The notes under the pieces were generated by a model. It was given only the letters and a program-made list of their open reading frames with translations. It made no database searches and was not told the origin of the DNA. Shown piece by piece: positions 1-64,000 of a stretch of 64,000 nt of DNA. Position numbers and translations under genes: made by a program. The DNA is from Trypanosoma brucei (lineage: Eukaryota). How positions within the stretch are numbered: position 1 is the stretch's first letter; each line of letters begins with the position of its first letter. The stretch spans positions 1,504,001 to 1,568,000 of the forward strand of contig CM000208.1 in assembly GCA_000002445.1 (NCBI GenBank). Direction: 5' to 3'.

Positions 1-3000
1 AACACTGCCAACTTCAGGTTGTACGCGGTACGAAGTTCCACCTCTCCCGTGGCGGCCTCGATAGCATCCACCCACAGTTCATCCATGTCTAAGAGGTTTT
101 CTGCGGTTTCAGTAAAGCGAAAATTAATGAGTTTATAACGGCATGAGTAAATATGATTAACGATGCTACTCAAATCCTGAAACATGATCCTTCGTGCCGC
201 TCCACGGGTACGAGGAGCTGGCCGGTGCGTCACATACCTTGCTACTCTCGGGGAGAGCGTAGGAATGGTGGGACTGGCATTGAATGTGGGTGGCACTTTC
301 GCTGCGGGTGACATGCCACCAGATTCGGGCGGTGCGGCTGCAATGACATTCCGCCACCGCTGCCAATATTTACGGAGGCAGTAAAAACTAGTGGTGAAGG
401 AAAGCACCTTCACCTTAAGGTGGGCACGCTCTTCTATACGAAGGGTACGCACAAGCTTCACCCGCCCGCGCTGCATAACCCGATCGTAAGTGGCCCAAAT
501 CCACCTGTTCCACCACATCCTCCGCACATTCGTTATGTGGGCATTGAGCATAACAGATGCCATCCTAGAAAGACTATTAAAGTTTTTCCTCTTGATGTTG
601 CGCAACATATGCTCGCGTCGGAAGTACTTGCAATGAAGCCTCCATGCACGGAATGCATTTTCAGCCGCATTAAACGCATTGATCGTAGAATACCGGGTTA
701 TCAACATCCCCACGCGATCCGAAATGCCGCAATACAAGGAATTATACAAATCCCGCTGCGCCGTACGGACAGATACTGCGTTTTCTCTGCACTGCATCAA
801 TGTTAACAACAAACTACTGAAGTTGTTTTCCCGAGACTTTGCATGTGCATCAAGTGTTTTTCTAGCATCAAGTTTTACGATGGACGTGCCGCAATATGGC
901 CTACAGAACAAAGAAGAACGGTTTGCTTTGATGTCATTGGCATCAAAACAAATCCTGGACACTTTGAGGATCGCAAACTGCTGAAGAACTGAAAGCGGAG
1001 CGAAGTTCACAAAGTGAGCGAGGGGATACTTTTTACACTCGCGGTGCATCTCCAAGTGAACAACCCTACCATTACTAAGCAACGACCCAACTTGCTGACG
1101 CTTCCAATCAACCAAACTGGGTGGGCCCAAGGCTGTGTCAGCAGACGGATGAGGGACCCTCGTGATCACTTTATCGGTCATAGTCGAAAACACCGAAAGA
1201 AGTCCATCATTGCGGGCGATCCACAGCTGGGACTTCATCTGGTCATTGAACAACAGCACAACGGGCTGCGAGTGTCTCTCTATTATGCGCCGCTGGAAAA
1301 CTATACTAAATGTAATGTCATCGGTCCTCTGAAAGGGATCTCTACGAGGGCTTTGGCCCGGGGAAGAACTCCCACCTTTGCCCTTCCGCAACTTGGGTGC
1401 GCACTGCATGTTCATCACGACACCCTCAACGGAAACGTAAAACCGCAAATTATTGAACACACAATACAGGGCACGATTGTTTGTCAACTCATCGAAGGTG
1501 TTGGCAAGTGCTCGGCGTCGAACCTCCTCCGGTGTTGGGTGTTCCAACAACGAGTAGTGGAGCTCAGGGGGATCTGGAAGGAGTCGCATTGTAACCGTTA
1601 TGACTGGCGGGAGATCTACAACAATGCCTGTCACTGTTCCACCATCTATGAGATCCTTGGTGAACTTCGCTTTCCGAGCATAAAGGTCATTAATTTGTCG
1701 ATGATCTGCCGCACCGCTGGTGCGCCCGCGCTCCTCCCTTCTACTGGGGGAACGGCAAGTGTTTACGTAACTCTGTGCTGAAACTTGCTCCACGTAACGT
1801 GCCCCAACTGAGTACGTAGGTAGGTACGATCGGCGCCCCGCAGAAGGCGTTCGGTAGAAGTCAGACACATCGTGCTCAGTTGACTCCGTAAGCACTGTTG
1901 CAACCTTTCCTGTGGCGGTCCTATGTGTACGGGATGCTTTTCTTTTCTTGGTTTTTGCGGACCGAGTTCGTGCGGTAGTTCCGCCATTTGGAGATGCAAC
2001 ACCACCGCCAGGAACGTCTCGACGATCCCTTGTACTAGACGTAAAGGGGTCCCAAGGTGCTTTGCTCCTCTTTACCTTGCCAACTGCTTTTGCGACTTTC
2101 TTCCCTGTCGTTTGAGATGTCCATTGAGTTGCCGCAGTCCGAGGAGTGCTACAGAGTGAACCTCTCAAACCATCAAATACGGACGCCCCAAATCGTGCAG
2201 TCGAAGGTGGCGATACCTTCCTCTGCTTCTTTATTGTGCTTACAGGTGTCCCCCTCCTGCTGGTGGATTTGTGTGGTTGGCACGCATCGGAACCCTTGGA
2301 TGTCGCAACACCATTTTTTCGAGTGCTGCAACTCGTTGTGGTGAAGCAAAGAGATGAAAGCTGCTGTTTTTGTGCCGGTGTTTTTGTTACCCTCGACACG
2401 CCTCTCGCCGATACCTGTGAAATAACACCGATGCCCTGTGACTGCTCCCGCACGGCAAGTCTCGGCGTTGAAGCTGACGTTCGGGTAGAAAGCCGTCCTG
2501 CTCTCCCTCCGGTGTTCAAGCCACTAGATCTGTTGGTTTTCGTGCTCAGTCTACCAGCAACAGACCGTGGGGTATTAACGCGCTGACGCGGACTCAGTGG
2601 TGTGCAAAATGAGTCATTGCCTTGCGGCGTCAGAGAACGATTCGTGCGTTCGTTTGAATTGCTTCGGTTTCCAAGAGATAGATTTGGTGTAAACCTTGAG
2701 CTGTCCGCGAAGCCATCCAACGCAGAAGTAGTTGGCGAATACCGCACAGGGTGTGGGTACGGATCCGATACGTCGTTGGCTAAGCAAGACTCCAACTCCT
2801 CATCCAGATCCCACAGATGTACTGTTCCATGTACATCACCAGAGAAGATGAGATTAACGCGTTTGCTTTGCACAGGCTCTGGCGCCAGTGGCGGCATAAG
2901 AATCTCCAACTCACGTTCCACGTCGCGCATCTCGCGCTCTGAAAGCCGTAACATGAAACGGTGCTCTTCACGTCTCTCCCATCGCGTCATGTCCTGAAAC

Positions 3001-4229
3001 GCGCGCCTGCTTTTAATAAGCTTTGACGCTGTTGCTTCCTTCGGATCGCGCGTCATGGCAACCACGTCACGAGGCTTTGTATAATTCCGCGTCGTCACTA
3101 CTGTGCTAATCCACTTGAGGGTGCGCAGGCCCCCAACACCACCCTTTAGTTTAAAGAGTGGTCTAACCTTCACCATCGTACAGGTAGAAAGGATGTTGCC
3201 TGGCGAACCTCCAGATGGTGAATTCACCGAAAAGGTAACAGCATCAGCCCTAAAAGAAGTGGTCCATGAGTTATAATCCTTCATCCCCGACGATCTTGCT
3301 CGACAAATAACCCTCATTTCCTCGATACAGCCGTATATTTTTTTCAAGTCCCATACCGCAATGCAAGAATCCTCAGAGGCAGTGCACACGAGAGAAAGAT
3401 GCTCACGCCCCTCTCCACCTAGTTGGGACGTGGCCGCCGTAAGCTCATGAACGGCGGCGCTCAGTCGGCTCTCCATGGCGACGTCAGTAACTTTATCATC
3501 CTCGTGGCAGGGACTACGTGCAATGGCAACGATGGCGCCCTTATGGTACTTGGGAAGCTCAAAGACGATATCCGCAATTTCCCCCTTGGCCATCATCGCA
3601 GAACGATCGCTCTCGCACACTCGCTGCGCGCTAGCAGGAAATAGCCGTATAGAGCCGTCACCAAAGCCAATCCACATATAATCCGTATTGATGAGTAATG
3701 ACTCCCGCACATGCAGAAGTTGTTTGGGAGAGTCAATAGGGATCACTTCCAACTGCCTGTTGATAAGACCCTTGAACGGTGCGTGCATGAGGGACGATAT
3801 CAAAACACCCCGCTTCGGATCGGTAATAACCATCACCACAGCACCTGTGAGGGCATCAATCACGATAACCCTGCCTTCATTTGTGCTCTCAACGGCCCAT
3901 ATTGTAGTGGTTGACCACTGCAAATCTAACGTCTTACAGAATTGGGGTGACGGTACGCAGTCTATATTACCTTGTCCCTCAACTGTGATGGCCCTTGAGT
4001 TCGCATTAAGCTGCCTTAGGGCCCTTTTAATGACACCTAAACGCGGTAATGTGCGCACGCAAACCATAAGCCGTGCCTTTAATAGGCTTGAATTGAGCGG
4101 TGAGTTGGGCTCATGCGAAAGAACGATTTGATCTTTCTTTTTGAGAATATTCTCCCACAATTCTTCAAATGCTTCATTCCACCGCTCGGGGTTTTTGACA
4201 GCGGTGGCGGCAGTGGATGAAGCCACCAT
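1..4229 (-). CDS. WD40-repeat protein with long C-terminal extension; 3' end (C-terminus) lies beyond window start; at least ~1409 aa
   Basis: Not in the ORF track because there is no in-frame stop inside the window. Manual minus-strand translation from the ATG at 4229 (upstream in-frame TAA at ~4311-4313) runs stop-free to position 1. N-terminus: MVASSTAATAVKNPERWNEAFEELWENILKK. WD-like repeats: YMWIGFGDGSIRLF, SEDSCIAVWDL, FSGDVHGTVHLWDL. A Ser/Thr/Arg-rich linker follows, then a C-terminal region (…LLFNDQMKSQLWIARNDGL…MFQDLSSIVNHIYSCRYKLINFRFTETAENLLDMDELW…). The spurious plus-strand ORFs 420..806, 1014..1781, 2602..2997 and 3688..4131 are antisense to it. Confidence 0.6.
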   Translation of the reverse strand, partial: MVASSTAATAVKNPERWNEAFEELWENILKKKDQIVLSHEPNSPLNSSLLKARLMVCVRTLPRLGVIKRALRQLNANSRAITVEGQGNIDCVPSPQFCKTLDLQWSTTTIWAVESTNEGRVIVIDALTGAVVMVITDPKRGVLISSLMHAPFKGLINRQLEVIPIDSPKQLLHVRESLLINTDYMWIGFGDGSIRLFPASAQRVCESDRSAMMAKGEIADIVFELPKYHKGAIVAIARSPCHEDDKVTDVAMESRLSAAVHELTAATSQLGGEGREHLSLVCTASEDSCIAVWDLKKIYGCIEEMRVICRARSSGMKDYNSWTTSFRADAVTFSVNSPSGGSPGNILSTCTMVKVRPLFKLKGGVGGLRTLKWISTVVTTRNYTKPRDVVAMTRDPKEATASKLIKSRRAFQDMTRWERREEHRFMLRLSEREMRDVERELEILMPPLAPEPVQSKRVNLIFSGDVHGTVHLWDLDEELESCLANDVSDPYPHPVRYSPTTSALDGFADSSRFTPNLSLGNRSNSNERTNRSLTPQGNDSFCTPLSPRQRVNTPRSVAGRLSTKTNRSSGLNTGGRAGRLSTRTSASTPRLAVREQSQGIGVISQVSARGVSRVTKTPAQKQQLSSLCFTTTSCSTRKNGVATSKGSDACQPHKSTSRRGTPVSTIKKQRKVSPPSTARFGASVFDGLRGSLCSTPRTAATQWTSQTTGKKVAKAVGKVKRSKAPWDPFTSSTRDRRDVPGGGVASPNGGTTARTRSAKTKKRKASRTHRTATGKVATVLTESTEHDVSDFYRTPSAGRRSYLPTYSVGARYVEQVSAQSYVNTCRSPSRREERGRTSGAADHRQINDLYARKAKFTKDLIDGGTVTGIVVDLPPVITVTMRLLPDPPELHYSLLEHPTPEEVRRRALANTFDELTNNRALYCVFNNLRFYVSVEGVVMNMQCAPKLRKGKGGSSSPGQSPRRDPFQRTDDITFSIVFQRRIIERHSQPVVLLFNDQMKSQLWIARNDGLLSVFSTMTDKVITRVPHPSADTALGPPSLVDWKRQQVGSLLSNGRVVHLEMHRECKKYPLAHFVNFAPLSVLQQFAILKVSRICFDANDIKANRSSLFCRPYCGTSIVKLDARKTLDAHAKSRENNFSSLLLTLMQCRENAVSVRTAQRDLYNSLYCGISDRVGMLITRYSTINAFNAAENAFRAWRLHCKYFRREHMLRNIKRKNFNSLSRMASVMLNAHITNVRRMWWNRWIWATYDRVMQRGRVKLVRTLRIEERAHLKVKVLSFTTSFYCLRKYWQRWRNVIAAAPPESGGMSPAAKVPPTFNASPTIPTLSPRVARYVTHRPAPRTRGAARRIMFQDLSSIVNHIYSCRYKLINFRFTETAENLLDMDELWVDAIEAATGEVELRTAYNLKLAV

Positions 4230-4369
4230 CCGTGCAGTCAGCGACCAAAGAAACAATGGGCACCGGCGGCAGAGAAAGGCTCCACAGATAGCAGCTTGCC
4301 TCCTCTCTATTTAGCTGCTCCTGCTGTTGTACTTCGCATATTAAATTACGATTGTAACGCATGTTCAGG

Positions 4370-4530
4370 AACGAACCAAGTTGGTACAGTAGAGAGGAAA
4401 AAAAAAAGAATAAGGTGATAAAAATAGGGACAAAAGTAACTTTCACACAGTGCATCTTGTGGTGGCAAGCACACCACAGGGAAAACAAGAAAAAGGGGGA
4501 ATGGAAGGATGCTGAAAAACACATGAAGAG
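4370..4530 (-). promoter_or_regulatory. Putative polypyrimidine tract upstream of the WD40 gene start (4229)
   Basis: Plus strand purine-rich: gagaggaaaaaaaaaagaataaggtgataaaaatagggacaaaag…gggaaaacaagaaaaagggggaatggaaggatg. That is polyY on the minus strand 150-300 nt upstream of the ATG. Confidence 0.3.
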
Positions 4531-5206
4531 GTAAACCCCAAAACACCAGCCAAACAAGTGAGACACGCGATATTCCGCATGTACTGGTGCTAGCATAAGC
4601 TGCAAAGGCGTATAATTAAAAAATAAAATTTCTCTGAATGGAGTAAAAGGGTGAGCATATGCGTGCGCAGGCCATTATTGCAACTTGCCTCCCTTTGCGA
4701 CGCTTCCCGACACACAGCGACAGTGAGAAGGTTAGACAGGGAAACAAATGCAACAAATAATCAAACAAACAAGAAAGTTAAGTAAAGTAGAGGAGAACCA
4801 AAAGAGTTTCCCAACCCCTTTTGAAGAGACCTTTTTTTCTGCGTAGGCATTCTGCTCATGTGCTGCTGCCGAAGACGTTTTTTCTCTTCCTCCCGTCCAA
4901 TGCTGCACATGCCAAATGTTGACGACCTCTATGTGTTAAAAATAAAACGCCAACATTCTCTATGGTATTGCCATCACCAACAACTTCAATTTGCTCTGTT
5001 CTATGATTACACCAAATTACTGTCAATGTATTTTTCTCCCCCTTTCGTCTGAATGTCATTAAACACAAGCGCCCCTCAGTTAAGGCAACCACGAGAGCCC
5101 AATTGCTCCCTATGGCTCTTACCCAATGCTTTCTTGTCTTTTTCTTGAAAAGTTATACAAGACTGAATGTGAAAAGTTAACAACAATGAACACTCCTAAA
5201 ATAACC

Positions 5207-8200
5207 CTATTCGTATTCCATCGTTGCGATGAAAACTTCGCTGTTGTCAAAACCATCAAGACAGGAGGTATTTGTACGTTGCGTTAAAGTCAAGGTCGGT
5301 GTATCTACTGTTGGGAGGCTCCCCATCACCGAGTGAGTCTCCTGTGAAGACCCAATAAACTCCCCTTCCACAGAAGAGGCAGTCAAGTTGCTGCCTTCCA
5401 TCCCCACTTTGCCGGCACATGATAAATTAGTCCCAACCTCCTTGTGGGGTATGCGCCAGCCGTCTGCCGACAGCATTCGATTACCAACCCAATGAGTCCC
5501 CAAAGAAGATCGCTGGTCCCCGGTTTGTGGCGACACGCCACCCTTCCCTGCGAACCTCGGCGCCGGCATGTGCTCGGGCAGAGAGTTTCCGCATAAATCC
5601 AAGCTCGGGGAAACATCGCGTGGCCGCTTGGTAACGCTGGCAGGAAGTATGTTTGGTGTGCCATCCAGCTTAGCAGCACGGCGTAGGGAAGATACGAAGG
5701 CCATCACCGTGTGATCCGTACTTGAGGCCAGTTTCTCCCGTTGTGATAGGATGCTGACTAATGCAACCGCATCATTCCTCAACAATCGGGAGCAATATGG
5801 TACCAAAGCCAGGAGGACTGTAGGGTCTACAGTTGCTGCAAATTCAATACCACAGCGGACGATGCCGACGCATGCAGAATAGTATTTGTCAGGTAATGGC
5901 CAGTGCATAGAAGATAGCTTTACTCCAACCGCTGAGAGGCTGTCAGCGGATTGCTCACGAGCAGCCAACAGAACTGACCACTCCAACGAGAGGCTGTCAC
6001 CGCTGTGGTCGCGCAACTTACGAAAGAGGCACCTAAAAATATCCGACACCGCCTTTGTTGGTGCATGACCCCACTGTGCAAGAACTCGCGGACCAGCAGA
6101 CTCTGGTAGTCTCTTCAGCATCATCAACCTCGCAACTCCCATACTCACACGCATTTGTGACGATTCCAGGTATGAAACTTTTCTGCGCAGTGGCGCCAAG
6201 GGAATAGGTTGGTCACCCTCAAGTGCTCCAGCTTCTGCCTTCTTTAACTCTTCCCGCGCACTGGTCACCTTCGATCCCAATAACTGCGACAACTGCGCAA
6301 ATCTATCCAACACCTCATTCCTTTCCGCTTCTGAAAGGATATAGTGGGGAAGCACGCAAAGGTCACACAAAATGAGCATGCCATCAACCAATAACCCAGT
6401 TGCATCTGCCCCCACATGCTCGGCATAAGCTGTCCACATAAGTGAAACGCAACGAAACAGCTCTCCAATCAATTGACTAATGACATCTCTTACATCGGAC
6501 GTGACGCCGCTATCATCGGCACCGCCCGGTGTTGTCGGTTCTCTATGTTCGTGTGTCTGCTCTTGCGCCTCACGGAGTTGCCACAAAACACAACGGACCA
6601 AACTCGTCAAAACAAGTTGGATAAGTTCTGGAGATGCCCGCGCTTCCACATGATGAAGGAAAGATGACTTGAAGAGGGTCAACAAATCCCCCATCGGTAC
6701 CAATGACGAAACAATACTTACCCTAGTCCACAGATGCAGTTGTTCCCTCTCCCATGCCTCGCCACTGGCGCGTGAAGGCGTACTACCGTTTGCTGTCAGC
6801 TGCTTGACAACTTGTCGCCGCAACTCCTGAAGTTGACCCTTCGCCTCCACTACCAAGGGATGCTCCTCGGATACCAACGCGTGCCATGCACCTGTTATTG
6901 GAACAAGAGAAAGTTGATCACTGTGCGGAAGTGCAGCAGTAACTTTGCGCATCAGCACCAGGAGTGACTTAATTTGAGAAACATCCTGCAGTGATATGAA
7001 AGCTTCCATATCCATAGCGGAAATAACGGCCGCGACGGCACCCACCACTGCCACATCACTTCGATGCCTCTCCAGAACACCGGTCAACACAACACCTACA
7101 TCGCGGCTCATCGACCCGATCACCGCGGTGATTGCCTCTTGCTTGTCTGCACTGATTTTTTTTTCTTGCGCACCCTTACGGTCATCCTTGGGAATTGGTC
7201 CCAAGTCTGTACGACCGCGCAATTTCTCGAGCAGCGCTGACAAAAAACCTAGGGCAACAACTACGTCTGTGGCGGCGTCGGACTGAGCGAGCTTCAATAT
7301 CGGCCCATACTCTCTTAGTAGCGGGGGTATATCTTGCGGAGGTGTGTAGAGGGAATCAACAATATATCTCTCAGGCATCATCTCTCCGTGCTGTGAACGG
7401 AGCATGGCAGCAAATGTGCACAGCAGTTCTGTCATGGCCTGGAGGCCAGCACTCTCGTCACGCTCATCAGTGGGAAGGCGTGTTTCAATAAAATCATGGA
7501 GAAGGGCACCAGCCTCGCGTCGGATTGTTGGGCATTCACTAAAGATGTTGAGCAAAACACTGTCGATCATCTCGTTATTGAGAAGCTGCTTATCTTCTGC
7601 TTCAGCAGAGAATATTCGTAGAATTCGACGGATAACACCGATCGCCAACTGGGAGCAATGTAGGTTGACATCATTACACATCTCAACAAGACGCTTGGAA
7701 AAGTACTGGAGGAAAAGGAACATCCGGCTGCCGCTGTCTGGTATGGAGTCGAGCGTCTCCTGAATCATCGCGAGGGCCTCGGCACGTATCTCCGGACGCT
7801 TATCATACAGCGCCATGCCAAAGTAGCGGAAGTACTTGTTCTCAGCAAATTCCTCGTCAAACTTTAGGATCCAACCCTTCAGGCTCTCAAATACCAACAA
7901 ACGAATTTCAGGTGCCACGTCACGAGCCCGCTGATGAACAGTCTGAGTTAATATTTGGTTGCGCTGCTCCACTACCGCTTGAATGACCCGCTGCTTTGCA
8001 TCAGCATGTTTCTTGTTGCGTTTGTCTGCGCATACCTGACCGTTGAGAGTTTGTATAACGCAACTGAGCGCATCAACAACGTATAGAAGAGTGGCCGTGG
8101 ATGTATGCCGGAAACAGCGGGCTTTGCTTTCGCTCATGGCCACGAGCCATGCCACAACGGTTGGCAGTAGAAATTGGTCGAACATTAGGTTCTCGCTATA

Positions 8201-8701
8201 GGAGAGCTCCACGAGACGCATGAAAAATTGTCCGTAAGCGATTCGCAACTTCTGGCTCTTAGGATCTCTTTGCGAAAACAAGTAAGCAGGGGCATTTTCT
8301 GGCACATGCGCAAACATTTCATCAAGAAGTGTGTTCATATCCGTATTTCCTTCCACTGCGGCGGCGCCCAACTCACCATCCACTACACCCGATACCTTAC
8401 CGACTAAATTCAAAATGGCAGCGCATAACTCCTGCCGATTTCCCTCACAGTAGAGACGAAGGACATCAGAAGCCACACGAGAAGGTGAAACACCACCTGC
8501 GAGGGCCGTGAACAGTGATTCCATCAGGGAAGTACCCTCCTCTGGAACAATAACTGGTGCAGTGGGTTCTTCGGTGCATAACTTCGCAGCCTTCCCCGAC
8601 GCATCAACATTCTTCGGCCGTTCCCTTTCGTTCTTCGGTGTTGGAGACACCTTCGCAGCCTTCGGCTTCTGTGACACTTTAGTCTTCACCTTCCTGGGCA
8701 T
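5207..8701 (-). CDS. SCC3: Cohesin subunit SCC3 / stromal antigen (STAG-domain protein), 1164 aa
   Basis: Stromalin conservative domain motif RARDVAPEIRLLVFESLKGWILKFDEEFAENKYFRYFGMALYDKRPEIRAEALAMIQ. It aligns with human SA1/SA2 [53 protein letters not shown]. Long HEAT-like helical protein with a basic N-terminus. Confidence 0.7.
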   Translation of the reverse strand: MPRKVKTKVSQKPKAAKVSPTPKNERERPKNVDASGKAAKLCTEEPTAPVIVPEEGTSLMESLFTALAGGVSPSRVASDVLRLYCEGNRQELCAAILNLVGKVSGVVDGELGAAAVEGNTDMNTLLDEMFAHVPENAPAYLFSQRDPKSQKLRIAYGQFFMRLVELSYSENLMFDQFLLPTVVAWLVAMSESKARCFRHTSTATLLYVVDALSCVIQTLNGQVCADKRNKKHADAKQRVIQAVVEQRNQILTQTVHQRARDVAPEIRLLVFESLKGWILKFDEEFAENKYFRYFGMALYDKRPEIRAEALAMIQETLDSIPDSGSRMFLFLQYFSKRLVEMCNDVNLHCSQLAIGVIRRILRIFSAEAEDKQLLNNEMIDSVLLNIFSECPTIRREAGALLHDFIETRLPTDERDESAGLQAMTELLCTFAAMLRSQHGEMMPERYIVDSLYTPPQDIPPLLREYGPILKLAQSDAATDVVVALGFLSALLEKLRGRTDLGPIPKDDRKGAQEKKISADKQEAITAVIGSMSRDVGVVLTGVLERHRSDVAVVGAVAAVISAMDMEAFISLQDVSQIKSLLVLMRKVTAALPHSDQLSLVPITGAWHALVSEEHPLVVEAKGQLQELRRQVVKQLTANGSTPSRASGEAWEREQLHLWTRVSIVSSLVPMGDLLTLFKSSFLHHVEARASPELIQLVLTSLVRCVLWQLREAQEQTHEHREPTTPGGADDSGVTSDVRDVISQLIGELFRCVSLMWTAYAEHVGADATGLLVDGMLILCDLCVLPHYILSEAERNEVLDRFAQLSQLLGSKVTSAREELKKAEAGALEGDQPIPLAPLRRKVSYLESSQMRVSMGVARLMMLKRLPESAGPRVLAQWGHAPTKAVSDIFRCLFRKLRDHSGDSLSLEWSVLLAAREQSADSLSAVGVKLSSMHWPLPDKYYSACVGIVRCGIEFAATVDPTVLLALVPYCSRLLRNDAVALVSILSQREKLASSTDHTVMAFVSSLRRAAKLDGTPNILPASVTKRPRDVSPSLDLCGNSLPEHMPAPRFAGKGGVSPQTGDQRSSLGTHWVGNRMLSADGWRIPHKEVGTNLSCAGKVGMEGSNLTASSVEGEFIGSSQETHSVMGSLPTVDTPTLTLTQRTNTSCLDGFDNSEVFIATMEYE

Positions 8702-9317
8702 TTACGCAAGTCACACAGCTATTTTCACCTTCTATTGGCACAGCAACGTCCAAATAATTTCAAATAAATACACCTCCGTTCTTCACCACCTTTACGTATT
8801 TCTTTTCCCACCCCTTTTGTCTCTCTTGGTATCCGCACAAAGTTGTATTGAGATACCCAACTGTAATAGTCACTGATTTGCCGATGAAGATATCTAACTT
8901 CCGAAATCTGATGGTAAAAGAAAGAGATATAGGTGGGGAAACGTAGCGAAATGATTCAGATAAAGCAACCAGCTAAACAGCACCTGAGAACGGATCTGGT
9001 CAAAGAGAGGAAAAACAAAACGTGCAATTACGTCCCGCACTTGCGTGCATCGCGTTTGGTGGTTCCATTATTCCTCCGTCTGTAACGCAGCCTTACATTG
9101 CGAACGATTTCACACACCGCGACCTCCATTTGTTTCCTCAACACTCTTTTTCACCATACAGCAAATGAACTGAAAGAGTCTATAGGGGAGGGCATAGGAT
9201 ATATGAGGAATAGAAATCAGGAACGGAGGCGAGGGCACCCTTAACGAGTATTTCAAGAAACGAAAAAGGTGAAGATCACGGAGAAGTTAGACACGGCCAC
9301 TCCTCGCGCGTGTCTCT

Positions 9318-9854
9318 TCATGAACATAGCAACTCCATCAGTGATGTTGGCATCGCCGGAGCGGGCGCGCCAGGCTGCGTTACTCGTCGAATCGTTGTTG
9401 GTGGTGCGGGTTCCTTGAGAAGTCCACACTGCGCCTCTGCAGTGCGGTTCATCATCGGGACCACCTGAAGTGTCGGCAGGGGAACCAGTTCATCGTCAGC
9501 TGGCACTTCGATTGGCGGCTCCGGCGGAATAAGTTGTGGAATGGCAAGCGGGGCTGCTGTGGGGTCGGCTGCTCCCTCCCCAGCCGCTGCATCTCCCTCA
9601 CACGCCATCCCAACTCGCACCTGCTCAGATGTGGTGGAAACAAGAGGCGCAATTTCCCCACTGGCAGCCACATCGGGTTGCCCATCAACCTGCACAGCTA
9701 CTTGCTGTGATTCCTGCTCCTTTTGAAGCACCTGAGAGACGTCGAACTCCTCAAACTTCGACAATGCGCCACGGCCTGCTTTCCGACCTTGGGTCTCAGC
9801 GCTAGCCGCGCGTTCACTGGTGGTTTGCTTCTTCTTGGTGGTCTTTTTCGCCAT
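9318..9854 (-). CDS. Hypothetical small acidic, probably disordered protein (178 aa) with a Lys-rich N-terminus
   Basis: ORF on the same strand as the flanking genes: MAKKTTKKKQTTSERAAS…. Low complexity, Pro/Ala/Glu-rich. No recognisable domain. Confidence 0.4.
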   Translation of the reverse strand: MAKKTTKKKQTTSERAASAETQGRKAGRGALSKFEEFDVSQVLQKEQESQQVAVQVDGQPDVAASGEIAPLVSTTSEQVRVGMACEGDAAAGEGAADPTAAPLAIPQLIPPEPPIEVPADDELVPLPTLQVVPMMNRTAEAQCGLLKEPAPPTTIRRVTQPGAPAPAMPTSLMELLCS

Positions 9855-10319
9855 CTTCGTCTAACTCGCTCTTTCGTTAAGATGTGAAGGACTATAGCAC
9901 GTGTTAAGAGATTGAAAGAAGATGATGGGGCGACGCAGGGACTGTAGAGAGGAAATGATAAAATAAAGCAACCAAATGTTGGGTGGCAACCCAAGAGCAA
10001 GCATCTTATTTCGGTTGAGAAAAATGGCTTCTGTTAGACGGGCCGGCAGCGCTTCAGCGGCTCGAAAGAGAGCGCGACGAAACGGACAAAAGGAAAAATG
10101 GAACTACGTCTTAGTGCCAAGATGAGTCTCCCGAAACTTCTTTTGCCCACTTGAGGGGGCTCAAAGCTACCTTCAGTTGTTGTATTTACTTCCTCTAACC
10201 CCCTGAAAAGTCTCCATCGCCTTCGACAACCCCGTTATTTCCATATATGAATATTTCCACGACGAATGCAGAAGCGCCTGGGGCAGCCTAACTGATGCGC
10301 TTGGAGAAAACGAAACGGT

Positions 10320-10470
10320 AAGAAGAACAGTAGCAGAGTACGAGTACATTACCTAAGGAAGGGGAAACGAGACTGAAGCAGTGGAAGGAAGAGAGAAGGG
10401 GAAGGGAATGGAAGGGATGGGATGGGGGAACACAACCACAACACCCGTCACACCCCACACCCTCGAACTG
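10320..10470 (-). promoter_or_regulatory. Putative polypyrimidine tract between the proteasome alpha-5 3' end and the downstream small acidic gene (coupled polyadenylation / trans-splicing signal)
   Basis: Plus strand: gaaggggaaacgagactgaagcagtggaaggaagagagaaggggaagggaatggaagggatgggatggggg. That is a long CT-rich tract on the minus strand ~500 nt upstream of the ATG at 9854. Confidence 0.3.
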
Positions 10471-10541
10471 CTACCATCCCCTCCTCCTCCAGCAAACGCT
10501 CCAAGTGATAGAAATAAGAGCTAATTCAGGTCGATGCATCA

Positions 10542-11342
10542 TCACTCCTCAACGTCAGGGGGTTGCTCGTGTAATTCATCATCATCCTCTTCGTTGTCTG
10601 CAACGGCGGGGATGTCTTCTGGGCGCGTCTTAAACCCATCCAGATACTTGCGCGCCTCTTCTTCCGTGAGAATAGTAAAGGGGGTGCCCTTTCCTACAAT
10701 GGCAATGGTGGTGTTTTTAATGTTCAGTTCTACACCACCAGAGGTCGCCGCGCCAAGAGCCCTCAACGCATGCATAACCAACTCGTCCAAATCACACGCG
10801 GGAAACCCTCTAAAGTGCCTCTCCAAGTAGGTACGTGCTGCCTGAGAACGCAACCCCATCGCGGTTGCCTTAAAATCAAACACATCACCTGAGGGCACCG
10901 TTTGGTAAAGGCGTGGCCCCTGGCGATCATAACCGGCAATTAAGAGACCGACACCAAAGGGACGCTTACCCGCAAATTGAATGTGGCGCTGGTGCTTCGC
11001 GCCCACCATGTCAGCAAGCATAACAAGTGGAGCGTCGCTATCGTGCATGTAGCGATAATTCATACATTCTGTACGTAGAAAACGAGAGAGCGCACGGCCG
11101 TCTGCCACGAGGCCACTGATTGCCATGCCAACGTGCTCATCCAATTTGAATGCCTTCTCTTGATAGGATGATAGCCCTGACACGGGATTGCGTTTCAAGG
11201 CCGTGAGTACGACATAATCGGCGCCCTTAACTCCAACCGCAGCGGAGCCATTGTTCACCGCCTCATTTGCGTATTCCACTTGAAACAACCTCCCGGTTGG
11301 GCTCCACGTGGTGGTATCCGTGTCGTACTGGTTTTTAAACAT
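10542..11342 (-). CDS. PSA5: 20S proteasome alpha subunit, alpha-5 type (266 aa)
   Basis: [40 protein letters not shown] matches the alpha-5 N-terminus (human PSMA5 [39 protein letters not shown]). Alpha-type fold throughout. Acidic C-terminal tail. Confidence 0.8.
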
Positions 11343-11642
11343 TTTGCCTCCTTCGCCAAACTTTCAGTGGGACCCAATTCTTTCTTTTTTATTATTCTGC
11401 TATCTATCCCCTTTTTTGTGTGTTTTGACGTTTCTCTTCTCAGTTTCTATGTCACCTCACCTATATCGAATGATGGAGCTCCTGGAAATACAATTACTTT
11501 CGTATATTTTATTGCCTTGTACCACAAAGTTCCTTCTTCTTGTCCTCTTCCTGACGCTTAAAAGTAGGGGACTTTATTTGCCTTTCTCCCGTCAACAGTT
11601 GCTTTTGTAGATTGTGAAAGTTCTTAAATAATTGTGTTTAGC

Positions 11643-11669
11643 ATATATATATATATATATATATATATA
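11643..11669. repeat. (TA)n microsatellite, ~13 units, followed by a (GT)-rich run
   Basis: gcatatatatatatatatatatatatatag seen directly. Confidence 0.9.
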
Positions 11670-14076
11670 GGCGTGTGTGTACACGTGTGCATCAAATACG
11701 TAATGAAAGAAACGAAGAAAAGAGCGATTAAGTTAACCCCTCAGTTGCGCAGAGTGACAGGTGATATAATGACATCGACTAAAGCAAATGAACACAAACA
11801 CAAACACCGTCAAGTGGACATCCGCAAGAGAAAATGCGTGACCTCCACTTGTGCGAATGTGTATGGGCAAGTGGATACGAAAAGGATAGAGAAAGAGACG
11901 CATGTAAGTAAATATTGGAATATTTTCGCGTATTTCAGCAAGCAATAGCAGCAAAGCAGGCTTCCTTCATTTGTCTTTTCCTCTTCCCCTAGGTCCATCT
12001 CACGACCTTTCTCTCTCTCTCGTTTGAAGTGAGAAAATTTTATTCAATGTAAAAAATGGGAAAGAGAGGGGAGGAAAACAAATAATAATGGAAGACCGTG
12101 GAAGAGCACATTTTTTTTCTTTTGAAAAAAAAAAGAGAACAGAAGTGGTCACCACAACCAAGCACCACAATATGTACAAAAAGAAAAACACACGCTTGTT
12201 AAGTACACTTTATTTTTGTTTGTTCGTTTTTTTTAACCTTTTAAAGTTTCTTCTGGTTTACGTTTCTCCCTTTCCCTCCACTACCTCTCCTCTCCCTGGG
12301 GAAGTAATTCAATCCATCTTATATTATCTCATTTTTCCTTCCCCCTCCCAGTTGTTTTTCCTTTGATTTATTTGCTAACGTTCATTTCTGTCTGCTCCCT
12401 TTACTTCACTCCCTTTTTTTGTTCTGTTTCCCTTTATCATACCGGGAGTTGACTCCTCAACTTATTTATAACCACGAGGTGACAATCCGAGAAAACAACC
12501 CAAACACACACGTTTCTGTTCGCCGCATTTTCTTTCGCGGCACTCAAAAATCACACGTAACCGAAAAATACACACACACGCATCTGAACCAATAAATTAA
12601 CACAGAAAACAAAGACACACACAAAAACATAAATATATACAAATACATCAAATATTTATATAAGTGTATATATTTCCCTCCATTTCCCTTATTCTCCTTC
12701 TCCCTCAAAAAAAAAAACCTTACTCCACCCCACACCCCTGAGCGTATTCGCTTTCTCCCTTTTGTTTGTCTGGTTATTTTTTTTTTGTTACTGTTGTTTG
12801 TTGTTTCGCCATAATTACACCTCTTTCTTCCTAATTTCCACACCCTATTATATTTTTGTTTTTCATCAACTTAATTTATTACGTCGTGTCTCATTTTCTC
12901 GTCAGGGAGAAGGGAGAGAGGGAAAGAGGAAAGAAATGAAAGGAAAAGCAAAGGATGCCACCACACATCCGTAACAAATGGAAGCAGAGTTGCTCAAAAT
13001 AGAAGAAAAAGAACAAAAGCAGCATTGGAAAGATGTGAGGGTGGGGTAAATTTTTTTCGAAAAAATAATAAAGAAGAAAGTGAATAAAATGAAAGGGTTA
13101 AACAAAAAGATGAGCAAAGGGTACATTCCCATCAGATGGAAATAGTTACAGAATAATGATAAACCACCCCAAAAATAAGGAGGGAGGGGGGAAAAAAACG
13201 AAAAGGGAAGGGAAGGGACGGCAGGGAAAAGAGCTGCTGCTACTGCAGCCCTTTTCCCCCCCCTTTTCTTTTTATTATTAGTCTTCAGACATTTTCTCTT
13301 CCCAATTTGTGCGCATGTGAAGGGGCATTTAAATGGATGTAACAATGATGGCACCGGGTGATGGAGAATCGCTGGCGTCATGTTTCGGGTTTTTTGCCTT
13401 TGTGACTACTTTTGTTGTTATTATGATTGCTTTTAGTTGTTGTCCTTGCTGTCGTGTCTGTATTTCCCCCTTTCATTCTTTTTGGTTCACATTTTCCACT
13501 AAATCTCCCACAATTATATTCTTTCCCTTTCATCCATGATAACACGGAAATTTCAGAGAGGGAAAATAAAACAAAAACAAAAAAGAAAGGATACCCTTAT
13601 CCACTCTTTCCTTCCTCTTTTCTTTATTTCATTCCGTTATTATTTCCCATTCATAGAGATATGCAACATCCCTTTTCCTTTCCCCCATCACTTCTCCTTC
13701 AGTACATCTTCTTAACAACTTCCATATCCCTTGAAATCCCACGTGTTCTCAGAAACAGTCCCTTTTTATATTAAAACAACAATCCTTTCATCGTTTTATC
13801 ATCAATTATTGCTTTCGTCACACATCCTTCACATCCCCCTTGCGCATCCCACCCCTCCCCCAAAATCCTTCCTGCTTCGCATTCACTAACCACAATTATT
13901 ATAACCATAATAACCTTCACTGGGGTTCTCCGCCTCAGCGACGGCACCGAAAGGAGCACACACGTGTGTGTGTGTTTTTTTTTTGTTGGTGTTGTTGTTG
14001 CTATTTCTTCCCCTCCACCTACTCACCCTTTTCTCCTCCCATCTCCCTTCCCTGTGTTTCTTTTGTCCTTTTGGGC

Positions 14077-17000
14077 TCAGTATGGCATCATGTTAGGGTT
14101 TCCCATCCCTCCAGCATATCCCTGACCGGGCACGCCACCGTAGCCCGGTTGCGGGTGGATGTTCACATTATGCATCGGAACTCCCATGGGCTGTGCTGGG
14201 CCTGCCTGAATCATCAGTGGGTCATTACCACCCGCATACCCAGGAACACCACCACGACGAGATCCATCTTTTGATGGCTGCATGCCGTCGTTAGCGCCCT
14301 TTTCCAAGCGTGATACCCGCTGAGTGAAGTCGTGGATGGCCTGAATGAGGTACGGCATGGCAATATTGATACGGTTGTTTAGCCAAGCCTTCTCAAGAAC
14401 CACGTCCGGAGACAAGTAGTCATAGCAGGCGTAAAGGCAGGAAACGAATGAATCTGGTCGTTCAACTGCAAAGAAGTCAAGAAGCTCCTCCACAACCTTT
14501 GGATCGGCGCTTTCGACAGCCGTGTCAATGGCCTCCTGGAAGAGCTTATTCTCCTTGGCCACCGCAAGGGCGTGGTCAAAGGCCTTGTGACGGCGGTGGA
14601 GGAAGAGAGCAATCTTGCGGAACTCAAACAACTCCATCTTCTCCAGCCGTGCGCTCAACTCCACAGAGTCGAAGTTGTTGTAGTTCTCTACAGAGTTACG
14701 TAAGGCCACAAAATTTTCTTCCTCCACGTACAGATCGTTCAGAGCATCGTTGATCAACCGGGAGTTGCGCGGTTGTGCGGATTCGAGGTATGGCAGAATC
14801 AGGTGAATCGGGGCAACATTTTTCACCTCACGGAGCACACGGTCGGGGTCAAGCACCTTGAACATGCTCGTCAGAAAGTCGCACAGGTTTTGAGGGCACG
14901 TATTGACGTAGAACGAAATCGCGTTATATACAAAATCGCTAGCACCCAGATGGCTTGCAACGTCCTTGAACACATCATGATCGAAGGCATCAGCAAAATG
15001 ACACATCATCGTCTTCGCCGCAGCCAACCAGTCCTCGTTGCCGACGTGGAGCACACGCAGGGCCAACCAGTGGTGGTATTCCTCGCAAACGGAGATCAAC
15101 TTGTGTGCGTTAATCTTCTTTGAGTACATGTGCACGTGCTCCAAGAGTTTCTCGGGTTTATACTTGGCAAGCTGTAGTCCCATTTCAGTGAAAATGCCCA
15201 TGTGCGCGCCAGAGTTAGTTGAGGCACTCTTGAGAACAGCGAACAGTTCATCATAAAGACCGTATGCCTCGTACCGGTTCACGACATCTTGCAGAGATTC
15301 CACCTGTAGAACGAGGGGAACCGCGCAAATAGCAGCAAGCCTTACATCGTTGGCCTCAATACAGGCATGGTTAACCGCATCCCATGTGCTGCGGGACTGG
15401 GCCTTCTGCGCAGCGTCCACAGCCTCAGCAAGGTTGTTCATGCGCACAAGCGTAAGGGCCAATTTATGGAAGTTCATGCTCATGGAGTAGAGCAGACGCG
15501 CTGAATCATAGTACCCATCTTCAAAGCACTTGTCAGCCACAGGTTGAATCTGTACATTGTGCGTGTTTTGCAGCAACTCTTCCAATTCTGACAGGCGTCC
15601 AGTTCTGGCGTACGTTAGCAACAAAACCGACTCAATCTTATTGTCGTTCGAAGTGGACTCCTGGCGTGCCATGTTGAGATACTTGACGAGGTCCCCGAAT
15701 TGGTTACTGCGCTCCGCTGCAGCAGTGACAGCATCAACGTAGTTGGGATTCTTCGCGCGAATGAGGACCTCAATGGCTTCACGCACCTCACCGGCGGCGA
15801 GGAGGTATTCTCCCAAAACTGTCCATACAGCAGGTAGGTTGCACCTCTGAGCGTACAACCGACCACGAGGAAGGTCCTTCAAATCGCGGAGTAAAACGGT
15901 GGCAGCCTCCATCCTCATTTCAAACTTGTCATAAACGGTCATCGCTTCCTCGTGCAGCTCTGCTGCGGTAGCGATGCCAGCGATTTCCTTCGCATCGTAG
16001 CTGTCAAGAGTGGTTACATACTCCATAACCTTTGCCTTGGATGCGCGGACAGCGGACATAATAAGGAGATTCTCCAAATAGCGGTTTTTCCTAAAGCGGC
16101 CACGGACGACGATCTGATCTAGTATAGAGGTCAGTTCCTCCGTCAGCTCCGCATCCATAAACGCCTTCACAGTGGTGCTCACCTCCTCCGTTACCTCAGA
16201 CTCGGGAAGTGCAGTTTGTTGAACCGCCTCAACGAGGCGGTCTCGGTTGATCGAGCTTTCCGTGAGCACAGACGCCCAAAGTGCAGGGTCCTGTTGTTTT
16301 ACAAGGTAGCGAGCAAGTTGCTTCCACATGCCATTCTTCGATGTGATCTCAACCAGTTCGGTGCTCATCTTAGCCTTGCGATAAACCAAATAGGACAGGT
16401 TGGGGTCGCGATCCTCGCAGTACTTACCCATGACCACTGGATCGTAGTAGTCGTTCTCCTCAATGAACTTCTCGGGTAAGTTACCACTGATGACCAAGAG
16501 TTTTGCAATAGCATTATGAAGGGCGGTATCCGTCTTTTTTTCCGCAAGTCGGGCTTCCAACCAGGGTCCAATGAGGCGAAGCCGACTGCGCTCTTCAGCG
16601 ACATCGACAAGTTCTGCAATCGGGCACATTGTACCCACTGAGTTTAGGATGTTCTTAATGAAGTCCTCTTGCACGTTACAGTCAATAAGCGCACCGACTA
16701 CCGCGGGTGTTTTCAGCGGGTTGCGGCGCTGCACGTACTGCTCAATAAGAGCTTCATTGTTTGTGTCAATCAGATAACGAATCAGTTCATCAACAAAATT
16801 GTGCTGGTCACAGACGTTGATAAGGGGCCAAAGGTTTGTCATTTTCTTGTTCTTCAGGTAGTTCTTCGTGCGCTCAGGGTCATAACACGGGCTCTCACGT
16901 GTCATGCGCTCGAGTTCCTGCACCTGCCCAACTTCAGCCGCTGCCTCAATATAGCGGAAGTGCACCTCTGGATCACGAGTGTACGGTACCACAGCGCCAA

Positions 17001-19188
17001 GGTAATAATACAGAATATCAAACAGTTTCCGCTCGAGGAACACGTTAATTAGTTTGTCCGCACCGAGCGCTTCATTGTACTTTGTTGCAACCTGCACAAT
17101 GATTTTGAAGTTCTGGTGATGGTTAGCAAGAAGGTCCTCTAGGCACTTCATGCTGTCTCCTGGGCTCAGTTTGCCGAAGAACTCGATAACCCAATCAGGG
17201 CTGAGCACTTGGGCATTAGAAAAGCAACGACGAATGTTAGCAAGGTTGTCAATGCCCGGGTCCATCCTCTGGGCCATTACATAGCACTCAATAGCGCGCT
17301 GCGGAAGGGAAGCGCGTTCACAGAGGGGCGCCAGCAACATGGCATCAAAGTGAACACACACACCGCGAGCAAAGATCTTCTCCGCAACCGACGGATGGGA
17401 ATGCTTCAGGTTAATCTCTAGAAGCTTCGTTTGGAGATCCTTTGTATTCTCTCCAGTGTTATCACGAAGGACTTCCAGAACGAACTCGGTTGCTTGCTGG
17501 ATGTGCTGAGCGGTCACGAACATATCCACAACTTCGATGGGGTCAACGACAGGCGCGTCACCCATGTCACGGTGCAATACTTGCGCGAGGCCCACGGCAC
17601 CTTGCGGGTTGACGTGTATTGCGTTGTTCAAGATGACGCGCCAGTTGGGGGTGAACCCAGCGCGTTTGCAGTACTCAACAGCCTTCTGTGTCTCGTTGCG
17701 TTGAAGGAGGACACCAACAACCTTTGCGTGTGCCTCCGCCTTGTGGTAGATTTTGATGGCAAGCTCTGGGTCCGCCGCTGACATAAGATCACCAAGTTCC
17801 TCGGAGGCGGTTAGTTTGTCAGCAGCATACTGTTGCTTCACGTAGTCGACACCACCCTTCGGTATAACGGCACGGGCAAGTTCTGCTGACTCATGCGCGT
17901 TAAGAGTGGTTTCGGCAACTGCCACCTTAAAGTAGGTGGAGATTGCGGGCTGCTGCCCCGGAATCGGCGGCATAAGTTGGAAGCGAGAAAGAATATCGGG
18001 ACCACGCAAGGCGTTGTTTGGTGCACGTAGGCATGTGCGCACCGCCTCCTCTATGTTCCCAGCACGAAGCTGGTTATCCAGCTGAACCCTGTACAGGTCA
18101 TCCACACCTCCCAGGTTAGCAGAGCCGGCAATGCGAAGGGCCAGATCAGCATTTTGCAATTGGTTTTTCACAAAGGGAACGATCGTATTGTCGTTTGGAG
18201 ACACGTGGAACACGGAGCCCGCGTTGTTCACGCACAGGATACCACCAGTCTTCGTGTAGGGTGTCCCGCAGAAAATGGTATTGTTCGGAAGTTGGTGAGT
18301 CTTAATGACCACTCCAGTGAAGAGGTCCATAAGCACCACGCTACCACGGCTTGTCACAACGGTGAGGAGTTTGTGTCGTGGTGAGACGTGTGTCGCAACG
18401 GGAAAGTCACCCTGAGCAAAGGGGACATCGATCATACGGCGCTGAACTGTGAGATCCGTTTTGGATCCTGTAGGAAGCTCCATGATCAAAATTTTCCCAC
18501 CTGTGGAGGGGTTGTTCCAAGCGAGGCACATCAAATTGCATGAGCGTGGGTCTGTCGGGGTGTTGGTGGAAATGAATGTTCCACTGTGACCGTCAAGCAC
18601 ACGGCCACTATTGTTTTCGACGCTGAAGAGTTGTGTTTTCCCCACCATACCCTCGGCAGTTCGCATAACACCACAAAGCATCAACCACTTCTTCTGCTCA
18701 TCTGTCTGGTAACTAAGAACCTGAAACGAGGCGTCAAACTCAGGGGCCCGCGAGAAGACCAACTGCGGTGGAGCATCGGCAGCTGTGTCCAGACTCCAGT
18801 GATACACTGCGGTATTAGAGACGATACCTACAGTGCGAGCATCAATCCAACACCAATAGACCACGTCCTCGTTGAACACAACCACCTTGAGACGATTAGC
18901 CGCGTCCACGTCGAATATCTGCAAGTTGCGGCCGCTGCGGAGTGCAAGAATCTTTGCCATAGGATTCATGATGGCTGACTCCGCATCACGTATACTGTTG
19001 CGCATGCTCTCCCGCTTCCCGAGATCCACGATAACAAGAGAGGTTTGACCATCAGGTTGCACATCGCGGATGCAAACGTACTTGTCGCTCTGCAGCGTCA
19101 GTGTCTTGAAGGAAATGGTTCCCGGTCTCAACCCACCAGAGACGGAGTTGAGTTGAAAGACCTCCGCAGAGGTTAGTGGATTATCCAT
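14077..19188 (-). CDS. CHC: Clathrin heavy chain (1703 aa)
   Basis: N-terminal beta-propeller MDNPLTSAEVFQLNSVSGGLRPGTISFKTLTLQSDKYVCIRD…. Repeated clathrin heavy-chain repeat (CHCR) helical zigzags. Gly/Pro/Met-rich C-terminus. Length and architecture are typical of CHC. Confidence 0.9.
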   Translation of the reverse strand: MDNPLTSAEVFQLNSVSGGLRPGTISFKTLTLQSDKYVCIRDVQPDGQTSLVIVDLGKRESMRNSIRDAESAIMNPMAKILALRSGRNLQIFDVDAANRLKVVVFNEDVVYWCWIDARTVGIVSNTAVYHWSLDTAADAPPQLVFSRAPEFDASFQVLSYQTDEQKKWLMLCGVMRTAEGMVGKTQLFSVENNSGRVLDGHSGTFISTNTPTDPRSCNLMCLAWNNPSTGGKILIMELPTGSKTDLTVQRRMIDVPFAQGDFPVATHVSPRHKLLTVVTSRGSVVLMDLFTGVVIKTHQLPNNTIFCGTPYTKTGGILCVNNAGSVFHVSPNDNTIVPFVKNQLQNADLALRIAGSANLGGVDDLYRVQLDNQLRAGNIEEAVRTCLRAPNNALRGPDILSRFQLMPPIPGQQPAISTYFKVAVAETTLNAHESAELARAVIPKGGVDYVKQQYAADKLTASEELGDLMSAADPELAIKIYHKAEAHAKVVGVLLQRNETQKAVEYCKRAGFTPNWRVILNNAIHVNPQGAVGLAQVLHRDMGDAPVVDPIEVVDMFVTAQHIQQATEFVLEVLRDNTGENTKDLQTKLLEINLKHSHPSVAEKIFARGVCVHFDAMLLAPLCERASLPQRAIECYVMAQRMDPGIDNLANIRRCFSNAQVLSPDWVIEFFGKLSPGDSMKCLEDLLANHHQNFKIIVQVATKYNEALGADKLINVFLERKLFDILYYYLGAVVPYTRDPEVHFRYIEAAAEVGQVQELERMTRESPCYDPERTKNYLKNKKMTNLWPLINVCDQHNFVDELIRYLIDTNNEALIEQYVQRRNPLKTPAVVGALIDCNVQEDFIKNILNSVGTMCPIAELVDVAEERSRLRLIGPWLEARLAEKKTDTALHNAIAKLLVISGNLPEKFIEENDYYDPVVMGKYCEDRDPNLSYLVYRKAKMSTELVEITSKNGMWKQLARYLVKQQDPALWASVLTESSINRDRLVEAVQQTALPESEVTEEVSTTVKAFMDAELTEELTSILDQIVVRGRFRKNRYLENLLIMSAVRASKAKVMEYVTTLDSYDAKEIAGIATAAELHEEAMTVYDKFEMRMEAATVLLRDLKDLPRGRLYAQRCNLPAVWTVLGEYLLAAGEVREAIEVLIRAKNPNYVDAVTAAAERSNQFGDLVKYLNMARQESTSNDNKIESVLLLTYARTGRLSELEELLQNTHNVQIQPVADKCFEDGYYDSARLLYSMSMNFHKLALTLVRMNNLAEAVDAAQKAQSRSTWDAVNHACIEANDVRLAAICAVPLVLQVESLQDVVNRYEAYGLYDELFAVLKSASTNSGAHMGIFTEMGLQLAKYKPEKLLEHVHMYSKKINAHKLISVCEEYHHWLALRVLHVGNEDWLAAAKTMMCHFADAFDHDVFKDVASHLGASDFVYNAISFYVNTCPQNLCDFLTSMFKVLDPDRVLREVKNVAPIHLILPYLESAQPRNSRLINDALNDLYVEEENFVALRNSVENYNNFDSVELSARLEKMELFEFRKIALFLHRRHKAFDHALAVAKENKLFQEAIDTAVESADPKVVEELLDFFAVERPDSFVSCLYACYDYLSPDVVLEKAWLNNRINIAMPYLIQAIHDFTQRVSRLEKGANDGMQPSKDGSRRGGVPGYAGGNDPLMIQAGPAQPMGVPMHNVNIHPQPGYGGVPGQGYAGGMGNPNMMPY

Positions 19189-19959
19189 CCTCGAGCTTTG
19201 TTAGTGTCTGTTCCTTTTCTTCTCACTCTTTGACGATTTTTTGGGGTTTCCCCTAGTTTGTCCTAATGACTCAGTTTACCCTTTTTTTTTCTCTTTACTC
19301 CCTTTATTTTTTTTTTTTGGTATTGTTGAAGAAAAGTGGTTCACTGACGGTCAAAACACTTCGCAGGTCTTGTTCTTCGCTTATGATACTTGGCTCCTCT
19401 TCTTTCCTTTTTGTTTCCTCTTACTCTTGCTTTTTATTATTTATTTTCTTTTTCCTTCCTCCTTCCCCTACTCTTCTCTTGTCCTCCTTTTTCCTCCTCT
19501 TTTTCCTTGTGTGTGTATGTGTGTTTCCCAAACTTTGCTTCTTCTATTGTCCTAATGTATAGCCACTGCTACTTTCACTTACGTTTCCCCTGAAGCAGTT
19601 TTTTTTTTTTTTGAGGGAGGGTTGCAGCGTGTAGATAAAGCAATCGAACTGACCTTTCTTCCGCGCGCTCGCACGTGTGGCACCGTCGATAATAGTGAAC
19701 AAAAAAAGCGATGGGTTAAAGTATAAATAATGACAAAAACAAAATAAAGAGCAGATATTACAAGCAAACAAAAATACAAATTGACCTTCAATCGTTGACT
19801 CTCACTTCACGTTCCTTCGTTGTATTTTTCCCCCTTCACTCAGAAAAAAAAAGTTTCCTCTCCTTCTTTTCTTTATATCTGGTTCTTCCGAAACAACGAT
19901 AACAATGACGGCAATATGTATTATTATTAAGTTGTCAGTTCGCCGGACGAAGCAGCAAG

Positions 19960-20100
19960 TGGCGCGGCAAACCATACATGAAGTAGTGGTAGTAGAATGG
20001 GGGGAAAAAGGGAGGCGAGGAAAGCGGAAAGAGAAAAAAGTGAAGAAAAGTGAGACAGTTGAAAAAAAAAAAAGCACAAAATGACACCACAGTAAACCCC
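19960..20100 (-). promoter_or_regulatory. Putative polypyrimidine tract / spliced-leader acceptor region for the clathrin heavy chain mRNA (minus-strand sense)
   Basis: The plus strand is strongly purine-rich here (gggggaaaaagggaggcgaggaaagcggaaagagaaaaaagtgaagaaaagtgagacagttgaaaaaaaaaaaagc). That means a long C/T tract on the coding strand ~800 nt upstream of the CHC ATG. Kinetoplastid trans-splicing uses a polyY tract followed by AG. The exact acceptor AG is not determinable by eye. Confidence 0.3.
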
Positions 20101-20343
20101 TCGAAGTAACTCAAAGCAGAAAAGAAAGGGTGGACAATGTATGAAACAACATAAGGGAGTCGAGAACTGTTAACCCATCCTCAAATGCCCTCCTTCACTT
20201 ATGTGTATCAAACACAAATTTCAATGTGCCTTCATTAAAAAAATTAAAGAGAATTAGTTAACCGCATCGTAAATTAATCACTTTTTATATGCATCTGCAA
20301 CACATATACAGGTACGTTAAAGTACATACACGGGTACATGTCC

Positions 20344-20421
20344 CCACACAGACACACACACAGGACACACAGACACACACACACACACATATATATGCAT
20401 ATATATATATATATATATATA
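20344..20421. repeat. Compound microsatellite (CA/GACA)n then (TA)n
   Basis: cacacagacacacacacaggacacacagacacacacacacacacatatatatgcatatatatatatatatatatata. Confidence 0.9.
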
Positions 20422-23284
20422 AGCATAAACAAAATGTGTGTGAATACATGTGCTAGTAAAGCAGCAGCGGATCCCACCACTGTGAGATGTGGCTCCACTT
20501 TCGGTCCCCACTGCTTCCTTCCGGTCCCTCCCGATTGAAAACTCGCCACCCCGCCGCACTCGACTACACGGCTCCCGCACCGCGCCGCACCGCACACACC
20601 GCCACGCCCCCGCTAACTTCTACGGAGTTCGTCAAAACACTCCGACATGCCGACACCTCCTGTAAAAAGTCGTCAAAGACAAAACCGTCCGCCCCTCTTG
20701 GAGGGACACAACAGCCAACCTCCACCGCAACGAAAACGCAATTAAATAAATAAGCATATAAATAATGTCAAGAACAAGGGAAGCCTCCCCTACGAGGCCA
20801 CGCGCCACCAAACACAAGACACAAAACACACAATACAGCCAACCCCACCGCGAGACTGAACGGTAACATGCACTAACTACAGAAATCCCTACACCACTAC
20901 GGTAAACTAAGCAATTCAAAACTGTACTCTAGAGCTTCATCGGCCGAACACACAGCCAAAAAAAAAAAAACGGATTTCCCCCTTTTTTTTTCCAAAACCA
21001 TAAACAAAAACTTGCGTGAATAAATCCAAAAAGGAACGCCACGCGTGTGTTCACCCCCTGCCCAACGTCCATTACATTTTCCTTGAGCAATACATCATGA
21101 GACTCAACATAGGCATAAACATATTGATGTAAATATGTTTACATGCGAATATATTATCCTACTTCTCTTATGCATCTACATTTCAATGAATATCGGTCCC
21201 ACCAACGTCACCTGCCCGAGTTCGACAGAGGAAGCGACTAGCAAACCTTTACACAATGGATGAAAAGAGAAAAACAAACAAAAACAATTATCCGGTAACG
21301 TACCCCATTTTGTCACCTACCCCTTCCCCCGCTATTCCACCAAACAATAATAATGATAATCGTAAATAACAGAATTACACATCAGTTGGTGTGTAACAGC
21401 AACTGTGCGCAATAAAACTACCGCAAATATCCATCCCCTCCCCTTTTCCCATCCCAACGGCCACCGCCCTTCCGTGAGTTATCAGACCGAATCAACGGCA
21501 ACGGCAGCGGGAAAATATGGAAAAGAGAGGGATGAAATGAAACGAACGAGCGAATGGTGTGGAAACCTTGGGGAACAGTCATAATGAGTAACGGAGAAAA
21601 ATTAGAAAAACGAAGTAAACGAAAAGACCGAACGGCTTCTGGGAGGTCAATAACGAAAAAAAAAACAGTTCAAGGAACCCGAGAATGGAAGAGGTAAAGG
21701 AAAAAAGAAAGGGAAAAGAAACAGGACAAAAAAGGAAAGAAAGAGAAAAAAAATGCGCCAACACACAAAGCGGCAGAAGCAAGCACGCGCAAAGATAAGG
21801 CAAGCATGCGGTGCTATGCTCGAACCGTACAAGCACTCGACATATGGACAGTTAAAGAAAATGGGCAGCGTTTTTGCGTTGTTTCGTTTTGTCTCTGCTT
21901 TGTATTGCGAAAAACAACAACAAAAATCTTACATTGCCCTTTTCGCTTTCGAGATTTTCTTTAGTTTGATATGTGCATATCTGAATCTCCTGTTTTCTGT
22001 GTTTTCGTTTCCTACTTTCATTTTTTTATTTGATATAGGTAGTTGGTGAGAACCCACTGGTGTTGCGCTTGCAGATCGTCCAAGTAAGGGTGAAACGAAC
22101 CCGCGCGCAAACACGAGTGGACATGCACAGAAAGAGGGAAGGAAAGAAAGAAGTGCTTGAATATGCAAAAAAGGAAGAAAAGAGCAGGCAAATTGAATAC
22201 CCATCCACATAAGAGGAAGTCTCCTCCACGGGGCATAAACTGCCTTTGCTCATCGATGTGCACACTTTTGAAGTATCGCATTCACCTCTTCAAGTGGTCC
22301 TGTTGCCTTCCAGCAGCGCACACCTCTTCTCATTGCCGTTACACCATTCTTGACTCTCCACTCCTTTGACTTTTCCATCCCTCCTCTCCGCTCTATTCAA
22401 CATAACGCCCTCACCTGTCCCTTTTATCACTCCCCTCCTCCCACCCACATCCAAATGTATTTACCGGCAATTTTCCTCCCACTCCTTCACACTCCATCTT
22501 TCCCCCTTATCCCATCCCCACACTTTTCCTGCTTGTCAATCGCTACGTGACCCGTATATCAAAGTAGGTACGCAAATTCTTCGAGTGGTCACCAGCGAAG
22601 AGAAAAACACGCAAAGACGTAAACTCATGATTGCTCCTCCGCTTCATCCCGTGATGGTACGCTCAGCCACAACCTGTACCGGCAACCACACGCAAACAGG
22701 CAAACGCGGAAAGTAACAAACACAAGAACTTACGCGTGCCATTTATGGGGTGATGAAATATGGAGGGTTGGAGACGTTTCAATATGTCTCCAAAGGAGGA
22801 GAGAAAAAGTAAAAAATAAATAACAAAAGAATGTGCCCAGTAATGGAGACAAAACCCTTAAGGGAACCACGAGCGAAGTGGGTAGACACCTCTCATTTTT
22901 CACGAAAACGATAGAATTACGGGACGCGACGTAGGGGAGTATTTTGATGTCCCCCACTCACCTTACGCCCCCCTCCAACGATCATGATATTGGAGAGCAT
23001 TATAACGTTATTTCCCCCCTTTTAATTTTTTTACTTTTTTTGCTTTTTTTTTGCTCTTTTTTTCCGTTTCGTCTCCTAATGTGGTTTATTTTACTATTTC
23101 CTCCCCCCACTTCCTTCTCTCTTTTCCATCCATTTTACACGTTTAGTGAAGCTCAGACGTTGTAGCACTACAGTAAAATCCTTACCTCCTAACAACTTAC
23201 AAAACTGGAATGCTGTAATGTGTCATCCACCATCTGTTTACACTACGACCACCACCCACAACAAAAACAAAATGAAAAGCACAC

Positions 23285-23640
23285 ATTATTGTTTCTTTAT
23301 TACGGATCCCACAGACTCCACAAATATATAAGTACAGTCAAATCGGAGAAGAGTAGTGAGATGGCACCGCTTTATGGCGAAAGTATAGGTAGGCGTCGCG
23401 TGTTCACATTGCGAGGACGGACGGTACATCGGCACCCCTCCTTTACTATCAGTTACCTTATTTCACAGGGCAGGCACGGCTGAGGTGACCGGGTTGGCCA
23501 CAGTTGTAGCATGCGCGTCCACCACCAGCAGCAGCACCGCCAGCAGCAGCGTCAGCAGGGGCATTCGGGCACTCACGGGCAATATGACCCTCCTGTTGAC
23601 AGTGGTAGCACGCACGGCCACCACCCATATTTCCGCCACG
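23285..23640. repeat. Segmental duplication, copy 1: UMSBP2 3' flank plus C-terminal coding (perfect identity about 23285..23500, then diverged)
   Basis: attattgtttctttattacggatcccacagactccacaaatatataagtacagtcaaatcgg…ggtgaccgggttggccacagttg is identical to 25149..25364, including the last 14 codons (…CYNCGQPGHLSRACPVK*). Confidence 0.9.
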
Positions 23641-24099
23641 CATGTTGGGGCACTCGCGGCTGAAATGACCGGGCTGACCGCAATTGTAACAGGCGCGTCC
23701 ACCACCCATCGGAGCGCCACCCATCGGGCCACCACGCATGTTGGGACACTCGCGGCTGAAATGACCGGGCTGACCGCAATTGTAACAGGCGCGTCCACCA
23801 CCCATCGGAGCGCCACCCATCGGACCACCACGCATGTTGGGACACTCGCGGCTGAAATGACCGGGTTGACCGCAATTGTAACAGGCGCGTCCACCACCCA
23901 TGGGTGCAGGTCCGCGGTTGCTGGGGCAATCACGACTTAAGTGGTCGGGTTGGCCACAGGTGTAGCAGGCACGGTCGCCCATTGCCCCTGGGGGAACGTT
24001 CGGACATTCCCTCGCAAAGTGGCCGGGCTGACCGCACCGGTGGCAGTTATTTCCGCCCTCAGCGCGGTGCCTTTTAGCAGTGGAAGCTTCGTCCGCCAT
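23458..24099 (-). CDS. UMSBP2: Universal minicircle sequence binding protein 2; CCHC zinc-knuckle protein with 7 CX2CX4HX4C fingers (214 aa from MADEASTAKRH)
   Basis: Seven CCHC knuckles (CHRCGQPGHFARECP, CYTCGQPDHLSRDCP, 3x CYNCGQPGHFSRECP, CYHCQQEGHIARECP, CYNCGQPGHLSRACP). The ORF-track start at 24234 adds 45 aa of UTR-like sequence. The internal ATG at 24099 gives the canonical N-terminus. Sits directly downstream of CHC, as expected for the UMSBP pair. Confidence 0.8.
   Translation of the reverse strand: MADEASTAKRHRAEGGNNCHRCGQPGHFARECPNVPPGAMGDRACYTCGQPDHLSRDCPSNRGPAPMGGGRACYNCGQPGHFSRECPNMRGGPMGGAPMGGGRACYNCGQPGHFSRECPNMRGGPMGGAPMGGGRACYNCGQPGHFSRECPNMRGGNMGGGRACYHCQQEGHIARECPNAPADAAAGGAAAGGGRACYNCGQPGHLSRACPVK
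23617..23904. repeat. Three near-perfect 96-bp tandem repeats inside the UMSBP2 CDS, each encoding one zinc knuckle plus a Gly/Met/Pro linker (RACYNCGQPGHFSRECPNMRGGPMGGAPMGGG)
   Basis: The direct nucleotide repeat catgttgggacactcgcggctgaaatgaccgggctgaccgcaattgtaacaggcgcgtccaccacccatcggagcgccacccatcgg(g/a)ccaccacg occurs 3x. It produces the alternative-frame ORFs 23463..23933(-), 23485..23940(+) and 23573..23929(-). Confidence 0.85.
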
Positions 24100-25148
24100 T
24101 GTTCTTGCAAAGTTGGCTGAAAGTGTTTTAAAAACTTGAGGAAAGCTAGTTCTCCAGAAGAATGTGGAGGTGAAAGGGGACAGAAACGGAATAATGTAGA
24201 ATGGTGCAGAAGCCACGCACGCACAAATTAGCAACGGTACAACGAAAGGATGATAAAGTGGATGCTCTCCTCGCCGCTTAAAGAATTGTCACGTTTTCTT
24301 CATGCACACAATTGAGGGGGTTCCTTGGGGAAAGGACAGAGGCACACTCCCCGACTACACTCTTACGCGGATGTCTTCCCATCGGTTGAAAATTACCCAC
24401 TCGAAGGACATCCCCTGACTTCCACTGGGTCGACGCACATCACATGGACCACGTGGTGGCTGTCGTCGGCATCGTCTGCATGCCCTTAGAGCCAGGCAAA
24501 TTAACGCGGCGTGAACTACAAACCCATACGATCCCCAAGTCAGCCATGAATGGTACCTTATGAATTTGCCCTCTTTCCTCTTCACTAACACAAAAAGAAA
24601 GGGGGAAAAGGGAAAAGGAACACTGTACTGCATCGGTAATACATGGAAGGATGAAAGTGCCCGCTAACGAGGAAATGCAACACTCGACACATCCGAAGTT
24701 ATTTCAGCATGGTCCTCAGTAATTACAAAGAGGTTGCCGTGATAAGAGAAATGGGAAACCCCCATTTCAAGAAACACAGGCCCCCATGTGTGAAAAAAAA
24801 AAATTCTTTTTTTCGTTCATGTTTGTAAATTTCCTTTCCTCTCTCCGTCTTCTTACCTTTCTTTTTATTTATACCGAGGATACCTCACCCTCGCTTTCTA
24901 CCACTACGTTCTTCGGCCCTCCAAGAAATTCTTACCTCCTGTCCCTCTTTCCTTTCATTAGTTATTTTTTCTTATACTTTCTCTTTCCTTCCCTTATTTA
25001 TTTCTTAAAACTCTTTGCCAACGCTAACAAAGTGATGTTACGATCTACCTTCCTCTCATTCCATTCTCGAGTACTCCTCTTGCGCCCATCCAAAACAAAA
25101 AAAATAAGTAAAAAAAGGAGAAAAAAGAGAGTCTCTTCACACTCCCAG

Positions 25149-25490
25149 ATTATTGTTTCTTTATTACGGATCCCACAGACTCCACAAATATATAAGTACA
25201 GTCAAATCGGAGAAGAGTAGTGAGATGGCACCGCTTTATGGCGAAAGTATAGGTAGGCGTCGCGTGTTCACATTGCGAGGACGGACGGTACATCGGCACC
25301 CCTCCTTTACTATCAGTTACCTTATTTCACAGGGCAGGCACGGCTGAGGTGACCGGGTTGGCCACAGTTGAAGCACGCGCGGCCGCCAGCAGCAGCGTCA
25401 GCAGGGGCATTCGGGCACTCACGGGCAATATGACCCTCCTGTTGACAGTGGTAGCACGCACGGCCACCACCCATATTTCCACCAGAGCGC
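25149..25490. repeat. Segmental duplication, copy 2: UMSBP1 3' flank plus C-terminal coding
   Basis: Same as above. Offset 1864 bp, which fits a tandem gene duplication unit. Confidence 0.9.
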
Positions 25491-25744
25491 GCATTGGGGC
25501 AGTCGCGGCTGATGTGACCGGGGCGACCGCAGTTGTAGCATGAGCGTCCACCGCCCATATTTCCGCCGGTGCGTGCATTGGGGCAGTCACGGCTGATGTG
25601 GTCAGGTTGACCGCAGTTGTAGCATGAGCGGCCACCGCCCATGTTTCCGCCAGAGCGCGCATTGGGGCACTCACGGCTCATGTGGCCAGGCTGACCGCAA
25701 TTATAGCATGTGCGGGCGTTTGACATCTGCATGTTATCAGCCAT
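25322..25744 (-). CDS. UMSBP1: Universal minicircle sequence binding protein 1; CCHC zinc-knuckle protein with 5 fingers (140 aa)
   Basis: MADNMQMSNARTCYNCGQPGHMSRECPN… Five CX2CX4HX4C knuckles. Tandem paralogue of the upstream gene. The last ~14 codons and ~200 bp of 3' flank are identical between the two copies. Confidence 0.8.
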   Translation of the reverse strand: MADNMQMSNARTCYNCGQPGHMSRECPNARSGGNMGGGRSCYNCGQPDHISRDCPNARTGGNMGGGRSCYNCGRPGHISRDCPNARSGGNMGGGRACYHCQQEGHIARECPNAPADAAAGGRACFNCGQPGHLSRACPVK

Positions 25745-26222
25745 GATACTGTCTCGAAATCGGCGTATTGGGGTTTAGGAAACTTAAGAAAAGCTAGGTT
25801 CTTAGAGGGATATTACGCCAAAAGTGAGTGGAAACGGTGTAAGATGTAGTATGGCAGCGCGACCACAGTAAAAACGATAAGCAAGAGTGCGCCGGTGGCG
25901 GTGGGTCGCCCTCGGGGGCGAATGAAATTTTCTTCAACACATAGTCAGATGAGGCCTTAAAAATGGGAGTCAGGGACATTCTGCGAAAGCATTCGGTGAT
26001 AAGATGCACCTCTCATCAACGCAGGAACAGTCGTGTGGAGAAGTGCCTTCCGACTTGCAGCTCCTTTCATTTCTTCACGGCACCGCTTATTCACCCCACC
26101 CCCTTCCACACACAAAACATCCCATTAGGGTACTATTTTCCTCCCTATACTCCTCCCGGTTGCCTCGAAAACTCCCCCTTTCTACACCGACGACCCACAG
26201 ACATCTCCTCACGAGTCGTGTC

Positions 26223-27164
26223 CTATGCACTCTGAGAAGAATAACGGTCATACAGTTTGGTTTGGTCATCCCGCGATATCTGAGTCCATCCTTTCGGGTG
26301 AACATGATAAACAGTCACAATGCCACCAGAGGCACCGTCACGATACGTCGCGTGGAAGATTGAGCGGCGCGCCAGGTCACATGCCTCCTCAACAGTGAGG
26401 TTCTTCCGGTAGCCCTGGTCAAGCACACCATAGGCATAAATGGAACCGGATCCCACACTAAAAATTTCATGCTTTACACGCGTGCCCTTGTCGTCCACGT
26501 AATAAAGGGACGGCCCAAACTGATCCCAACCAGCCACCATTGTTCCCATAGATAGCCCGTGGTTGCGGTATTGGTAGGTTATATTTGCCAGAATCTTGCT
26601 TGCGGCTGCTACAGAGATACGGCAGTTGTTACGTAGCTCCCACAGGCGGCACTCCATGCCGAGAACGCGCTCCCAGTACTGGCAATCTGCTGCACCACCA
26701 GCCATCGTACCAAGAAGATATTCGTTTATCTCCAGTACCTTCATAACCGTTTGAGAAGAAATATACTGGCCGGATGAGGCACGGGAGTCAACGGCAATAA
26801 TTATCCCACCGTCAAAGTGAAACCCCAGTGTTGTGGTGCCTTTTTTCATGTCAAGTTTAGGAACACTGCGCGGCACTGGACACGGTAACATGAGTTTCCA
26901 TATGCGTCTGTCAGAGTTGATGCAGTTGCTTGTGCAAAGCGGATCCCTCGTAAGTTCTTCTCCACTGTAGGGCATCACGCTGAAATCGTCCGTGCGATCA
27001 GCACTCACTCCAAGGGGATTATTCAAACCTAGAGCAGATCCATCTTCAGCTGCATCGTTTACACCGGGAATGTTATGCCAAGTGAAAGGACCGATGCGAG
27101 GGCAATCCTTCAGGGAGAACTCCGAGCGGAGAACACTTTCAAAATCTGCCAACATCACCCCCAA
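26223..27164 (-). CDS. PSB5: 20S proteasome beta-5 subunit (catalytic, chymotrypsin-like) with a long N-terminal propeptide (313 aa precursor)
   Basis: Mature region [71 protein letters not shown]…[14 protein letters not shown] is near-collinear with human PSMB5 ([31 protein letters not shown]…). The Thr1 motif is preceded by a ~107-aa propeptide. Confidence 0.9.
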
Positions 27165-27674
27165 CCGTTTCTTTCGTGGTGTAGCGAATCAATATGTACA
27201 CCTGAGGATAGGCACGTATGTCTGTATACACGTGGGTTTCCTTCAACGTCGCACAACCCTCACGCTTACCTGCTCGTTTGTTTGCTTGTTTAACTGCTTA
27301 TTCTTCTTCACGGTTTGAAAAAGGGAGAGTGAAGGGCATTCTTAAGGTCGTACACCGAGGCAAAGAGGAAAAAATATCCAATGTGTGAACGAACATGTGA
27401 AAGGGCAAGTCAAACCCCGCATTAAACCCACACTGGAACCGACAAAATTAAGTCCAACAAACCTCCTCCACTCGCTCTCTCAACGCACAGCTACGATACA
27501 GAAGTGAATGTGCGCATTCACACCACCCCGCTACACTGAGGCACATGACAGTGAGACAGGGAAATGGCTAAGGAGAGAGCCATGCGCATAATGTCAAAAA
27601 ATAGAGCAGACAGTGAATACACGCATACAAACAATCCTTTTTAAAACTTACAACAGAAGGTGACTAAAATGAAA

Positions 27675-29741
27675 TTAAACAGCGGCCGTGATGTCTTCGA
27701 TAATTCCCTCCTCGGCAGGAACCTCGCAGTTGCCGTCTACATGGTCGCCAGCAAAATCATCCGGCAACGGCGTGTCTCCTGTCTGGGGTCGAATAGAAAC
27801 ACGATCAAGCCACTCATCAGCAGCTGTTTTCAGCTCCTGCGAGTCAAAGCTCAGGGCATCCTTCACCTCCTCATACGTGAAGCCATCCAATTCCTCCAGT
27901 TCGCGTGGAGTGAGCTCACGGTATCTGGCGAGGCGACGGAGACGGGACACGCGCTGACGTCGGAAAAACGGCCAGTCACGCTCCACGAACTCCTTCCAAA
28001 CGGCGCCAGTGTGCCGGGTATAATATGGGGGAACTGTCACCTCACGCAGCGACCCTACAGGAAGTCCTGAGAGTGAGAATGGCCCAAATGAAATGCGGCC
28101 ACCTCGCTCTACCGTGCGACCCAGGTGCTGCATGAGGTGTGCCACAGGCATTACCTCGCCGCGCACCTTTACCTTCAGTGAGAAACGTGACTTCATCGCC
28201 GGATTCACAAAAAATTCCATGTTCTTGTACTGTTTGCCATTGATTGTAATGCCCTGAAAGTTTAGCTTGTGTGCCAGGACAGGGTCCACCGCTGGTCGTA
28301 CACGCAGTAGGTAAGTCTGCTGGATCATGCATTTCGGGTTTTCGAGGAAACGGGAAAGCTCCCCGTCGTTTGTAAGAAGCAGCAGCCCGTGGGCTCGCAT
28401 AGGAAGAGACCCAACGGGGACAAGGTGATCCATACCAAGTATCCGGGCATGCTTCGTAAATAATGCTCGACCAGCCACGTCATTCCTAGATACAATAACG
28501 TGTGCCGGCTTATGGTACATCCACAGCCTTGGTGGCGCAAACCGAAGGCGCCCACTGTGAGACGCCACATGAATATTATTCTCGGCTCGAACAAGACGGA
28601 ATGGATTCCTTTCCACCACATTATCGACACGTACCTGACCACTGGCAATTACCGCAAGCGCTTCGCGGCGGCTACAAAACCCCGCACGTGGTAAGCACCG
28701 AAGAAGATGAACGGAACCACCCGATGAAACCAACTTGCCCTCCCCTTGACTCGTAAGCCTCCGTGAAAAATCACTTACCGGATCATGGATTGAGCCGCCG
28801 GGTACTAAATCGGCTGAACTGTGAATAATTTTTCCTACGGCTGGGGACAGCACCTCTCCATCCTTCCACGGATCTGTTGAGGGCATCGCTATTTCTTCAC
28901 CGCTTGGTGAACCGTCATGAGATCCGTCAGGGAAAAGGTCTGCCAAAGTGTCAGCTTGGCCACCAAATGAACTTAGATCCTTAGCATCCAATACGTCGCA
29001 CCGAGGAACGTTTTTTTTCAGCCTTCTTTGCACCTCCGAATCTGAAAGCAGTTTTAGCCTAGAGGGAAGATACGTGTCGTTTCGATCTTCACGAAGTTTC
29101 TCTGCCTTAAGTTCCATCAACCTCTCCTTCAACATATCCGTAAGCTGCACAGGGGTATCACCGTACGCATTACCTTCCCCCTGTTCCGGCTCAATTGTGG
29201 GGTCGGCTGGGGAGACGTTACTTTCTTCTGCAACGGCAAAGCCGTGATCTTTGGGGTTCGCGCCGGACAACTGAAGCACATCGGGCGATAAAGCGTTTAG
29301 CCGTGTGCGGCTGTCAGAGGGTGAACCTCTCCACTGCAGACATTCTGATTGTCTTTTCACATCGCTACGTATGTCGAAACTCCCTTCATCGAAGAATGAT
29401 GGTGCAGCGCCTTTTTCCTCCCTTGGAGGGGCGTACCCGTCAACATTCCTGGTGCGTGTGATATCCTTCCACGTTTGCTTTCTCCGCTCATCTGCCGAGT
29501 AACGGGTGGTTGGGGCCTTCTTAATGTGTGACATGGCAACCGGGAAGTGTCGCTCCACATCCTGAAGTTTCTCCGCATCTGCTACGTCCACACTTCGCTG
29601 CAGGGCCGCTGCCGACGAAGATACACCTTTCTTCTTAGGAAACCAATGTTTCACCTTTCGCTCCTTACTACCAGTGCTGTTGACCGGTCGGCGCTGAACG
29701 CACGGCAGTACGACGAGCAGTGGCAGACTGACACGGCGCAT
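27675..29741 (-). CDS. RsuA/RluB-family pseudouridine synthase-like protein with S4 domain (688 aa); catalytic Asp missing; probable mitochondrial targeting N-terminus
   Basis: S4-like segment SRREALAVIASGQVRVDNVVERNPFRLV. PUS core WMYHKPAHVIVSRND…HLVPVGSLPMRAHGLLLLTNDGELSRFLENPKCMIQQTYLLRV matches RluB [28 protein letters not shown], but RLD is SLP here. N-terminus MRRVSLPLLVVLPCVQRRPV is Arg/Leu-rich. Long acidic/Ser-rich insertion between the N-terminus and the S4 domain. Confidence 0.7.
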   Translation of the reverse strand: MRRVSLPLLVVLPCVQRRPVNSTGSKERKVKHWFPKKKGVSSSAAALQRSVDVADAEKLQDVERHFPVAMSHIKKAPTTRYSADERRKQTWKDITRTRNVDGYAPPREEKGAAPSFFDEGSFDIRSDVKRQSECLQWRGSPSDSRTRLNALSPDVLQLSGANPKDHGFAVAEESNVSPADPTIEPEQGEGNAYGDTPVQLTDMLKERLMELKAEKLREDRNDTYLPSRLKLLSDSEVQRRLKKNVPRCDVLDAKDLSSFGGQADTLADLFPDGSHDGSPSGEEIAMPSTDPWKDGEVLSPAVGKIIHSSADLVPGGSIHDPVSDFSRRLTSQGEGKLVSSGGSVHLLRCLPRAGFCSRREALAVIASGQVRVDNVVERNPFRLVRAENNIHVASHSGRLRFAPPRLWMYHKPAHVIVSRNDVAGRALFTKHARILGMDHLVPVGSLPMRAHGLLLLTNDGELSRFLENPKCMIQQTYLLRVRPAVDPVLAHKLNFQGITINGKQYKNMEFFVNPAMKSRFSLKVKVRGEVMPVAHLMQHLGRTVERGGRISFGPFSLSGLPVGSLREVTVPPYYTRHTGAVWKEFVERDWPFFRRQRVSRLRRLARYRELTPRELEELDGFTYEEVKDALSFDSQELKTAADEWLDRVSIRPQTGDTPLPDDFAGDHVDGNCEVPAEEGIIEDITAAV

Positions 29742-30260
29742 TCACTACAACACCTATCAACCTCGCCTATAGGGCAGAAACCGCAATGCGAAGGAAGAAA
29801 GCGGTCATGCACCGATAAGGGGAAGCGCCACAAAGTCATTCTTACGAGGTGTTTTATTCATACTGCGCAGTACCACGGGAATAAAGCACACTACTGACGA
29901 TGACGTTTTGTCCCCCCCCCCTCCCCCCTCGGACACAACGCTCGGCACTGCGGAGCCACATCATTCGACGACGTGACAATGCAGAGCACGGCAGTATACA
30001 AACGAAGGGGTAAAGGAGCACAATAATCCAAGTGGGAGGGGCAAAAAGATGAAACGAAGAACCACTAACAATTATTGTTAATCATAAATAACACAAAGAT
30101 AAGCGCCGCCAGAAAATGAGTCGCAGCAGGCAACAAACAATGAAATGACCAACCGATATGCAGCTACCTTTCCCCCTGGATGCTGCATTACCCACGTAAG
30201 TTCCGTCTCTCAAACTAACCCCCTTCCTATCTTTCGCACATTCAGAGTTCGCCTGGGGAA

Positions 30261-31568
30261 CTAGTACATAATGGTGCGGCATAAGTGGTGTTTAACAGCG
30301 GAATCGACGTAATGTCTACCAATCCACCAGAGCATACAGTCAAGTGCGGGCGCATCCCAGACTCTCGACGTACTCTCCGGCCTCCATTCCCTACCAGTGG
30401 TGCAAGCACAGGAACTACGAAGGTAGTCCAACAGTAAGTCTGATGCTACAAGTGCAGCAACGCGGATGCAACACTCCTCCACACCCCCAGCCGCTAATAA
30501 AACACCAGTGTCCACTAATGACGCCAAGTATGAGTCATACTCCACTAAACCGAGAGAACGAAGGGCTTTCGGCAATTGGTAGTCGCAACACACAGTAAGA
30601 TGGTGCTTGTCCTTAAAGACACCATGAGCCCCACTAAAAGGAAAGGGAGCCTCGGTAACATTTGGCGTGTTAGCAGCCACAGTATCCATCGCCGACACCG
30701 CCTCCTCAATGGCCATAACGGTGAGCTGAGCTAATTTAAGCATTGGTATTACAATCTCGTCGCCCTGGTCTGAGTCCTTGCCACCGCCAACTTCACCCCT
30801 TAGCACACAGACATCGTAGTAGCGGGGGTGCAGCTCAACCAACATTTCGACAAACCCCAAGTGCGGGAATATGGGGTGGTACAAATAACCCTCGCTGAGG
30901 CACAGCATTTTGAAAAAGGAGGTGTCCTTTTCCACTAGACTGCGGGAAAGCGACAAGAGCAACTCAACGCGTTCCCTGGCAGCGGGCATCCACATGGATG
31001 TGTGTCCATCCTCCCTGTAGCCAAGGAAGCAGCGTTCCAGCGCCTCCATAGCGTCTTCAGTGGTTGCGAACTGTTGCAGGAATTGTGGACAATGCCAATT
31101 CAAATGGTAAACCTCCACTGCCCTGCACAGTAGATGAACCATCGCCATAGAACCACGAATCAGCCGTTTTCCCCCGTAACTTACCGAGCCGCTTGTTTCT
31201 GCGCTGCCTTCGGGTAACTCGGCGTAGAAGCCGCAGATATTCTCTACGCGAGATCCCGTAGGGGTGGCGTCGGGGGGATCCTCCCCCCAGTGCCTGAAGT
31301 CTATTGCAACCAACATGCCCAGATAGTTCACCGTCTCCTCCACACTGTTGCGGAGGCTCGGCGGCACGGCGGTGAACCACGGCGATGAACCTGTGCTTCC
31401 ATTCTCATGCGACTTGGCGAAAAAATCTGAAAGGTAGCTTTGCAACAGCTTCTGGAACTGTGGTCGGGAAGCGCACTCCTCAACGTCCACCAGGCGTGCA
31501 TAACGTAGTTTCTTGGAAGGGAAACCACTAGCTATAAAGTTTCGGACGGACGTCCTTACCGGCTGCAT
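30261..31568 (-). CDS. DUF2419 / QNG1-like queuosine salvage protein homologue (about 435 aa from MQPVRTSV; ORF track extends to 31787)
   Basis: EETVNYLGMLVAIDFRHWGED resembles human QNG1 (C9orf64) ETVNWIFLVDTLNFSFWSD. LTVCCDYQLPKALRSLGLVEYDSYL resembles [25 protein letters not shown]. Spacing from the N-terminus (~76 aa) matches the human protein. The upstream 73 codons of the track ORF look like UTR read-through, so the start is uncertain. Confidence 0.5.
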   Translation of the reverse strand: MQPVRTSVRNFIASGFPSKKLRYARLVDVEECASRPQFQKLLQSYLSDFFAKSHENGSTGSSPWFTAVPPSLRNSVEETVNYLGMLVAIDFRHWGEDPPDATPTGSRVENICGFYAELPEGSAETSGSVSYGGKRLIRGSMAMVHLLCRAVEVYHLNWHCPQFLQQFATTEDAMEALERCFLGYREDGHTSMWMPAARERVELLLSLSRSLVEKDTSFFKMLCLSEGYLYHPIFPHLGFVEMLVELHPRYYDVCVLRGEVGGGKDSDQGDEIVIPMLKLAQLTVMAIEEAVSAMDTVAANTPNVTEAPFPFSGAHGVFKDKHHLTVCCDYQLPKALRSLGLVEYDSYLASLVDTGVLLAAGGVEECCIRVAALVASDLLLDYLRSSCACTTGREWRPESTSRVWDAPALDCMLWWIGRHYVDSAVKHHLCRTIMY

Positions 31569-32307
31569 TTGCCACCTTAGCGCCCACGCAGATGTAGCAG
31601 CAGCTACAGCCTCCAGAGCAGAACAGTATGGCGGAGAAAAGTTAATGCGAAAAAAGGCGGTAGACTGCGACAGGGGCAAAAAGAGCTTTGTATATCGGAA
31701 GAGGAGGATACAGACAAATACAACAGGGAAATAGAAAAAGGCGGCACAACATGCCCTTTTGTACATGTAATGAAACGCGCGAGTCACCCGAGTTTAAGTA
31801 CATCTCCATAACTATTGTGAAGGGTCTCGAGTCAGCCACTAGAAAGAATCAGAAAGCGATTGTTGTTGAAGACATCCACACGAGGGCTTGAGTGTAGAGG
31901 GTAGGAACACCGGCGGTACGATAATGTGATAGATCCCGTCAAACCCACCGTGCACACATGCACAATAGTGCAGTGAGCGGTCTGCGGCGATAAAGATCAC
32001 CATCCTGAACATCCGCTGTCCACCAGTAACATGACCCCTCGCGCTAAAATCTGAAAATATACAAAACAGTACATGTAGAAGCACCCACCACATACTCCGG
32101 ATTTATACAAACAGCCCGAAAAAGAACCATTAAGAAGGCACAAAGCACCAGGAGGTGAAAAGGCACAAACACCGTTCTTCGCGGGTGGAACCTGATAAAA
32201 TAACCCGAGCATAGAAACAACACCGACTACACAAGCGTGGAAGTGAAACACACTCGAGAAAAGCAAAAGCGACATGTCGAAAAGACGACCGGCCACTGTA
32301 CCACATG

Positions 32308-34455
32308 CTATACCCTACCAGATTCACGCAGTAGCCGAAGGAATGTTGTCGACATGCCACGGCCAACGGGGGCGCTAGAAGGCTTTTTTACAGACGAAAA
32401 GGCGGTGCCCCGCTCCCTTGCAATCATGCCCTCGATCGTGTGGATACCTGCTTTATGCGTTTCTTCGATACACTTACGGCGCCGGTACTCCTGAATCAAC
32501 AGACGCTCAACCTCGTAACGAATCTTTTCATGGTCCACATACGGATCCGCATTCTGCTGCTGTTTGTCCGACTCATCGTCATAAAAACTAACACTCATCA
32601 AGTTAGTCTTCAAGGACCGCTGTTTCCCCCCCGTGCCAACTAGGAGGTCATGCAAGGGGTGATTGGAATCCTCACAGATGCCAGTGTGAAAGGGTCTCCT
32701 GTGGTAACTTCTGGAGCTTTCGGGTCTAGCGAGGGAGAGCCATGCGAAGGAGTGTGATGGGGGCCGCGACAGACACTCTTCAGTCCATGCCACGTATAGG
32801 AGTTTTGACCACTCTTCTCCCATAGCATCTGAGGTGACACTCAGGTGTGAAAGCGGTTTCAGATCCTTTCCCTTCTTAACTTTTCGATAAACTGGGTAAA
32901 GATAATGCAAATTGTCTAACGTGACGTTGGGACCCAAAATAAACGCCTTGGTTTGCTCTCTAGAATTCTGCTTCCTGCGCGAATTCATGAGCACGCGGAA
33001 CTCCTTGAATGTTGAAAGTGAATGAAGAGGTTCCCGCAAAGATAGAGGGCCCTCTCTAACGAAACGCACCTCCACTTTTTCCAATGCTTTCTCTGTGTCT
33101 TGAATACGTGCCCTACACTGAACAGGGGCAGATCCACTAGCTAAATCTGGCCTGGGATCCAACCCAGATTGGCCGGCGCCCATAGATTCGGGGAACGTCA
33201 GGTGGCCCTTCTCCAGGAGAATGGCTGTAACAAAGCAAGCATTTGCACGTCTTCGATATGGTCCTTCAGAAGGGTTTTCGGTATCGGCTAAATTCACCCA
33301 TGCGTAATTCTTCTCCTCCTTTCCCTTGCCACATTCGTCCATGTAGCCAGCCATGGTTAAATTGGTCATACTCTTTAAAATACTTGAGCAGTGGGAAGAG
33401 CGCGTCCACAAGGACAACGAATGCGAGAGCACTTGCCTCTCTTTGGTTCCATCAGTGGGAGCCTCCTCCTGCAGAGTCGCAGGTCCACACCATGATTTCT
33501 CATCAGTGGTGTTGTTAGTGAAAAGATTTTCAGATATGTGAAGCGTTTTCGCTGAAAGGCACGTCTCCAGTACCAACGGATCATTGTAACACAACTGGTG
33601 GCAATTGATCACAAAAAGTAAGCGTCGCCTGACAAGTTCTCGCCTCTCAATACTCTCTTCGTCCATTAAAAGCCGAATCAACTTCCTCTCGCGGGATGTT
33701 TGCATCGGGTTAGTGCGTGTGTTGCACCGTATCCACGCTCTCTCAATAATGCTAACTGCGTGCTTAAACACTTCTTGCTGCTTCCTCCATTTCAGACGCA
33801 AACTTTCAAGTGCGCGAAGGAACGTCATCACCATCACTGCATTGTGCTCTGCAACCCTACCCTCTTCCTTCCCTTTCAGGTCAAGAGACAATGCGTACGC
33901 GGTGCAAGCTTCGACAATAATGCGTTTAGCAATGCGTGTGCGCAACTTCCATAGACGGTGCTCCCAGGTATACCGCTTCTCAATCCGAGAAGCCAATGCG
34001 TCAGGAGAATCTACAAGTCTTCGCAGCAGCGTCACGCGGAACCAACGCTGGAGACGACTCACTGACACCTCCATTGCCACACGATGCAGGCGCGAGTTCG
34101 ATGTGTTTCCACCACTCTTTGATGTTGTCCCACGGCTTCCCGTAGGGTACGTAAGCCGGTCTGCGGTAAAGCAGGAAGTGGGTCTCCTTGATCCTGTACC
34201 CCACACGGAGCTGCGACGCGTTGAAGTATCACTACTAAGCGTCCTCCCCTGCGGACCAGAACGGCTAGTTGCGCTTCCCTGCCGACCGCGCATACTGCCG
34301 CGTTGCTGACTCATCGACCCGGTAGAGATTGTCCGCTCTTTAGATGTAGTCTTCCTGCGCGACTCCTGTGGTAAGCGTTGCGAACTCGTCCCACGCTGCT
34401 GCACGGGCGGTAGCCGTAGTTTTTTTGGTGACCCACCCCCCTTACCCCGATTCAT
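32308..34455 (-). CDS. Hypothetical protein (715 aa) with a basic Ser/Arg/Gly-rich N-terminus and IQ-like motifs
   Basis: Long ORF on the unit strand. Has LQRWFRVTLLRR and IIERAWIRCNTR (IQ-like [IL]QxxxRxxxxR). No other domain recognised. Confidence 0.45.
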   Translation of the reverse strand: MNRGKGGGSPKKLRLPPVQQRGTSSQRLPQESRRKTTSKERTISTGSMSQQRGSMRGRQGSATSRSGPQGRTLSSDTSTRRSSVWGTGSRRPTSCFTADRLTYPTGSRGTTSKSGGNTSNSRLHRVAMEVSVSRLQRWFRVTLLRRLVDSPDALASRIEKRYTWEHRLWKLRTRIAKRIIVEACTAYALSLDLKGKEEGRVAEHNAVMVMTFLRALESLRLKWRKQQEVFKHAVSIIERAWIRCNTRTNPMQTSRERKLIRLLMDEESIERRELVRRRLLFVINCHQLCYNDPLVLETCLSAKTLHISENLFTNNTTDEKSWCGPATLQEEAPTDGTKERQVLSHSLSLWTRSSHCSSILKSMTNLTMAGYMDECGKGKEEKNYAWVNLADTENPSEGPYRRRANACFVTAILLEKGHLTFPESMGAGQSGLDPRPDLASGSAPVQCRARIQDTEKALEKVEVRFVREGPLSLREPLHSLSTFKEFRVLMNSRRKQNSREQTKAFILGPNVTLDNLHYLYPVYRKVKKGKDLKPLSHLSVTSDAMGEEWSKLLYVAWTEECLSRPPSHSFAWLSLARPESSRSYHRRPFHTGICEDSNHPLHDLLVGTGGKQRSLKTNLMSVSFYDDESDKQQQNADPYVDHEKIRYEVERLLIQEYRRRKCIEETHKAGIHTIEGMIARERGTAFSSVKKPSSAPVGRGMSTTFLRLLRESGRV

Positions 34456-34909
34456 TTGGCACCTGCTGCGTACAAGGTATGTTCGCTACACTGATTGCTT
34501 TTCTTCTTTGAAATATATATATATATATTATGCGCTCTGAGAGCGTTGAAGCAAAAGCGACTTAGCTTTGAGGCGGTGGCTGCGCACAGACACAGCGCGA
34601 CAGCCTCCATTTAAAGGGGAGATGAGAAAGGTAGCAATACGTAAAAGCAACTCCGGAAGCAAACAACAATGAGGCAGTGGGGACCAAAGTACATAATAAT
34701 GATAATTAGTTAGAGTGTGGAGTAATTGTAATGTGAAGAAGGCCTCAAGTCTTAGTTCTTCTCCTTCGCCATATATGTTTTTTTTTCCAAAAGCAACATT
34801 AGCGAAAGAACCGCTATGACGCCATTTCCTTGCCAACCCGTGTCCGTGTGAGAAACAGACAAGCTCTGCTGCGGCGTCTTTCTTACGTCCTCGGAAAGAC
34901 GCCACAAAA

Positions 34910-35650
34910 CTACAACTCGAACTTCTCGTCACCGTAACTCCCCATGGAATACAAGGGTGCGGCAAATGGCTCGTAGTCTGAGTAACACTGTTTGAAGATG
35001 CGCTCTACGGCGCGCTCCGAGAAACCACGGCATAATGGGTTTTTTTCCACAGCTGTAATAGCACGACGACGAACACACTGTATACCACCACTCAGGAGAT
35101 CAAACCGCCCGCGACGCATCTCCTCCCCGACAAAACAGTCACCACTCAGCCTGGCAGCGCGTACTTCACTGCATGCCTGGTGCATACAATCCGAGGCTTC
35201 AATAATGCCTCGCGCGTCGTCAAAGGCATGGATCAGCTCGTGTCTGAGATTCCGCTCAACTGCAGTGCAAGTTTTCGCCCCGGGTACAATGCTGTCGTTC
35301 TCAGTTGCCTTATCCAGCACAACATGTTGCTCGATAAGTAAAATGTCCCCCTTTTCGCAATCCCTGCGTGCCCGACGCCACATGTACCCTGCCGCTGAGG
35401 TGCCATCTGCCATGGTGTTGCTGCCACCAGCCCAAGATGCATTGGCAACACCGCCGCTGTCGAGTTGGGGAACGCACTTTATTCGCTCACGACGGAATGG
35501 GGTGTTGCTAATTTCTTCTATGCTTTTGATCAGATACTGCACGGTATTAACATTTGCAAGGACCTCATCTACAGCAGCCTCACATATTTCGTGGATGGAG
35601 GGCTGCTTTCTGCTTAAGTTCCCTACACCATCAGGTTCCACAGAGGCCAT
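34910..35650 (-). CDS. ATP23: Atp23-like mitochondrial inner-membrane metalloprotease (peptidase M76, HExxH), 247 aa from MASVEPDG
   Basis: HELIHAFDDARG matches the M76/Atp23 zinc-binding motif HE(M/L)IHA(F/Y)D. Conserved Cys pattern downstream (…DCMHQACSEVRAARLSGDCF…C…C). The track ORF start at 35824 adds 58 codons of pyrimidine-tract-like sequence. The internal ATG at 35650 is preferred. Confidence 0.6.
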   Translation of the reverse strand: MASVEPDGVGNLSRKQPSIHEICEAAVDEVLANVNTVQYLIKSIEEISNTPFRRERIKCVPQLDSGGVANASWAGGSNTMADGTSAAGYMWRRARRDCEKGDILLIEQHVVLDKATENDSIVPGAKTCTAVERNLRHELIHAFDDARGIIEASDCMHQACSEVRAARLSGDCFVGEEMRRGRFDLLSGGIQCVRRRAITAVEKNPLCRGFSERAVERIFKQCYSDYEPFAAPLYSMGSYGDEKFEL

Positions 35651-36230
35651 CAACAGCGACACCTGCAGTGTCCCGGTGAAGGTGACAACAACCGCAAAGA
35701 AACGGTTGGAAGAAGTGACAAAAACTAAAAAAGAAAAAAGTGAACTGTGACGAGGAGACAATACATACACAAACGCATACAAAATAAGCTTGTAAGCAGA
35801 ACAGAGGATGCTTTGCGACGCCAAACTGTGCCACCTCTGTACACAGTTTCCGCTTCTTTGTACGCGAGTAAATGAGCGCCGACAGCAACAACATTGTTAC
35901 AAAAAGTAACGACAACAACAACAGTAATGATAGTAAGAGTCCTATCTACCCGTAATTCCTCAAAGGTAAATATACTCGTCGCATTTGAAATACAAACACG
36001 AGTGAGCATATATAAATATATTCTTCTTTTTATATTTATGTGTGAGCGTGTAGGCGCGTATAAAAGGGACAGGAAAGGAAGTTGACCTTCGTCCTTACTT
36101 CTAAGCAGTGGAAAGAACACCGGTCACGTTAAATATATATAAATGCAACAGTTACTAAACCTCTTCTTTCTCCCTTTTTTCATTTACCTTTTTCTCATTT
36201 TTTTTTGATGTATTACATCACTCCTTGAAC

Positions 36231-36254
36231 ATATATATATATATATATATATAT
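36231..36254. repeat. (AT)n microsatellite
   Basis: atatatatatatatatatatatat in the spacer between the Atp23-like gene and the next hypothetical. Confidence 0.9.
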
Positions 36255-36915
36255 GAAGATGTGTATATATTTCTCAAAAAAGAAAAAAAGGAGAATCATA
36301 AGTAAGGGGTGTGTAAACTCCACTACCTCATAGAGGCTTCATGAAAGCGCCGCGCGCGCATCGCACATTGTTTTCTTCATAAATCTTCCTCTTCTTCTAA
36401 CGATTAGTCCCTCAACTACCTTCCCTTCTTCACGTTTTACATCATCATCATCATCATCATTCTCTGTTCTCCCTTCTTGTCTTCTTTGCCCACCTTCAAG
36501 TCTCCAACGTGATGACAATCATCAAAATAAATAAATAGAGAAGTCAAAACATATAACATTTTCTTCTCCCTTAACCCGAATTCCACTTGCCTCTTATTTT
36601 ATTATAGGAACCCTTATAAAGACAGACAAACACACTCATTTATTCACTCAATTCTAACGCATAACTCTCACATGTATATATGCGTGTGAACTAACTATTC
36701 GTCACCACTTAAAAACTAAACGCCTAAAAAAAAAAAAGATGATGCTACTACCCAAAATTGCTAAAAAGGGCACCACAAGTCATTTTCCTAATAACTATGG
36801 CACCACTATAATACGAATAAAAAAAATAGGGAGCGGAGGGAGGGGGTCATGACTGTGTGTGCTGACATTTCTAGCATGTTGTCACACGATGACATACACC
36901 CACACACGCATACAT

Positions 36916-36970
36916 CTATATATATATATATATATATATATGTGGGTGGGTGTGTGTGTGGGTGTGTGTA
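36916..36970. repeat. Compound (TA)n(TG)n microsatellite
   Basis: ctatatatatatatatatatatatatatgtgggtgggtgtgtgtgtgggtgtgtgtatg. Confidence 0.9.
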
Positions 36971-37824
36971 TGTTTCTTTACTTTCACAAGAAGCGTTACA
37001 TCCCACAACATCACGAAAACTCAAAACTAATAAATCTCTCCTTGCGGTTCAACACAATATCACACAAATGCAGCGAAATAATTCTGCGATGCATCATTGT
37101 CGGTAAGGGTGCAGCACACAAAATGTTCATATGCGTCTCCTCCTCCTCATTCCCCCATTAGGTGAAGTAAATGGAATAAACGTGCAGCAGCGTTCAGGCA
37201 AAGAAAATAGTGAAGAGAAAAGGAGAGGGGAAAAAAAAGGAATAGCAGCGACTCGCTAATCCATCCACACGCCCGTGCCCCTTTTAGGTCTTAATCTCAT
37301 GGAACCTACACTTCTCACTCGTGTATGCACATGTGCGTATGGCAATTCTTTTTTTTTCTTTTTACCTCGTGTTCAAATATGTTATTCTATTGAACTTTGA
37401 GACTGCTACGAGCACCAACTCACGAAAGGAGAAATACTGCAATAATCCTCACCCAGTTATCCACCTTTTGTTCATGTTTTATTTCTTCACTACACATATT
37501 CCATTCAAACCACTCATTTATTCTTAAATTTATTGTTCTTCCTTTACCCAATGAGTTACGCTTACACCCTCGTGTGCCCAACTACTTCACCGCATACAAA
37601 ACAAACAAACACGAAGGAATGTACTAAAAATATCCAATCTGCTACAATAAAAAAAGAAAGAAACAGTGGCGACCGTGTACTTATATGATACCACCACACC
37701 TGAAAATGGTTAAGGTAAACAAAAAAATGATCTTTCACTATTCTTTGGAAATGCAAACAAAACTTATGATTGTCTCTGATGATGATGAAGAAGAAGAGAA
37801 ACAGAGGGGGAAATATGCGCGACA

Positions 37825-39174
37825 TTACCGGTACGAGTAACTACGTAACCACTGTGGTGAGAATGTCCCTTCACCCCCAGTGGCGGAGTCCTGAACAGAA
37901 TCTCCATTATTTCCTAATGTAAAGGAAACAGAGACACCATCAGTGGCAGAACTGTCATTCCCAGCGACGGCAAGTTGATGAAGCAATCCAGCGAATATTT
38001 GCGCGGGATCCTCCTCGTTTTGCCCCTCCTGCGGGGCGTTCTGCAAACTACTCGGGTCACGGAATACCGCAGTCTTGTGGTCAAGAAGGTCTGACGAATC
38101 GCTTTGGCTGGTCATCGTATACTTTGGAGATCTATCACGCTCATCCACTACATTGTTGATCTCATTAAGTAATGGAAGAGGTATCATATCACGTTCACTC
38201 AACTCCGCTTCCTGACGTCTGCCACCTCGGTGCTGCCTTAACTTAGCATCATCTAATACACCCTTCTCCATGAAATAATGCGGAACCCGCAATGCGGAGA
38301 ATAGCTTAGGACAACACTCACGAAAAACCGCGCCAAGTAATCCCCTCAATTCACGAAAGCCCCGCTCCCCAGGCGCCGCCAAGTCGTCCCCAAGCGTCGG
38401 TGTCCAATCAACAGGGTATGGCGCCTGCAACGAATTCATGGTAGAAGAGTCATCGATGGAAGGAGATGACAGTTGAGTCTCCCGTACGGCTACTGAGCCC
38501 CCTTTGGTAGCGTTTTCTTTTAAGCTACAGCCGCTGCTCATATCCTCCATGCCAACTGCTGGTGGTCCCATCCCATGCGTGTCTCTGCGCGATGCCGCTG
38601 CACCCCCTGTCGCTACATGCATTCTGCCAAAAAATGCCCGCGGCCACAGAAAATCGATGGGAAGGGGACATGAAATGTCCACAGGCACCGCCGCGCACCT
38701 TTCTGTTGACTGAAAAGAACTCTTGCTTGTACTGCCCACGGCAAGAGGAGGAAAAGCGACAGCTGCCGGATCTGCAAGTGTAAAAGTGCTGTTGCTGCCA
38801 CTTACCGCGTCTTTGTGCGACCGTTCGCAAGTTGATGTACCTTGCTGGGGCGTACTCCCCCCAACGTCGTTGCTTTGCGCGGAACTTCTTGAAAGGATGG
38901 CGCGCTGGTACGAAGTTTGAGAGACAATATTTAACCAATCACCGCCTCCAGCGATTTCCACGCCGCCGGTGGCTGCTCTCTCAGGTGGCCCATTTTTCCT
39001 TTGCTTGGAAGTACCGCAGCCGCTTCGCATTAGGGGGTAACCATTGTAAGGACCACCGTTGTTCATGGATGATGATGGCCCGCGCTTCCTAAAACTGTTG
39101 GTAGACCTCTGGAAGAACAATTCTTCGAAATGATTTGTTTTCTCTCTTGAACTCTGCTTTTCTCCGCTTATCAA
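37825..39174 (-). CDS. Hypothetical protein (449 aa), Ser/Gly/Pro-rich, likely largely disordered
   Basis: ORF on the unit strand, flanked by typical spacers. No recognisable domain from sequence alone. Confidence 0.4.
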   Translation of the reverse strand: MISGEKQSSREKTNHFEELFFQRSTNSFRKRGPSSSMNNGGPYNGYPLMRSGCGTSKQRKNGPPERAATGGVEIAGGGDWLNIVSQTSYQRAILSRSSAQSNDVGGSTPQQGTSTCERSHKDAVSGSNSTFTLADPAAVAFPPLAVGSTSKSSFQSTERCAAVPVDISCPLPIDFLWPRAFFGRMHVATGGAAASRRDTHGMGPPAVGMEDMSSGCSLKENATKGGSVAVRETQLSSPSIDDSSTMNSLQAPYPVDWTPTLGDDLAAPGERGFRELRGLLGAVFRECCPKLFSALRVPHYFMEKGVLDDAKLRQHRGGRRQEAELSERDMIPLPLLNEINNVVDERDRSPKYTMTSQSDSSDLLDHKTAVFRDPSSLQNAPQEGQNEEDPAQIFAGLLHQLAVAGNDSSATDGVSVSFTLGNNGDSVQDSATGGEGTFSPQWLRSYSYR

Positions 39175-39755
39175 CTAAGTAATGATAAGCGACTTCTTTA
39201 AAAAAAAAAAAAAGAGGCACAGCGGGCAGCAAAAAAAGCGAAGGTATTAAGATGTTTGTTCACTTGGACAGTTACGTTGTCACGGATTTATTGCATCGTT
39301 GCCTGTGGTGGTGCCGTCTTCTTCTCCCTCTCCTCCTGTTATGTCCTCCTGTTGTATTTGACGGTATCGTATATTCCATCCTTCCCCCTTCCCACACATA
39401 AACTTTTTCTTTTTCCAACATGCAACATCAATACGAAACAGAATGAAACACACGTGAATAAAAGCGCAGAAGCGATATCCACAACATAGCATGAAGCGCT
39501 TGTGCTCGTACTGAGATAAAAGCGCACTTAACAACAAAGTGCATGGAAGAAGAACAAGACTAAGCAAACCTATTCACACGCACAGAGAGTGACATATGCA
39601 CACATACGGAAAGTACAAATAGAACTCTTCGCTGAATGTGCCCACAAATGCAAAAAAAAATGAGGGTAAATATGGAGGTAAAGGCTATGTAAATAAATAA
39701 ACCGAGAACCGAATTTTATGTACGCGTGTGCACATTGTAACCCTCGATAGACCTT

Positions 39756-40742
39756 TCACTGAAGCATGCCTGCGTTGGCCCATTCGACTGCAGCCGCACT
39801 ATTAGTTGGTTTTGCCTCATCCCACGGTCCATTGATTTGATCTTTCATGCTGCCATGCAATTTGACGAAGAAGAATGGAATGACAACAGATATTACCACC
39901 ACCACTACACAGTACAGAAGGGCAAATACCGGAACCTCCATCAAGAAGTAGATGGCAAGCGCACATATAGTGAATGTTAACACAACATGTGCCCTTAGGG
40001 AGACATGTTTGAGGTTATGTCTGGGAATAGGAGACAAAGTGAAGCATAGAATTCCAAACATAATGAGTGCACCGCTCTGAAACACCCTCTGAATGCGTGA
40101 GGCAATAAGTATTATGCCGAATGTGGCTGCATTCACCGCAGTGTTCTGCTGATACCTCTCCGAATAGCAGTTGAGGTAATTATAATCCGTCAGAAGCACA
40201 TGCACGAACATTGACAAGGAACTAAGTGTCACAATGGTGTCATTGCTATACGCCACAGTCAAGGTTTGTAGGACGGGTGACAGAAGAATAAGGACCCCCA
40301 CCAGTGGAATGCCTTGCCTACACAACCCCATCAAGTAATGCGTAAACGGTGTGGGAATCTCACCGCGATCAACAGCCTGCTGCCGCTGCACCACAATACA
40401 AAACACAAACGCCAACGTGAATAGTGTAGCATTCACCCACATGAGCGCGCACTCATCCACCCTCCCGGAAAGCATCATAGAAAATACAAAGAGATAGAAC
40501 ACAACAAACGAAAATTGCTGAATAACAACAAATGTGTCCAACACCACCTTGTTATACTCATAGGTGGCAACATTCACATTCTGCCGTAGGTCCTGAAGGA
40601 ACTGCTGAGGATCCACATAGTTGTCTTCATACGGCTGACGCGTGTACAACACTTTGCGCCAAACGCGCCCCTCATCACGCACTGTCGCTGTTTCAGTTGA
40701 CACGCTCCCAATAGTACCACGTGGCTGTGCTGCCTCTCCCAT
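39756..40742 (-). CDS. GPI2: GPI-GlcNAc transferase complex subunit PIG-C / GPI2 (328 aa from MGEAAQPRG; track ORF starts at 40823)
   Basis: WRKVLYTRQPYEDNYVDPQQFLQDLRQNV matches human PIG-C [28 protein letters not shown]. C-terminal QINGPWDEAK matches NIHGPWDEAE. Multi-pass hydrophobic profile consistent with PIG-C. Confidence 0.8.
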   Translation of the reverse strand: MGEAAQPRGTIGSVSTETATVRDEGRVWRKVLYTRQPYEDNYVDPQQFLQDLRQNVNVATYEYNKVVLDTFVVIQQFSFVVFYLFVFSMMLSGRVDECALMWVNATLFTLAFVFCIVVQRQQAVDRGEIPTPFTHYLMGLCRQGIPLVGVLILLSPVLQTLTVAYSNDTIVTLSSLSMFVHVLLTDYNYLNCYSERYQQNTAVNAATFGIILIASRIQRVFQSGALIMFGILCFTLSPIPRHNLKHVSLRAHVVLTFTICALAIYFLMEVPVFALLYCVVVVVISVVIPFFFVKLHGSMKDQINGPWDEAKPTNSAAAVEWANAGMLQ

Positions 40743-41796
40743 CGCTGACGTTTCTCGCAACGAAGCCGGCTGACAATTGCGCATCCAAATAGAGGGCAAC
40801 AGAAACAACAGTAACAACGGCAACGGCTATGGCAACAGCAATGGCGCCAAAGAACTTAGTAAGCAAATGGTATAATAAATAATTATAAGTTAACAATTCT
40901 ACATGCGCTGAAACGAACTAAAGTGAGCGGTTGAAGAATGAAGAAATCATGGGAAAGGTAGACACACATCCGCAAAAACAGAGACATTAAGGAGGAAGCC
41001 AGCGCAGAAGCGCAACATCACGCATTTTCAAGCGCAGTGCCTACTTATTTTTAAAAAAGAAGTGTAAAAAGTTTTCAAGTGAAAGCCACTGCACCCCATT
41101 ACCCGCCTCACTTCCTACCTTTCTACATTTCTTTGTAAATATGTGCCCCACTAAACCATATACATATTGATATGCACAACACTTCTGCGATCCCTCGCGC
41201 ACGGTGGTCGAGTGGAGGGTCATCAACCAATCGGTGACGACACACTCAGGGAAGGGGGTGAAAGGCAATAAAATACAGTGGAAATAATAAGCAAACACAA
41301 CCACACGATCCGAGCAAACCTGCGAGACTTCCCCTCAACCGCACTAACTTCTCGCATTACTTGGGTAACTCCCTTTTTGATTATACTTTGTTCTGGGATC
41401 GTAACCCCTCTTATTGCTACAGCGGCAACAGCAGCAGCAAACATATATCTGTAATTTCTTCGACGTGTAGGAAATAACCCCGTTGTCCCACACAAACACA
41501 CACACACACACCTCGCACCAGCTTCGATGTTCTTCAGTTTGCAACATTTAAACAACGACACTGCAAGTTAAGTAGCGTTCTGAAACATCGAAAGAGATTC
41601 ACAACGCAACCGACACACACATCACCCATATGAGACAAAACATGCAAAGGAAATATATAAAAAGCACCAACCTGGTATGAGGCCAACGTGAGCCACCACA
41701 AAAAAGAAAAAGGCAACCACACAATGCGACAGCGGGGAAGTGAAGGATAAAACACCAACACACACATATAAGCAATTGTTTCTTCGCTTTTTGACA

Positions 41797-44700
41797 TTAC
41801 GGTGGTGCATCCACTTTCGACCCCAAGCAGAGAAGTGATAAATATCCATGAGTCGAACCACACACCACTGCCTGGGGATTGCTGGAGTGGCACGCACAGG
41901 AAGAAATGGTATCACCGGTAGCGGGTAATGGGCACTGTACTGACTTCAAAACGTTAAGGTGAAATGCGTGCATAAAGTGAAGAATACCACGGGAATCCTC
42001 CGATGCACTGGTGTTTGTTAGCGGAGCCGTCGAAACAAGAACAGTCTGTTTAGGTGTAGTGCACCACCCGGTAATACGACCGGGGGCGGATACAGAGCGG
42101 AGCAAAACACCATTGATGCTTATCTGATGAATCACGTTATCAATTGTGGACGTAAAAAGAATATTCGGTAAATAGCAATTCGGTTGGATAAGCACACGGT
42201 CGATAGGGAGCTTTGCGGGATGGCGCAGACTGCGCTCCAAACGATTATTCGCCAAGCTATGAAGCATAAGCATGCCATCCCGACTTGCAGTAGCGACAAC
42301 GTCGAGGATGGGGCACACACTTACTGCAGTGGGGTCGTCCTCATGACCGTATACTGTAAACATCAAATCCACGCGCAGCTTCAAGCGGTTGCGCTGGAAG
42401 TGGCAACTCCACACAATAAAAGTCGTGTCCTCCGCACCGCTCACAAGGTATCTGCTGTCCGCACTCGCCGCAACAAGTACCACGCGGCCACAGTGGGCGT
42501 GTAGCCGCTCCTCCTGGAAAGCTGGGGTCGTTAAAAAGTTACGAATGACTATTGTGTTATCAAAAACGCCCCCGAGCGCTACAAACACTTCATTGTCAAG
42601 GAGCAAAACAGCCACATTCCCCGTCTCACAGGGACCACCAGCCTTCTGACCAATGTTCGGTATCATGCCGGGTGGAAGCGGTGGAATTCGCCGCTCAAAA
42701 TCTTCGGCCACGTCGACGATCGGCCGTCGGAAGCCACTGCCGTCCACCGAGCCCTGTGGCACGGGTGCCGCCGGCGCTCCTGAAACGATTCCAAGTAAAT
42801 ATGAGGATGTGTGAGCAACGGCAGCCGCCACAGAAGGGGCAGGGGTCTGATTACTAAAATGGCTTTTAACGTTGCCATCGGCGACAGGACCAACCCTAGG
42901 CGTCGTCAACGTCGGAGTTACCGCGGGGCTCGGCAGTTGCTGCATACGCCTCATCACTGGCGAAACACTAATTCGGTAGAGCAGTGCGGCACCGTTCCCA
43001 CACACCACGAGCACCCGATCATTGTCAAGCACCACCACGCGCGCCACGCGCGTGCACAAGTGGCGAATGTCAACTGCCCTCATGCCAAGCACGCAACTGA
43101 TAGGGTCAGCATATTCCATGGCACGCCGCTCAACATGAGGGCGGGTGAAAAGTTGAATGGGTGTCTGGCCAATGTTATCGAGCGAGTCGATCAGCAGCCG
43201 CTCATCTACATCATCTGTTTGACTCCTGTCTAGATCTTCGTAAGAATGCCAATTAAAGACATTAAGTGCTGCGATGGCCTCCTTGCCCCTTTGTTTGTAT
43301 CCAAATATCAAATCGATCCAATGGTGTAAGTTCAGTGAAACGTAATCACTCTCAAGGGCTTCCCTCATGCGGTAAACAAACTCGTAGGGATCACCATGGG
43401 CCCACGGTGGCAACTCCAGTGAATCTGTGGGTCGGCCGTCTTGTCTGCACCCAAACCGGATTCCATTTGTATTTACACACATTTCGGGCAGGTAGAACAA
43501 CTCTGGAATGAGCTCGCGGACATCCTGCGAGTTCGTCAGCACCCCATTCCAACATGACGCCAAGGAGTGAAACATTCGGTCGGCACAATCAAAGTGCCCA
43601 TCTTGCAGGATAACCTGCAGCGTTGTGAACGGCTCGACGCGGATCATGTAATACAGGACAACTGCTGGAGAGCTGTAATGTGTGAAGTAATGGGCAGGCA
43701 CGTCACCAGTTTGTCGCATTTCTTCATACCGTGTTTCCACGTACTCGCGACTCTGAGGTCCATTGCAAATCCCTATGGGCAACGACAAGTCACGAAACGT
43801 GGAGGATTTCTCCAAATCAAGTCGGTCACTCTTGTAGTCGGCAATCACCCAGGGGAATACGGGGTACTGCGTAAGATCATTCACCGTCCGGCCACCAAAG
43901 AAATTCAACCAGAGAAGGTATTCAAAGTTAGATATCTTGTGTTCGCGCCACTGATTCGTGCGACACATAAGGAGTGGCTCCTTACGTGGGGTCTCATGAA
44001 ACAGGTAGAACGGGTGGTAGGGCACCTTGTGTCGCTCCACCGACATTCTTATGCGGTTTACAGCTGTCCGCATTTCCTTCACGGAAGCAAAATTCAGCAG
44101 CACACTGCGACCATCGCGGAACCACATTTCTACTGCACTACGCCTCATTCGAAACCGCCTCCCTGGCGCAAGCTGAGCGATATGACCAGTGGGATAGATA
44201 ATGTCCCGCGGCTTTACAACTAGCGACGATGCTTCATCAGCAACACGTTGGTTGTATGCTTTATTCTCGTCGTCAAAGAATACGCAAAGCTCACAGTCAC
44301 GAATAATTAGCATGGCACTCCAGCAGTGCATCATAGAAGGCACCTCACATGAAGAGGAGAAGTGCACGATAGGCTTTGGAGTCTGCGCCGTATTGGTCCC
44401 CGTGATGCTGTTCGTATCTTCGTGGCTAACTTGTTTGTCGAGGATTTCATCGCAGTCCACAGAGCTATCAGACGTAAGCAACATCTGTTCACCGCCTCGT
44501 GCACGAGGTAACTGTTTCCCAAAGACCTTGGTGTCACTTACGGGTGCCCCGGCTGCGGTGATGTTGGCGTGATCAGTTCCACAAGGATCAAACTCAAATT
44601 TCCTCCGTATCAGCAATTTCTGTTCGACATCCTGCAAACGCACATACTTCATGTTCCGCTGCTCCCCAGGCCCAACATCCCAAATAGTACCTCTGCAGCG

Positions 44701-47700
44701 GCTGAGAAATCGAGCCCATACTGTATTGAAAAAAACCGTAGCGACCTCCCGAACTGCTAGTGTTGCGAATCGCTCTGCTGACGACTCCACCCCTCCAGCT
44801 GCATCGTCACCTTCTCCCTCCGTGCCATCCTGCAAGTGCTGCTCCAATACCTCAAGCATTGTCCTTCGTGAAATACTAAAGTCAGTCAATATTCCATGCA
44901 ACCGCGCCATCGTCACACTGTGGTATTGTTCAATGGTGCGTGCCATACTCTTGTCTGTGAGTTGGTCGCGTTCCATCGCCAATGTGCACTGGGAAATGAA
45001 CGCCTCGTAGTCTTCGCGAGAGGCGACTTCAACAAACTCCTTCATGGAGTCCTCTCCCGATCTGCCACAGAGCCATTCAAGTGTGCACTGTTTCACGGTT
45101 TGCTCGCCCACGCTGGAAGGCACAGTTCGACTGAAAAACTGCATCTGGTTCAAGTCACGCTTGTGAAGAATACATATGGCCTTCATACGACGCAGTATCT
45201 CCTGGTTCGCATCCGGAAATCGCAAGGAAGGACCCAACAAAGAAAACCTCAGCCGCCGGTTCAGAAGCTCGTGTAGACTTAGAATGAGTGTCATACAACT
45301 GGAAAGTGGAGAATGCTCCTTCACCTCCGACCACTGCCACATCAACAACGCAAAAGGACTGTAGTCGTTGTCGACGACATCAACCCAACGCAGAGCCAAA
45401 GATAATATGTCGTCTAACTGAGCCGCATCACGGAGTGTAAAACCACACACCACACGGAAAAGACGAACAAAGAGCCGAATAAAACCGCCTTTGCGCGGCC
45501 GCAGTCCCTGCGGCACGGCGTCCGACCCAGGGGCGCTACCTCCATTACCGCTACTACTACTAAAACTGTTATTCCACGTTCCAGTTGAGTTTAGAATGGC
45601 TCCGCTCGTCGTCAGCAGCTGCATTGTGCGCACCGCCAGAGCAGCATGCAACCAAACACCATCAGGTGCGGTGCGCAGCAACATCGAGTCACCAGAAAGA
45701 AATGAAACACCGTTTTGTAGCATCTCATCACGTCGGTATTCACTCCCCTCCGGGTAACCCTCGCAAAACTCAAGCTTCAACATTCCTTCATCGGTAAACA
45801 CAACGAGCTCCTCCTCCTCTGAGTAACCACGTTTGCGATGCGCGTCGGCTGGTCGTGTTGCATCACAGTTAATATACGCGGTCGTGGAGTAGAAGAGAAC
45901 GTCTTCAACGACAGAGAGAAATGCAGTGAAATTTGCTAACGCCAGTTGGCTGCCTAGACTTAGACAGCCGCCGGTATTATCATCCCGGCGATTTGTCAAA
46001 TAAGAAGTGTACTCCTTCACAACACCGAGTAGTACGGCATTCAAGAAGACGTTGGCACGTCGGCGGAAGAGATAAGTTATGAGTAATTCCAGCTCGGACG
46101 CACCGTAAGACTCCTGAATAAGCGCCTGAAATATAGTGCGAGAAAATATAAAAGCAGTTGTTGCCATAAAAAGTGACTGTTCACCCCTCCGTGCTTCAAG
46201 TGACTCGGCATCAGAGAGGTACAACTCTGCGATGCTCGCGTACCACCCTTGCACAGAAAGAATGCTCCTCCACGCTACTGAATCCTGCTGTACTAGAGTG
46301 GCAATATCTGTCATGACCTTCTCCTTCATCACCTTGTTGGGAGTTCTCTTCATCAGCAGCAAGAGTGGCGTCAGAACAGGAGCAAAACAAATTTTATCAT
46401 CGGCTGTTATCGTCACATCCTGCTGAAGGGAGACATCGAAGCGGCCAATGAGGGCGGCAAGTAGAGTTGTGTATAAGGAAACGTCCACAGCGCAATCGTT
46501 CAATTTATCGCGTAACCAGGAAAGAGAGATATCACGGGTGACGTGAACAGCCTCGCGTGATGCAAGTAGCGTCGGATTTAACAGTTCCTGTGTCTTCCGT
46601 GAGCGGCTTGCTAGCAAAATGAAGAACAGCACCACCTCATTCCGCACCTCCCGCGGCGAGTTGTTCAAAGCAGGCAAAAGATCTTTGACAAAGTTCCTCT
46701 TTCCCAAGAAGGAGGCTAGGTTAGGCTCCCTGTTTGCAACAAGAACACGTGTGCGCACAAGTATTTCTATAAGCACGTCCCGGTGTAAATCCTGCTTACG
46801 AAGCATCACGCTCACGAGACGTTGAATGGCATCTGCATCATTCATCGTGAGACCACCCTCCATAACAGCCTCCATCAGGAGGAAGAACCCCTCTCGCATC
46901 TCCCGATGATGCTCCGAGGTTCCATTGTACGTCTGCATTATTTGACCAACAACAAAGTGAGGCAGGTCCAAACCGCGCAGGTGACGTCGCGCCGGGGCGT
47001 TATTATGGCAAAGCAAATACTGCACTTGAAGTAACAACAGTTGTGTCGGCTCCGAGCAAACATGGAGGAGATCACCCGATAAAAACAGGGAATGATACGC
47101 CGCGTCGAATAGTGCCTCGTCGCTGACAAGTGCGACACAAATATCATACAAACGCCGTGGAAGCTCAGGACAGTCGTATACAGTAAACTGTTGTACAGCA
47201 TGCGAAATCATCGGAAACAAACCAACTTCCAACACATCAGCACGCACAATGTTACTAAGTAGAAGAGCCTCAACAAACTTCAGTAGCTCATTCATCGCCT
47301 TGCGCGTCGCTTCCGAAGCAGGCCTCCTGCGACCAGGAGGCACACGGCAGTAAAAGGGTAGTTGAGGGTTTACAAGAAGAACGAGTAGCGGAATCACAAC
47401 GGTTTGAAGTGCCCCAAGAACACATACCGAGTCCATGATACTTTTTGTATTACAAGCAACGGTTCCCTCGTACGTGATCAGGGGCCGTTCTGTAGGTTTT
47501 CCACGCAGTAAGGCGGCCAGATTGTGTAATTGTCCACGCTCTCCGAAGCGAGGGTCGACATAGACAGCAATACCAGAGAAAAAACCACGCCTTACGCTTT
47601 CACCACCCGACTTCTCTAAGAACAGCTCCAACACTGACTTTGGGGAGAGGGCACATGTGAAGAAATGCACAGCAGCCACTTGACCAACAAAATTGTTGCT

Positions 47701-50700
47701 AGATGTACGCTGCTCAATATCCTCGCCGCGCGTGCCAACGTGGAAAAACAAGCCTTGCAATTGGGGGTACCTTACGGATGGCTGGGCGCAAACCTCCACA
47801 CCGTTCACAAACACAACAAACTCACTTGCACTGAATGGGAACTTCGATTGACTATGCACAACCGTTAAGTGCGTCCAAACCAGCGCCGCCAGCTGGCAAC
47901 CAAGGTCTACCTCAGTAGCTTTGTTGTGTTCAACATCATAAGATACGGCCAACTGTCCATTACTTTTTACAACCAGTTCTAATATGGTACGTTTCTCAAT
48001 ACTCTGAAGAGAATAAATACATTGCCGAGTCCGTCGACCGCCATGAGTCTCCAACCTTATCCACAGGCACAAAGTGTATGCATCGAGGGGAAAATCTGAA
48101 AGAATGGCCTTGAGGCCAGTTGGTCCGTTGTGCTGACGAAACGCTATGTAATTCTGCTGCGTCGCCTGGCAATTTAGTATGTGACGAGAGGCGGCGCTCA
48201 GCACCTCAATCACAATGGGAACTAGAAATCGTCGTTCTTCCTCGCTCTTTGCGTGTGCAATGCTCATAAGAAACTGCTTTGTCTCCCGAACGGTGACGTG
48301 ATGACCAGCAATGGCCATGACGAGGGACAACACTGAATCAATAAGTGCAGTCCCTGCCACCACTGGGATAAGGGCAGTAAGCGAATCAAACACACCGGCA
48401 TTCGCCACCATCCACAGGGAACTCTGCGACACCATGACATCGGACGAAAGGCGCGTCACAAGACACTGCAGTGCGTCACGGTGATCCTCCTTAAATTCAG
48501 GTAGATCCAGGAAGAGTCTCAATAGAGGCAAAAGTAACTCAGGATTACGCACCGTTAACGTGCCCTCCTCCCCGCCCACAACTGAACGGCGACCATCCAA
48601 ACCATTATCAAACCCACAGGATGGCCCTACACTTCCAACCGCTGCACTAACATGAGCCTCATCATCCTCATACACGAGCAAAAGCATACACCGGATAAAC
48701 TGCAGCCACGATCCGTTATGCGATGTAAACCATGCGGTCTTGAATGACTCCACCAGTTGATCAGCGCCAATGGTGTGAATGAGAACGGCACGCAGTGGTG
48801 GATTCTCCTTAACAAGCATGACAACGGTGTTCATGATACACGAGAGACCGTAAGACGAATCAACAACACGCCACGGTGCGGCTGTCCGGTGGAACAGACG
48901 GAGAAAAGCATCCATTGCGTTTTCCTTACCACCACAGAGGGCGTTCTGCAACTGCCTCATTGACCCCCACTGAAAAATGTCAGATCGAAGCGCACTAAGA
49001 GAGGCCGACATGCAATTCAGCACTGACAAAAACATCTCTTCGTCTTCATTATCTGCCTCACACCCTGACTCCAAACGGGCACATTTATCAAGAGCATCCC
49101 AAGTACACTTAACTAACTGATCCATCCGCTGTGTATATTCTGCATCGGGACAACTGTGTGTGTAAAGTAAAAGAAGCATCCGCTTCGCATTCGGGCGTAT
49201 TTCCTTCACAGAGAGAAGTGAAAAAAAAATATCCACCTCGCCCATTAACACACTGCACTGAACATCCAATCTTTGCAAAAGCCGCAATAACAAATGCAGC
49301 ACTAGCATACTAATTCCATCGCCTGATAGCCTACCGGACGTGTAACATTCCCTCAACAAACCCACAAGTTTCGAAATACCACCACATCTGATGACGGCAG
49401 TTGCGACAGCATCACTATTTGTCCCACACAAAGAGGAATGGAATATCACACATAACTTTAGTAACACATCCGCCAATTCCTCCTGCCGCGCCACTACCCC
49501 TCCCCTGTTTTGCTTTTCGTTATCATCGCCGGCGCCCGCAGCCTCACCTTCCACTGACTCAGTGGGCTGTTCCCCAACTTTTATGCTGCAAAGTAAGTCG
49601 AGAATGAGGCCAACTTCATTCTCGATGGCTGCACCCCCATCACTGCTCTCTGCCTTGGGAGGAAGAGAGTTCAGCCTGTGGTGTAGTAAATACAATACTG
49701 CGTGCTGCAACCGCGGATCTTTCTGGAAAACCCCAAAGACTGGATTAAGAAAAACGACGCGGTAAAAATCCGCGTCTACTAACGATCCTGCGGTATTCAC
49801 CTGCCGCCGCTCTTGCACCGGGGTTTCCATCGGTGCCAGAGAGTTTATGGCGTATTTCATCAACGCATCATACAAACAAGAGGTGGGCGCAAGTGCGTCT
49901 CCGGAATGAAGAAGGGCCTCGAGGAGAGAGAATTCCATTTGCATAAAGTGGCGCGCTGCCTCGAGGTCACGATGCACCTCCGCCGTCCTTCTCACCTCCC
50001 GCTGTGTCTCCAGTAAACCGAGATAGCAATGTAAAAACTCGTCTACAACCGCGTTGTCTGCGAGTCGAGTAAAAGCGGGTCGTTTGAGGCTAACCACACA
50101 ACCGGAATCCAAATGCAAACCGTCGTTACCCGCATCAGCCAAGGTGCGTAGCTCGCGTGCACACTCCTGACCCGCAATGCGGCACCCATCACAGTGCACA
50201 CAATGATATCTAACACTTATTACTTGCAACAACCGCACCACGTTTGCAGAAAAATTCACAGAATTCATAGCCTTAACAACAAGCAACGGGGACTCTCGCA
50301 GCAATCTGGAAAGAAGCAACATGCTACACGAAGCTTGACGCAAGGTTTGCAGCTCTGAATCTCCGGTGCGCTCCACAGCCACAAAATGGGTTAACTCAGC
50401 GCCGATACTGATGAGCGAGTTCCGCACTACAAGCTCACTGGGGTTACGTAGAAGGCTAAGTACAACGAGCGGCAAGTTACAGAGAGCTTCAGATATCGTC
50501 CTCTCTTCTTCCCCTCCCCTTTCGACCGACCCAATAGCTACTTCCGAACAGTGTAAACAAAGTCGACTACACTCCAACAAGATACCATCACGTTTGGTGT
50601 GGGTTCTCAGTGTACTCCCACTGGTGCTTCCCTTTCTTTCTTCGGCTGGGCAAGAACGTTTATGCATCTCCGCGTACAAACTATCCGGCCGCAGACGCAC

Positions 50701-51537
50701 CCACCCCTTCGCTAACTGACTATTCGATATTCCGGTGGCATTGCCCATGTCAGAATAAACGCCCGCTTCACCGGGTGACGGCCGCTTCGAGGGTCCGCAA
50801 CGAACGTACACAACTTTTAAAACCCGCAAAGTGTCGCGCAAGATGGTCAACAATTCACGGTACCGTATTTCAGTTGCCCTCGGAGGTTCGCAGCTGTCAA
50901 AGCATGTTCTCGTAGCAGTAACAACGTCTTCATCACCCCCGCCTTCAGAGTATTCTAGGGGGATGTCATCTGATGGATCCAGGGGTGTGGACACGTTTCC
51001 TGCAGCGCTATCACTCACTTGATGCGAAACCGAACTTCCTCCCATCTTCTCGTCACTTAATGCTTGACGAAGAAACTGAAGGATGTGAAGCATATGCCTA
51101 TCAAACCCTAGCTCGAGCATAAGGAGCCCAACTTTGAGTGGGTTCACTAATAAAGCCGCCTCGAGAACCGGTATAGAGTCTCGTAAAAAATTAATCTTCG
51201 CCGTGTCACCAAGTTTGGTGCATGCATACTCCAAACGCTTCAACATTAGCGACAACATCTTCGCCGGAAGCTGCCTGCATGCGCCATTTGATTGAATCAA
51301 TCTCAGTACCGACAGTTCAAGGCCAGTATCCGATGACAGGGGGTATGGGAAGGATGACTTGGACCCGCTACTAACCAGCCGCTCCAACTCATCCTTCACC
51401 TCTGAGGCCGCAGAATGGTTTAGAAACACTCTGTACTCCGCCTCATGTTCATCTTTGCGTTTGGTATCCCTGCAGGGAGCCATACTTCTCCCCACGACAA
51501 ATGTGTCGAGGAACTTGAACATCCTCCAGTCAAACAC
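41797..51537 (-). CDS. BEACH-domain protein (neurobeachin/LYST family), 3246 aa, with C-terminal WD40 repeats
   Basis: BEACH core …FHETPRKEPLLMCRTNQWREHKISNFEYLLWLNFFGGRTVNDLTQYPVFPWVIADYKS…IFGYKQRGKEAI… at about 43000..43900. WD-like repeats at the C-terminus (about 41800..42900). Very long helical N-terminal region. Confidence 0.8.
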   Translation of the reverse strand: MFDWRMFKFLDTFVVGRSMAPCRDTKRKDEHEAEYRVFLNHSAASEVKDELERLVSSGSKSSFPYPLSSDTGLELSVLRLIQSNGACRQLPAKMLSLMLKRLEYACTKLGDTAKINFLRDSIPVLEAALLVNPLKVGLLMLELGFDRHMLHILQFLRQALSDEKMGGSSVSHQVSDSAAGNVSTPLDPSDDIPLEYSEGGGDEDVVTATRTCFDSCEPPRATEIRYRELLTILRDTLRVLKVVYVRCGPSKRPSPGEAGVYSDMGNATGISNSQLAKGWVRLRPDSLYAEMHKRSCPAEERKGSTSGSTLRTHTKRDGILLECSRLCLHCSEVAIGSVERGGEEERTISEALCNLPLVVLSLLRNPSELVVRNSLISIGAELTHFVAVERTGDSELQTLRQASCSMLLLSRLLRESPLLVVKAMNSVNFSANVVRLLQVISVRYHCVHCDGCRIAGQECARELRTLADAGNDGLHLDSGCVVSLKRPAFTRLADNAVVDEFLHCYLGLLETQREVRRTAEVHRDLEAARHFMQMEFSLLEALLHSGDALAPTSCLYDALMKYAINSLAPMETPVQERRQVNTAGSLVDADFYRVVFLNPVFGVFQKDPRLQHAVLYLLHHRLNSLPPKAESSDGGAAIENEVGLILDLLCSIKVGEQPTESVEGEAAGAGDDNEKQNRGGVVARQEELADVLLKLCVIFHSSLCGTNSDAVATAVIRCGGISKLVGLLRECYTSGRLSGDGISMLVLHLLLRLLQRLDVQCSVLMGEVDIFFSLLSVKEIRPNAKRMLLLLYTHSCPDAEYTQRMDQLVKCTWDALDKCARLESGCEADNEDEEMFLSVLNCMSASLSALRSDIFQWGSMRQLQNALCGGKENAMDAFLRLFHRTAAPWRVVDSSYGLSCIMNTVVMLVKENPPLRAVLIHTIGADQLVESFKTAWFTSHNGSWLQFIRCMLLLVYEDDEAHVSAAVGSVGPSCGFDNGLDGRRSVVGGEEGTLTVRNPELLLPLLRLFLDLPEFKEDHRDALQCLVTRLSSDVMVSQSSLWMVANAGVFDSLTALIPVVAGTALIDSVLSLVMAIAGHHVTVRETKQFLMSIAHAKSEEERRFLVPIVIEVLSAASRHILNCQATQQNYIAFRQHNGPTGLKAILSDFPLDAYTLCLWIRLETHGGRRTRQCIYSLQSIEKRTILELVVKSNGQLAVSYDVEHNKATEVDLGCQLAALVWTHLTVVHSQSKFPFSASEFVVFVNGVEVCAQPSVRYPQLQGLFFHVGTRGEDIEQRTSSNNFVGQVAAVHFFTCALSPKSVLELFLEKSGGESVRRGFFSGIAVYVDPRFGERGQLHNLAALLRGKPTERPLITYEGTVACNTKSIMDSVCVLGALQTVVIPLLVLLVNPQLPFYCRVPPGRRRPASEATRKAMNELLKFVEALLLSNIVRADVLEVGLFPMISHAVQQFTVYDCPELPRRLYDICVALVSDEALFDAAYHSLFLSGDLLHVCSEPTQLLLLQVQYLLCHNNAPARRHLRGLDLPHFVVGQIMQTYNGTSEHHREMREGFFLLMEAVMEGGLTMNDADAIQRLVSVMLRKQDLHRDVLIEILVRTRVLVANREPNLASFLGKRNFVKDLLPALNNSPREVRNEVVLFFILLASRSRKTQELLNPTLLASREAVHVTRDISLSWLRDKLNDCAVDVSLYTTLLAALIGRFDVSLQQDVTITADDKICFAPVLTPLLLLMKRTPNKVMKEKVMTDIATLVQQDSVAWRSILSVQGWYASIAELYLSDAESLEARRGEQSLFMATTAFIFSRTIFQALIQESYGASELELLITYLFRRRANVFLNAVLLGVVKEYTSYLTNRRDDNTGGCLSLGSQLALANFTAFLSVVEDVLFYSTTAYINCDATRPADAHRKRGYSEEEELVVFTDEGMLKLEFCEGYPEGSEYRRDEMLQNGVSFLSGDSMLLRTAPDGVWLHAALAVRTMQLLTTSGAILNSTGTWNNSFSSSSGNGGSAPGSDAVPQGLRPRKGGFIRLFVRLFRVVCGFTLRDAAQLDDILSLALRWVDVVDNDYSPFALLMWQWSEVKEHSPLSSCMTLILSLHELLNRRLRFSLLGPSLRFPDANQEILRRMKAICILHKRDLNQMQFFSRTVPSSVGEQTVKQCTLEWLCGRSGEDSMKEFVEVASREDYEAFISQCTLAMERDQLTDKSMARTIEQYHSVTMARLHGILTDFSISRRTMLEVLEQHLQDGTEGEGDDAAGGVESSAERFATLAVREVATVFFNTVWARFLSRCRGTIWDVGPGEQRNMKYVRLQDVEQKLLIRRKFEFDPCGTDHANITAAGAPVSDTKVFGKQLPRARGGEQMLLTSDSSVDCDEILDKQVSHEDTNSITGTNTAQTPKPIVHFSSSCEVPSMMHCWSAMLIIRDCELCVFFDDENKAYNQRVADEASSLVVKPRDIIYPTGHIAQLAPGRRFRMRRSAVEMWFRDGRSVLLNFASVKEMRTAVNRIRMSVERHKVPYHPFYLFHETPRKEPLLMCRTNQWREHKISNFEYLLWLNFFGGRTVNDLTQYPVFPWVIADYKSDRLDLEKSSTFRDLSLPIGICNGPQSREYVETRYEEMRQTGDVPAHYFTHYSSPAVVLYYMIRVEPFTTLQVILQDGHFDCADRMFHSLASCWNGVLTNSQDVRELIPELFYLPEMCVNTNGIRFGCRQDGRPTDSLELPPWAHGDPYEFVYRMREALESDYVSLNLHHWIDLIFGYKQRGKEAIAALNVFNWHSYEDLDRSQTDDVDERLLIDSLDNIGQTPIQLFTRPHVERRAMEYADPISCVLGMRAVDIRHLCTRVARVVVLDNDRVLVVCGNGAALLYRISVSPVMRRMQQLPSPAVTPTLTTPRVGPVADGNVKSHFSNQTPAPSVAAAVAHTSSYLLGIVSGAPAAPVPQGSVDGSGFRRPIVDVAEDFERRIPPLPPGMIPNIGQKAGGPCETGNVAVLLLDNEVFVALGGVFDNTIVIRNFLTTPAFQEERLHAHCGRVVLVAASADSRYLVSGAEDTTFIVWSCHFQRNRLKLRVDLMFTVYGHEDDPTAVSVCPILDVVATASRDGMLMLHSLANNRLERSLRHPAKLPIDRVLIQPNCYLPNILFTSTIDNVIHQISINGVLLRSVSAPGRITGWCTTPKQTVLVSTAPLTNTSASEDSRGILHFMHAFHLNVLKSVQCPLPATGDTISSCACHSSNPQAVVCGSTHGYLSLLCLGSKVDAPP

Positions 51538-52363
51538 TAAATGAAACTAAGACAGTCAGACTGTGCACCGACAACGAAACCACTAAATTTTTCCCGTACC
51601 TCTCCCTTTCTGGTACAGTTCCCCCTCCCACCGCGATATACGCAATAATACTTGTACTTGCTTACCTCCTACCTATGGTTTCTTTCACACCGCCTTCCCT
51701 TCTTCCACTCTCGCGAAGGTGCGTGTATGCTGCCTTTCCTTTATTATTATTATTATTTGTTCTTTCGCACTCCTTCTCGCTAAGTGTGTTTGAGCAAGGG
51801 TGACCACTCCGTCTCCAGTCACCTTAACCGCATACACAGAGCGCCTTTTGAAGCGGGCAAACAGAAGCCAAGAAAGTAAATTTGGAATAAAGGGAGGAAA
51901 ACTTAAAACATACTCGGGAACAAATCCGCAGGAAGCAGGGTGAAACAGTAGGAAACACAGAAAGGACAAAGAAAGTGTAACACATCAAAAGAAGGAGAAA
52001 CGCCGCCAACAAAGCAGAAACAACATAATTTTCCGCACGCGGAGAGGCGAGGAATAGCGCCAAAATAATGGCAGTGGCTAGTTGCCGCTCAACATGCCAC
52101 ACTTTGATGGCACAGTTCACAATAGTGAAGTTGAGACGTGCACGCAAAAAAATTACAAGCGACGGCACCAATCAGTGAGCGTCACTTTCTGCTCGCACCA
52201 GCACCCCCCCCCACCGCCAACCTTGTACCACGCGCATACACATAGTGAATACAACACAAAGTGGCACTTCCACATATGCGAATGAGAGCGCGGCTTCGAA
52301 GTAGTCACCGATGAAAAGAAAGAAAGAACAACCGCGAAGACTCCCATTCCCGAGATATTGGTG

Positions 52364-54559
52364 TCATTCACGTCGTTCCTGCGGTTGTTGCCGAATGGTG
52401 TCGGCCTCTGCCAACAGTTCATCCATGCGCGACCGCACAGGACCCATAATAGCGTTCCTTATTGAAGCGTGAGTAATAAATATCGTGAGCAATTCCTCCT
52501 GGTCGGCAAGCAATCGACGGGCACATTCCACAGCGGGTTCAACCGCACCGGGTGCTTTTCTCGCAATCCCAATCAGCGGGGATGATGCCGCAGTAAGTAT
52601 CGCCTGTGCAGCACGTTCCGTGCAGAGTTTGATCTCACTCTCTACATCTTTCTTGGACTCCCGCGACGACTGCACAATCTCCAACCGGCGCAAAGCGATT
52701 TTTGAAAGGTCAATTCCCTTCTCCACCACGATGATATTCTCGTCGATAAGCGAAAGCTCGTCACGGAGGTGAAGCAGATGCCTCAGTTGACACAGAATAC
52801 CCTTCAACGGGGCATGCTCGACAGCTTGCTGCCCAACCAACTTAGACAGCTCCTGCACTTGGAGTAGTGTGCAGTTGATGGCCTCCTCCGCAAACACGGA
52901 AAAAATAGGAAACTCCAGTGATGGATAGAGAAGTTGCAGAAGTGTTACGCAGTTCGTAAGTGCAGGAATGTACGTGTCACTCGCTGATGCTTCATGATTG
53001 AGGAACTGCTGTGCTGCATCTCTTGTCAAGGTGTACTGTGAAATAGAATGACGCAAGAAAACACTAGTGCGGAATACCAGTCGCTCCTGTGTATCCTGAA
53101 TCATTTTGGTAAGGAGGCCGCTCAACTCCGCTGAACTATACTGCTTAGCGCTCGCCCGCTGTATCTCTTCAATTGTCTGAGCCAATACCTCCAGGTCATC
53201 CACCTGCAGCAAATGTGAACGAAATACGTGGTACTCTTCCCCGGAAATGTCAGAGACGATTTGAGGAAAAAGGCGAGCACTGAAATCTTCACGAAGCCAA
53301 ACGCCGTCAAAAACCTCTTTCTCATGCTCCAAAGCAAGTTTCATCATCCCTACAAGATGACCGACGAACTGTGGGACGGTTTTGTTTCCCTCTTTAACGC
53401 TCCCGCCACTGGTTCCACACATCATTTCCAGCCAGTTTTTCAGCACAGGGCCAATGATAAGAACACGGGCATCACGATAAGTGTCAAAAATGTCATCATC
53501 ATTTGTCTCTTCAAACGGTTGACGGCCGCCGCCGTGCGCCTCCATCAAACGCCGTAAGGAAGCCTTCTCGTTCAGTCTGGCGCAGAAAACATTGTCAACG
53601 CTAGCAAGCATACCCGCCATCAAGTGATGTGCTGATGTCATATCACCGCCAAGTACCGCTTGAAGGAGCATCACAAGGGGGTTGCTGCCAGTATCCACAC
53701 TCGGAGTAACTGTTTCCTGTCCCTCCTGATGTCGTTGCTGATTGCCGTAGAAAATAGAACGATAGACATCAGCAGACAGGGTGCAATTTTGAGCGGTGCG
53801 TATGGAAAAAATAATGGCATCCTTTAAGCACTGATAAGCTTGTTGGTACGCCGCAGCAAGCTTCGTCGTGTACGCTTTCGTCGATAGGAACTGGGGGTGG
53901 CATGTGAGAAACTGCATCTCCTCTTCCATCTCTTGCAATATGCTGGAGTAACGTTGCGACGTCGCTGACAGGGTCTGTTGTTCTACCTCTCTCACTAAAG
54001 CATCAATATGCGAAAAGTGTTTGATCATGCGTTGAAGTTCCTCCTGCACCATCTCAAGCCGGGCTTTGCGCACCATTAATTCGGACGCGTTGCTGCTGAG
54101 TTTGTTGCTTTGTTCCTGCACAGCTACCGTCACACCTCGCATTGAATCCAAACAGTCAACCAAGCCCTTGAGGACTCTAAGGCACCGCTCCCCCATCTGC
54201 CTTCCGTGTCTCGCACGTTCCAGCCACTGCTGCAACCCTTCAACGGCAGTTTCGCACCCAGTTCTCGCAACAGCTCGCAGTACCGTCTCGGCAGCAATTT
54301 CGTCGCCTTCGTGCACGCTTCTTCTCACAGCATCACATCCCTTTGAAGCCGCCCCCATTGAAACCGACCGCCGTTGCGAAAGGGAAGGAAAAGAGCGCCC
54401 GCACCACGGATCGCCTTCCAATGGAACACCAGGCCCACCTGTCGCGTAGCTAATGGGCAAAGCGTGCTGGAATGACTTCGACAAAGGCGCTAGCGAAATG
54501 TCTAAAAGACGCGAGAACTCTGCATCAGTAAGCATCTCGGCGTCAAAAGAGGTGCACAT
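52364..54559 (-). CDS. Conserved hypothetical coiled-coil/helical-bundle protein (731 aa); possibly a vesicle-tethering (CATCHR/COG-like) subunit
   Basis: Long ORF on the unit strand. Predicted coiled-coil N-terminal third (…LEMVQEELQRMIKHFSHIDALVREVEQQ…), then helical bundles. I could not match a specific family by eye. Confidence 0.4.
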   Translation of the reverse strand: MCTSFDAEMLTDAEFSRLLDISLAPLSKSFQHALPISYATGGPGVPLEGDPWCGRSFPSLSQRRSVSMGAASKGCDAVRRSVHEGDEIAAETVLRAVARTGCETAVEGLQQWLERARHGRQMGERCLRVLKGLVDCLDSMRGVTVAVQEQSNKLSSNASELMVRKARLEMVQEELQRMIKHFSHIDALVREVEQQTLSATSQRYSSILQEMEEEMQFLTCHPQFLSTKAYTTKLAAAYQQAYQCLKDAIIFSIRTAQNCTLSADVYRSIFYGNQQRHQEGQETVTPSVDTGSNPLVMLLQAVLGGDMTSAHHLMAGMLASVDNVFCARLNEKASLRRLMEAHGGGRQPFEETNDDDIFDTYRDARVLIIGPVLKNWLEMMCGTSGGSVKEGNKTVPQFVGHLVGMMKLALEHEKEVFDGVWLREDFSARLFPQIVSDISGEEYHVFRSHLLQVDDLEVLAQTIEEIQRASAKQYSSAELSGLLTKMIQDTQERLVFRTSVFLRHSISQYTLTRDAAQQFLNHEASASDTYIPALTNCVTLLQLLYPSLEFPIFSVFAEEAINCTLLQVQELSKLVGQQAVEHAPLKGILCQLRHLLHLRDELSLIDENIIVVEKGIDLSKIALRRLEIVQSSRESKKDVESEIKLCTERAAQAILTAASSPLIGIARKAPGAVEPAVECARRLLADQEELLTIFITHASIRNAIMGPVRSRMDELLAEADTIRQQPQERRE

Positions 54560-54813
54560 GTGCGTATACCTACTAAGAAAAAAAAAAGATGGTATATGCA
54601 GAAAAGGTGTTCAAAAGGATGAGGAATGTCGACTGAGTCAAATTCTGGAAAAGAAATAGGAAATGCAGAAAGAACAACCGGAAAACAGTACCAAATGCTC
54701 ACGAGTTGGGAAAGAAAGTAGCCCCACACCATTTTTCCATGTGATGCCTCGACACAAATGAACTTTCCTCTCGATATCTTCAGCCTCGAAACACCTCTCA
54801 GAGACGGTCGGAA

Positions 54814-57800
54814 CTAAGAGGTTCCCACGTCTTCCACAAGTTCCTCAAGGGCTGCAACCAGACCATCAATACCTTCCCGATCTGGTGCCAGCTGCAGTAA
54901 CTGCCGCAAACACTCAGCCACGCGAACACGGCAATGCAGGCTAAGAGAGGGTGATATATTCCGCTTTTCTGATCTCAGGGCATGGAGGAGAGCGGGTACA
55001 ACCCTAACGCATGTATCAAACACAGTGCGGCAGCCACCTTCAGGCAAACCAACGCAATAAGTTACAAAGCAGGCGTCACCAGCTGTAACTAATCGATACA
55101 ATTCGGAATGCAGCCACAGCCCAGTCCTGTCAGTTTTACCCATCTGACTTTGAAGTGCACGCGATGCGCACTCAACCACCTCCCAACAAACAGTGGTATC
55201 ATCACTGCAAAGCGCCCTGGCGAGGAGAATATTCACCGAATCGTGCACCGACAGATCATGTTCCTTCATGAGGATGGTGCGCTGCAATTCAGTAAGCTGC
55301 GGCAAGGCGCTAGCGTGCATCGCCTCGCAGGTGTTAGTAGCAGCTCCGGTGATAGCTAAGCCCAACAGCACTAAACCACACTCCCCGGCAGAAATGGAAG
55401 TTCCGACATCTTTTGTAGCAATCCGTAGGTCCTCCCCACCGCCAGTACCGTGGTAGAAACGAAGCATGTTATCTACGGAAAACCTCAAAACCTCGAGGAA
55501 AGAGCGATCACGCTCATCCGACCGTGAACGGAAGAGCCAGGCAGCGCACAGCGACTCAATCAAGGCAACTGTTTCCCTCCGTTGGAGAACGAATGGCTTT
55601 TCGGCACCCACACTACCTTCTTCAGAACCCTCTCCCATGTTACCGGGTCTTCTCTCATGGATAGCGCTGGCGCAGTGCAGCACAATTTCGCTCACCATGG
55701 AGATGTCACCGGCATCCCTCGAGCACATCCTTGTCATGGAACGCAGTGCTCTGCAAACACGCCGCGCGTCCTGAGAGACTTCAGGTGCCTTCAACTTTTC
55801 AAAAAGCGGCAAAAGAAATAGTGAGGCCTCATCAGCAGCAAAGGCAGCACCGTAAAGCATGGCATACGCACAACGGTAACAATATAGCTCTGACAGCTTC
55901 TCTTCAGGCATTAGGAGCAGCCCCGCTTTGAGTGTCGCAGATTCGATATAGAGAGGTGAGAGCACACCCGCAATAACTCGCGCAGATGTACACTGGTGGC
56001 TGTACTTGCGAAGCTTACACACATACCCCGCAAGGGAAACGCATGCCATTAAATTTTGGCGACAATCCCAGGACACGTCGTTGCCACTCAACGTCCTGAG
56101 AGACAACAGTAGCTTCTTTACACATATGGCCATATATGTGTCAAAAGACGGCTGAGGAGGATGCTCAAAAAAACCGAGAACGCTGACAAATGCCATAATT
56201 TCTCTCAACGTATAAGATTCCAGTATGGTGGAAACAGAGTCCATATTTTCTACTAGTGCATCCATGCGCTTCACTATACTCACAGCGAGTGTGACCAGCG
56301 GATCTGCATTAGCAGAACCATCTGGCGTACACACCGGTTTCCAGTCACACGACGAGCTCTCCTGGTATTCTGCCGATGGCAAAAAAACAGTGGGGCGAAG
56401 AAACCGCGAGGACTGTAACGCCTGCAGAACGACCTGGCATTGCTTCAGGCTGCACATTTGCATACGCTCCGCTACATTGCACGCGAGGGTGTTTAGAATA
56501 CGGCCATTCCACACGCCTAAACGTGCAAAGGCACTTAGAAGAAGAGAAAGCTCCAACGGCCCCATGGCGGGCGACATATCGCGAACGAGTGGCAGTAACT
56601 CGTATAGTAAGGAGTGGTGCCCCACCTCCACCTTCTCAAAACTTTGTACAAGCATGACAACCTCTTGCGGTGTCATTTGCCATCCACCACCAGTCGCCAC
56701 GCCACACGAGTACGGTGACTGCTGCATCTGCAAACAGACGGCGTCGCCTATCATCGTAAAGGTGTCGTGAACAACCCCGAAATCATCACCCTTAGACAGT
56801 AAATCACTTGATACCTCCCTTTCCGCAGCATCGCTGTCCACATCCTCAGAATCATCAGCCCCTTCCGCAGCGGGCTCCGATGAGATAGCCTGCAGCTGCG
56901 CTAACGTGTACGCAAGAAGAACAACATCTCGGGGGGAAATTGTCATCACATCCGTCTCTAGCATATCACGTGCATTCTGCATGGCAATTCGTTTCAGCGC
57001 GGAAAGGGCTTCCTTCTCACAGGGTTTTATGGCCGCATTCTTTATAATCGGCAACACACACCGAAGAAAAGACGTTGTTTTCTTCGGTGCCGTTGAGAGA
57101 AGTGTCCCTGCCCGCCACAAGAGCGACGCCGATATTTGTACTTCCCGCACTTGCCGCATCCCGTCGAGGAGAGATTGAATGTCGTGCAGTGTCATTTCGA
57201 CACGGCCCGACTGCTCAACAAGAGATTTCATCGCTTCTCGCGCCACCGCCTCACCAATCAAGTCCTTTGACAGCAGCTCCCTTGTGTATTTAGCGAGAGC
57301 CCCAACCTCGTAAGCATTCGCCATCGGTGCAAGACGAATCACTTGATTGGCGGCGCTGTCAAAAGATCGCTGCGCGGAAGGTGAATACGTAACCGTGGCC
57401 GCTGAGTTATGCACGGCAGTTTCCTCCTCTCCCGCAGGAAATGGGGCCCCTAATCCGGGTATGAGAACGCCGAGCAACTTGACAAGACTTTTGGGGTCCT
57501 GTATCTCCTTTACGGTTCCCATGGCGCCTTGTCTTACCATCTCGTAAAGCTCCCCGGCACGCAGGAGCAACTCCTCCTCTTCACGTCTCACGGGCACACA
57601 CTTTTCACGGAACGTATCAAGAGCATTCATGAGAGTAAATACCCCACTCGGGTCCTCATGTCCAATTACCGCGTGACCGTCACTAACTCCGTCATTGCTC
57701 TCATCACATGTAACATTCGACACCTCTACGAACCTGGAAGCTGCCCCGACAAGTTGTGAGTCCAGTGAAGCGTAAACAGTGAGCGACAAGGCAGAGTGGA

Positions 57801-59340
57801 GTTGTGAAAAGAGAAGAAGTAATTGTGCCGCCTCAACAGTCGTAACCGCCCGCGCCGAAGCCAATGTAACAACGCGATCGGCTGAGCGACGAAGGCAAGG
57901 AAGCACGGCAGGCAATAATGGGGCATCCCAAACAGTCACATACGACTCATCCTTCACCGACCGGGTGTGATAGTCACCGAACCGACACAGCCCCTGAAGA
58001 AACGGAATGAGATGAGACGGTTGTACTGAGTCCATATGAGATGCAAAAGAGCTGCAAAGAAGGTTCACAAGGTCCTCAGAAACCTCCGTGTCCAGGCGCG
58101 TGAGATTGGCTAGAAGTAACGAGCTCTCAATGTGACGAAGAGTCTCCGGGTGGGTTTCCGCGAGCAAGAATAGCTTTGGTCGCATGGCGCCAACTATGCG
58201 CTGAACCAGTAGTCCATCAGCAACTTCCGGTGCGCAACTACGCAGACGTACCAACAAAGACACCGCCATGCTCATCTCCTTCACTGTCGCCGAAGCAAGA
58301 GCGAGTGGCAACAAAGAGACAGCGCCGCGAGAAAAAAAAATCATACTCTCCCGGTGCTTTAACTTCAACGCACAAGAGAGTAAGTGGCAAAGGTCTCCGG
58401 GCCGTTTTGCTGCACCCGATGCGCATGATCCGAAGGCTGTGCCTAGTACCGGTTGCAAGGGCAAAAGAACCGCGTGCATTTCTTCCATATCCTTGACGCC
58501 ATCAGCATCCACATCGCTGCAGAGAGACTCAAAGCGCTGAAACGCCAGGAGAGTGTGGGTGCAATCCTGAACGTCAAATGAGGATGCGGACGCGGTTGCC
58601 GATAAGAGAGCGTCCGCCGCCTTCGTCAATAACTCTGCAACACTCCTGCGTAGGACAGAGGCTGCGCTCCCCGAAGCCAACGTCTTACCCGCCATTCCCA
58701 CAGAGGGTCCCTCGGGTTCTATATCTTTAGTCTCACCGCCCCCGGCATCGCCAACGCCACAGTTGTCGTCGCATTCTAAAAGTCTGTTAACAAGGCTGAA
58801 GACAGAGACAATGGCACTGTAATGCTGTTTCATCTCGACCTCATTCATTGTTGCGGTGGAAACCGACGCCTCCAGCGAGGTCAACAGAGGGGTAATGAGC
58901 TCCTCCATAACAAACTGCCGCCCGAGCGACTTACCATCCTTTAGATTAAGTAGTGGCATCGCAACGGACATAACCTGCCGTGTGGTTAATAAACTGGATT
59001 TGTTTATCCGCACCCACTGAAGTGCCTCCGCAACCCGCTGTGTTGTAGTAGTGGCCCCAAACGCTGCAGCAACGCTCAACAACTTCCCGACTTCAATACA
59101 AAAGGAAGACGAGACCACACTTACGTCCGACAGCATGTCGCTTCCCCGCACCTCTCGCCGGAGGAGCTTCAGCGCCTCGTCCGCAAGCCTCTGCTTACTT
59201 AGCGAAGTTTCACACCCCGCCATCGGCGTCTCCCGACGTTGAAGAGGACGCTGATACTGCTGGCGCAGGCGCTGTAGGGTTCTCAACACGGACTGAGGTG
59301 CAGATGCCCCCTGAAGACGCCGAAGGCATACATGGAGCAT
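54814..59340 (-). CDS. Large helical-repeat protein (1508 aa); FAST-kinase-like / heptatricopeptide-like repeats; Arg-rich N-terminus suggests mitochondrial import
   Basis: N-terminus MLHVCLRRLQGASAPQSVLRTLQRLRQQYQRPLQRR. Repeated Leu-rich helical hairpins, e.g. ELSLLLSAFARLGVWNGRILNTLACNVAERMQ and SHLIPFLQGLCRFGDYH, resembling FASTK-like domains of kinetoplastid mitochondrial RNA-binding proteins. No RAP domain seen at the C-terminus. Confidence 0.4.
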   Translation of the reverse strand: MLHVCLRRLQGASAPQSVLRTLQRLRQQYQRPLQRRETPMAGCETSLSKQRLADEALKLLRREVRGSDMLSDVSVVSSSFCIEVGKLLSVAAAFGATTTTQRVAEALQWVRINKSSLLTTRQVMSVAMPLLNLKDGKSLGRQFVMEELITPLLTSLEASVSTATMNEVEMKQHYSAIVSVFSLVNRLLECDDNCGVGDAGGGETKDIEPEGPSVGMAGKTLASGSAASVLRRSVAELLTKAADALLSATASASSFDVQDCTHTLLAFQRFESLCSDVDADGVKDMEEMHAVLLPLQPVLGTAFGSCASGAAKRPGDLCHLLSCALKLKHRESMIFFSRGAVSLLPLALASATVKEMSMAVSLLVRLRSCAPEVADGLLVQRIVGAMRPKLFLLAETHPETLRHIESSLLLANLTRLDTEVSEDLVNLLCSSFASHMDSVQPSHLIPFLQGLCRFGDYHTRSVKDESYVTVWDAPLLPAVLPCLRRSADRVVTLASARAVTTVEAAQLLLLFSQLHSALSLTVYASLDSQLVGAASRFVEVSNVTCDESNDGVSDGHAVIGHEDPSGVFTLMNALDTFREKCVPVRREEEELLLRAGELYEMVRQGAMGTVKEIQDPKSLVKLLGVLIPGLGAPFPAGEEETAVHNSAATVTYSPSAQRSFDSAANQVIRLAPMANAYEVGALAKYTRELLSKDLIGEAVAREAMKSLVEQSGRVEMTLHDIQSLLDGMRQVREVQISASLLWRAGTLLSTAPKKTTSFLRCVLPIIKNAAIKPCEKEALSALKRIAMQNARDMLETDVMTISPRDVVLLAYTLAQLQAISSEPAAEGADDSEDVDSDAAEREVSSDLLSKGDDFGVVHDTFTMIGDAVCLQMQQSPYSCGVATGGGWQMTPQEVVMLVQSFEKVEVGHHSLLYELLPLVRDMSPAMGPLELSLLLSAFARLGVWNGRILNTLACNVAERMQMCSLKQCQVVLQALQSSRFLRPTVFLPSAEYQESSSCDWKPVCTPDGSANADPLVTLAVSIVKRMDALVENMDSVSTILESYTLREIMAFVSVLGFFEHPPQPSFDTYMAICVKKLLLSLRTLSGNDVSWDCRQNLMACVSLAGYVCKLRKYSHQCTSARVIAGVLSPLYIESATLKAGLLLMPEEKLSELYCYRCAYAMLYGAAFAADEASLFLLPLFEKLKAPEVSQDARRVCRALRSMTRMCSRDAGDISMVSEIVLHCASAIHERRPGNMGEGSEEGSVGAEKPFVLQRRETVALIESLCAAWLFRSRSDERDRSFLEVLRFSVDNMLRFYHGTGGGEDLRIATKDVGTSISAGECGLVLLGLAITGAATNTCEAMHASALPQLTELQRTILMKEHDLSVHDSVNILLARALCSDDTTVCWEVVECASRALQSQMGKTDRTGLWLHSELYRLVTAGDACFVTYCVGLPEGGCRTVFDTCVRVVPALLHALRSEKRNISPSLSLHCRVRVAECLRQLLQLAPDREGIDGLVAALEELVEDVGTS

Positions 59341-60625
59341 CTTCTTTCAAAACAAAACACCCACTTGACCTATTGCTGACTTCCTCTTCACAGCCCGCTA
59401 ACTTCAATGAACAAGCGGTATGGGGCCACGGTCACTTTTAACGTCAGCTTGAATTCAAGGGCATCCGGCAGAGCACGTGGACATTGGTACACGTGGATGC
59501 GTATTTCAGAAGGACAAAAAGGTGGAAAAGGGAGAAGGAGCGCAACGATGTTAAATAAAAGGAAAAGAAGGAACAAAAAACAAATTCAGAAAAGGGATAT
59601 AACCGAACAAGAGTGCACAGAAACCAAAAATAACCGGCAAACCAGAACTCATTCCTATTGTCGTGACATTTTTGATTCTATTTGTTTGTTTGGTGTTGTT
59701 GTTGTTTTGCTTTAGTGTGTGTATGTGATTCACTTTATGTGATCGTGTCCCGTGTACATTCCACTGAGCCTCATCACCAGCCTTAACGCTCTCTTTTTCC
59801 CTCGTCCTCACACTCTTTCCCTGCTGTCACCACCATCAGGACCTCGCTGGTGCTTCACAACATTGGTCGCGCATCCCACAACCATTTGCCACTCTGCTGC
59901 AACTCCCCCACAACCGTTATGACTAAACAACCCAAAACAATAACCACAAACACGTACATCCGCAATTCCCCATCCCCATCATCCTCCTCCCCCTCCTCCT
60001 CCTCCGCACTCCCCTTCCCTCCAGCGGCTTGGCACATGCAGCCGGCTTTGACGCATCGGTAACTGTGAGGCCCAGGGGAAGAAAAGAAAAATCGGATACT
60101 CTTTGGGGGTACACAGTAGAGGGTTTTGCAGAAGAAAAATGGAATGAAAATGAAAACAAAATGGAGGTATGCGCACACATATGGTTGCTGACAACCTTTC
60201 AGCACTCCCAATCCCCTGGGGCTACCAAGTTATTGCACAAACCCCCCGCCTCCAACAATCAACAGGTGGAAAATAATAATAATAACGATAAAATACAGAA
60301 CCAAGCGAATACACAAACAGAAGAGAACGTGTCTTTGTCCCTGTCTAGGTCAGTCAGGACAACTCGGCGAAGGAACGCAAAGCACAAACGAACAAAAGAG
60401 AGACCACGGTTGTCAACACAGTGCAATGACAAAGTAACGTTAACAGTCTTTAAAAGGAGTGAAATTCACAAGCTGAAGATAGGGCGCCCACAACTCACCG
60501 ATACTAATAAGAACAGGCGCATAGACATGTAAACGAAGTAGGGAACAAAGAATAATGGAAGTGCAGGCACATGGCAGGTAACGGCAATATCAATTCTCCC
60601 ATGTACTCCTGAGGAAGAAATAAAA

Positions 60626-62158
60626 TCAGTTGTTCGTTCCGTATCCACTGTTAATTTCATGTTGCAAAAGCTCAACATCCTCAGCCTCTCGTGCTCCCAT
60701 ATGCTTAAAGTAGTTCTTGTAGCTGCTCTTCAGACGACGGACACAGCCCTTACACAAGCGGGTTGTGTATATCAGAGAGAGTAGTGCAAAGAAAATGGTG
60801 GCCACCGTAGTCCATATGTACGCCGCAGTACATAATGCCACATATCGGAAGGTTCCATCCCCTGTAAGTTCGTAACAAAAGGGGATGGCGCTCTGTTGCT
60901 CCACCGCCGTGGTTAAAACAAATTCTGGCATATCCGGTAACGCCCTAACAAAGTAGCCAAGGAAGGGTGAAGGGCCTTCGCCTTCTGTGGCGCCCGACCT
61001 AAACGGAGAAACATAAGACATGATTGATCGACCCACACGATCGGCTATCAACAGTAGATCATGTGAAGGATTTTCATATATACCGCTGGCAGCATGCATG
61101 AAAACCGGTGATGTGACCGGATAACTCGGTTGCCGCTGATGAGGGGTGTTAAAGTCACTTGCAGCCACTGGGGATGACTTTCCCACGAGGGGTACAAGAT
61201 AGACCATGCCATCCTCTTTGCTCGTTACATACATGTGTGGAACCTCGAAGTACGATGCAGGCGATTCAATGGGCTTAAAGTACCGAGAAGGGAACGCCAC
61301 TTGCACCGGTGATGGAACAGTTATCGAGAAAACATACGCTCCCGTGTCAGCATAAAACACCAGCAATTTGTTGAGAGCAATATCACACAATACAAGGTAG
61401 CGAGCGAGGAGGCCCTCCCCCGTTGCGAAACTTCCAGCGGGTGCCGCTTGCTCCACAAGGAAGCGGGGAAGCGGGGGAGAAATGGCTAGCCCTCGAACAG
61501 AGAGCAATGCGTATTCGTTACTCCATGGGGAAACAAACAATCCGACTTTCTTCGGTATCTTTGATGCCGCGGAACCGTTCGTGAGAGCAAACACAGAATT
61601 TTCAGCAGGTTCCCAGCGTGGATATTTGCCTTTTCCGTCATCAACGCGCGTGTATCTCGCAACAGTGACGCTGTTCTGGTTGGATGCATACAGTGAATCG
61701 TCATCAGGATTAAAGACTATGGCATACGGATGATCAAGCATTGGATTGTTGTCGTCTTGCTCAGCCACGGTAAAGAGGTAGTCACGAGTACAGTTTTTTC
61801 CGAGTGTCCCATTAAGAACACCATTCCCTGAGACGGCGAAGATGCGACTAAATTTCCCTCGCGCGCTAGCGATATACAAGTGCTCCCCCGGGCCGAACTT
61901 CATATCGCGCAACTTCTCCACGCGCACGGGGAAAGATTCCTTGTTCAACACGTTGCCTATAAACCGTCCTTCCGTGTCAAAGGCCCAGATGTTATCTGCG
62001 GCATTCGAGGTGACGTAAACCGCATGTGTGTTACCGTTAGACGGACAGTACGCGGCAGCACAATCAAACAATAGCGAGAGAGACACCGTAGCAGCCACGT
62101 AAAGGGAAAAAACAAACGGGTTCATTTCCCACACCGTTACAAAACTGGGTCGTCTCAC
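60626..62158 (-). CDS. Predicted type-I membrane protein: signal peptide, beta-propeller-like (NHL/SGL-like) ectodomain, single C-terminal TM (510 aa; alternative start at 62125 MNPFVF…)
   Basis: MNPFVFSLYVAATVSLSLLFDCAAA is signal-peptide-like. Repeated beta-strand motifs follow (…NIWAFDTEGRFIGNV…, …HLYIASARGKF…, …DHPYAIVFNPDDDSLYASNQNSVTVARY…). C-terminal hydrophobic span YVALCTAAYIWTTVATIFFALLSLIYTT, then a basic tail (RLCKGCVRRLKSSYKNYFKH). Confidence 0.5.
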   Translation of the reverse strand: MRRPSFVTVWEMNPFVFSLYVAATVSLSLLFDCAAAYCPSNGNTHAVYVTSNAADNIWAFDTEGRFIGNVLNKESFPVRVEKLRDMKFGPGEHLYIASARGKFSRIFAVSGNGVLNGTLGKNCTRDYLFTVAEQDDNNPMLDHPYAIVFNPDDDSLYASNQNSVTVARYTRVDDGKGKYPRWEPAENSVFALTNGSAASKIPKKVGLFVSPWSNEYALLSVRGLAISPPLPRFLVEQAAPAGSFATGEGLLARYLVLCDIALNKLLVFYADTGAYVFSITVPSPVQVAFPSRYFKPIESPASYFEVPHMYVTSKEDGMVYLVPLVGKSSPVAASDFNTPHQRQPSYPVTSPVFMHAASGIYENPSHDLLLIADRVGRSIMSYVSPFRSGATEGEGPSPFLGYFVRALPDMPEFVLTTAVEQQSAIPFCYELTGDGTFRYVALCTAAYIWTTVATIFFALLSLIYTTRLCKGCVRRLKSSYKNYFKHMGAREAEDVELLQHEINSGYGTNN

Positions 62159-62220
62159 AGTTGAAACCTCTTATAAACCCTACCTGGTAGGCAACTTCAC
62201 TGCCCCTTAGGGAGTGTGTC

Positions 62221-62262
62221 AGCAAGCACAGACACACACACACACACACTCACTCACACACT
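62221..62262. repeat. (CA)n / (CACT)n microsatellite
   Basis: cagacacacacacacacacactcactcacacactcactcac in the spacer between the membrane-protein gene and the ALDH gene. Confidence 0.85.
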
Positions 62263-62568
62263 CACTCACGAACGCGAGCAAAGCCAGTTACGCGGAAGGG
62301 GGAAAAAAAAAGAACGAAAGTGGATGGCGACAGATAACAATATCAAGAAAAAATGGACTCGTTGATGCTATGGGTGACGGTGCCGCACACAGACGTGCAA
62401 ACGGTACCCGTATATGTATGCACATAAACTTACACGTCCAACCGCACGCACACGCAACCGACAACAGTCGCATAAAAACCATAGATAATTATAGAACTTT
62501 TTGTTTTAACAGAAACAAACGATAACAACAATGTCAACCAGCCATGTGACGGTAAGAAGTGCAACTTT

Positions 62569-64000
62569 CTACACACGTGACTCCAGAACATATTTAACGT
62601 CGAGAAACGCGTCAATGCCGTACTTTGAGCCATCCCGACCCAACCCACTTTCTTTGACACCGCCGAATGGAGCACAGGGTGATGATAAACCACTGTCATT
62701 AATCCCAATCATACCAAAACTCAGTTGCTCCATTATTTGCTTCTGCCTACGGTAATCCTGCGTGTACACATAAGCTGCCAGACCTGCAGGAGTCGCGTTG
62801 GCCAAACGTATAGCCTCCGTATCGTCATCAAACGTAATTATGGGTATAATAGGACCAAATATCTCCTCCTGACAGCAGCGCATCGTATCGTGGTTTACAC
62901 CGGAAAGTACTGTGGGTTCGAAAAAGTACCCAGGACCTGATAAGCGCCGACCTCCTGCTTCCACCTTGGCTCCCTTTTCCACCGCATCTTGCACCAGCGA
63001 CACCACACGCTCGACTGCGGAACTGCTGACAAGTGCGCCCATCGTTGAAGACGGGTCAAAGTTATTCCCCACACGGATTGAGTTCACCCTCTCCAGCAAC
63101 CTCGTCATGAAGTCACCGTAAACCGTGGAGTGCACGAAAACACGGTTGGCGCTTATGCATGCCTGTCCCGCAGCACGAAACTTCGCATTCATGAGTCCAG
63201 TGACCGCGCGATCCACCTCAGCGTCACTGAACACGATAAATGGTGCGTTTCCACCAAGCTCCAACCCTAACTTCTTCATGGTGCTTGCGGAGCGCCGGTA
63301 TATGTACTTACCAACTCTGGTGGACCCGGTGAAAGAAATCTTACGCACATCAAAACTATCCAGAACCGCATCACCGATGGGTGCCGCGTTTCCAGTAACG
63401 ATATTAAACACCCCGTCGGGCACGCCTGCTTCAACTGCCAACTGGGCGAGTGCAAGTGCACTGAATGGAGTTAGTTCTGATGGTTTCAACACAACGGCAC
63501 AACCTGCAGCAAGAGCCCCACCCACAACTCGCGTGACCATTGCTGACGGGAAGTTCCACGGAGTGATGGCACCCACTACACCCACAGGCCGCCGCAACAC
63601 AGTTGTTGAAACATCAGGGCGAGGACTTCCCACAACATCCCCATAAGCGCGTTCCGCCTCTCCCGCATACCATTCAAGGAACCGTGCGGCGTACAGGCAT
63701 TCGTCAACACCTTCTTGCACAACTTTCCCCGACTCTCGGGAGAGGAGAGAACCGAGGGAATTTCTGTGATGATATATTAACTGCGCCCATCGATGAAGTA
63801 TGACTGCACGTGTGCGGGGCACGGTATCCTTCCATGTTTCAAAGGCTTTCTGAGCCACCGCAATTGCCTGCAGCGTTTCATCCTTCCCTAAGTTGGGAAT
63901 ATCGCCAATAGTAACATTAGTGCAAGGATCCTCAACTGAAATCACGTCCGCAGCACCGGAAGTCACAAAACAACCGTTGATGAAGGAGGTTGGTTGATTC
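62569..64000 (-). CDS. Succinate-semialdehyde dehydrogenase-like NAD(P)+ aldehyde dehydrogenase (ALDH superfamily); N-terminus truncated by window end
   Basis: [48 protein letters not shown] matches E. coli GabD [48 protein letters not shown] (catalytic Glu and Cys present). The frame stays open to 64000 (…[20 protein letters not shown]…, the ALDH FINGEWV motif). The track's M at 63966 is a GTG codon, so the true ATG lies outside the window. Confidence 0.75.
   Translation of the reverse strand, partial: [476 protein letters not shown]

What the first reader, a model, noticed from the sequence alone, without database searches (positions are those of the whole stretch)
1..4313. Large WD40-repeat gene absent from the supplied ORF track (runs off the window edge)
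Manual translation of the minus strand from the ATG at 4229 gives an uninterrupted reading frame of more than 1400 codons, continuing past position 1. It has clear WD-repeat signatures, a low-complexity Ser/Thr/Arg-rich linker and a structured C-terminal region. The track shows only short antisense plus-strand ORFs here (420..806, 1014..1781, 2146..2586, 2602..2997, 3688..4131). Anyone relying on the track would mis-annotate 4 kb as non-coding or as a cluster of small plus-strand genes. A stop-free 4.2 kb stretch on the unit strand is essentially impossible by chance.
Basis: seen in the sequence. Interest (0 to 1): 0.6.

Follow-up and report, generated by a model that had tools for sequence, protein, structure and literature searches.

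The report
Known trypanosome gene cut by window edge
The long open frame is real: it is the first 1409 of 1535 codons of Trypanosoma brucei gene Tb927.10.6000, an already annotated but uncharacterised kinetoplastid-only protein, and the ORF list missed it only because the gene runs off the window edge.

Summary
The minus-strand frame from ATG 4229 to base 3 has 1409 codons and no stop. The other five frames have 29-87 stops, and chance gives about 1e-29.5.

The translation is identical over all 1409 residues to XP_822843.1 / UniProt Q38B05. That is Tb927.10.6000, "hypothetical protein, conserved", 1535 aa, T. brucei brucei TREU927 chromosome 10. It lies between TbCEP57 (5990) and SCC3 (6010). 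The missing 126 codons and the stop lie beyond base 1. The ORF tool does not list ORFs that run off an end, so the gap in the track is an artefact.

Full-length orthologues exist across trypanosomatids (Trypanosoma, Leishmania, Leptomonas, Phytomonas). Unnamed metagenome homologues are more distant. An exhaustive search found no relatives outside the family.

Architecture:
- A divergent WD40-like beta-propeller encoded in two segments (aa ~105-485 and ~850-1120).
- Between them, a 365-aa basic Ser/Thr-rich disordered stretch that looks like a trypanosomatid-specific insertion.
- An Arg-rich helical region with three ~47-aa repeats ending [YF]FxxW[RK].
- An acidic helical C-terminus.

Function is unknown. 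I infer a scaffold role. A centrin-binding (Sfi1-like) role is only a motif-level lead. The gene is already known and of low interest.

The parts
3..4229 (-). Partial CDS of Tb927.10.6000, codons 1-1409 of 1535. The last 126 codons and the TAA stop lie beyond base 1.
   Evidence: No stop in 1409 codons. Identical over 1409 aa to P0015 = XP_822843.1 / Q38B05. Gene ID from the gene order 5980/5990/6000/6010/6020/6030 in Marques 2022 and from UniProt neighbours Q38B04 and Q38B06 in Benz 2019. The stop is seen in the T. b. equiperdum locus L001.
4391..4430 (-). Polypyrimidine tract upstream of the start. The first downstream AG is at 4332-4333, a probable trans-splice acceptor that would give a 5'UTR of roughly 100 nt.
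   Evidence: Read directly. The role is inferred from established knowledge of trypanosome trans-splicing signals and was not tested.
4311..4313 (-). In-frame TAA that closes the frame upstream of ATG 4229.
3948..4229 (-). N-terminal leader, aa 1-94. Moderately conserved, mostly helical or low-confidence in the model.
2775..3917 (-). First beta-propeller segment, aa ~105-485. About 4-5 blades with helical insertions at aa 295-313 and 403-444. This is the best conserved part of the family.
3348..3395 (-). Canonical WD motif SLVCTASEDSCIAVWD, aa 279-294.
   Evidence: Matches WD repeats of Mis16/RbAp46-type and U5-40K chains in profile searches of PDB sequences, E 0.015-0.35. Weak Pfam WD40 hit.
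2802..2855 (-). Second canonical WD motif NLIFSGDVHGTVHLWDLD, aa 459-476.
   Evidence: Invariant D465, G468, H471 and W473. Weak profile match to the WDR34 repeat and to WDR55.
1683..2774 (-). Basic Ser/Thr-rich low-complexity linker, aa 486-849. Not conserved in sequence. Looks like a lineage-specific insertion.
   Evidence: For aa 491-845: S+T 27.6%, R+K 17.7%, net charge +45, 14 [ST]P sites. The linker is 262-375 aa in the 17 closer members of alignment A5 (the named ones are trypanosomatids) and 34-77 aa by alignment in the distant homologues. By phmmer the gap between the two matched segments there is 24-68 aa in P0033-P0036 and 78-176 aa in weaker matches.
870..1682 (-). Second beta-propeller segment, aa ~850-1120, about 3 blades. 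Includes the blade motif LWIARNDGLLSVFSTMTDKVITRVPHP (aa 1002-1028).
330..854 (-). Arg-rich helical region, aa 1126-1300. Holds three ~47-aa repeats ending [YF]FxxW[RK], at W1196, W1243 and W1292.
   Evidence: Long helices in the AF2 model, at low confidence. W1196 and W1243 are nearly invariant across 26 homologues. hhalign self-match at a shift of 47 residues, E 6.9e-5. Repeat logo.
180..329 (-). Pro/Ala/Arg-rich second linker, aa 1301-1350.
   Evidence: pLDDT below 50.
3..179 (-). Start of the acidic helical C-terminal domain. Aa 1351-1409 lie in the window; the domain continues to aa 1535 outside it.
   Evidence: Net charge -18 over aa 1351-1535. Conserved block LAVFxxxLxPLLxGL ... LCxDY. 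No Pfam family matches it.

Best explanation
Positions 3-4229 (minus strand) are the 5' 92% of the protein-coding gene Tb927.10.6000 of Trypanosoma brucei brucei TREU927, chromosome 10. It is annotated 'hypothetical protein, conserved', 1535 aa.

The gene sits in a minus-strand polycistronic unit. It comes after clathrin heavy chain, proteasome alpha-1 and SCC3, and before TbCEP57. It is absent from the ORF list only because that tool omits ORFs that reach the window edge.

The product belongs to a small family found only in kinetoplastids. Its most likely role is a multi-domain scaffold. The proposed parts, with how firmly each is established, are:

1. A divergent WD40-like beta-propeller serves as a protein-docking platform. 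It is encoded in two segments. These are nearly contiguous in distant relatives, so they probably close into one ring of 7-8 blades. The single ring is inferred.

2. Trypanosomatids have a 260-375-aa basic, Ser/Thr-rich disordered loop between the segments, where distant relatives have only a short one. It probably acts as a phospho-regulated, polyanion-binding tether. This role is inferred.

3. An Arg-rich helical stalk carries three conserved [YF]FxxW[RK] repeats that may bind small partner proteins. This is speculative.

4. An acidic helical C-terminal domain follows.

Gene identity, coding status, conservation and the fold class of both beta segments are shown. The single-ring topology and all functional statements are inferred.
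For: Coding status and identity:
- Open frame of 1409 codons, against 29-87 stops in the other frames and a maximum of 253 codons in shuffles.
- 100% identity over 1409 aa to XP_822843.1 / Q38B05.
- Gene ID and neighbours from Marques 2022 and Benz 2019 supplements. These are consistent with Pfam on the neighbours: SCC3, proteasome alpha, clathrin heavy chain, and a weak Cep57_CLD match downstream.
- The same start is used by orthologues.
- Against T. b. equiperdum there are 10 synonymous and 7 non-synonymous codon changes, with 11 of 18 base changes at third positions.

Family:
- 13 clusters were found by word-indexed search.
- The exhaustive phmmer search of 1.84 billion representatives gave 28 hits. 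All but one (P0046, E 7.5e-5) have E <= 7e-18, and I read all as family members or fragments.
- Named members are from Phytomonas, Leishmania, Leptomonas, Novymonas and Porcisia.
- Downstream neighbours (LRR protein, then B-box protein) are conserved in an unnamed homologue contig.

Fold:
- A blade motif in the C segment aligns to N blades.
- 9 of 26 members give weak hits to Pfam beta-propeller models, best E 4.6e-7.

Insertion: the linker is 262-375 aa in the closer (trypanosomatid) members and 24-77 aa in most distant homologues.

Repeats.
Against: - There is no direct functional evidence. No paper in the searchable library mentions the gene, its UniProt or GenBank accessions, or the Leishmania identifiers I tried.
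- No per-gene localisation data could be reached in the TrypTag supplements held.
- The gene was not found in the stored, truncated proteome and phosphoproteome tables.
- The RNAi cell-cycle screen shows no flagged phenotype: <2C ratio 0.84, >4C ratio 0.49.
- The models are of moderate (pLDDT 63) and low (pLDDT 51) confidence.
- The Foldseek TM-scores are only about 0.2.
- Pfam matches are single-repeat hits far below curated cut-offs.
- The two beta segments were never folded together, so one ring versus two partial domains is unresolved.
Confidence: 0.85

Rival explanations
1. The protein is specifically a centrin-binding (Sfi1-like) cytoskeletal scaffold. The three [YF]FxxW[RK] repeats in the helical stalk each bind a centrin or calmodulin-like EF-hand protein. 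This would place the protein at a centrin-containing structure such as the basal body, the hook complex/centrin arm or the flagellum.
For: The repeat logo was built from 73 repeat copies taken from 25 homologues:
- W is invariant, by construction.
- Position -3 is F/Y/L/W in 71 of 73.
- Position +1 is R/K in 37 of 73.
- Positions -8 and -7 are often L or A.
- Position -16 is L, A or M.

These are the same key positions as the Sfi1 consensus AX7LLX3F/LX2WK/R (Kilmartin 2003, PMC2173958). One homologue, P0010, reads AARFSELMLLRKAFEMWR, a perfect fit. The internal repeat is supported by the hhalign self-match. Distant members carry up to five such motifs.
Against: - The repeat period is 47-49 aa, against 23-35 aa in yeast Sfi1.
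- No Pfam Sfi1 or IQ match in any member, or in the isolated helical regions, even at E <= 10.
- The repeat profile A6 finds no Sfi1 chain among the PDB sequences searched at E <= 10.
- The motif is short, and Arg/Trp-rich helices can arise for other reasons.
- There are no localisation or interaction data.
Confidence: 0.15
2. The highly basic Ser/Thr/Arg-rich linker makes the protein mainly a nucleic-acid-binding or nuclear/nucleolar factor, like the many WD40 ribosome-biogenesis proteins that top the fold searches.
Against: - The linker is short in distant homologues, so it is not the ancestral functional core.
- No RNA-binding domain was found.
- The family has no relatives outside kinetoplastids, unlike conserved ribosome-biogenesis factors.
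Confidence: 0.08
3. The region is non-coding, or a cluster of small plus-strand genes (the ORFs the track shows), and the long minus frame is a chance or decayed ORF.
For: Only the mechanical ORF list, which shows 101-255-aa plus-strand ORFs here.
Against: - The chance probability of the minus frame is about 1e-29.5.
- Full-length orthologues of 1400-2200 aa occur across the family.
- Every long ORF with a Pfam assignment in the window is on the minus strand.
- The plus ORFs are antisense to a conserved CDS.
Confidence: 0.01

Closest known systems
Tb927.10.6000 (XP_822843.1, UniProt Q38B05), 'hypothetical protein, conserved', T. brucei brucei TREU927
   Same: Identical over all 1409 residues encoded in the window. 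Same neighbours: SCC3 upstream and CEP57 downstream.
   Different: Nothing differs. The window simply lacks the last 126 codons.
Canonical WD40-repeat beta-propeller proteins (e.g. Utp18, Rsa4/NLE1, WDR12, WDR5, G-beta)
   Different: - Most blades lack the GH-WD signature.
- The T. brucei protein is below the Pfam WD40 threshold.
- It has large helical insertions and a 365-aa disordered insertion between blades.
- No sequence relatives exist outside kinetoplastids.
Sfi1-family centrin-binding repeat proteins (Sfi1p, hSfi1, POC5, ciliate Sfr proteins)
   Same: Helical region with tandem repeats whose key residues (F/L at -3, W at 0, K/R at +1, hydrophobics at -8/-7) follow AX7LLX3F/LX2WK/R.
   Different: - Only three repeats.
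- Period of 47-49 aa instead of 23-35.
- No profile-level similarity.
- Preceded by a propeller, which I do not recall Sfi1 having (from memory, not checked here).
Large axonemal WD40 plus coiled-coil proteins (CFAP43/44/57-type chains in doublet-microtubule structures, e.g. 8glv_Do, 9y6s_7L)
   Same: Overall layout of an N-terminal propeller followed by long helices, and similar size. They appear among weak Foldseek hits.
   Different: No sequence similarity. Neither the T. brucei protein nor the family profile matches any PDB chain, including the Leishmania tarentolae doublet structure, although L. tarentolae has an orthologue.

Membership tests
Annotated gene Tb927.10.6000 / XP_822843.1 | Sequence identity to the deposited protein | tested here: met
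   0 differences in 1409 aa against P0015. There are 1-8 differences against the T. equiperdum, T. b. equiperdum and T. b. gambiense proteins.
Annotated gene Tb927.10.6000 / XP_822843.1 | Genomic position between SCC3 (Tb927.10.6010) and CEP57 (Tb927.10.5990) | tested here: met
   Pfam on the neighbours. Gene order and UniProt numbering in published supplements.
WD40-repeat proteins (Pfam PF00400 / clan Beta_propeller) | Beta-propeller fold made of four-stranded blades | tested here: met
WD40-repeat proteins (Pfam PF00400 / clan Beta_propeller) | Score above Pfam's gathering threshold for WD40 or a WD40-type propeller model | tested here: not met
   The T. brucei protein scores 11.4 bits on WD40 against a cut-off of 27. 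The best score in any family member is 30 bits against 154 (Beta-prop_WDR3_1st), and these are single-repeat matches only.
WD40-repeat proteins (Pfam PF00400 / clan Beta_propeller) | Repeated GH...WD sequence signature in most blades | tested here: not met
   Only two blades end in WD (aa 293-294 and 473-474). The others carry a degenerate hWhxxxDGxhxh motif.
WD40-repeat proteins (Pfam PF00400 / clan Beta_propeller) | Closed ring of 7 (or 6-8) blades | not testable with these tools
Strand counts are about 20 in the N segment and 11 in the C segment, about 31 in total, or about 7.75 blades. The near-contiguity of the segments in distant homologues suggests one ring.
Sfi1-type centrin-binding repeat proteins | Tandem repeats fitting AX7LLX3F/LX2WK/R | tested here: inconclusive
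   Positions -3, 0 and +1 fit well. Positions -8, -7 and -16 fit only partly. The consensus is taken from PMC2173958.
Sfi1-type centrin-binding repeat proteins | Repeat spacing of about 23-35 residues | tested here: not met
   W-to-W spacing is 47 and 49 aa.
Sfi1-type centrin-binding repeat proteins | Profile-level similarity to Sfi1 (Pfam Sfi1, solved Sfi1 fragments) | tested here: not met
   No Sfi1 hit in Pfam at E <= 10 on the isolated helical regions or in whole proteins. The repeat profile A6 finds no Sfi1 chain among PDB sequences.
Sfi1-type centrin-binding repeat proteins | Binding of centrin | not testable with these tools
   Needs pull-down or co-expression experiments, or complex prediction.

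The most novel reading that the evidence does not exclude
Tb927.10.6000 defines a kinetoplastid-specific scaffold. In this reading, a single WD40-like propeller has been split by a lineage-specific, roughly 350-aa basic, phospho-regulated loop. A helical stalk with long-period Sfi1-like repeats recruits centrins, linking it to basal-body, hook-complex or flagellar biogenesis. That would make it a new class of centrin-binding protein.
Probability: 0.12. Interest if true: 0.45.

Novelty: already known. Interest (0 to 1): 0.15.

Why it matters
For the scan, the finding mainly matters as a caution. Mechanical ORF lists drop genes that touch a window edge, so 4.2 kb of real coding sequence looked empty or antisense.

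Biologically, the gene is one of the many conserved kinetoplastid-only proteins of unknown function. Two architectural points give concrete, testable handles for anyone who wants to characterise it:
- the propeller blades on both sides of a disordered insertion that looks trypanosomatid-specific;
- the conserved W-repeats in the helical region.

Neither point is surprising enough to change current views.

Tried and rejected
- **Pfam on the T. brucei protein.** Nothing significant.
- **Profile and single-sequence searches of PDB sequences.** Only sub-threshold single WD-repeat matches. The protein is in no solved structure.
- **Linker-deleted construct (aa 1-490 plus 848-1535) for structure prediction.** This would have tested the single-ring idea.
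- **Foldseek against afdb50.** The library was not available.
- **Literature.** No main-text mention of Tb927.10.6000, Q38B05, XP_822843, old-style Tb10.70 IDs near it, or the Leishmania identifiers tried.
- **Published supplements.** The TrypTag supplements held contain no per-gene entry. The Dang 2017 BioID tables list only the neighbour CEP57. The Benz 2019 and Crozier 2018 tables are truncated as stored and do not show the gene.
- **Sfi1 or IQ membership.** Rejected at profile level.
- **Axonemal CFAP43/44-like identity.** Rejected, because there is no sequence match to any doublet-microtubule chain.
- **Exact-sequence look-up of P0015 in the contig collection.** It found nothing. The T. 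b. equiperdum copy (L001) was used instead.


Full report
**Observation**

Translating the reverse complement of 1..4229 in the frame of the ATG at 4227-4229 gives 1409 codons without a stop. Bases 1-2 begin codon 1410.

The other five frames of the same stretch contain 29-87 stops. With the local base composition, a stop is expected at 4.7% of codons. The probability of 1409 stop-free codons is therefore about 10^-29.5. In 500 shuffles the longest open run was 253 codons.

Upstream, the frame is closed by a TAA at 4311-4313, and ATG 4229 is the first ATG after it. That explains the finding's end coordinate.

The long minus ORF is missing from the list because the ORF tool states that ORFs running off either end are not listed. 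The 'absence' is an artefact of the track, not of public annotation.

**Identity**

The 1409 residues are identical to P0015 = EAN78015.1 / XP_822843.1 / UniProt Q38B05. This is 'hypothetical protein, conserved', 1535 aa, from T. brucei brucei TREU927. The T. equiperdum, T. b. equiperdum and T. b. gambiense copies differ at 1-8 positions.

The window's neighbours on the same strand are:
- SCC3 (5207-8701)
- a proteasome alpha subunit (10542-11342)
- clathrin heavy chain (14077-19188)
- two CCHC zinc-knuckle proteins
- a proteasome beta subunit
- a pseudouridine synthase
- a queuosine-salvage protein
- a peptidase M76
- GPI2
- a 3246-aa BEACH protein
- COG3
- an aldehyde dehydrogenase

In the T. 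b. equiperdum chromosome the gene is followed by a 443-aa protein with a weak Cep57_CLD match, then an LRR protein, a B-box protein and an ELMO protein.

Published tables give the gene order as Tb927.10.5980 LRRP, 5990 CEP57, 6000 hypothetical, 6010 SCC3, 6020 and 6030 PSA1. UniProt Q38B04 is SCC3 and Q38B06 is CEP57. The gene is therefore Tb927.10.6000.

The T. b. equiperdum copy shows that the ORF continues for 126 codons beyond the window and ends ...EFLRLCRFD-TAA.

A 40-nt polypyrimidine tract (4391-4430), followed by an AG at 4332-4333, lies upstream of the start. From general knowledge of trypanosome trans-splicing, this is what is expected for a splice-acceptor region. It was not tested.

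**Family and conservation**

Word-indexed searches found 13 clusters: T. brucei, T. congolense, T. vivax, T. conorhini, T. cruzi, T. rangeli and seven unnamed Logan assemblies.

An exhaustive phmmer scan of 1.84 billion representatives with aa 95-1294 returned only 28 proteins. All but one have E <= 7e-18, and their sizes and matched regions fit family members or fragments. There were no general WD40 hits and no other relatives.

Named members include Phytomonas, Leishmania infantum, L. donovani, L. braziliensis, L. tarentolae, Leptomonas, Novymonas and Porcisia. All are 'hypothetical'.

A distant unnamed homologue keeps the downstream LRR and B-box neighbours. A still more distant one (P0034) lies on a metagenome contig where all six genes share one strand, as in kinetoplastids. 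A second such contig (P0044) is mixed-strand.

Against T. b. equiperdum there are 10 synonymous and 7 non-synonymous codon changes. This is compatible with purifying selection.

**Architecture**

Conservation is high in aa ~105-485 and ~850-1160. It is moderate in aa 1126-1300 and 1400-1450, and low in aa 486-849.

*Family-wide Pfam support.* Nine of 26 family members give weak hits to Pfam propeller models, best E 4.6e-7. These are single-repeat matches far below curated thresholds.

*The linker.* The stretch between the two beta segments is Ser/Thr/Arg-rich, with net charge +45 and 14 [ST]P sites.
- In the 17 closer members of alignment A5, of which the named ones are trypanosomatids, it is 262-375 aa with the same composition.
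- In the distant homologues it is 34-77 aa by alignment.
- By phmmer, the gap between the two matched segments there is 24-68 aa for P0033-P0036, and larger for weaker matches.

I conclude, by inference, that the two segments form one propeller of about 7-8 blades. The strand counts are about 20 plus 11. I also infer that the linker is a lineage-specific insertion into a loop.

*Helical region.* After the propeller comes an Arg-rich helical region, aa 1126-1300. It holds three repeats of about 47 aa, supported by an hhalign self-match at a shift of 47 residues with E 6.9e-5. Each repeat ends in [YF]FxxW[RK] followed by basic residues. W1196 and W1243 are nearly invariant across 26 homologues. 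Distant members show up to five such motifs.

*C-terminus.* A Pro/Ala/Arg-rich linker (aa 1301-1350) and an acidic helical domain (aa 1351-1535, net charge -18) complete the protein. Neither matches any Pfam family.

**Function**

There is no direct evidence.

- No paper in the searchable library mentions the gene or its accessions.
- It is in no solved structure. That includes trypanosomatid axoneme structures, even though L. tarentolae has an orthologue.
- In the genome-scale RNAi cell-cycle screen its values are unremarkable (<2C ratio 0.84, >4C ratio 0.49), and it carries no cell-cycle mRNA, protein or phospho flags.

My best reading is a scaffold. The propeller would serve as a docking platform. 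The basic Ser/Thr-rich loop would be a regulated tether. The helical repeats would be a binding site for small partners.

The repeats share key positions with the Sfi1 centrin-binding consensus AX7LLX3F/LX2WK/R (PMC2173958). Against this, their period is 47-49 aa rather than 23-35. Pfam Sfi1 is not matched. A profile of the repeats does not find any Sfi1 chain in the PDB sequences. I therefore keep centrin binding as a lead, with probability about 0.15, and not as a membership claim.

**Verdict**

The finding is correct as an observation and essentially correct as an interpretation. However, it describes a gene that is already annotated (Tb927.10.6000) and was missing only from the mechanical ORF list. 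Novelty: already known. Interest is low. The split-propeller layout and the conserved W-repeats are minor new descriptive points that would need structure prediction and wet-lab work to become meaningful.

Noticed in passing
window 23458-24234 and 25322-25744 (minus); tandem repeats at 23636-23901 and 25446-25715: There are two adjacent CCHC zinc-knuckle genes, with 7 and 5 knuckles. Their internal 96-nt and 84-nt tandem repeats are the knuckle units. They lie between clathrin heavy chain (Tb927.10.6050) and proteasome beta (Tb927.10.6080), so by position they are probably UMSBP2 and UMSBP1.
   Followed up: partly
window 41797-51537 (minus): A 3246-aa ORF encodes a BEACH-domain protein with Laminin_G_3, PH_BEACH, Beach and a C-terminal WD40 propeller. 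It is the largest gene in the window.
   Followed up: partly
window 4174-4605 (minus): A 143-aa TTG-initiated ORF, in another frame, overlaps the 5' flank and the first codons of Tb927.10.6000. It covers the polypyrimidine tract and is most likely spurious.
   Followed up: no
window 1-64000: Every long ORF with a family assignment is on the minus strand, so the window is one polycistronic unit. No Rfam family reaches its gathering score anywhere in the window.
   Followed up: yes
window 12001-14000, 20001-22000, 36001-38000: Intergenic stretches with low GC (0.38, 0.43 and 0.38). The 20-22 kb stretch, downstream of the zinc-knuckle genes and upstream of clathrin heavy chain, also has a strong AT skew (0.30). 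The gap at 19189-23457 holds no long ORF.
   Followed up: no
window 32308-34455, 37825-39174, 54814-59340, 60626-62158 (minus): Four further long minus-strand ORFs (715, 449, 1508 and 510 aa) have no Pfam match at E <= 0.001. They are presumably more kinetoplastid-specific hypothetical proteins.
   Followed up: no
L004 (JGI metagenome 3300075642) and L005 (ENA ERZ21831265): Distant homologues of the family (P0034 and P0044) lie on environmental contigs. L004 has six tightly packed genes, all on one strand, as in free-living kinetoplastids. L005 has genes on both strands. The organisms were not identified. In these proteins the inter-segment linker is short (47-52 aa by alignment).
   Followed up: partly
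L001 16549-17880 (T. b. equiperdum; just beyond window base 1 in T. brucei): The next gene downstream of Tb927.10.6000 is TbCEP57 (Tb927.10.5990), a basal-body protein. In trypanosomes adjacency carries no functional implication, but it fixed the gene numbering.
   Followed up: yes

What the first reader, a model, noticed from the sequence alone, without database searches (positions are those of the whole stretch)
23285..25744. Tandem UMSBP paralogues (5- and 7-finger) with a perfectly conserved 3' flank and 96-bp intragenic tandem repeats
The two CCHC zinc-knuckle genes share an identical ~215-bp block: the last 14 codons plus ~170 bp of 3' UTR. The 5' parts have diverged (MADNMQMS… versus MADEASTAKRH…). 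The 7-finger copy holds three near-identical 96-bp units, each encoding one knuckle plus a GGPMGGAPMGGG linker. Such repeats are prone to unequal crossing-over or gene conversion. So finger number may vary between strains, and short-read assemblies may collapse the array. The conserved 3' UTR could mean shared post-transcriptional regulation of the pair, or recent gene conversion. UMSBPs bind the kinetoplast minicircle replication origin sequence, so dosage and finger number are functionally relevant.
Basis: partly seen in the sequence, partly recalled or inferred. Interest (0 to 1): 0.5.

Follow-up and report, generated by a model that had tools for sequence, protein, structure and literature searches.

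The report
Known trypanosome UMSBP1/UMSBP2 gene pair
These are the two already-studied Trypanosoma brucei zinc-knuckle DNA-binding genes UMSBP1 and UMSBP2; their near-identical tail and internal repeats are best explained by ordinary gene conversion between old tandem duplicates, which also breaks short-read assemblies.

Summary
Two minus-strand CCHC zinc-knuckle genes (213 aa with 7 knuckles; 140 aa with 5) share an exact 222-nt run: the last 15 codons, the stop and 173 nt downstream. Near-identity continues about 130 nt further upstream, across both C-terminal knuckles. The 7-knuckle gene holds 2.8 copies of a 96-bp unit at 98% identity.

Lengths, knuckle numbers and synteny match the published TbUMSBP1 (Tb927.10.6070) and TbUMSBP2 (Tb927.10.6060).

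The duplication is old: T. cruzi has orthologues of both. Upstream third codon positions differ at 50/87 sites, against 3/52 inside the block. T. cruzi paralogues share their own 675-nt 3' block with an unrelated UTR sequence. Paralogue-specific variants are distributed as a mosaic among three T. brucei-group assemblies. Recurrent gene conversion is therefore the best explanation.

Short-read contigs end 28-30 nt into the block. One assembly has exact in-frame unit losses (4 and 5 knuckles), which may be real or artefact. Knuckle counts of 7 and 5 are otherwise conserved across the Trypanosoma species that carry each gene.

Ordinary and largely known; low interest.

The parts
23458..24099 (-). 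UMSBP2 coding sequence (213 aa, 7 CCHC zinc knuckles); equals Tb927.10.6060 by length, knuckle number and position
   Evidence: ORF list and translation; Pfam zf-CCHC in 7 stretches, E = 1.6e-60; literature gives 213 aa and 7 fingers
25322..25744 (-). UMSBP1 coding sequence (140 aa, 5 CCHC zinc knuckles); equals Tb927.10.6070
   Evidence: literature gives 140 aa and 5 fingers; the identical protein is called in T. b. gambiense DAL972
23285..23634 (-). UMSBP2 copy of the paralogue-shared 3' block: last two knuckles, stop codon and 173 nt of 3' flank. Exact runs are 23285-23506 and 23537-23634; the patch 23507-23536 holds 3 substitutions and an 18-nt insertion.
25149..25480 (-). UMSBP1 copy of the shared 3' block (exact runs 25149-25370 and 25383-25480)
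   Evidence: short-read contigs of relatives end at the equivalents of 25453 and 25451, 28-30 nt into this block
23636..23901 (-). 96-bp tandem array inside UMSBP2 (2.8 copies, 98% matches). Each unit is one knuckle plus the linker GGPMGGAPMGGG.
   Evidence: TRF score 511; units listed for three assemblies
25446..25715 (-). Degenerate 84-bp tandem array inside UMSBP1 (3.2 copies, 84% matches)
   Evidence: TRF; longest exact inter-unit match is only 22 nt
25110..25131 (-). Polypyrimidine tract (on the transcribed strand) that starts about 18 nt beyond the 3' end of the UMSBP1 copy of the shared block. It is a possible RNA-processing signal; its function is inferred only.
   Evidence: Sequence
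26223..27155 (-). Upstream neighbour, proteasome beta-5 subunit; the synteny anchor used to fetch related loci
   Evidence: 100% identical to an nr entry '20S proteasome beta 5 subunit [Trypanosoma brucei]' over 81% of its length; exact protein found in three T. brucei-group assemblies
14077..19188 (-). Downstream neighbour, clathrin heavy chain (1703 aa); marks the end of the syntenic interval
   Evidence: ORF; Pfam Clathrin families on the equivalent genes in L002, L005 and L009

Best explanation
The region is the known tandem gene pair UMSBP1 (5 knuckles) and UMSBP2 (7 knuckles) of a Trypanosoma brucei-group chromosome 10. Both sit in one minus-strand polycistronic unit between the proteasome beta-5 gene and the clathrin heavy-chain gene.

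The duplication is ancient; it predates the T. brucei / T. cruzi split. The 3' third of both genes (the last two knuckles plus the first 173 nt after the stop) is kept nearly identical by recurrent short-tract gene conversion between the paralogues. The central knuckle-plus-linker units inside each gene are homogenised by the same kind of unequal exchange or conversion. As a result, linker sequences are species-specific while the knuckle numbers stay at 7 and 5.

Shown here: identity of the genes, the sharp identity boundary, the parallel pattern in T. cruzi, the mosaic of variants among strains, and the contig breaks. Inferred: the recombination mechanism itself, and whether the homogenised flank has any regulatory role.
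For: Identity of the genes:
- Lengths and knuckle numbers equal the published TbUMSBP1 and TbUMSBP2.
- The gene identifiers are adjacent, Tb927.10.6070 and Tb927.10.6060.
- The neighbouring proteasome gene is 100% identical to a T. brucei entry.
- T. cruzi has the same gene order, with a gene annotated UMSBP1.

Old duplication:
- The N-termini are orthologous across species. UMSBP1: MADNMQMSNARTCYNCGQPGH (T. brucei), MADNAMTRGSRACYNCGQPGH (T. cruzi), MADNGMTRGDRACYNCGQPGH (T. rangeli). UMSBP2: MADEASTAKRHRAEGGNNCHRCGQPGHFARECP (T. brucei), MAEEIPMNKRPRIEGGGSTCHRCGETGHFARECP (T. cruzi), MTDDAPITKRSRVEGGGSTCHRCGEAGHFARECP (T. theileri).
- Upstream of the block, the aligned coding sequence of the two T. 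brucei genes is 66.7% identical, with 50/87 third positions different. Inside the block, 3/52 third positions differ and 0/173 flank positions differ (Fisher p = 1.8e-10).
- Sequence on either side of the genes is about 50% identical.

Concerted evolution:
- The C-terminal segment is 97.8% identical between the T. brucei paralogues, but only 72-78% identical to T. cruzi, T. theileri or T. rangeli.
- The T. cruzi paralogues share their own block of 675 nt at 95.9% identity, including about 295 nt after the stop.
- That T. cruzi flank is not alignable with the T. brucei flank, although it is alignable with that of T. theileri.

Ongoing exchange:
- In the window, the UMSBP2 flank carries the UMSBP1 state (GGGAT). 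In two other assemblies it carries GAGTT.
- DAL972 UMSBP2 carries the UMSBP1-type Phe codon, and DAL972 UMSBP1 carries the UMSBP2-type GGT.
- The three 96-bp units differ from one another at 3 sites in the window but are identical to one another in DAL972.

General precedent: gene conversion that includes UTRs and spans stop codons is documented for T. brucei tandem arrays (PMC1855330).
Against: - No formal recombination test (GENECONV or a phylogenetic network) on population data was run. The mosaic rests on three assemblies and a handful of sites, so recurrent mutation or assembly error at single sites is not excluded.
- Selection could contribute to the flank's identity. The T. cruzi and T. 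theileri flanks are recognisably conserved with each other. A short stretch, AAAGGAGGG followed 6 nt later by AUGUAC, lies at the same distance from the stop in T. brucei and T. theileri.
- The published T. brucei sequences themselves could not be fetched for a residue-by-residue comparison.
Confidence: 0.85

Rival explanations
1. The identical 3' flank is maintained mainly by purifying selection on a shared post-transcriptional control element. The mRNAs for the mitochondrial and the nuclear DNA-binding proteins would then be co-regulated, for example in S phase through a PUF-type protein.
For: - In this window the 173-nt flank is identical in both genes.
- It contains AUGUACC at 23423-23429 and 25287-25293. 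This is 6 of 7 positions of the PUF9 consensus UUGUACC cited in the bioRxiv paper 10.1101/2022.05.10.491326.
- T. theileri has AUGUAC at the same offset from its stop codon.
- Both transcripts fall together after irradiation of T. evansi (PMC9136415).
- The T. cruzi and T. theileri flanks are conserved with each other.
Against: - Synonymous sites in the adjoining coding sequence are homogenised too (3/52 against 50/87). Selection on a UTR would not do that.
- There is no detectable flank similarity between T. brucei and T. cruzi.
- T. cruzi lacks the AUGUAC stretch.
- No significant RNA structure is predicted (z = -0.78) and there is no Rfam match.
- UGUACC occurs at the chance rate on this strand of the window (15 found, 15.6 expected).
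- In two other assemblies the two flanks differ at 2 sites.
- The true poly(A) sites are unknown, so the block may be only the first part of much longer, unrelated UTRs.
- Co-variation in RNA-seq may partly reflect reads that map to both copies.
Confidence: 0.12
2. The identity is an artefact of this assembly: reads from the two paralogues were merged, so the two 3' ends look identical.
For: Short-read assemblers do fail at this block. The window's UMSBP2 flank differs from two other assemblies exactly at sites where it matches UMSBP1.
Against: Two independent assemblies show the same block with the same boundaries and only 2-5 differences. One of them is the capillary-sequenced DAL972. Within the block the window keeps paralogue-specific differences: the 18-nt insertion, the Tyr/Phe codon and a CGCGCA/CGCGCG site. 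A merged consensus would not keep these.
Confidence: 0.03
3. A single recent event, either one long conversion or a partial re-duplication of the 3' end, produced the block. There has been no continuing exchange.
For: Within one genome the pattern (one sharp boundary, near-zero divergence) is what a single recent event would give.
Against: - T. cruzi shows the same phenomenon independently, with its own sequence.
- Paralogue-state variants are arranged differently in three closely related T. brucei-group assemblies, which needs several short events.
- Unit variants in the 96-bp array are also arranged differently in the window and in DAL972.
Confidence: 0.1

Closest known systems
TbUMSBP1 (Tb927.10.6070) and TbUMSBP2 (Tb927.10.6060) of Trypanosoma brucei (Milman et al. 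2007; Klebanov-Akopyan et al. 2018, PMC6125633; Soni et al. 2023, PMC10287944)
   Same: 140 aa with 5 CCHC knuckles and 213 aa with 7 CCHC knuckles; adjacent genes; T. brucei-group sequence context.
   Different: Nothing found. The published sequences could not be retrieved for a residue-level comparison. The papers read here do not mention the shared 3' block or the 96-bp units, although the authors used a 'TbUMSBP2 specific 198-bp fragment' for RNAi.
T. cruzi UMSBP1/UMSBP2 pair (locus L001, GCA_015033625.1)
   Same: Same gene order after proteasome beta-5, with 5- and 7-knuckle genes. The paralogues share a near-identical 3' block that runs into the 3' flank. The 7-knuckle gene has three homogenised central units.
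   Different: The block is longer (675 nt; nearly all of UMSBP1). The linker is TRPPGAMGG rather than GGPMGGAPMGGG, and the flank sequence is unrelated. UMSBP1 is frameshifted in that assembly. A third gene with 8 knuckles follows, which the T. brucei window lacks.
Tandem gene arrays of T. brucei under concerted evolution (Jackson 2007, PMC1855330)
   Same: Tandem duplicates in a polycistron. Conversion tracts often include UTRs and can span the stop codon, and non-coding parts are sometimes less divergent than coding parts.
   Different: That paper's main text does not mention UMSBP, 'minicircle' or 'zinc finger'. Here only the 3' third is homogenised, while the paralogues have distinct N-termini and, according to the literature, distinct compartments.
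CNBP/ZNF9-type proteins and Leishmania HEXBP (multi-CCHC single-strand nucleic-acid binders)
   Same: Small proteins made only of CCHC knuckles joined by Gly-rich linkers. Database hits are named cellular nucleic acid-binding protein, HEXBP or 'gig suppressor'. The L. martiniquensis syntenic gene has 10 knuckles.
   Different: Identity is only 35-55% and knuckle numbers differ. The only solved-structure sequence hits are retroviral Gag and nucleocapsid knuckles.

Membership tests
UMSBP (universal minicircle sequence-binding protein) family | Protein built of 5-9 CCHC-type zinc knuckles (C-X2-C-X4-H-X4-C) with no other domain | tested here: met
   Pfam zf-CCHC in 7 and 5 stretches, with only zinc-knuckle families above their cut-offs. 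A motif scan counts 7 and 5. The range of 5-9 comes from PMC6125633.
UMSBP (universal minicircle sequence-binding protein) family | Agreement with the published T. brucei genes: 140 aa / 5 fingers and 213 aa / 7 fingers, adjacent on chromosome 10 | tested here: met
   Lengths; literature values; adjacent identifiers. Chromosome 10 follows from FN554973, the tenth of the 11 DAL972 chromosome accessions FN554964-FN554974.
UMSBP (universal minicircle sequence-binding protein) family | Synteny with an annotated UMSBP in another trypanosomatid | tested here: met
UMSBP (universal minicircle sequence-binding protein) family | [quoted passage not shown] | not testable with these tools
   Known only from the literature.
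Tandem duplicates under concerted evolution by gene conversion | In the affected segment, paralogues are more alike within a species than orthologues are between species, while unaffected segments keep orthology | tested here: met
   The C-terminal segment is 97.8% identical within T. brucei and 95.9% within T. cruzi, against 72-78% between species. The N-termini group by paralogue.
Tandem duplicates under concerted evolution by gene conversion | Sharp boundary between a near-identical tract and diverged sequence, including at synonymous sites | tested here: met
   3/52 against 50/87 third-position differences, Fisher p = 1.8e-10. Sequence beyond both ends is about 50% identical.
Tandem duplicates under concerted evolution by gene conversion | Paralogue-specific variants shared or swapped among strains (mosaic pattern) | tested here: met
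   Six-sequence alignment of three assemblies by two paralogues. It rests on few sites and only three assemblies.
Tandem duplicates under concerted evolution by gene conversion | Significant result in a formal recombination test on population data | not tested
PUF9-bound S-phase mRNAs of T. brucei | UUGUACC motif in the 3' UTR | tested here: inconclusive
   The shared flank has AUGUACC, a 6/7 match, at 23423-23429 and 25287-25293. An exact UUGUACC lies at 24236-24242 in the spacer before UMSBP2. The motif core occurs at the chance rate in the window.
PUF9-bound S-phase mRNAs of T. brucei | S-phase peak of the mRNA and physical association with PUF9 or EIF4E2 | not testable with these tools
   UMSBP mRNAs are not among the targets named in the text read.

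The most novel reading that the evidence does not exclude
The conversion-maintained module (two C-terminal knuckles plus the proximal 3' UTR) is selected because it couples expression of the mitochondrial origin-binding protein with that of the telomere-binding protein, linking kinetoplast and nuclear DNA cycles. In addition, the 4-knuckle UMSBP1 and 5-knuckle UMSBP2 seen in one assembly are real alleles. From memory, that assembly is a T. equiperdum strain. The alleles would then reflect altered constraint in a lineage with a degenerate kinetoplast.
Probability: 0.08. Interest if true: 0.5.

Novelty: already known. Interest (0 to 1): 0.2.

Why it matters
The value is mostly practical.

- **Reagents.** The last 46 coding nucleotides and the next 173 nt are identical in the two genes. 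C-terminal in-situ tagging, 3'-UTR replacement, probes, RNAi fragments or guide RNAs designed in this stretch cannot tell UMSBP1 from UMSBP2. The 2018 study tagged UMSBP2 with the PCR-based pMOTag2H system. Its primers were not seen here, so this is a caution and not a criticism. Clones need checking by product size or by PCR from unique flanks.
- **Short-read data.** Assemblies, variant calls and RNA-seq counts at this locus are unreliable. Contigs stop inside the block. One assembly shows whole-unit losses that may be artefacts.
- **Evolution.** The locus is a tidy example of concerted evolution acting on only part of a gene pair whose products now work in different compartments. Knuckle number (7 and 5) is held constant across Trypanosoma while the linker sequences turn over.

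Tried and rejected
- Homology searches with the whole UMSBP2 protein and with its N-terminal 102 residues were swamped by generic CCHC proteins. They returned no T. brucei-group or T. congolense UMSBP.
- Exact look-ups of both proteins found nothing in the protein collection, and UMSBP2 is on no contig on record. UMSBP1 is on record only in DAL972.
- The T. melophagium hit could not be traced to DNA.
- The way round was to search with the neighbouring proteasome gene and fetch the syntenic loci.
- A literature search for the assembly accession GCA_003543875 found nothing. A search that included a project number I guessed returned irrelevant papers and should be disregarded. That this assembly is T. 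equiperdum IVM-t1 therefore rests on my memory only.
- The 2007 PNAS paper that first described the two genes is not held.
- A recent T. brucei pangenome preprint does not mention UMSBP.
- There are no Rfam matches anywhere in the window.
- The shared flank does not fold better than shuffled sequence.
- I considered that the 84-bp and 192-bp deletions in L009 are simple de Bruijn collapses. For UMSBP1 this is unlikely: the longest exact inter-unit match is 22 nt and the junction microhomology is 6 nt. For UMSBP2 it is plausible if that strain's units are identical to each other, as they are in DAL972.
- I considered that Logan contigs ending at 25669-25674 mark a heterozygous deletion. I rejected this because they run 5-10 nt past the junction along the full-length allele.
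- The Crithidia-type cycling element (C/A)AUAGAA(G/A), a consensus I recall from memory, was looked for by eye in the flank. Only an imperfect GAUAGUAAAG is present.
Full report
**What is in the sequence**

Two ORFs lie on the minus strand: 23458..24099 (213 aa) and 25322..25744 (140 aa). They are made only of CCHC zinc knuckles, seven and five respectively (Pfam zf-CCHC, E = 1.6e-60 and 1.5e-44).

The longest exact run shared by the two loci is 222 nt, 23285-23506 = 25149-25370. It covers the last 15 codons, the stop and 173 nt beyond it.

A short patch follows (23507-23536 versus 25371-25382) with three substitutions and an 18-nt insertion in the longer gene. Then comes a second exact run of 98 nt, 23537-23634 = 25383-25480. 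The shared block is therefore about 350 nt in one gene and 332 nt in the other. It includes both C-terminal knuckles.

The longer gene has a 96-bp tandem array at 23636-23901 (2.8 copies, 98% matches). The shorter gene has an older-looking 84-bp array (3.2 copies, 84% matches). Only two copies of the block exist in the window, and shuffled sequence never gives two.

**What the genes are**

The lengths and knuckle numbers are exactly those published for T. brucei UMSBP1 (140 aa, 5 fingers) and UMSBP2 (213 aa, 7 fingers) (PMC6125633; PMC10287944). A review gives them the adjacent identifiers Tb927.10.6070 and Tb927.10.6060 (PMC10719067).

The upstream neighbour, proteasome beta-5, is 100% identical to a T. 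brucei database entry. Its exact protein occurs in three T. brucei-group assemblies. One of these is T. b. gambiense DAL972 chromosome 10; the accession range was verified in PMC2854126.

T. cruzi has the same order: proteasome beta-5, then a gene annotated UMSBP1, then a 7-knuckle gene. All large ORFs of the window are on the minus strand, as expected for a trypanosome polycistron. The gene pair is therefore already known and well studied.

According to those papers, UMSBP2 is nuclear, binds the telomeric G-strand, is essential for chromosome-end protection and remodels chromatin. UMSBP1 is the likely mitochondrial origin-binding protein.

**Why the 3' ends are identical**

The duplication is old. 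UMSBP1-type N-termini (MADN...) occur in T. brucei, T. cruzi and T. rangeli. UMSBP2-type N-termini (...CHRCG..GHFARECP) occur in T. brucei, T. cruzi and T. theileri.

Upstream of the block, the aligned coding sequence of the two T. brucei genes is 66.7% identical, with 50 of 87 third positions different. Inside the block only 3 of 52 third positions differ, and none of the 173 flank positions differ (Fisher p = 1.8e-10). Sequence beyond either end of the genes is about 50% identical, which is essentially unrelated.

The C-terminal segment is 97.8% identical between the T. brucei paralogues but only 72-78% identical to the orthologues of three other species.

T. cruzi repeats the pattern independently. 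Its paralogues share 675 nt at 95.9% identity, including about 295 nt after the stop. Yet that flank cannot be aligned with the T. brucei flank, although it aligns well with that of T. theileri.

This is the signature of concerted evolution by gene conversion. It is not conservation since the duplication. Selection on a UTR would also not homogenise synonymous sites.

**Evidence that exchange continues**

Three T. brucei-group assemblies were compared: the window, L009 and L010. The paralogue-specific variants are arranged differently in each.

- The window's UMSBP2 flank carries the UMSBP1 state (GGGAT), whereas the other two assemblies carry GAGTT. The 'perfect' conservation is therefore particular to this strain.
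- DAL972 UMSBP2 has the UMSBP1-type Phe codon in the last knuckle.
- DAL972 UMSBP1 has the UMSBP2-type GGT codon.

Inside UMSBP2, the three 96-bp units differ from each other at three sites in the window but are identical to each other in DAL972.

Across species the central linkers are species-specific: GGPMGGAPMGGG in T. brucei, TRPPGAMGG in T. cruzi and TKTAGGAGGAGG in T. theileri. The number of knuckles nevertheless stays at seven. UMSBP1 has five knuckles in T. brucei, T. cruzi and, as far as its contig goes, T. rangeli.

Gene conversion that reaches into UTRs and spans stop codons is a documented general property of T. brucei tandem arrays (PMC1855330). That paper's main text does not mention this pair.

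**Does knuckle number vary, and do assemblies fail here?**

Assembly failure is clearly shown.

- The T. equiperdum OVI contig ends at the equivalent of window 25453, 28 nt into the block. That assembly used Velvet with k = 33 on MiSeq reads (PMC5278650).
- A Logan contig ends at 25451.
- None of the Logan contigs that carry the neighbouring proteasome gene holds a complete UMSBP1.
- In other trypanosomatids, contigs likewise end, or an N-run sits, inside the first CCHC gene after the proteasome gene.

True variation in knuckle number is less clear. Assembly GCA_003543875.1 (L009) differs from the window by an exact 84-bp deletion in UMSBP1 (25602-25685, giving 4 knuckles and 112 aa). It also has an exact 192-bp deletion in UMSBP2 (23674-23865, giving 5 knuckles and 149 aa). 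Otherwise only scattered single-base differences were found.

From memory, this is T. equiperdum IVM-t1. That genome was built mainly from MiSeq reads with ABySS at k = 68, plus very few PacBio reads (PMC6395869).

- The UMSBP1 deletion is hard to explain as a k-mer collapse. The longest exact inter-unit match is 22 nt, and the junction has 6 nt of microhomology.
- The UMSBP2 deletion is exactly what a collapse of three identical units would give, and DAL972 shows that the units can be identical.

The capillary-sequenced DAL972 has the same unit numbers as the window. I therefore regard polymorphism in knuckle number as possible but unproven.

**The regulatory alternative**

The shared flank contains AUGUACC (23423-23429 and 25287-25293). 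This is one mismatch from the PUF9 consensus UUGUACC described for S-phase mRNAs. T. theileri has AUGUAC at the same offset from its stop codon. Both transcripts change together in one T. evansi RNA-seq study.

Against this:

- The motif core occurs at the chance rate on this strand.
- T. cruzi lacks the stretch.
- The flank has no significant predicted structure, and there is no Rfam match.

Poly(A) sites are unknown. A polypyrimidine tract follows the UMSBP1 block (25110-25131). However, the next start codon is about 1.0 kb further on, and 4.2 kb of ORF-poor sequence follows UMSBP2. The block may therefore be only the start of long, unrelated UTRs.

A regulatory role is not excluded, and it could be the reason conversion is tolerated. 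It is not needed to explain the data.

**Verdict**

This is a real feature, correctly located, in a known gene pair. The best explanation is recurrent gene conversion and unit homogenisation in old tandem duplicates (confidence about 0.85).

It is useful as a warning for reagent design and for short-read analysis at this locus. It is also a neat partial-gene example of concerted evolution. It is not surprising to a specialist.

Noticed in passing
window 19189-23457: About 4.2 kb with no ORF of 150 aa or more lies between UMSBP2 and the clathrin heavy-chain gene. In T. cruzi and T. theileri this interval holds a third CCHC gene (about 192 aa, 8 knuckles); L. martiniquensis has a related gene with 6 knuckle motifs. 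tblastn finds no remnant of it in the window. The interval may instead be a long UMSBP2 3' UTR.
   Followed up: partly
L010 (T. b. gambiense DAL972) 13058-13699, equivalent to window 23981 and 23910: UMSBP2 carries a +1 insertion and a -1 deletion 71 nt apart. The first creates a stop after 56 codons, before the frame is restored. This is either a consensus error in the capillary assembly or a disrupted copy of a gene reported to be essential.
   Followed up: partly
L009 (GCA_003543875.1) 11411-11749 and 12971-13420: UMSBP1 has 4 knuckles (112 aa) and UMSBP2 has 5 knuckles (149 aa), through exact deletions of whole units of 84 bp and 192 bp. It is undecided whether these are real alleles or assembly collapse.
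   Followed up: partly
L002 (T. theileri) 10936-11885: Only a UMSBP2-type gene (205 aa, 7 knuckles) follows the proteasome gene. No UMSBP1-type gene is present at the syntenic position in this assembly.
   Followed up: no
L001 (T. cruzi GCA_015033625.1) 10001-10403: The gene annotated UMSBP1 is frameshifted in its last two knuckles. The correct C-terminus is readable in another frame, which probably reflects indel errors in the assembly.
   Followed up: no
L004 end (T. rangeli), L006-L008 ends (unnamed Logan trypanosomatid), L005 11598-12295 (Phytomonas EM1): Contigs end, or a run of N sits, inside the first CCHC-repeat gene after the proteasome gene. Assembly failure at this gene is therefore general among trypanosomatids.
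   Followed up: partly
window 24786-25220 (+): A 144-aa low-complexity ORF lies on the opposite strand and overlaps the shared block. The equivalent is called as a gene in DAL972 (L010 11937-12371). It looks like an annotation artefact of pyrimidine-rich spacer.
   Followed up: no
window 24236-24242 (-): An exact UUGUACC (the PUF9 consensus) lies about 135 nt upstream of the UMSBP2 start codon. It could sit in a long UMSBP1 3' UTR or in the spacer. The motif occurs 6 times on this strand of the window, against 3.9 expected.
   Followed up: no

What the first reader, a model, noticed from the sequence alone, without database searches (positions are those of the whole stretch)
27675..29741. Pseudouridine-synthase-fold protein with catalytic Asp replaced (SLP instead of RLD) and a mitochondrial-type presequence
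The RsuA/RluB motif II normally reads GRLDxx(S/T)xGLLLLTNDG, with the Asp as the essential nucleophile. Here the aligned segment is HLVPVGSLPMRAHGLLLLTNDG (about 28362..28415), so the enzyme is predicted to be catalytically dead. The S4 RNA-binding domain and the rest of the fold are kept. Together with an Arg/Leu-rich N-terminus and a long acidic insertion, this fits an rRNA-binding scaffold or assembly factor rather than an active PUS. Kinetoplastid mitoribosome assembly intermediates are reported to contain catalytically inactive RNA-modification enzyme homologues, and this would fit that theme. I cannot confirm its identity with any named factor from sequence alone.
Basis: partly seen in the sequence, partly recalled or inferred. 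Interest (0 to 1): 0.6.

Follow-up and report, generated by a model that had tools for sequence, protein, structure and literature searches.

The report
Dead RluB-type pseudouridine synthase, mitochondrial
This Trypanosoma brucei gene (Tb927.10.6090) encodes a mitochondrial protein that keeps the RNA-binding fold of the bacterial rRNA enzyme RluB but has lost the catalytic aspartate in every kinetoplastid examined, so it most likely holds mitochondrial ribosomal RNA rather than modifying it; this kind of repurposing is already known in these parasites.

Summary
ORF 27675..29741 (-) encodes the 688-aa T. brucei protein Tb927.10.6090 (Q38AZ7), mis-annotated as "tRNA pseudouridine synthase A". 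It is an S4 + RsuA/RluB-family fold (RluB E 5e-16; Foldseek 2e-17; core pLDDT >90).

Motif II reads G-S-L-P where bacteria have G-R-L-D. Pro replaces the catalytic Asp in 40/40 kinetoplastid-type orthologues, against Asp in 47/47 and 117/117 bacterial-type homologues. Basal lineages (Papus, Perkinsela) also lack Asp (Pro or His). Short Pharyngomonas and Polysphondylium relatives keep GRLD.

The dead domain is the most conserved part of the protein (79% identity). It is flanked by clade-specific extensions, including an invariant C-terminal W..F.ERDWP motif.

Published proteomics shows ATOM40-dependent mitochondrial import. A reference table lists the protein among those co-purifying with tagged mitoribosomes.

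It is neither mt-LAF3 (RluA type) nor mt-LAF4 (TruD type), and no solved structure contains it.

Best reading: a Kinetoplastea-wide pseudoenzyme derived from mitochondrial RluB that acts as an rRNA-binding scaffold or assembly factor at a stage not yet visualised. This is a new member of a known kind. Its function has not been tested.

The parts
27675..29741 (-). Complete ORF of Tb927.10.6090 (688 aa plus stop codon at 27675-27677)
   Evidence: ORF; 100% identical to T. b. gambiense XP_011777921; the same 90% cluster holds TREU927 XP_822851/Q38AZ7. Q38AZ7 = Tb927.10.6090.
29622..29741 (-). Residues 1-40: basic, Arg/Leu/Val-rich N-terminus, presumed mitochondrial presequence
   Evidence: 11 basic and 1 acidic residue. 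TargetP-positive in the Peikert reference table. ATOM40-dependent abundance. Sequence poorly conserved, as expected for a presequence (21% identity). The cleavage site was not determined.
29451..29585 (-). Residues 53-97: predicted helices in the N-terminal extension (moderate confidence)
   Evidence: AF2 helices 53-59, 62-74 and 80-97, pLDDT 70-81. The conserved DVE..FP.A..H.K motif is visible in alignment A1.
29052..29171 (-). Residues 191-230: conserved helix GDTPVQLTDMLKERLMELKAEKLREDRNDTYLPSRL, kinetoplastid-specific
   Evidence: 72% mean identity across 39 orthologues. AF2 helix 198-222, pLDDT 78-83. No Pfam or PDB match.
28722..29051 (-).
   Evidence: 22% mean identity, entropy 2.68. 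pLDDT mostly below 55. Residues 255-340 have net charge -9.
28542..28721 (-). Residues 341-400: S4-like RNA-binding domain
   Evidence: Pfam S4, residues 352-385, E 1.9e-4. pLDDT 92-98. Invariant R358 and G368, near-invariant S357 and R359. 74% identity within the clade.
28032..28541 (-). Residues 401-570: RsuA/RluB-type pseudouridine-synthase fold without the nucleophile
   Evidence: Pfam PF00849. TIGR00093, residues 410-569, E 7e-19. RluB alignment. Foldseek: 4lgt E 1.7e-17, target TM 0.75; 3dh3 target TM 0.80. 79% identity within the clade.
28362..28427 (-). Residues 439-460: remodelled motif II, HLVPVGSLPMRAHGLLLLTNDG
   Evidence: Translation. Clade-invariant H439 (bacteria Arg 46/47), S445 (Arg 47/47), P447 (Asp 47/47), H451 (Thr/Glu).
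28401..28403 (-). Codon of Pro447, the position of the catalytic Asp
28311..28313 (-). Codon of Tyr477, the retained active-site tyrosine (aligned with the Tyr of RluB 'EREYAVRV')
   Evidence: Invariant in 87/87 sequences. Alignment. In the RluB-RNA complex an active-site tyrosine bonds covalently to 5-fluorouridine (PMC12710931).
27792..28031 (-). Residues 571-650: structured, clade-specific C-terminal extension (two long helices)
   Evidence: AF2 helices 583-607 and 612-649, pLDDT 79-93. 63% identity. Present in all divergent clade members and absent from the bacterial, Pharyngomonas and Polysphondylium homologues checked. No PDB match.
27969..27983 (-). Residues 587-591: E-R-D-W-P core of the invariant W..F.ERDWP.FR motif
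   Evidence: The regex match fails in P0269; one search shows W..FIDRD there.
27678..27791 (-). Residues 651-688: acidic, poorly conserved C-terminal tail
   Evidence: Residues 650-688 net charge -9. 34% identity. pLDDT 47-58.
29745..29800 (-). Polypyrimidine-rich stretch with AG dinucleotides just upstream of the ATG; candidate trans-splice acceptor region (inferred only)
   Evidence: Sequence read (tttcttccttcgcattgcggtttctgccctatAG...). No transcript data were examined.

Best explanation
Tb927.10.6090 is a nuclear-encoded, mitochondrially imported pseudoenzyme descended from an RluB-type 23S rRNA pseudouridine synthase, probably the ancestral mitochondrial one.

It keeps the S4 domain, the PUS fold and the base-stacking tyrosine. 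It has lost the catalytic Asp (now Pro) and the motif-II Arg (now Ser), so it cannot isomerise uridine.

It most likely binds a stem-loop of mitochondrial rRNA, by descent most plausibly the 12S LSU rRNA. It would act as a non-catalytic RNA chaperone, placeholder or scaffold during mitoribosome biogenesis. The kinetoplastid-specific N- and C-terminal extensions would serve as docking surfaces for other proteins.

Shown here: the fold, the loss of the catalytic residues, purifying selection, and the clade-wide distribution. Taken from the literature: mitochondrial import and the listing among mitoribosome co-purifying proteins. Inferred: RNA binding, the rRNA target and the assembly role.
For: Family and fold:
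- RluB is the best solved relative by sequence (E 5e-16; profile E 6e-25).
- RluB is also the best relative by structure (Foldseek E 1.7e-17), with a high-confidence model of the core.
- NCBIfam ranks RluB above RsuA, RluF and RluE.

Inactivation:
- Asp->Pro and Arg->Ser in 40/40 orthologues, against 0/47 bacterial homologues and 0/117 generic hits with a recognisable motif.
- Basal kinetoplastids also lack Asp: Papus has Pro, Perkinsela has His.
- The catalytic Asp is described as highly or strictly conserved in PUS families (PMC12710931), and PUS enzymes use it as the nucleophile (PMC8394491).

The protein is functional, not decaying:
- The dead domain is the most conserved region (79% identity, entropy 0.74 against 1.31 in the bacterial enzymes).
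- The replacement residues are themselves invariant.
- The gene is retained in the reduced endosymbiont Perkinsela.

Mitochondrial location: ATOM40-knockdown SILAC ratios of 0.24, 0.48 and 0.54, no effect of PEX14 knockdown, and a positive TargetP call (PMC5436138).

Ribosome link:
- The protein is flagged in the 'Mitochondrial Ribosomes (Zikova 2008)' column of the Peikert reference set.
- E. coli RluB itself sits on pre-50S intermediates (PDB 9cl9) and accumulates on stalled pre-50S particles (PMC11912913).

Precedent: kinetoplastid pre-mtLSU particles already contain the inactive PUS homologue mt-LAF4 and a non-catalytically required mt-LAF3.

Ancestry: the named nearest Asp-containing hits are mostly Alphaproteobacteria. 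Short eukaryotic relatives keep GRLD and have basic N-termini.
Against: No solved kinetoplastid mitoribosome or assembly-intermediate structure contains this protein, by sequence or by fold. The cryo-EM papers describe only mt-LAF3 and mt-LAF4 as PUS-fold factors.

The mitoribosome co-purification rests on one column of a secondary reference table, which I parsed from my own transcription. I could not read the primary paper.

No RNA-binding, knock-down or localisation data for this gene were found. The RNA target is inferred purely from ancestry.

Loss of the motif-II Arg may mean that the ancestral base-flipping mode of binding is also lost. That Arg inserts to flip the base in RluA (Hoang 2006, as cited).

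I could not run a positive control showing that the PDB copy returns T. brucei mitoribosome chains (searches found none among the other window genes).
Confidence: 0.55

Rival explanations
1. The protein is a dead-enzyme RNA binder, but it works on other mitochondrial RNAs (pre-edited or edited mRNAs, guide RNAs, U-tailed transcripts) in processing, editing or stability, rather than in ribosome assembly.
For: It is absent from all solved pre-ribosomal particles. mt-LAF3, another PUS-fold protein, also affects mRNA and edited transcript levels and co-purifies with editing proteins. [quoted passage not shown] The remodelled motif II (H439, S445, P447, H451) suggests altered specificity.
Against: In the Peikert reference table the protein is flagged under mitochondrial ribosomes, not under the RNA-editing or MRB1 columns. 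The RsuA superfamily is described as rRNA-specific. No editing-complex paper names this gene.
Confidence: 0.2
2. It is a non-catalytic partner that activates or targets an active mitochondrial PUS (for example Tb927.3.2130 or mt-LAF3), by analogy with the suggestion that inactive human RPUSD3 is required for the activities of RPUSD4 and/or TRUB2.
For: RPUSD3 lacks the catalytic Asp, yet its depletion lowers mitochondrial RNA pseudouridylation (discussion). T. brucei has a predicted active mitochondrial RluA-type paralogue, Tb927.3.2130. The conserved helical extensions here could mediate protein-protein contacts.
Against: There is no interaction evidence. The possible partners belong to a different PUS family. 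This reading is compatible with, and not clearly separable from, a scaffold role on the ribosome.
Confidence: 0.1
3. It is still an active pseudouridine synthase that uses a relocated acidic residue, for example Asp589 of the invariant ERDWP motif in the C-terminal extension folding back into the pocket.
For: Tyr477 and Arg549 of the active site are retained. An invariant acidic E-R-D motif appears in the same clade that lost G-R-L-D. The Perkinsela-like and P0137 lineages carry an E-D pair two residues after the lost Asp.
Against: The sources read here describe the catalytic Asp as highly or strictly conserved and as the nucleophile, and none mentions an active PUS that lacks it. The motif-II Arg is lost as well. 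The residue at the Asp position varies (Pro, His, Ser) among divergent members, which fits relaxed chemistry at that site. I could not measure the distance from the ERDWP motif to the pocket because the model coordinates are not exposed.
Confidence: 0.04
4. It is a decaying relic with no function.
For: Loss of the catalytic residues.
Against: The gene is an intact ORF in every orthologue recovered here, including the reduced Perkinsela. The dead domain is 79% identical on average and more constrained than in the bacterial enzymes. The protein is detected by mass spectrometry with up to 8 peptides.
Confidence: 0.01

Closest known systems
E. coli RluB (23S rRNA pseudouridine-2605 synthase; PDB 4LAB, 4LGT, 9CL9), RsuA superfamily
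   Same: N-terminal S4 domain followed by the PseudoU_synth_2 catalytic fold. The alignment is colinear over residues 344-570. The Tyr, the motif-III Arg, the KP..G motif and the TNDG motif are retained. RluB acts on, and is found bound to, pre-50S assembly intermediates.
   Different: Catalytic Asp->Pro and motif-II Arg->Ser, plus Arg439->His. About 340 extra N-terminal residues and about 120 extra C-terminal residues. Mitochondrial and eukaryotic. Scores far below the RluB equivalog cut-off (58 against 290 bits).
mt-LAF4 of kinetoplastid pre-mtLSU particles (TruD-type inactive pseudouridine synthase homologue)
   Same: A kinetoplastid mitochondrial PUS-fold protein whose active-site residues are not conserved. 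It is interpreted as a placeholder or scaffold in mitoribosome assembly (PMC7703582 and PMC7957421).
   Different: A different PUS family (TruD against RsuA/RluB) and a different gene. mt-LAF4 has been visualised by cryo-EM, whereas this protein has not.
mt-LAF3 / PUS5 (Tb927.9.3350; RluA/RluD-type)
   Same: A mitochondrial PUS-fold protein that binds 12S rRNA. Catalysis is dispensable for its essential function (the D211A mutant is viable). It also lacks the motif Arg (HNLD).
   Different: It keeps the catalytic Asp, belongs to the RluA family, is structurally characterised (PDB 6YXY), and is a different gene.
Human RPUSD3
   Same: A mitochondrial PUS homologue that naturally lacks the catalytic Asp (RASG in place of HRLD). 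It is needed for mitochondrial RNA pseudouridylation, and a role supporting active partner enzymes has been suggested.
   Different: RluA family, no S4-RluB ancestry, animal lineage; an independent loss.
Plant plastid RsuA-family proteins (rice TCD3, Arabidopsis SVR1) and Chlamydomonas MAA2
   Same: Organellar eukaryotic PUS homologues tied to rRNA processing and ribosome assembly (SVR1, TCD3), or recruited to a psi-independent RNA role (MAA2) (PMC8394491).
   Different: SVR1 meets the sequence criteria of an active enzyme, and TCD3 is suggested to be one. These are plastid proteins, not mitochondrial. They were not tested here for the kinetoplastid extensions.

Membership tests
RsuA/RluB superfamily of pseudouridine synthases (homology and fold) | PseudoU_synth_2 catalytic fold | tested here: met
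   PF00849 at 29.6 bits, above the gathering cut-off of 26.8. TIGR00093 E 7e-19, though below its curated cut-off (68 against 109 bits). Foldseek to RluB, RluF, RsuA and RluE at E 1e-10 to 1e-17, target TM 0.61-0.80.
RsuA/RluB superfamily of pseudouridine synthases (homology and fold) | N-terminal S4-like RNA-binding domain linked to the core | tested here: met
   Pfam S4 E 1.9e-4, slightly below the gathering cut-off. pLDDT 92-98. The profile also hits uS4 chains. The domain architecture is described in PMC12710931.
RsuA/RluB superfamily (as an active enzyme) | Motif II G-R-L-D with the catalytic Asp nucleophile | tested here: not met
   The motif reads G-S-L-P. Pro in 40/40 orthologues against Asp in 47/47 and 117/117 homologues.
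RsuA/RluB superfamily (as an active enzyme) | Conserved active-site Tyr and motif-III Arg | tested here: met
   Y477 in 87/87 sequences. R549 in 38/40 clade members and 47/47 bacterial homologues.
RsuA/RluB superfamily (as an active enzyme) | Uridine-to-pseudouridine isomerase activity | not testable with these tools
   Needs an in vitro assay or psi-seq after depletion.
RluB equivalog (NCBIfam NF007976) | Score at or above the curated cut-off of 290 bits | tested here: not met
   58.4 bits. RluB is the best-scoring equivalog, but the protein is not a member by the curated threshold.
TruA ('tRNA pseudouridine synthase A', the database annotation) | TruA-type PseudoU_synth_1 domain | tested here: not met
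   No TruA-family hit in Pfam at E<=1 or in NCBIfam at E<=1; only RsuA-family models match. The annotation is a misnomer.
Named kinetoplastid mitoribosome assembly factors (mt-LAF / mt-SAF) | Identity with a factor modelled in a solved pre-mtLSU or pre-mtSSU structure | tested here: not met
   No PDB chain matches by sequence or by fold within the top hits. mt-LAF3 is Tb927.9.3350 and mt-LAF4 is TruD-type. No positive control was obtained for retrieval of T. brucei chains.
Named kinetoplastid mitoribosome assembly factors (mt-LAF / mt-SAF) | Physical association with mitoribosomal particles | tested here: inconclusive
   Flagged in the 'Mitochondrial Ribosomes (Zikova 2008)' column of Peikert Suppl. 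Data 2. The primary paper is not held.
Mitochondrial matrix proteins of T. brucei | Import-dependent abundance and an N-terminal targeting signal | tested here: met
   Literature data: ATOM40 RNAi ratios of 0.24 (p 0.003), 0.48 (p 1.4e-4) and 0.54; PEX14 RNAi 0.79, not significant; TargetP positive, MitoFates negative. Sequence: residues 1-40 have net charge +10. The sub-mitochondrial compartment was not determined.
Pseudoenzymes (conserved catalytically dead homologues) | Loss of essential catalytic residues together with purifying selection on the fold | tested here: met

The most novel reading that the evidence does not exclude
The pocket was rebuilt rather than merely broken. R439H, R445S and D447P are fixed in all 40 aligned orthologues, the base-stacking Tyr477 is kept throughout, and H451 is added in most lineages. 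On this reading the protein is a non-converting 'reader' that clamps a flipped uridine. One candidate target is the 3' oligo(U) tails of mitochondrial rRNAs and guide RNAs (their existence is from my own knowledge, not from a tool result). The invariant ERDWP extension would couple that recognition to a kinetoplastid-specific partner. That would make it a new kind of RNA-recognition module derived from a pseudouridine synthase, not just another assembly placeholder.
Probability: 0.1. Interest if true: 0.75.

Novelty: new member of a known kind. Interest (0 to 1): 0.45.

Why it matters
Kinetoplastid mitoribosomes are assembled by an unusually large set of factors, several of which are enzymes that have lost their chemistry. 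This protein adds a third PUS family (RsuA/RluB) to that set.

It is conserved across Kinetoplastea, including Perkinsela, and has no counterpart in humans according to the reviews read here. It is missing from every cryo-EM intermediate solved so far, so it may mark an earlier or more transient assembly state, or a different RNA pathway.

The result also corrects a database misnomer ("tRNA pseudouridine synthase A"). It fills a gap in a published survey of T. brucei PUS proteins that reported no RsuA-type member. It also qualifies review statements that RsuA homologues are absent from eukaryotes.

The contrast between Asp-containing short relatives in other eukaryotes and Asp-less extended proteins in kinetoplastids gives a dated example of an enzyme turning into a scaffold.

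Tried and rejected
- Equating the protein with mt-LAF3 or mt-LAF4: rejected. They are different genes in different PUS families.
- Looking for the protein in solved structures: none found with the full sequence, the C-extension, the N-extension, a clade profile or Foldseek.
- Positive control for T. brucei chains in the PDB copy, using three other window ORFs: no hits, so no control was obtained.
- Literature by gene ID: Tb927.10.6090, Q38AZ7, XP_822851 and Tb10.70.0780 gave no main-text mention anywhere. My guessed Leishmania IDs also gave nothing.
- Supplements of the complexome paper, the p22 preprint, the diplonemid mitoribosome paper and the Tobiasson paper are not held.
- The McDermott supplements that are held and the TrypTag supplements do not list the gene.
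- Zikova 2008, Alsford 2011 and Pyrih 2023 are not held.
- The afdb50 fold library was unavailable.
- kDNA-loss RNAi screen: the gene appears once (logFC 2.89, FDR 0.004). By its position in the file it is probably in the larger list, which the authors say is dominated by false positives. I give it no weight.
- 'Acidic insertion within the fold': rejected. It is a linker in the N-terminal extension.
- A His-based neo-active site (H439 + H451): weakened, because H451 is not conserved in Papus or Perkinsela.
- My first regular expression for motif II was wrong; it was corrected.
Full report
**What is there**

The minus strand of 27675..29741 carries a 688-codon ORF. It is 100% identical to T. 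brucei gambiense XP_011777921. The same 90% cluster holds the T. b. brucei TREU927 protein XP_822851/Q38AZ7, encoded on a 4.05-Mb contig that matches the size of chromosome 10.

The neighbouring genes on the same strand are:
- two tandem CCHC zinc-knuckle genes, UMSBP-like;
- a proteasome beta subunit;
- on the other side, a Q_salvage-domain gene.

The supplements of Peikert et al. [quoted passage not shown] That confirms the gene ID I had inferred from synteny.

**Checking the observation**

Pfam finds PseudoU_synth_2 over residues 406-490, above its gathering score, and an S4 domain over residues 352-385, just below its gathering score. NCBIfam ranks the RsuA-family model TIGR00093 first, then the equivalogs RluB > RsuA > RluF > RluE, all far below their curated cut-offs.

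Against all PDB sequences the best hits are E. coli RluB (4LAB/4LGT and 9CL9, E about 5e-16), in a colinear alignment over residues 344-570. In that alignment VGSLPMRAHGLLLLTNDG lies on [18 protein letters not shown].

An AlphaFold2 model built on 87 sequences gives pLDDT 82-98 for residues 341-600. Foldseek returns the RluB-RNA and RluF-RNA complexes, RsuA and RluE as top hits (E 1e-17 to 1e-10; target TM-score up to 0.80). The fold, the S4 domain and the D-to-P substitution are therefore all real.

The one descriptive error concerns the "acidic insertion". It is not inside the fold. It is the poorly conserved linker (residues 231-340) of a 340-residue N-terminal extension.

**Is the substitution meaningful?**

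- In an 87-sequence alignment, all 40 kinetoplastid-type orthologues have Pro at the Asp position. These include Trypanosoma, Leishmania, Leptomonas, Phytomonas, Angomonas, Bodo and environmental relatives.
- None of those 40 has Arg at the motif-II Arg position: 37 have Ser, and one each has Thr, Asn or His.
- All 47 bacterial sequences have Arg and Asp.

An exhaustive HMMER scan of 1.84 billion representatives gave 25 proteins at E<1e-30, after which generic RluB-type hits begin at about 1e-28. All 117 generic hits with a recognisable motif are G-R-L-D.

Every member of the close clade lacks Asp. The clade is also defined by a C-terminal W..F(I/V)ERDWP.FR motif. The residue at the Asp position is:
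- Pro in most members, including the free-living prokinetoplastid Papus ankaliazontas;
- His in Perkinsela and its relatives;
- Ser in one environmental sequence.

Short relatives of 285-324 aa in the heterolobosean Pharyngomonas kirbyi and the dictyostelid Polysphondylium violaceum keep G-R-L-D and lack the extension. The named nearest Asp-containing hits are mostly Alphaproteobacteria.

The simplest history is this. A mitochondrial RluB was inherited from the endosymbiont. It lost catalysis and gained extensions at or before the base of Kinetoplastea. I found no named diplonemid or euglenid member, so the exact timing is open.

**Dead but constrained**

The PUS domain is the most conserved part of the protein: 79% mean identity to the T. 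brucei sequence across 39 orthologues, and never below 62%. Its column entropy is 0.74, against 1.31 for the same columns in the bacterial enzymes.

Other regions:

| Region | Residues | Mean identity |
|---|---|---|
| S4 domain | 341-400 | 74% |
| N-terminal helix | 191-230 | 72% |
| C-terminal extension | 571-650 | 63% |

The family-invariant residues K411, D421, R425, Y477, N458-D459-G460 and R549 are all retained.

The motif II neighbourhood did not drift. It was replaced by a new invariant set: H439 (bacteria Arg 46/47), S445, P447 and H451. H451 is not shared by Papus or Perkinsela.

This pattern is typical of a pseudoenzyme that still uses its substrate-binding architecture.

**Where it acts**

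In the importome study the protein drops to 0.24-fold in gradient-purified mitochondria after ATOM40 knock-down (p 0.003, 8 peptides). It drops to 0.48-fold in organelle fractions (p 1.4e-4) and to 0.54-fold in whole cells. It is unaffected by PEX14 knock-down, and it is listed among the new mitochondrial candidates.

In the same paper's mitochondrial reference set, the row for this gene carries marks that parse as "Mitochondrial Ribosomes (Zikova et al. 2008)" and "TargetP". Control rows such as MRPS15 parse correctly. I could not read the primary paper, so I treat ribosome co-purification as likely but second-hand.

**Relation to known factors**

Cryo-EM studies of kinetoplastid pre-mtLSU particles describe two PUS-fold factors:
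- mt-LAF3/RPUSD4 is RluA/RluD-type, keeps its Asp, and is encoded by Tb927.9.3350. Its catalysis is dispensable.
- mt-LAF4 is TruD-type and inactive.

Neither is this protein. No PDB chain matches it, or its extensions, by sequence, profile or fold.

[quoted passage not shown] A 2025 review says no RsuA homologue has been identified in eukaryotes. Plant plastid RsuA-type proteins (TCD3, SVR1) are in fact described, so the gap is one of annotation rather than principle. No paper in the library mentions this gene in its main text.

**Mechanism proposed**

E. coli RluB flips out U2605 of a 23S rRNA stem-loop. It has been seen on a pre-50S intermediate (9CL9) and it accumulates on stalled pre-50S particles. 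Association with LSU assembly is therefore ancestral for this family.

I propose that the kinetoplastid protein keeps stem-loop recognition through the S4 domain and the dead PUS cleft. It would act as a chaperone or placeholder on mitochondrial rRNA, most plausibly 12S. Its conserved helical extensions would dock onto lineage-specific proteins. This would happen at a step earlier or more transient than the intermediates solved so far.

My confidence in each step:
- That the protein is catalytically dead: about 0.9.
- That it is mitochondrial: about 0.9.
- That its job is ribosome biogenesis: about 0.55.

The rivals, in order, are a role on other mitochondrial RNAs (0.2), a non-catalytic partner of an active PUS (0.1), retained activity through a relocated acidic residue such as D589 of ERDWP (0.04), and a functionless relic (0.01).

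**Verdict**

It is a new member of a known kind: catalytically inactive RNA-modification homologues repurposed in kinetoplastid mitochondria. Three features add interest: a third PUS family, clade-wide antiquity, and absence from all solved intermediates. The function is still untested.

Noticed in passing
window 23458-24234 (-) and 25322-25744 (-): Two tandem genes encoding CCHC zinc-knuckle proteins with internal near-identical repeats (RACYNCGQPGHFSRECPN...). They are consistent with the universal minicircle sequence-binding proteins UMSBP2 and UMSBP1. Several overlapping spurious ORFs arise from the repeats.
   Followed up: partly
window 30261-31787 (-); compare the GCA_041443025.1 contig: The upstream neighbour has a Q_salvage (queuosine salvage, PF10343) match over only its C-terminal ~120 residues. 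The gene order Q_salvage, PUS-like, proteasome subunit is conserved in a deep-branching genome (GCA_041443025.1) that encodes orthologue P0043.
   Followed up: partly
window 27675-29741 (-): The database product name 'tRNA pseudouridine synthase A' has been propagated to the named orthologues in many species, but it is a misnomer. There is no TruA-family match; the family is RsuA/RluB.
   Followed up: yes
proteins P0140 (Pharyngomonas kirbyi), P0308 (Polysphondylium violaceum), P0291 (EukProt transcriptome): Short eukaryotic RluB-type proteins with intact G-R-L-D and basic N-termini exist. This runs against review statements that eukaryotes have no RsuA-superfamily homologues. They may be active mitochondrial RluB orthologues.
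   Followed up: partly
proteins P0268 (Perkinsela), P0269, P0133; locus L002 4001-5596: The Perkinsela-like lineage has R-P-L-H-[YF]-E-D-R-G in motif II. The motif Gly is also lost, His sits at the Asp position, and an acidic E-D pair follows two residues later. P0133 lies on a 212-kb contig where the called genes in the fetched stretch are densely packed on one strand, which is kinetoplastid-like.
   Followed up: partly
Tb927.10.6090 in PMC13191291 Supplementary Table ST3: The gene scores logFC 2.89, FDR 0.004 in a FACS-based genome-wide RNAi screen for kDNA loss. It appears only once, so it is in one comparison only, and the authors say the single-comparison lists are dominated by false positives.
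   Followed up: partly
window 34910-35824 (-), 32308-34455 (-), 41797-51537 (-): A Peptidase_M76 (ATP23-like) gene; a 715-aa ORF with no Pfam or PDB match; and a very long 3246-aa ORF. None was examined further.
   Followed up: no
window 12001-14000, 36001-38000, 20001-22000: Two low-GC stretches (0.38 against about 0.50 elsewhere) and a stretch with strong AT skew (0.30). They are presumably intergenic or UTR regions between genes of the polycistron.
   Followed up: no
window ~29911-29930 (-): A G-rich run (gaggggggagggggggggga) in the intergenic region upstream of the gene, followed by polypyrimidine tracts and AG dinucleotides near the ATG.
   Followed up: no
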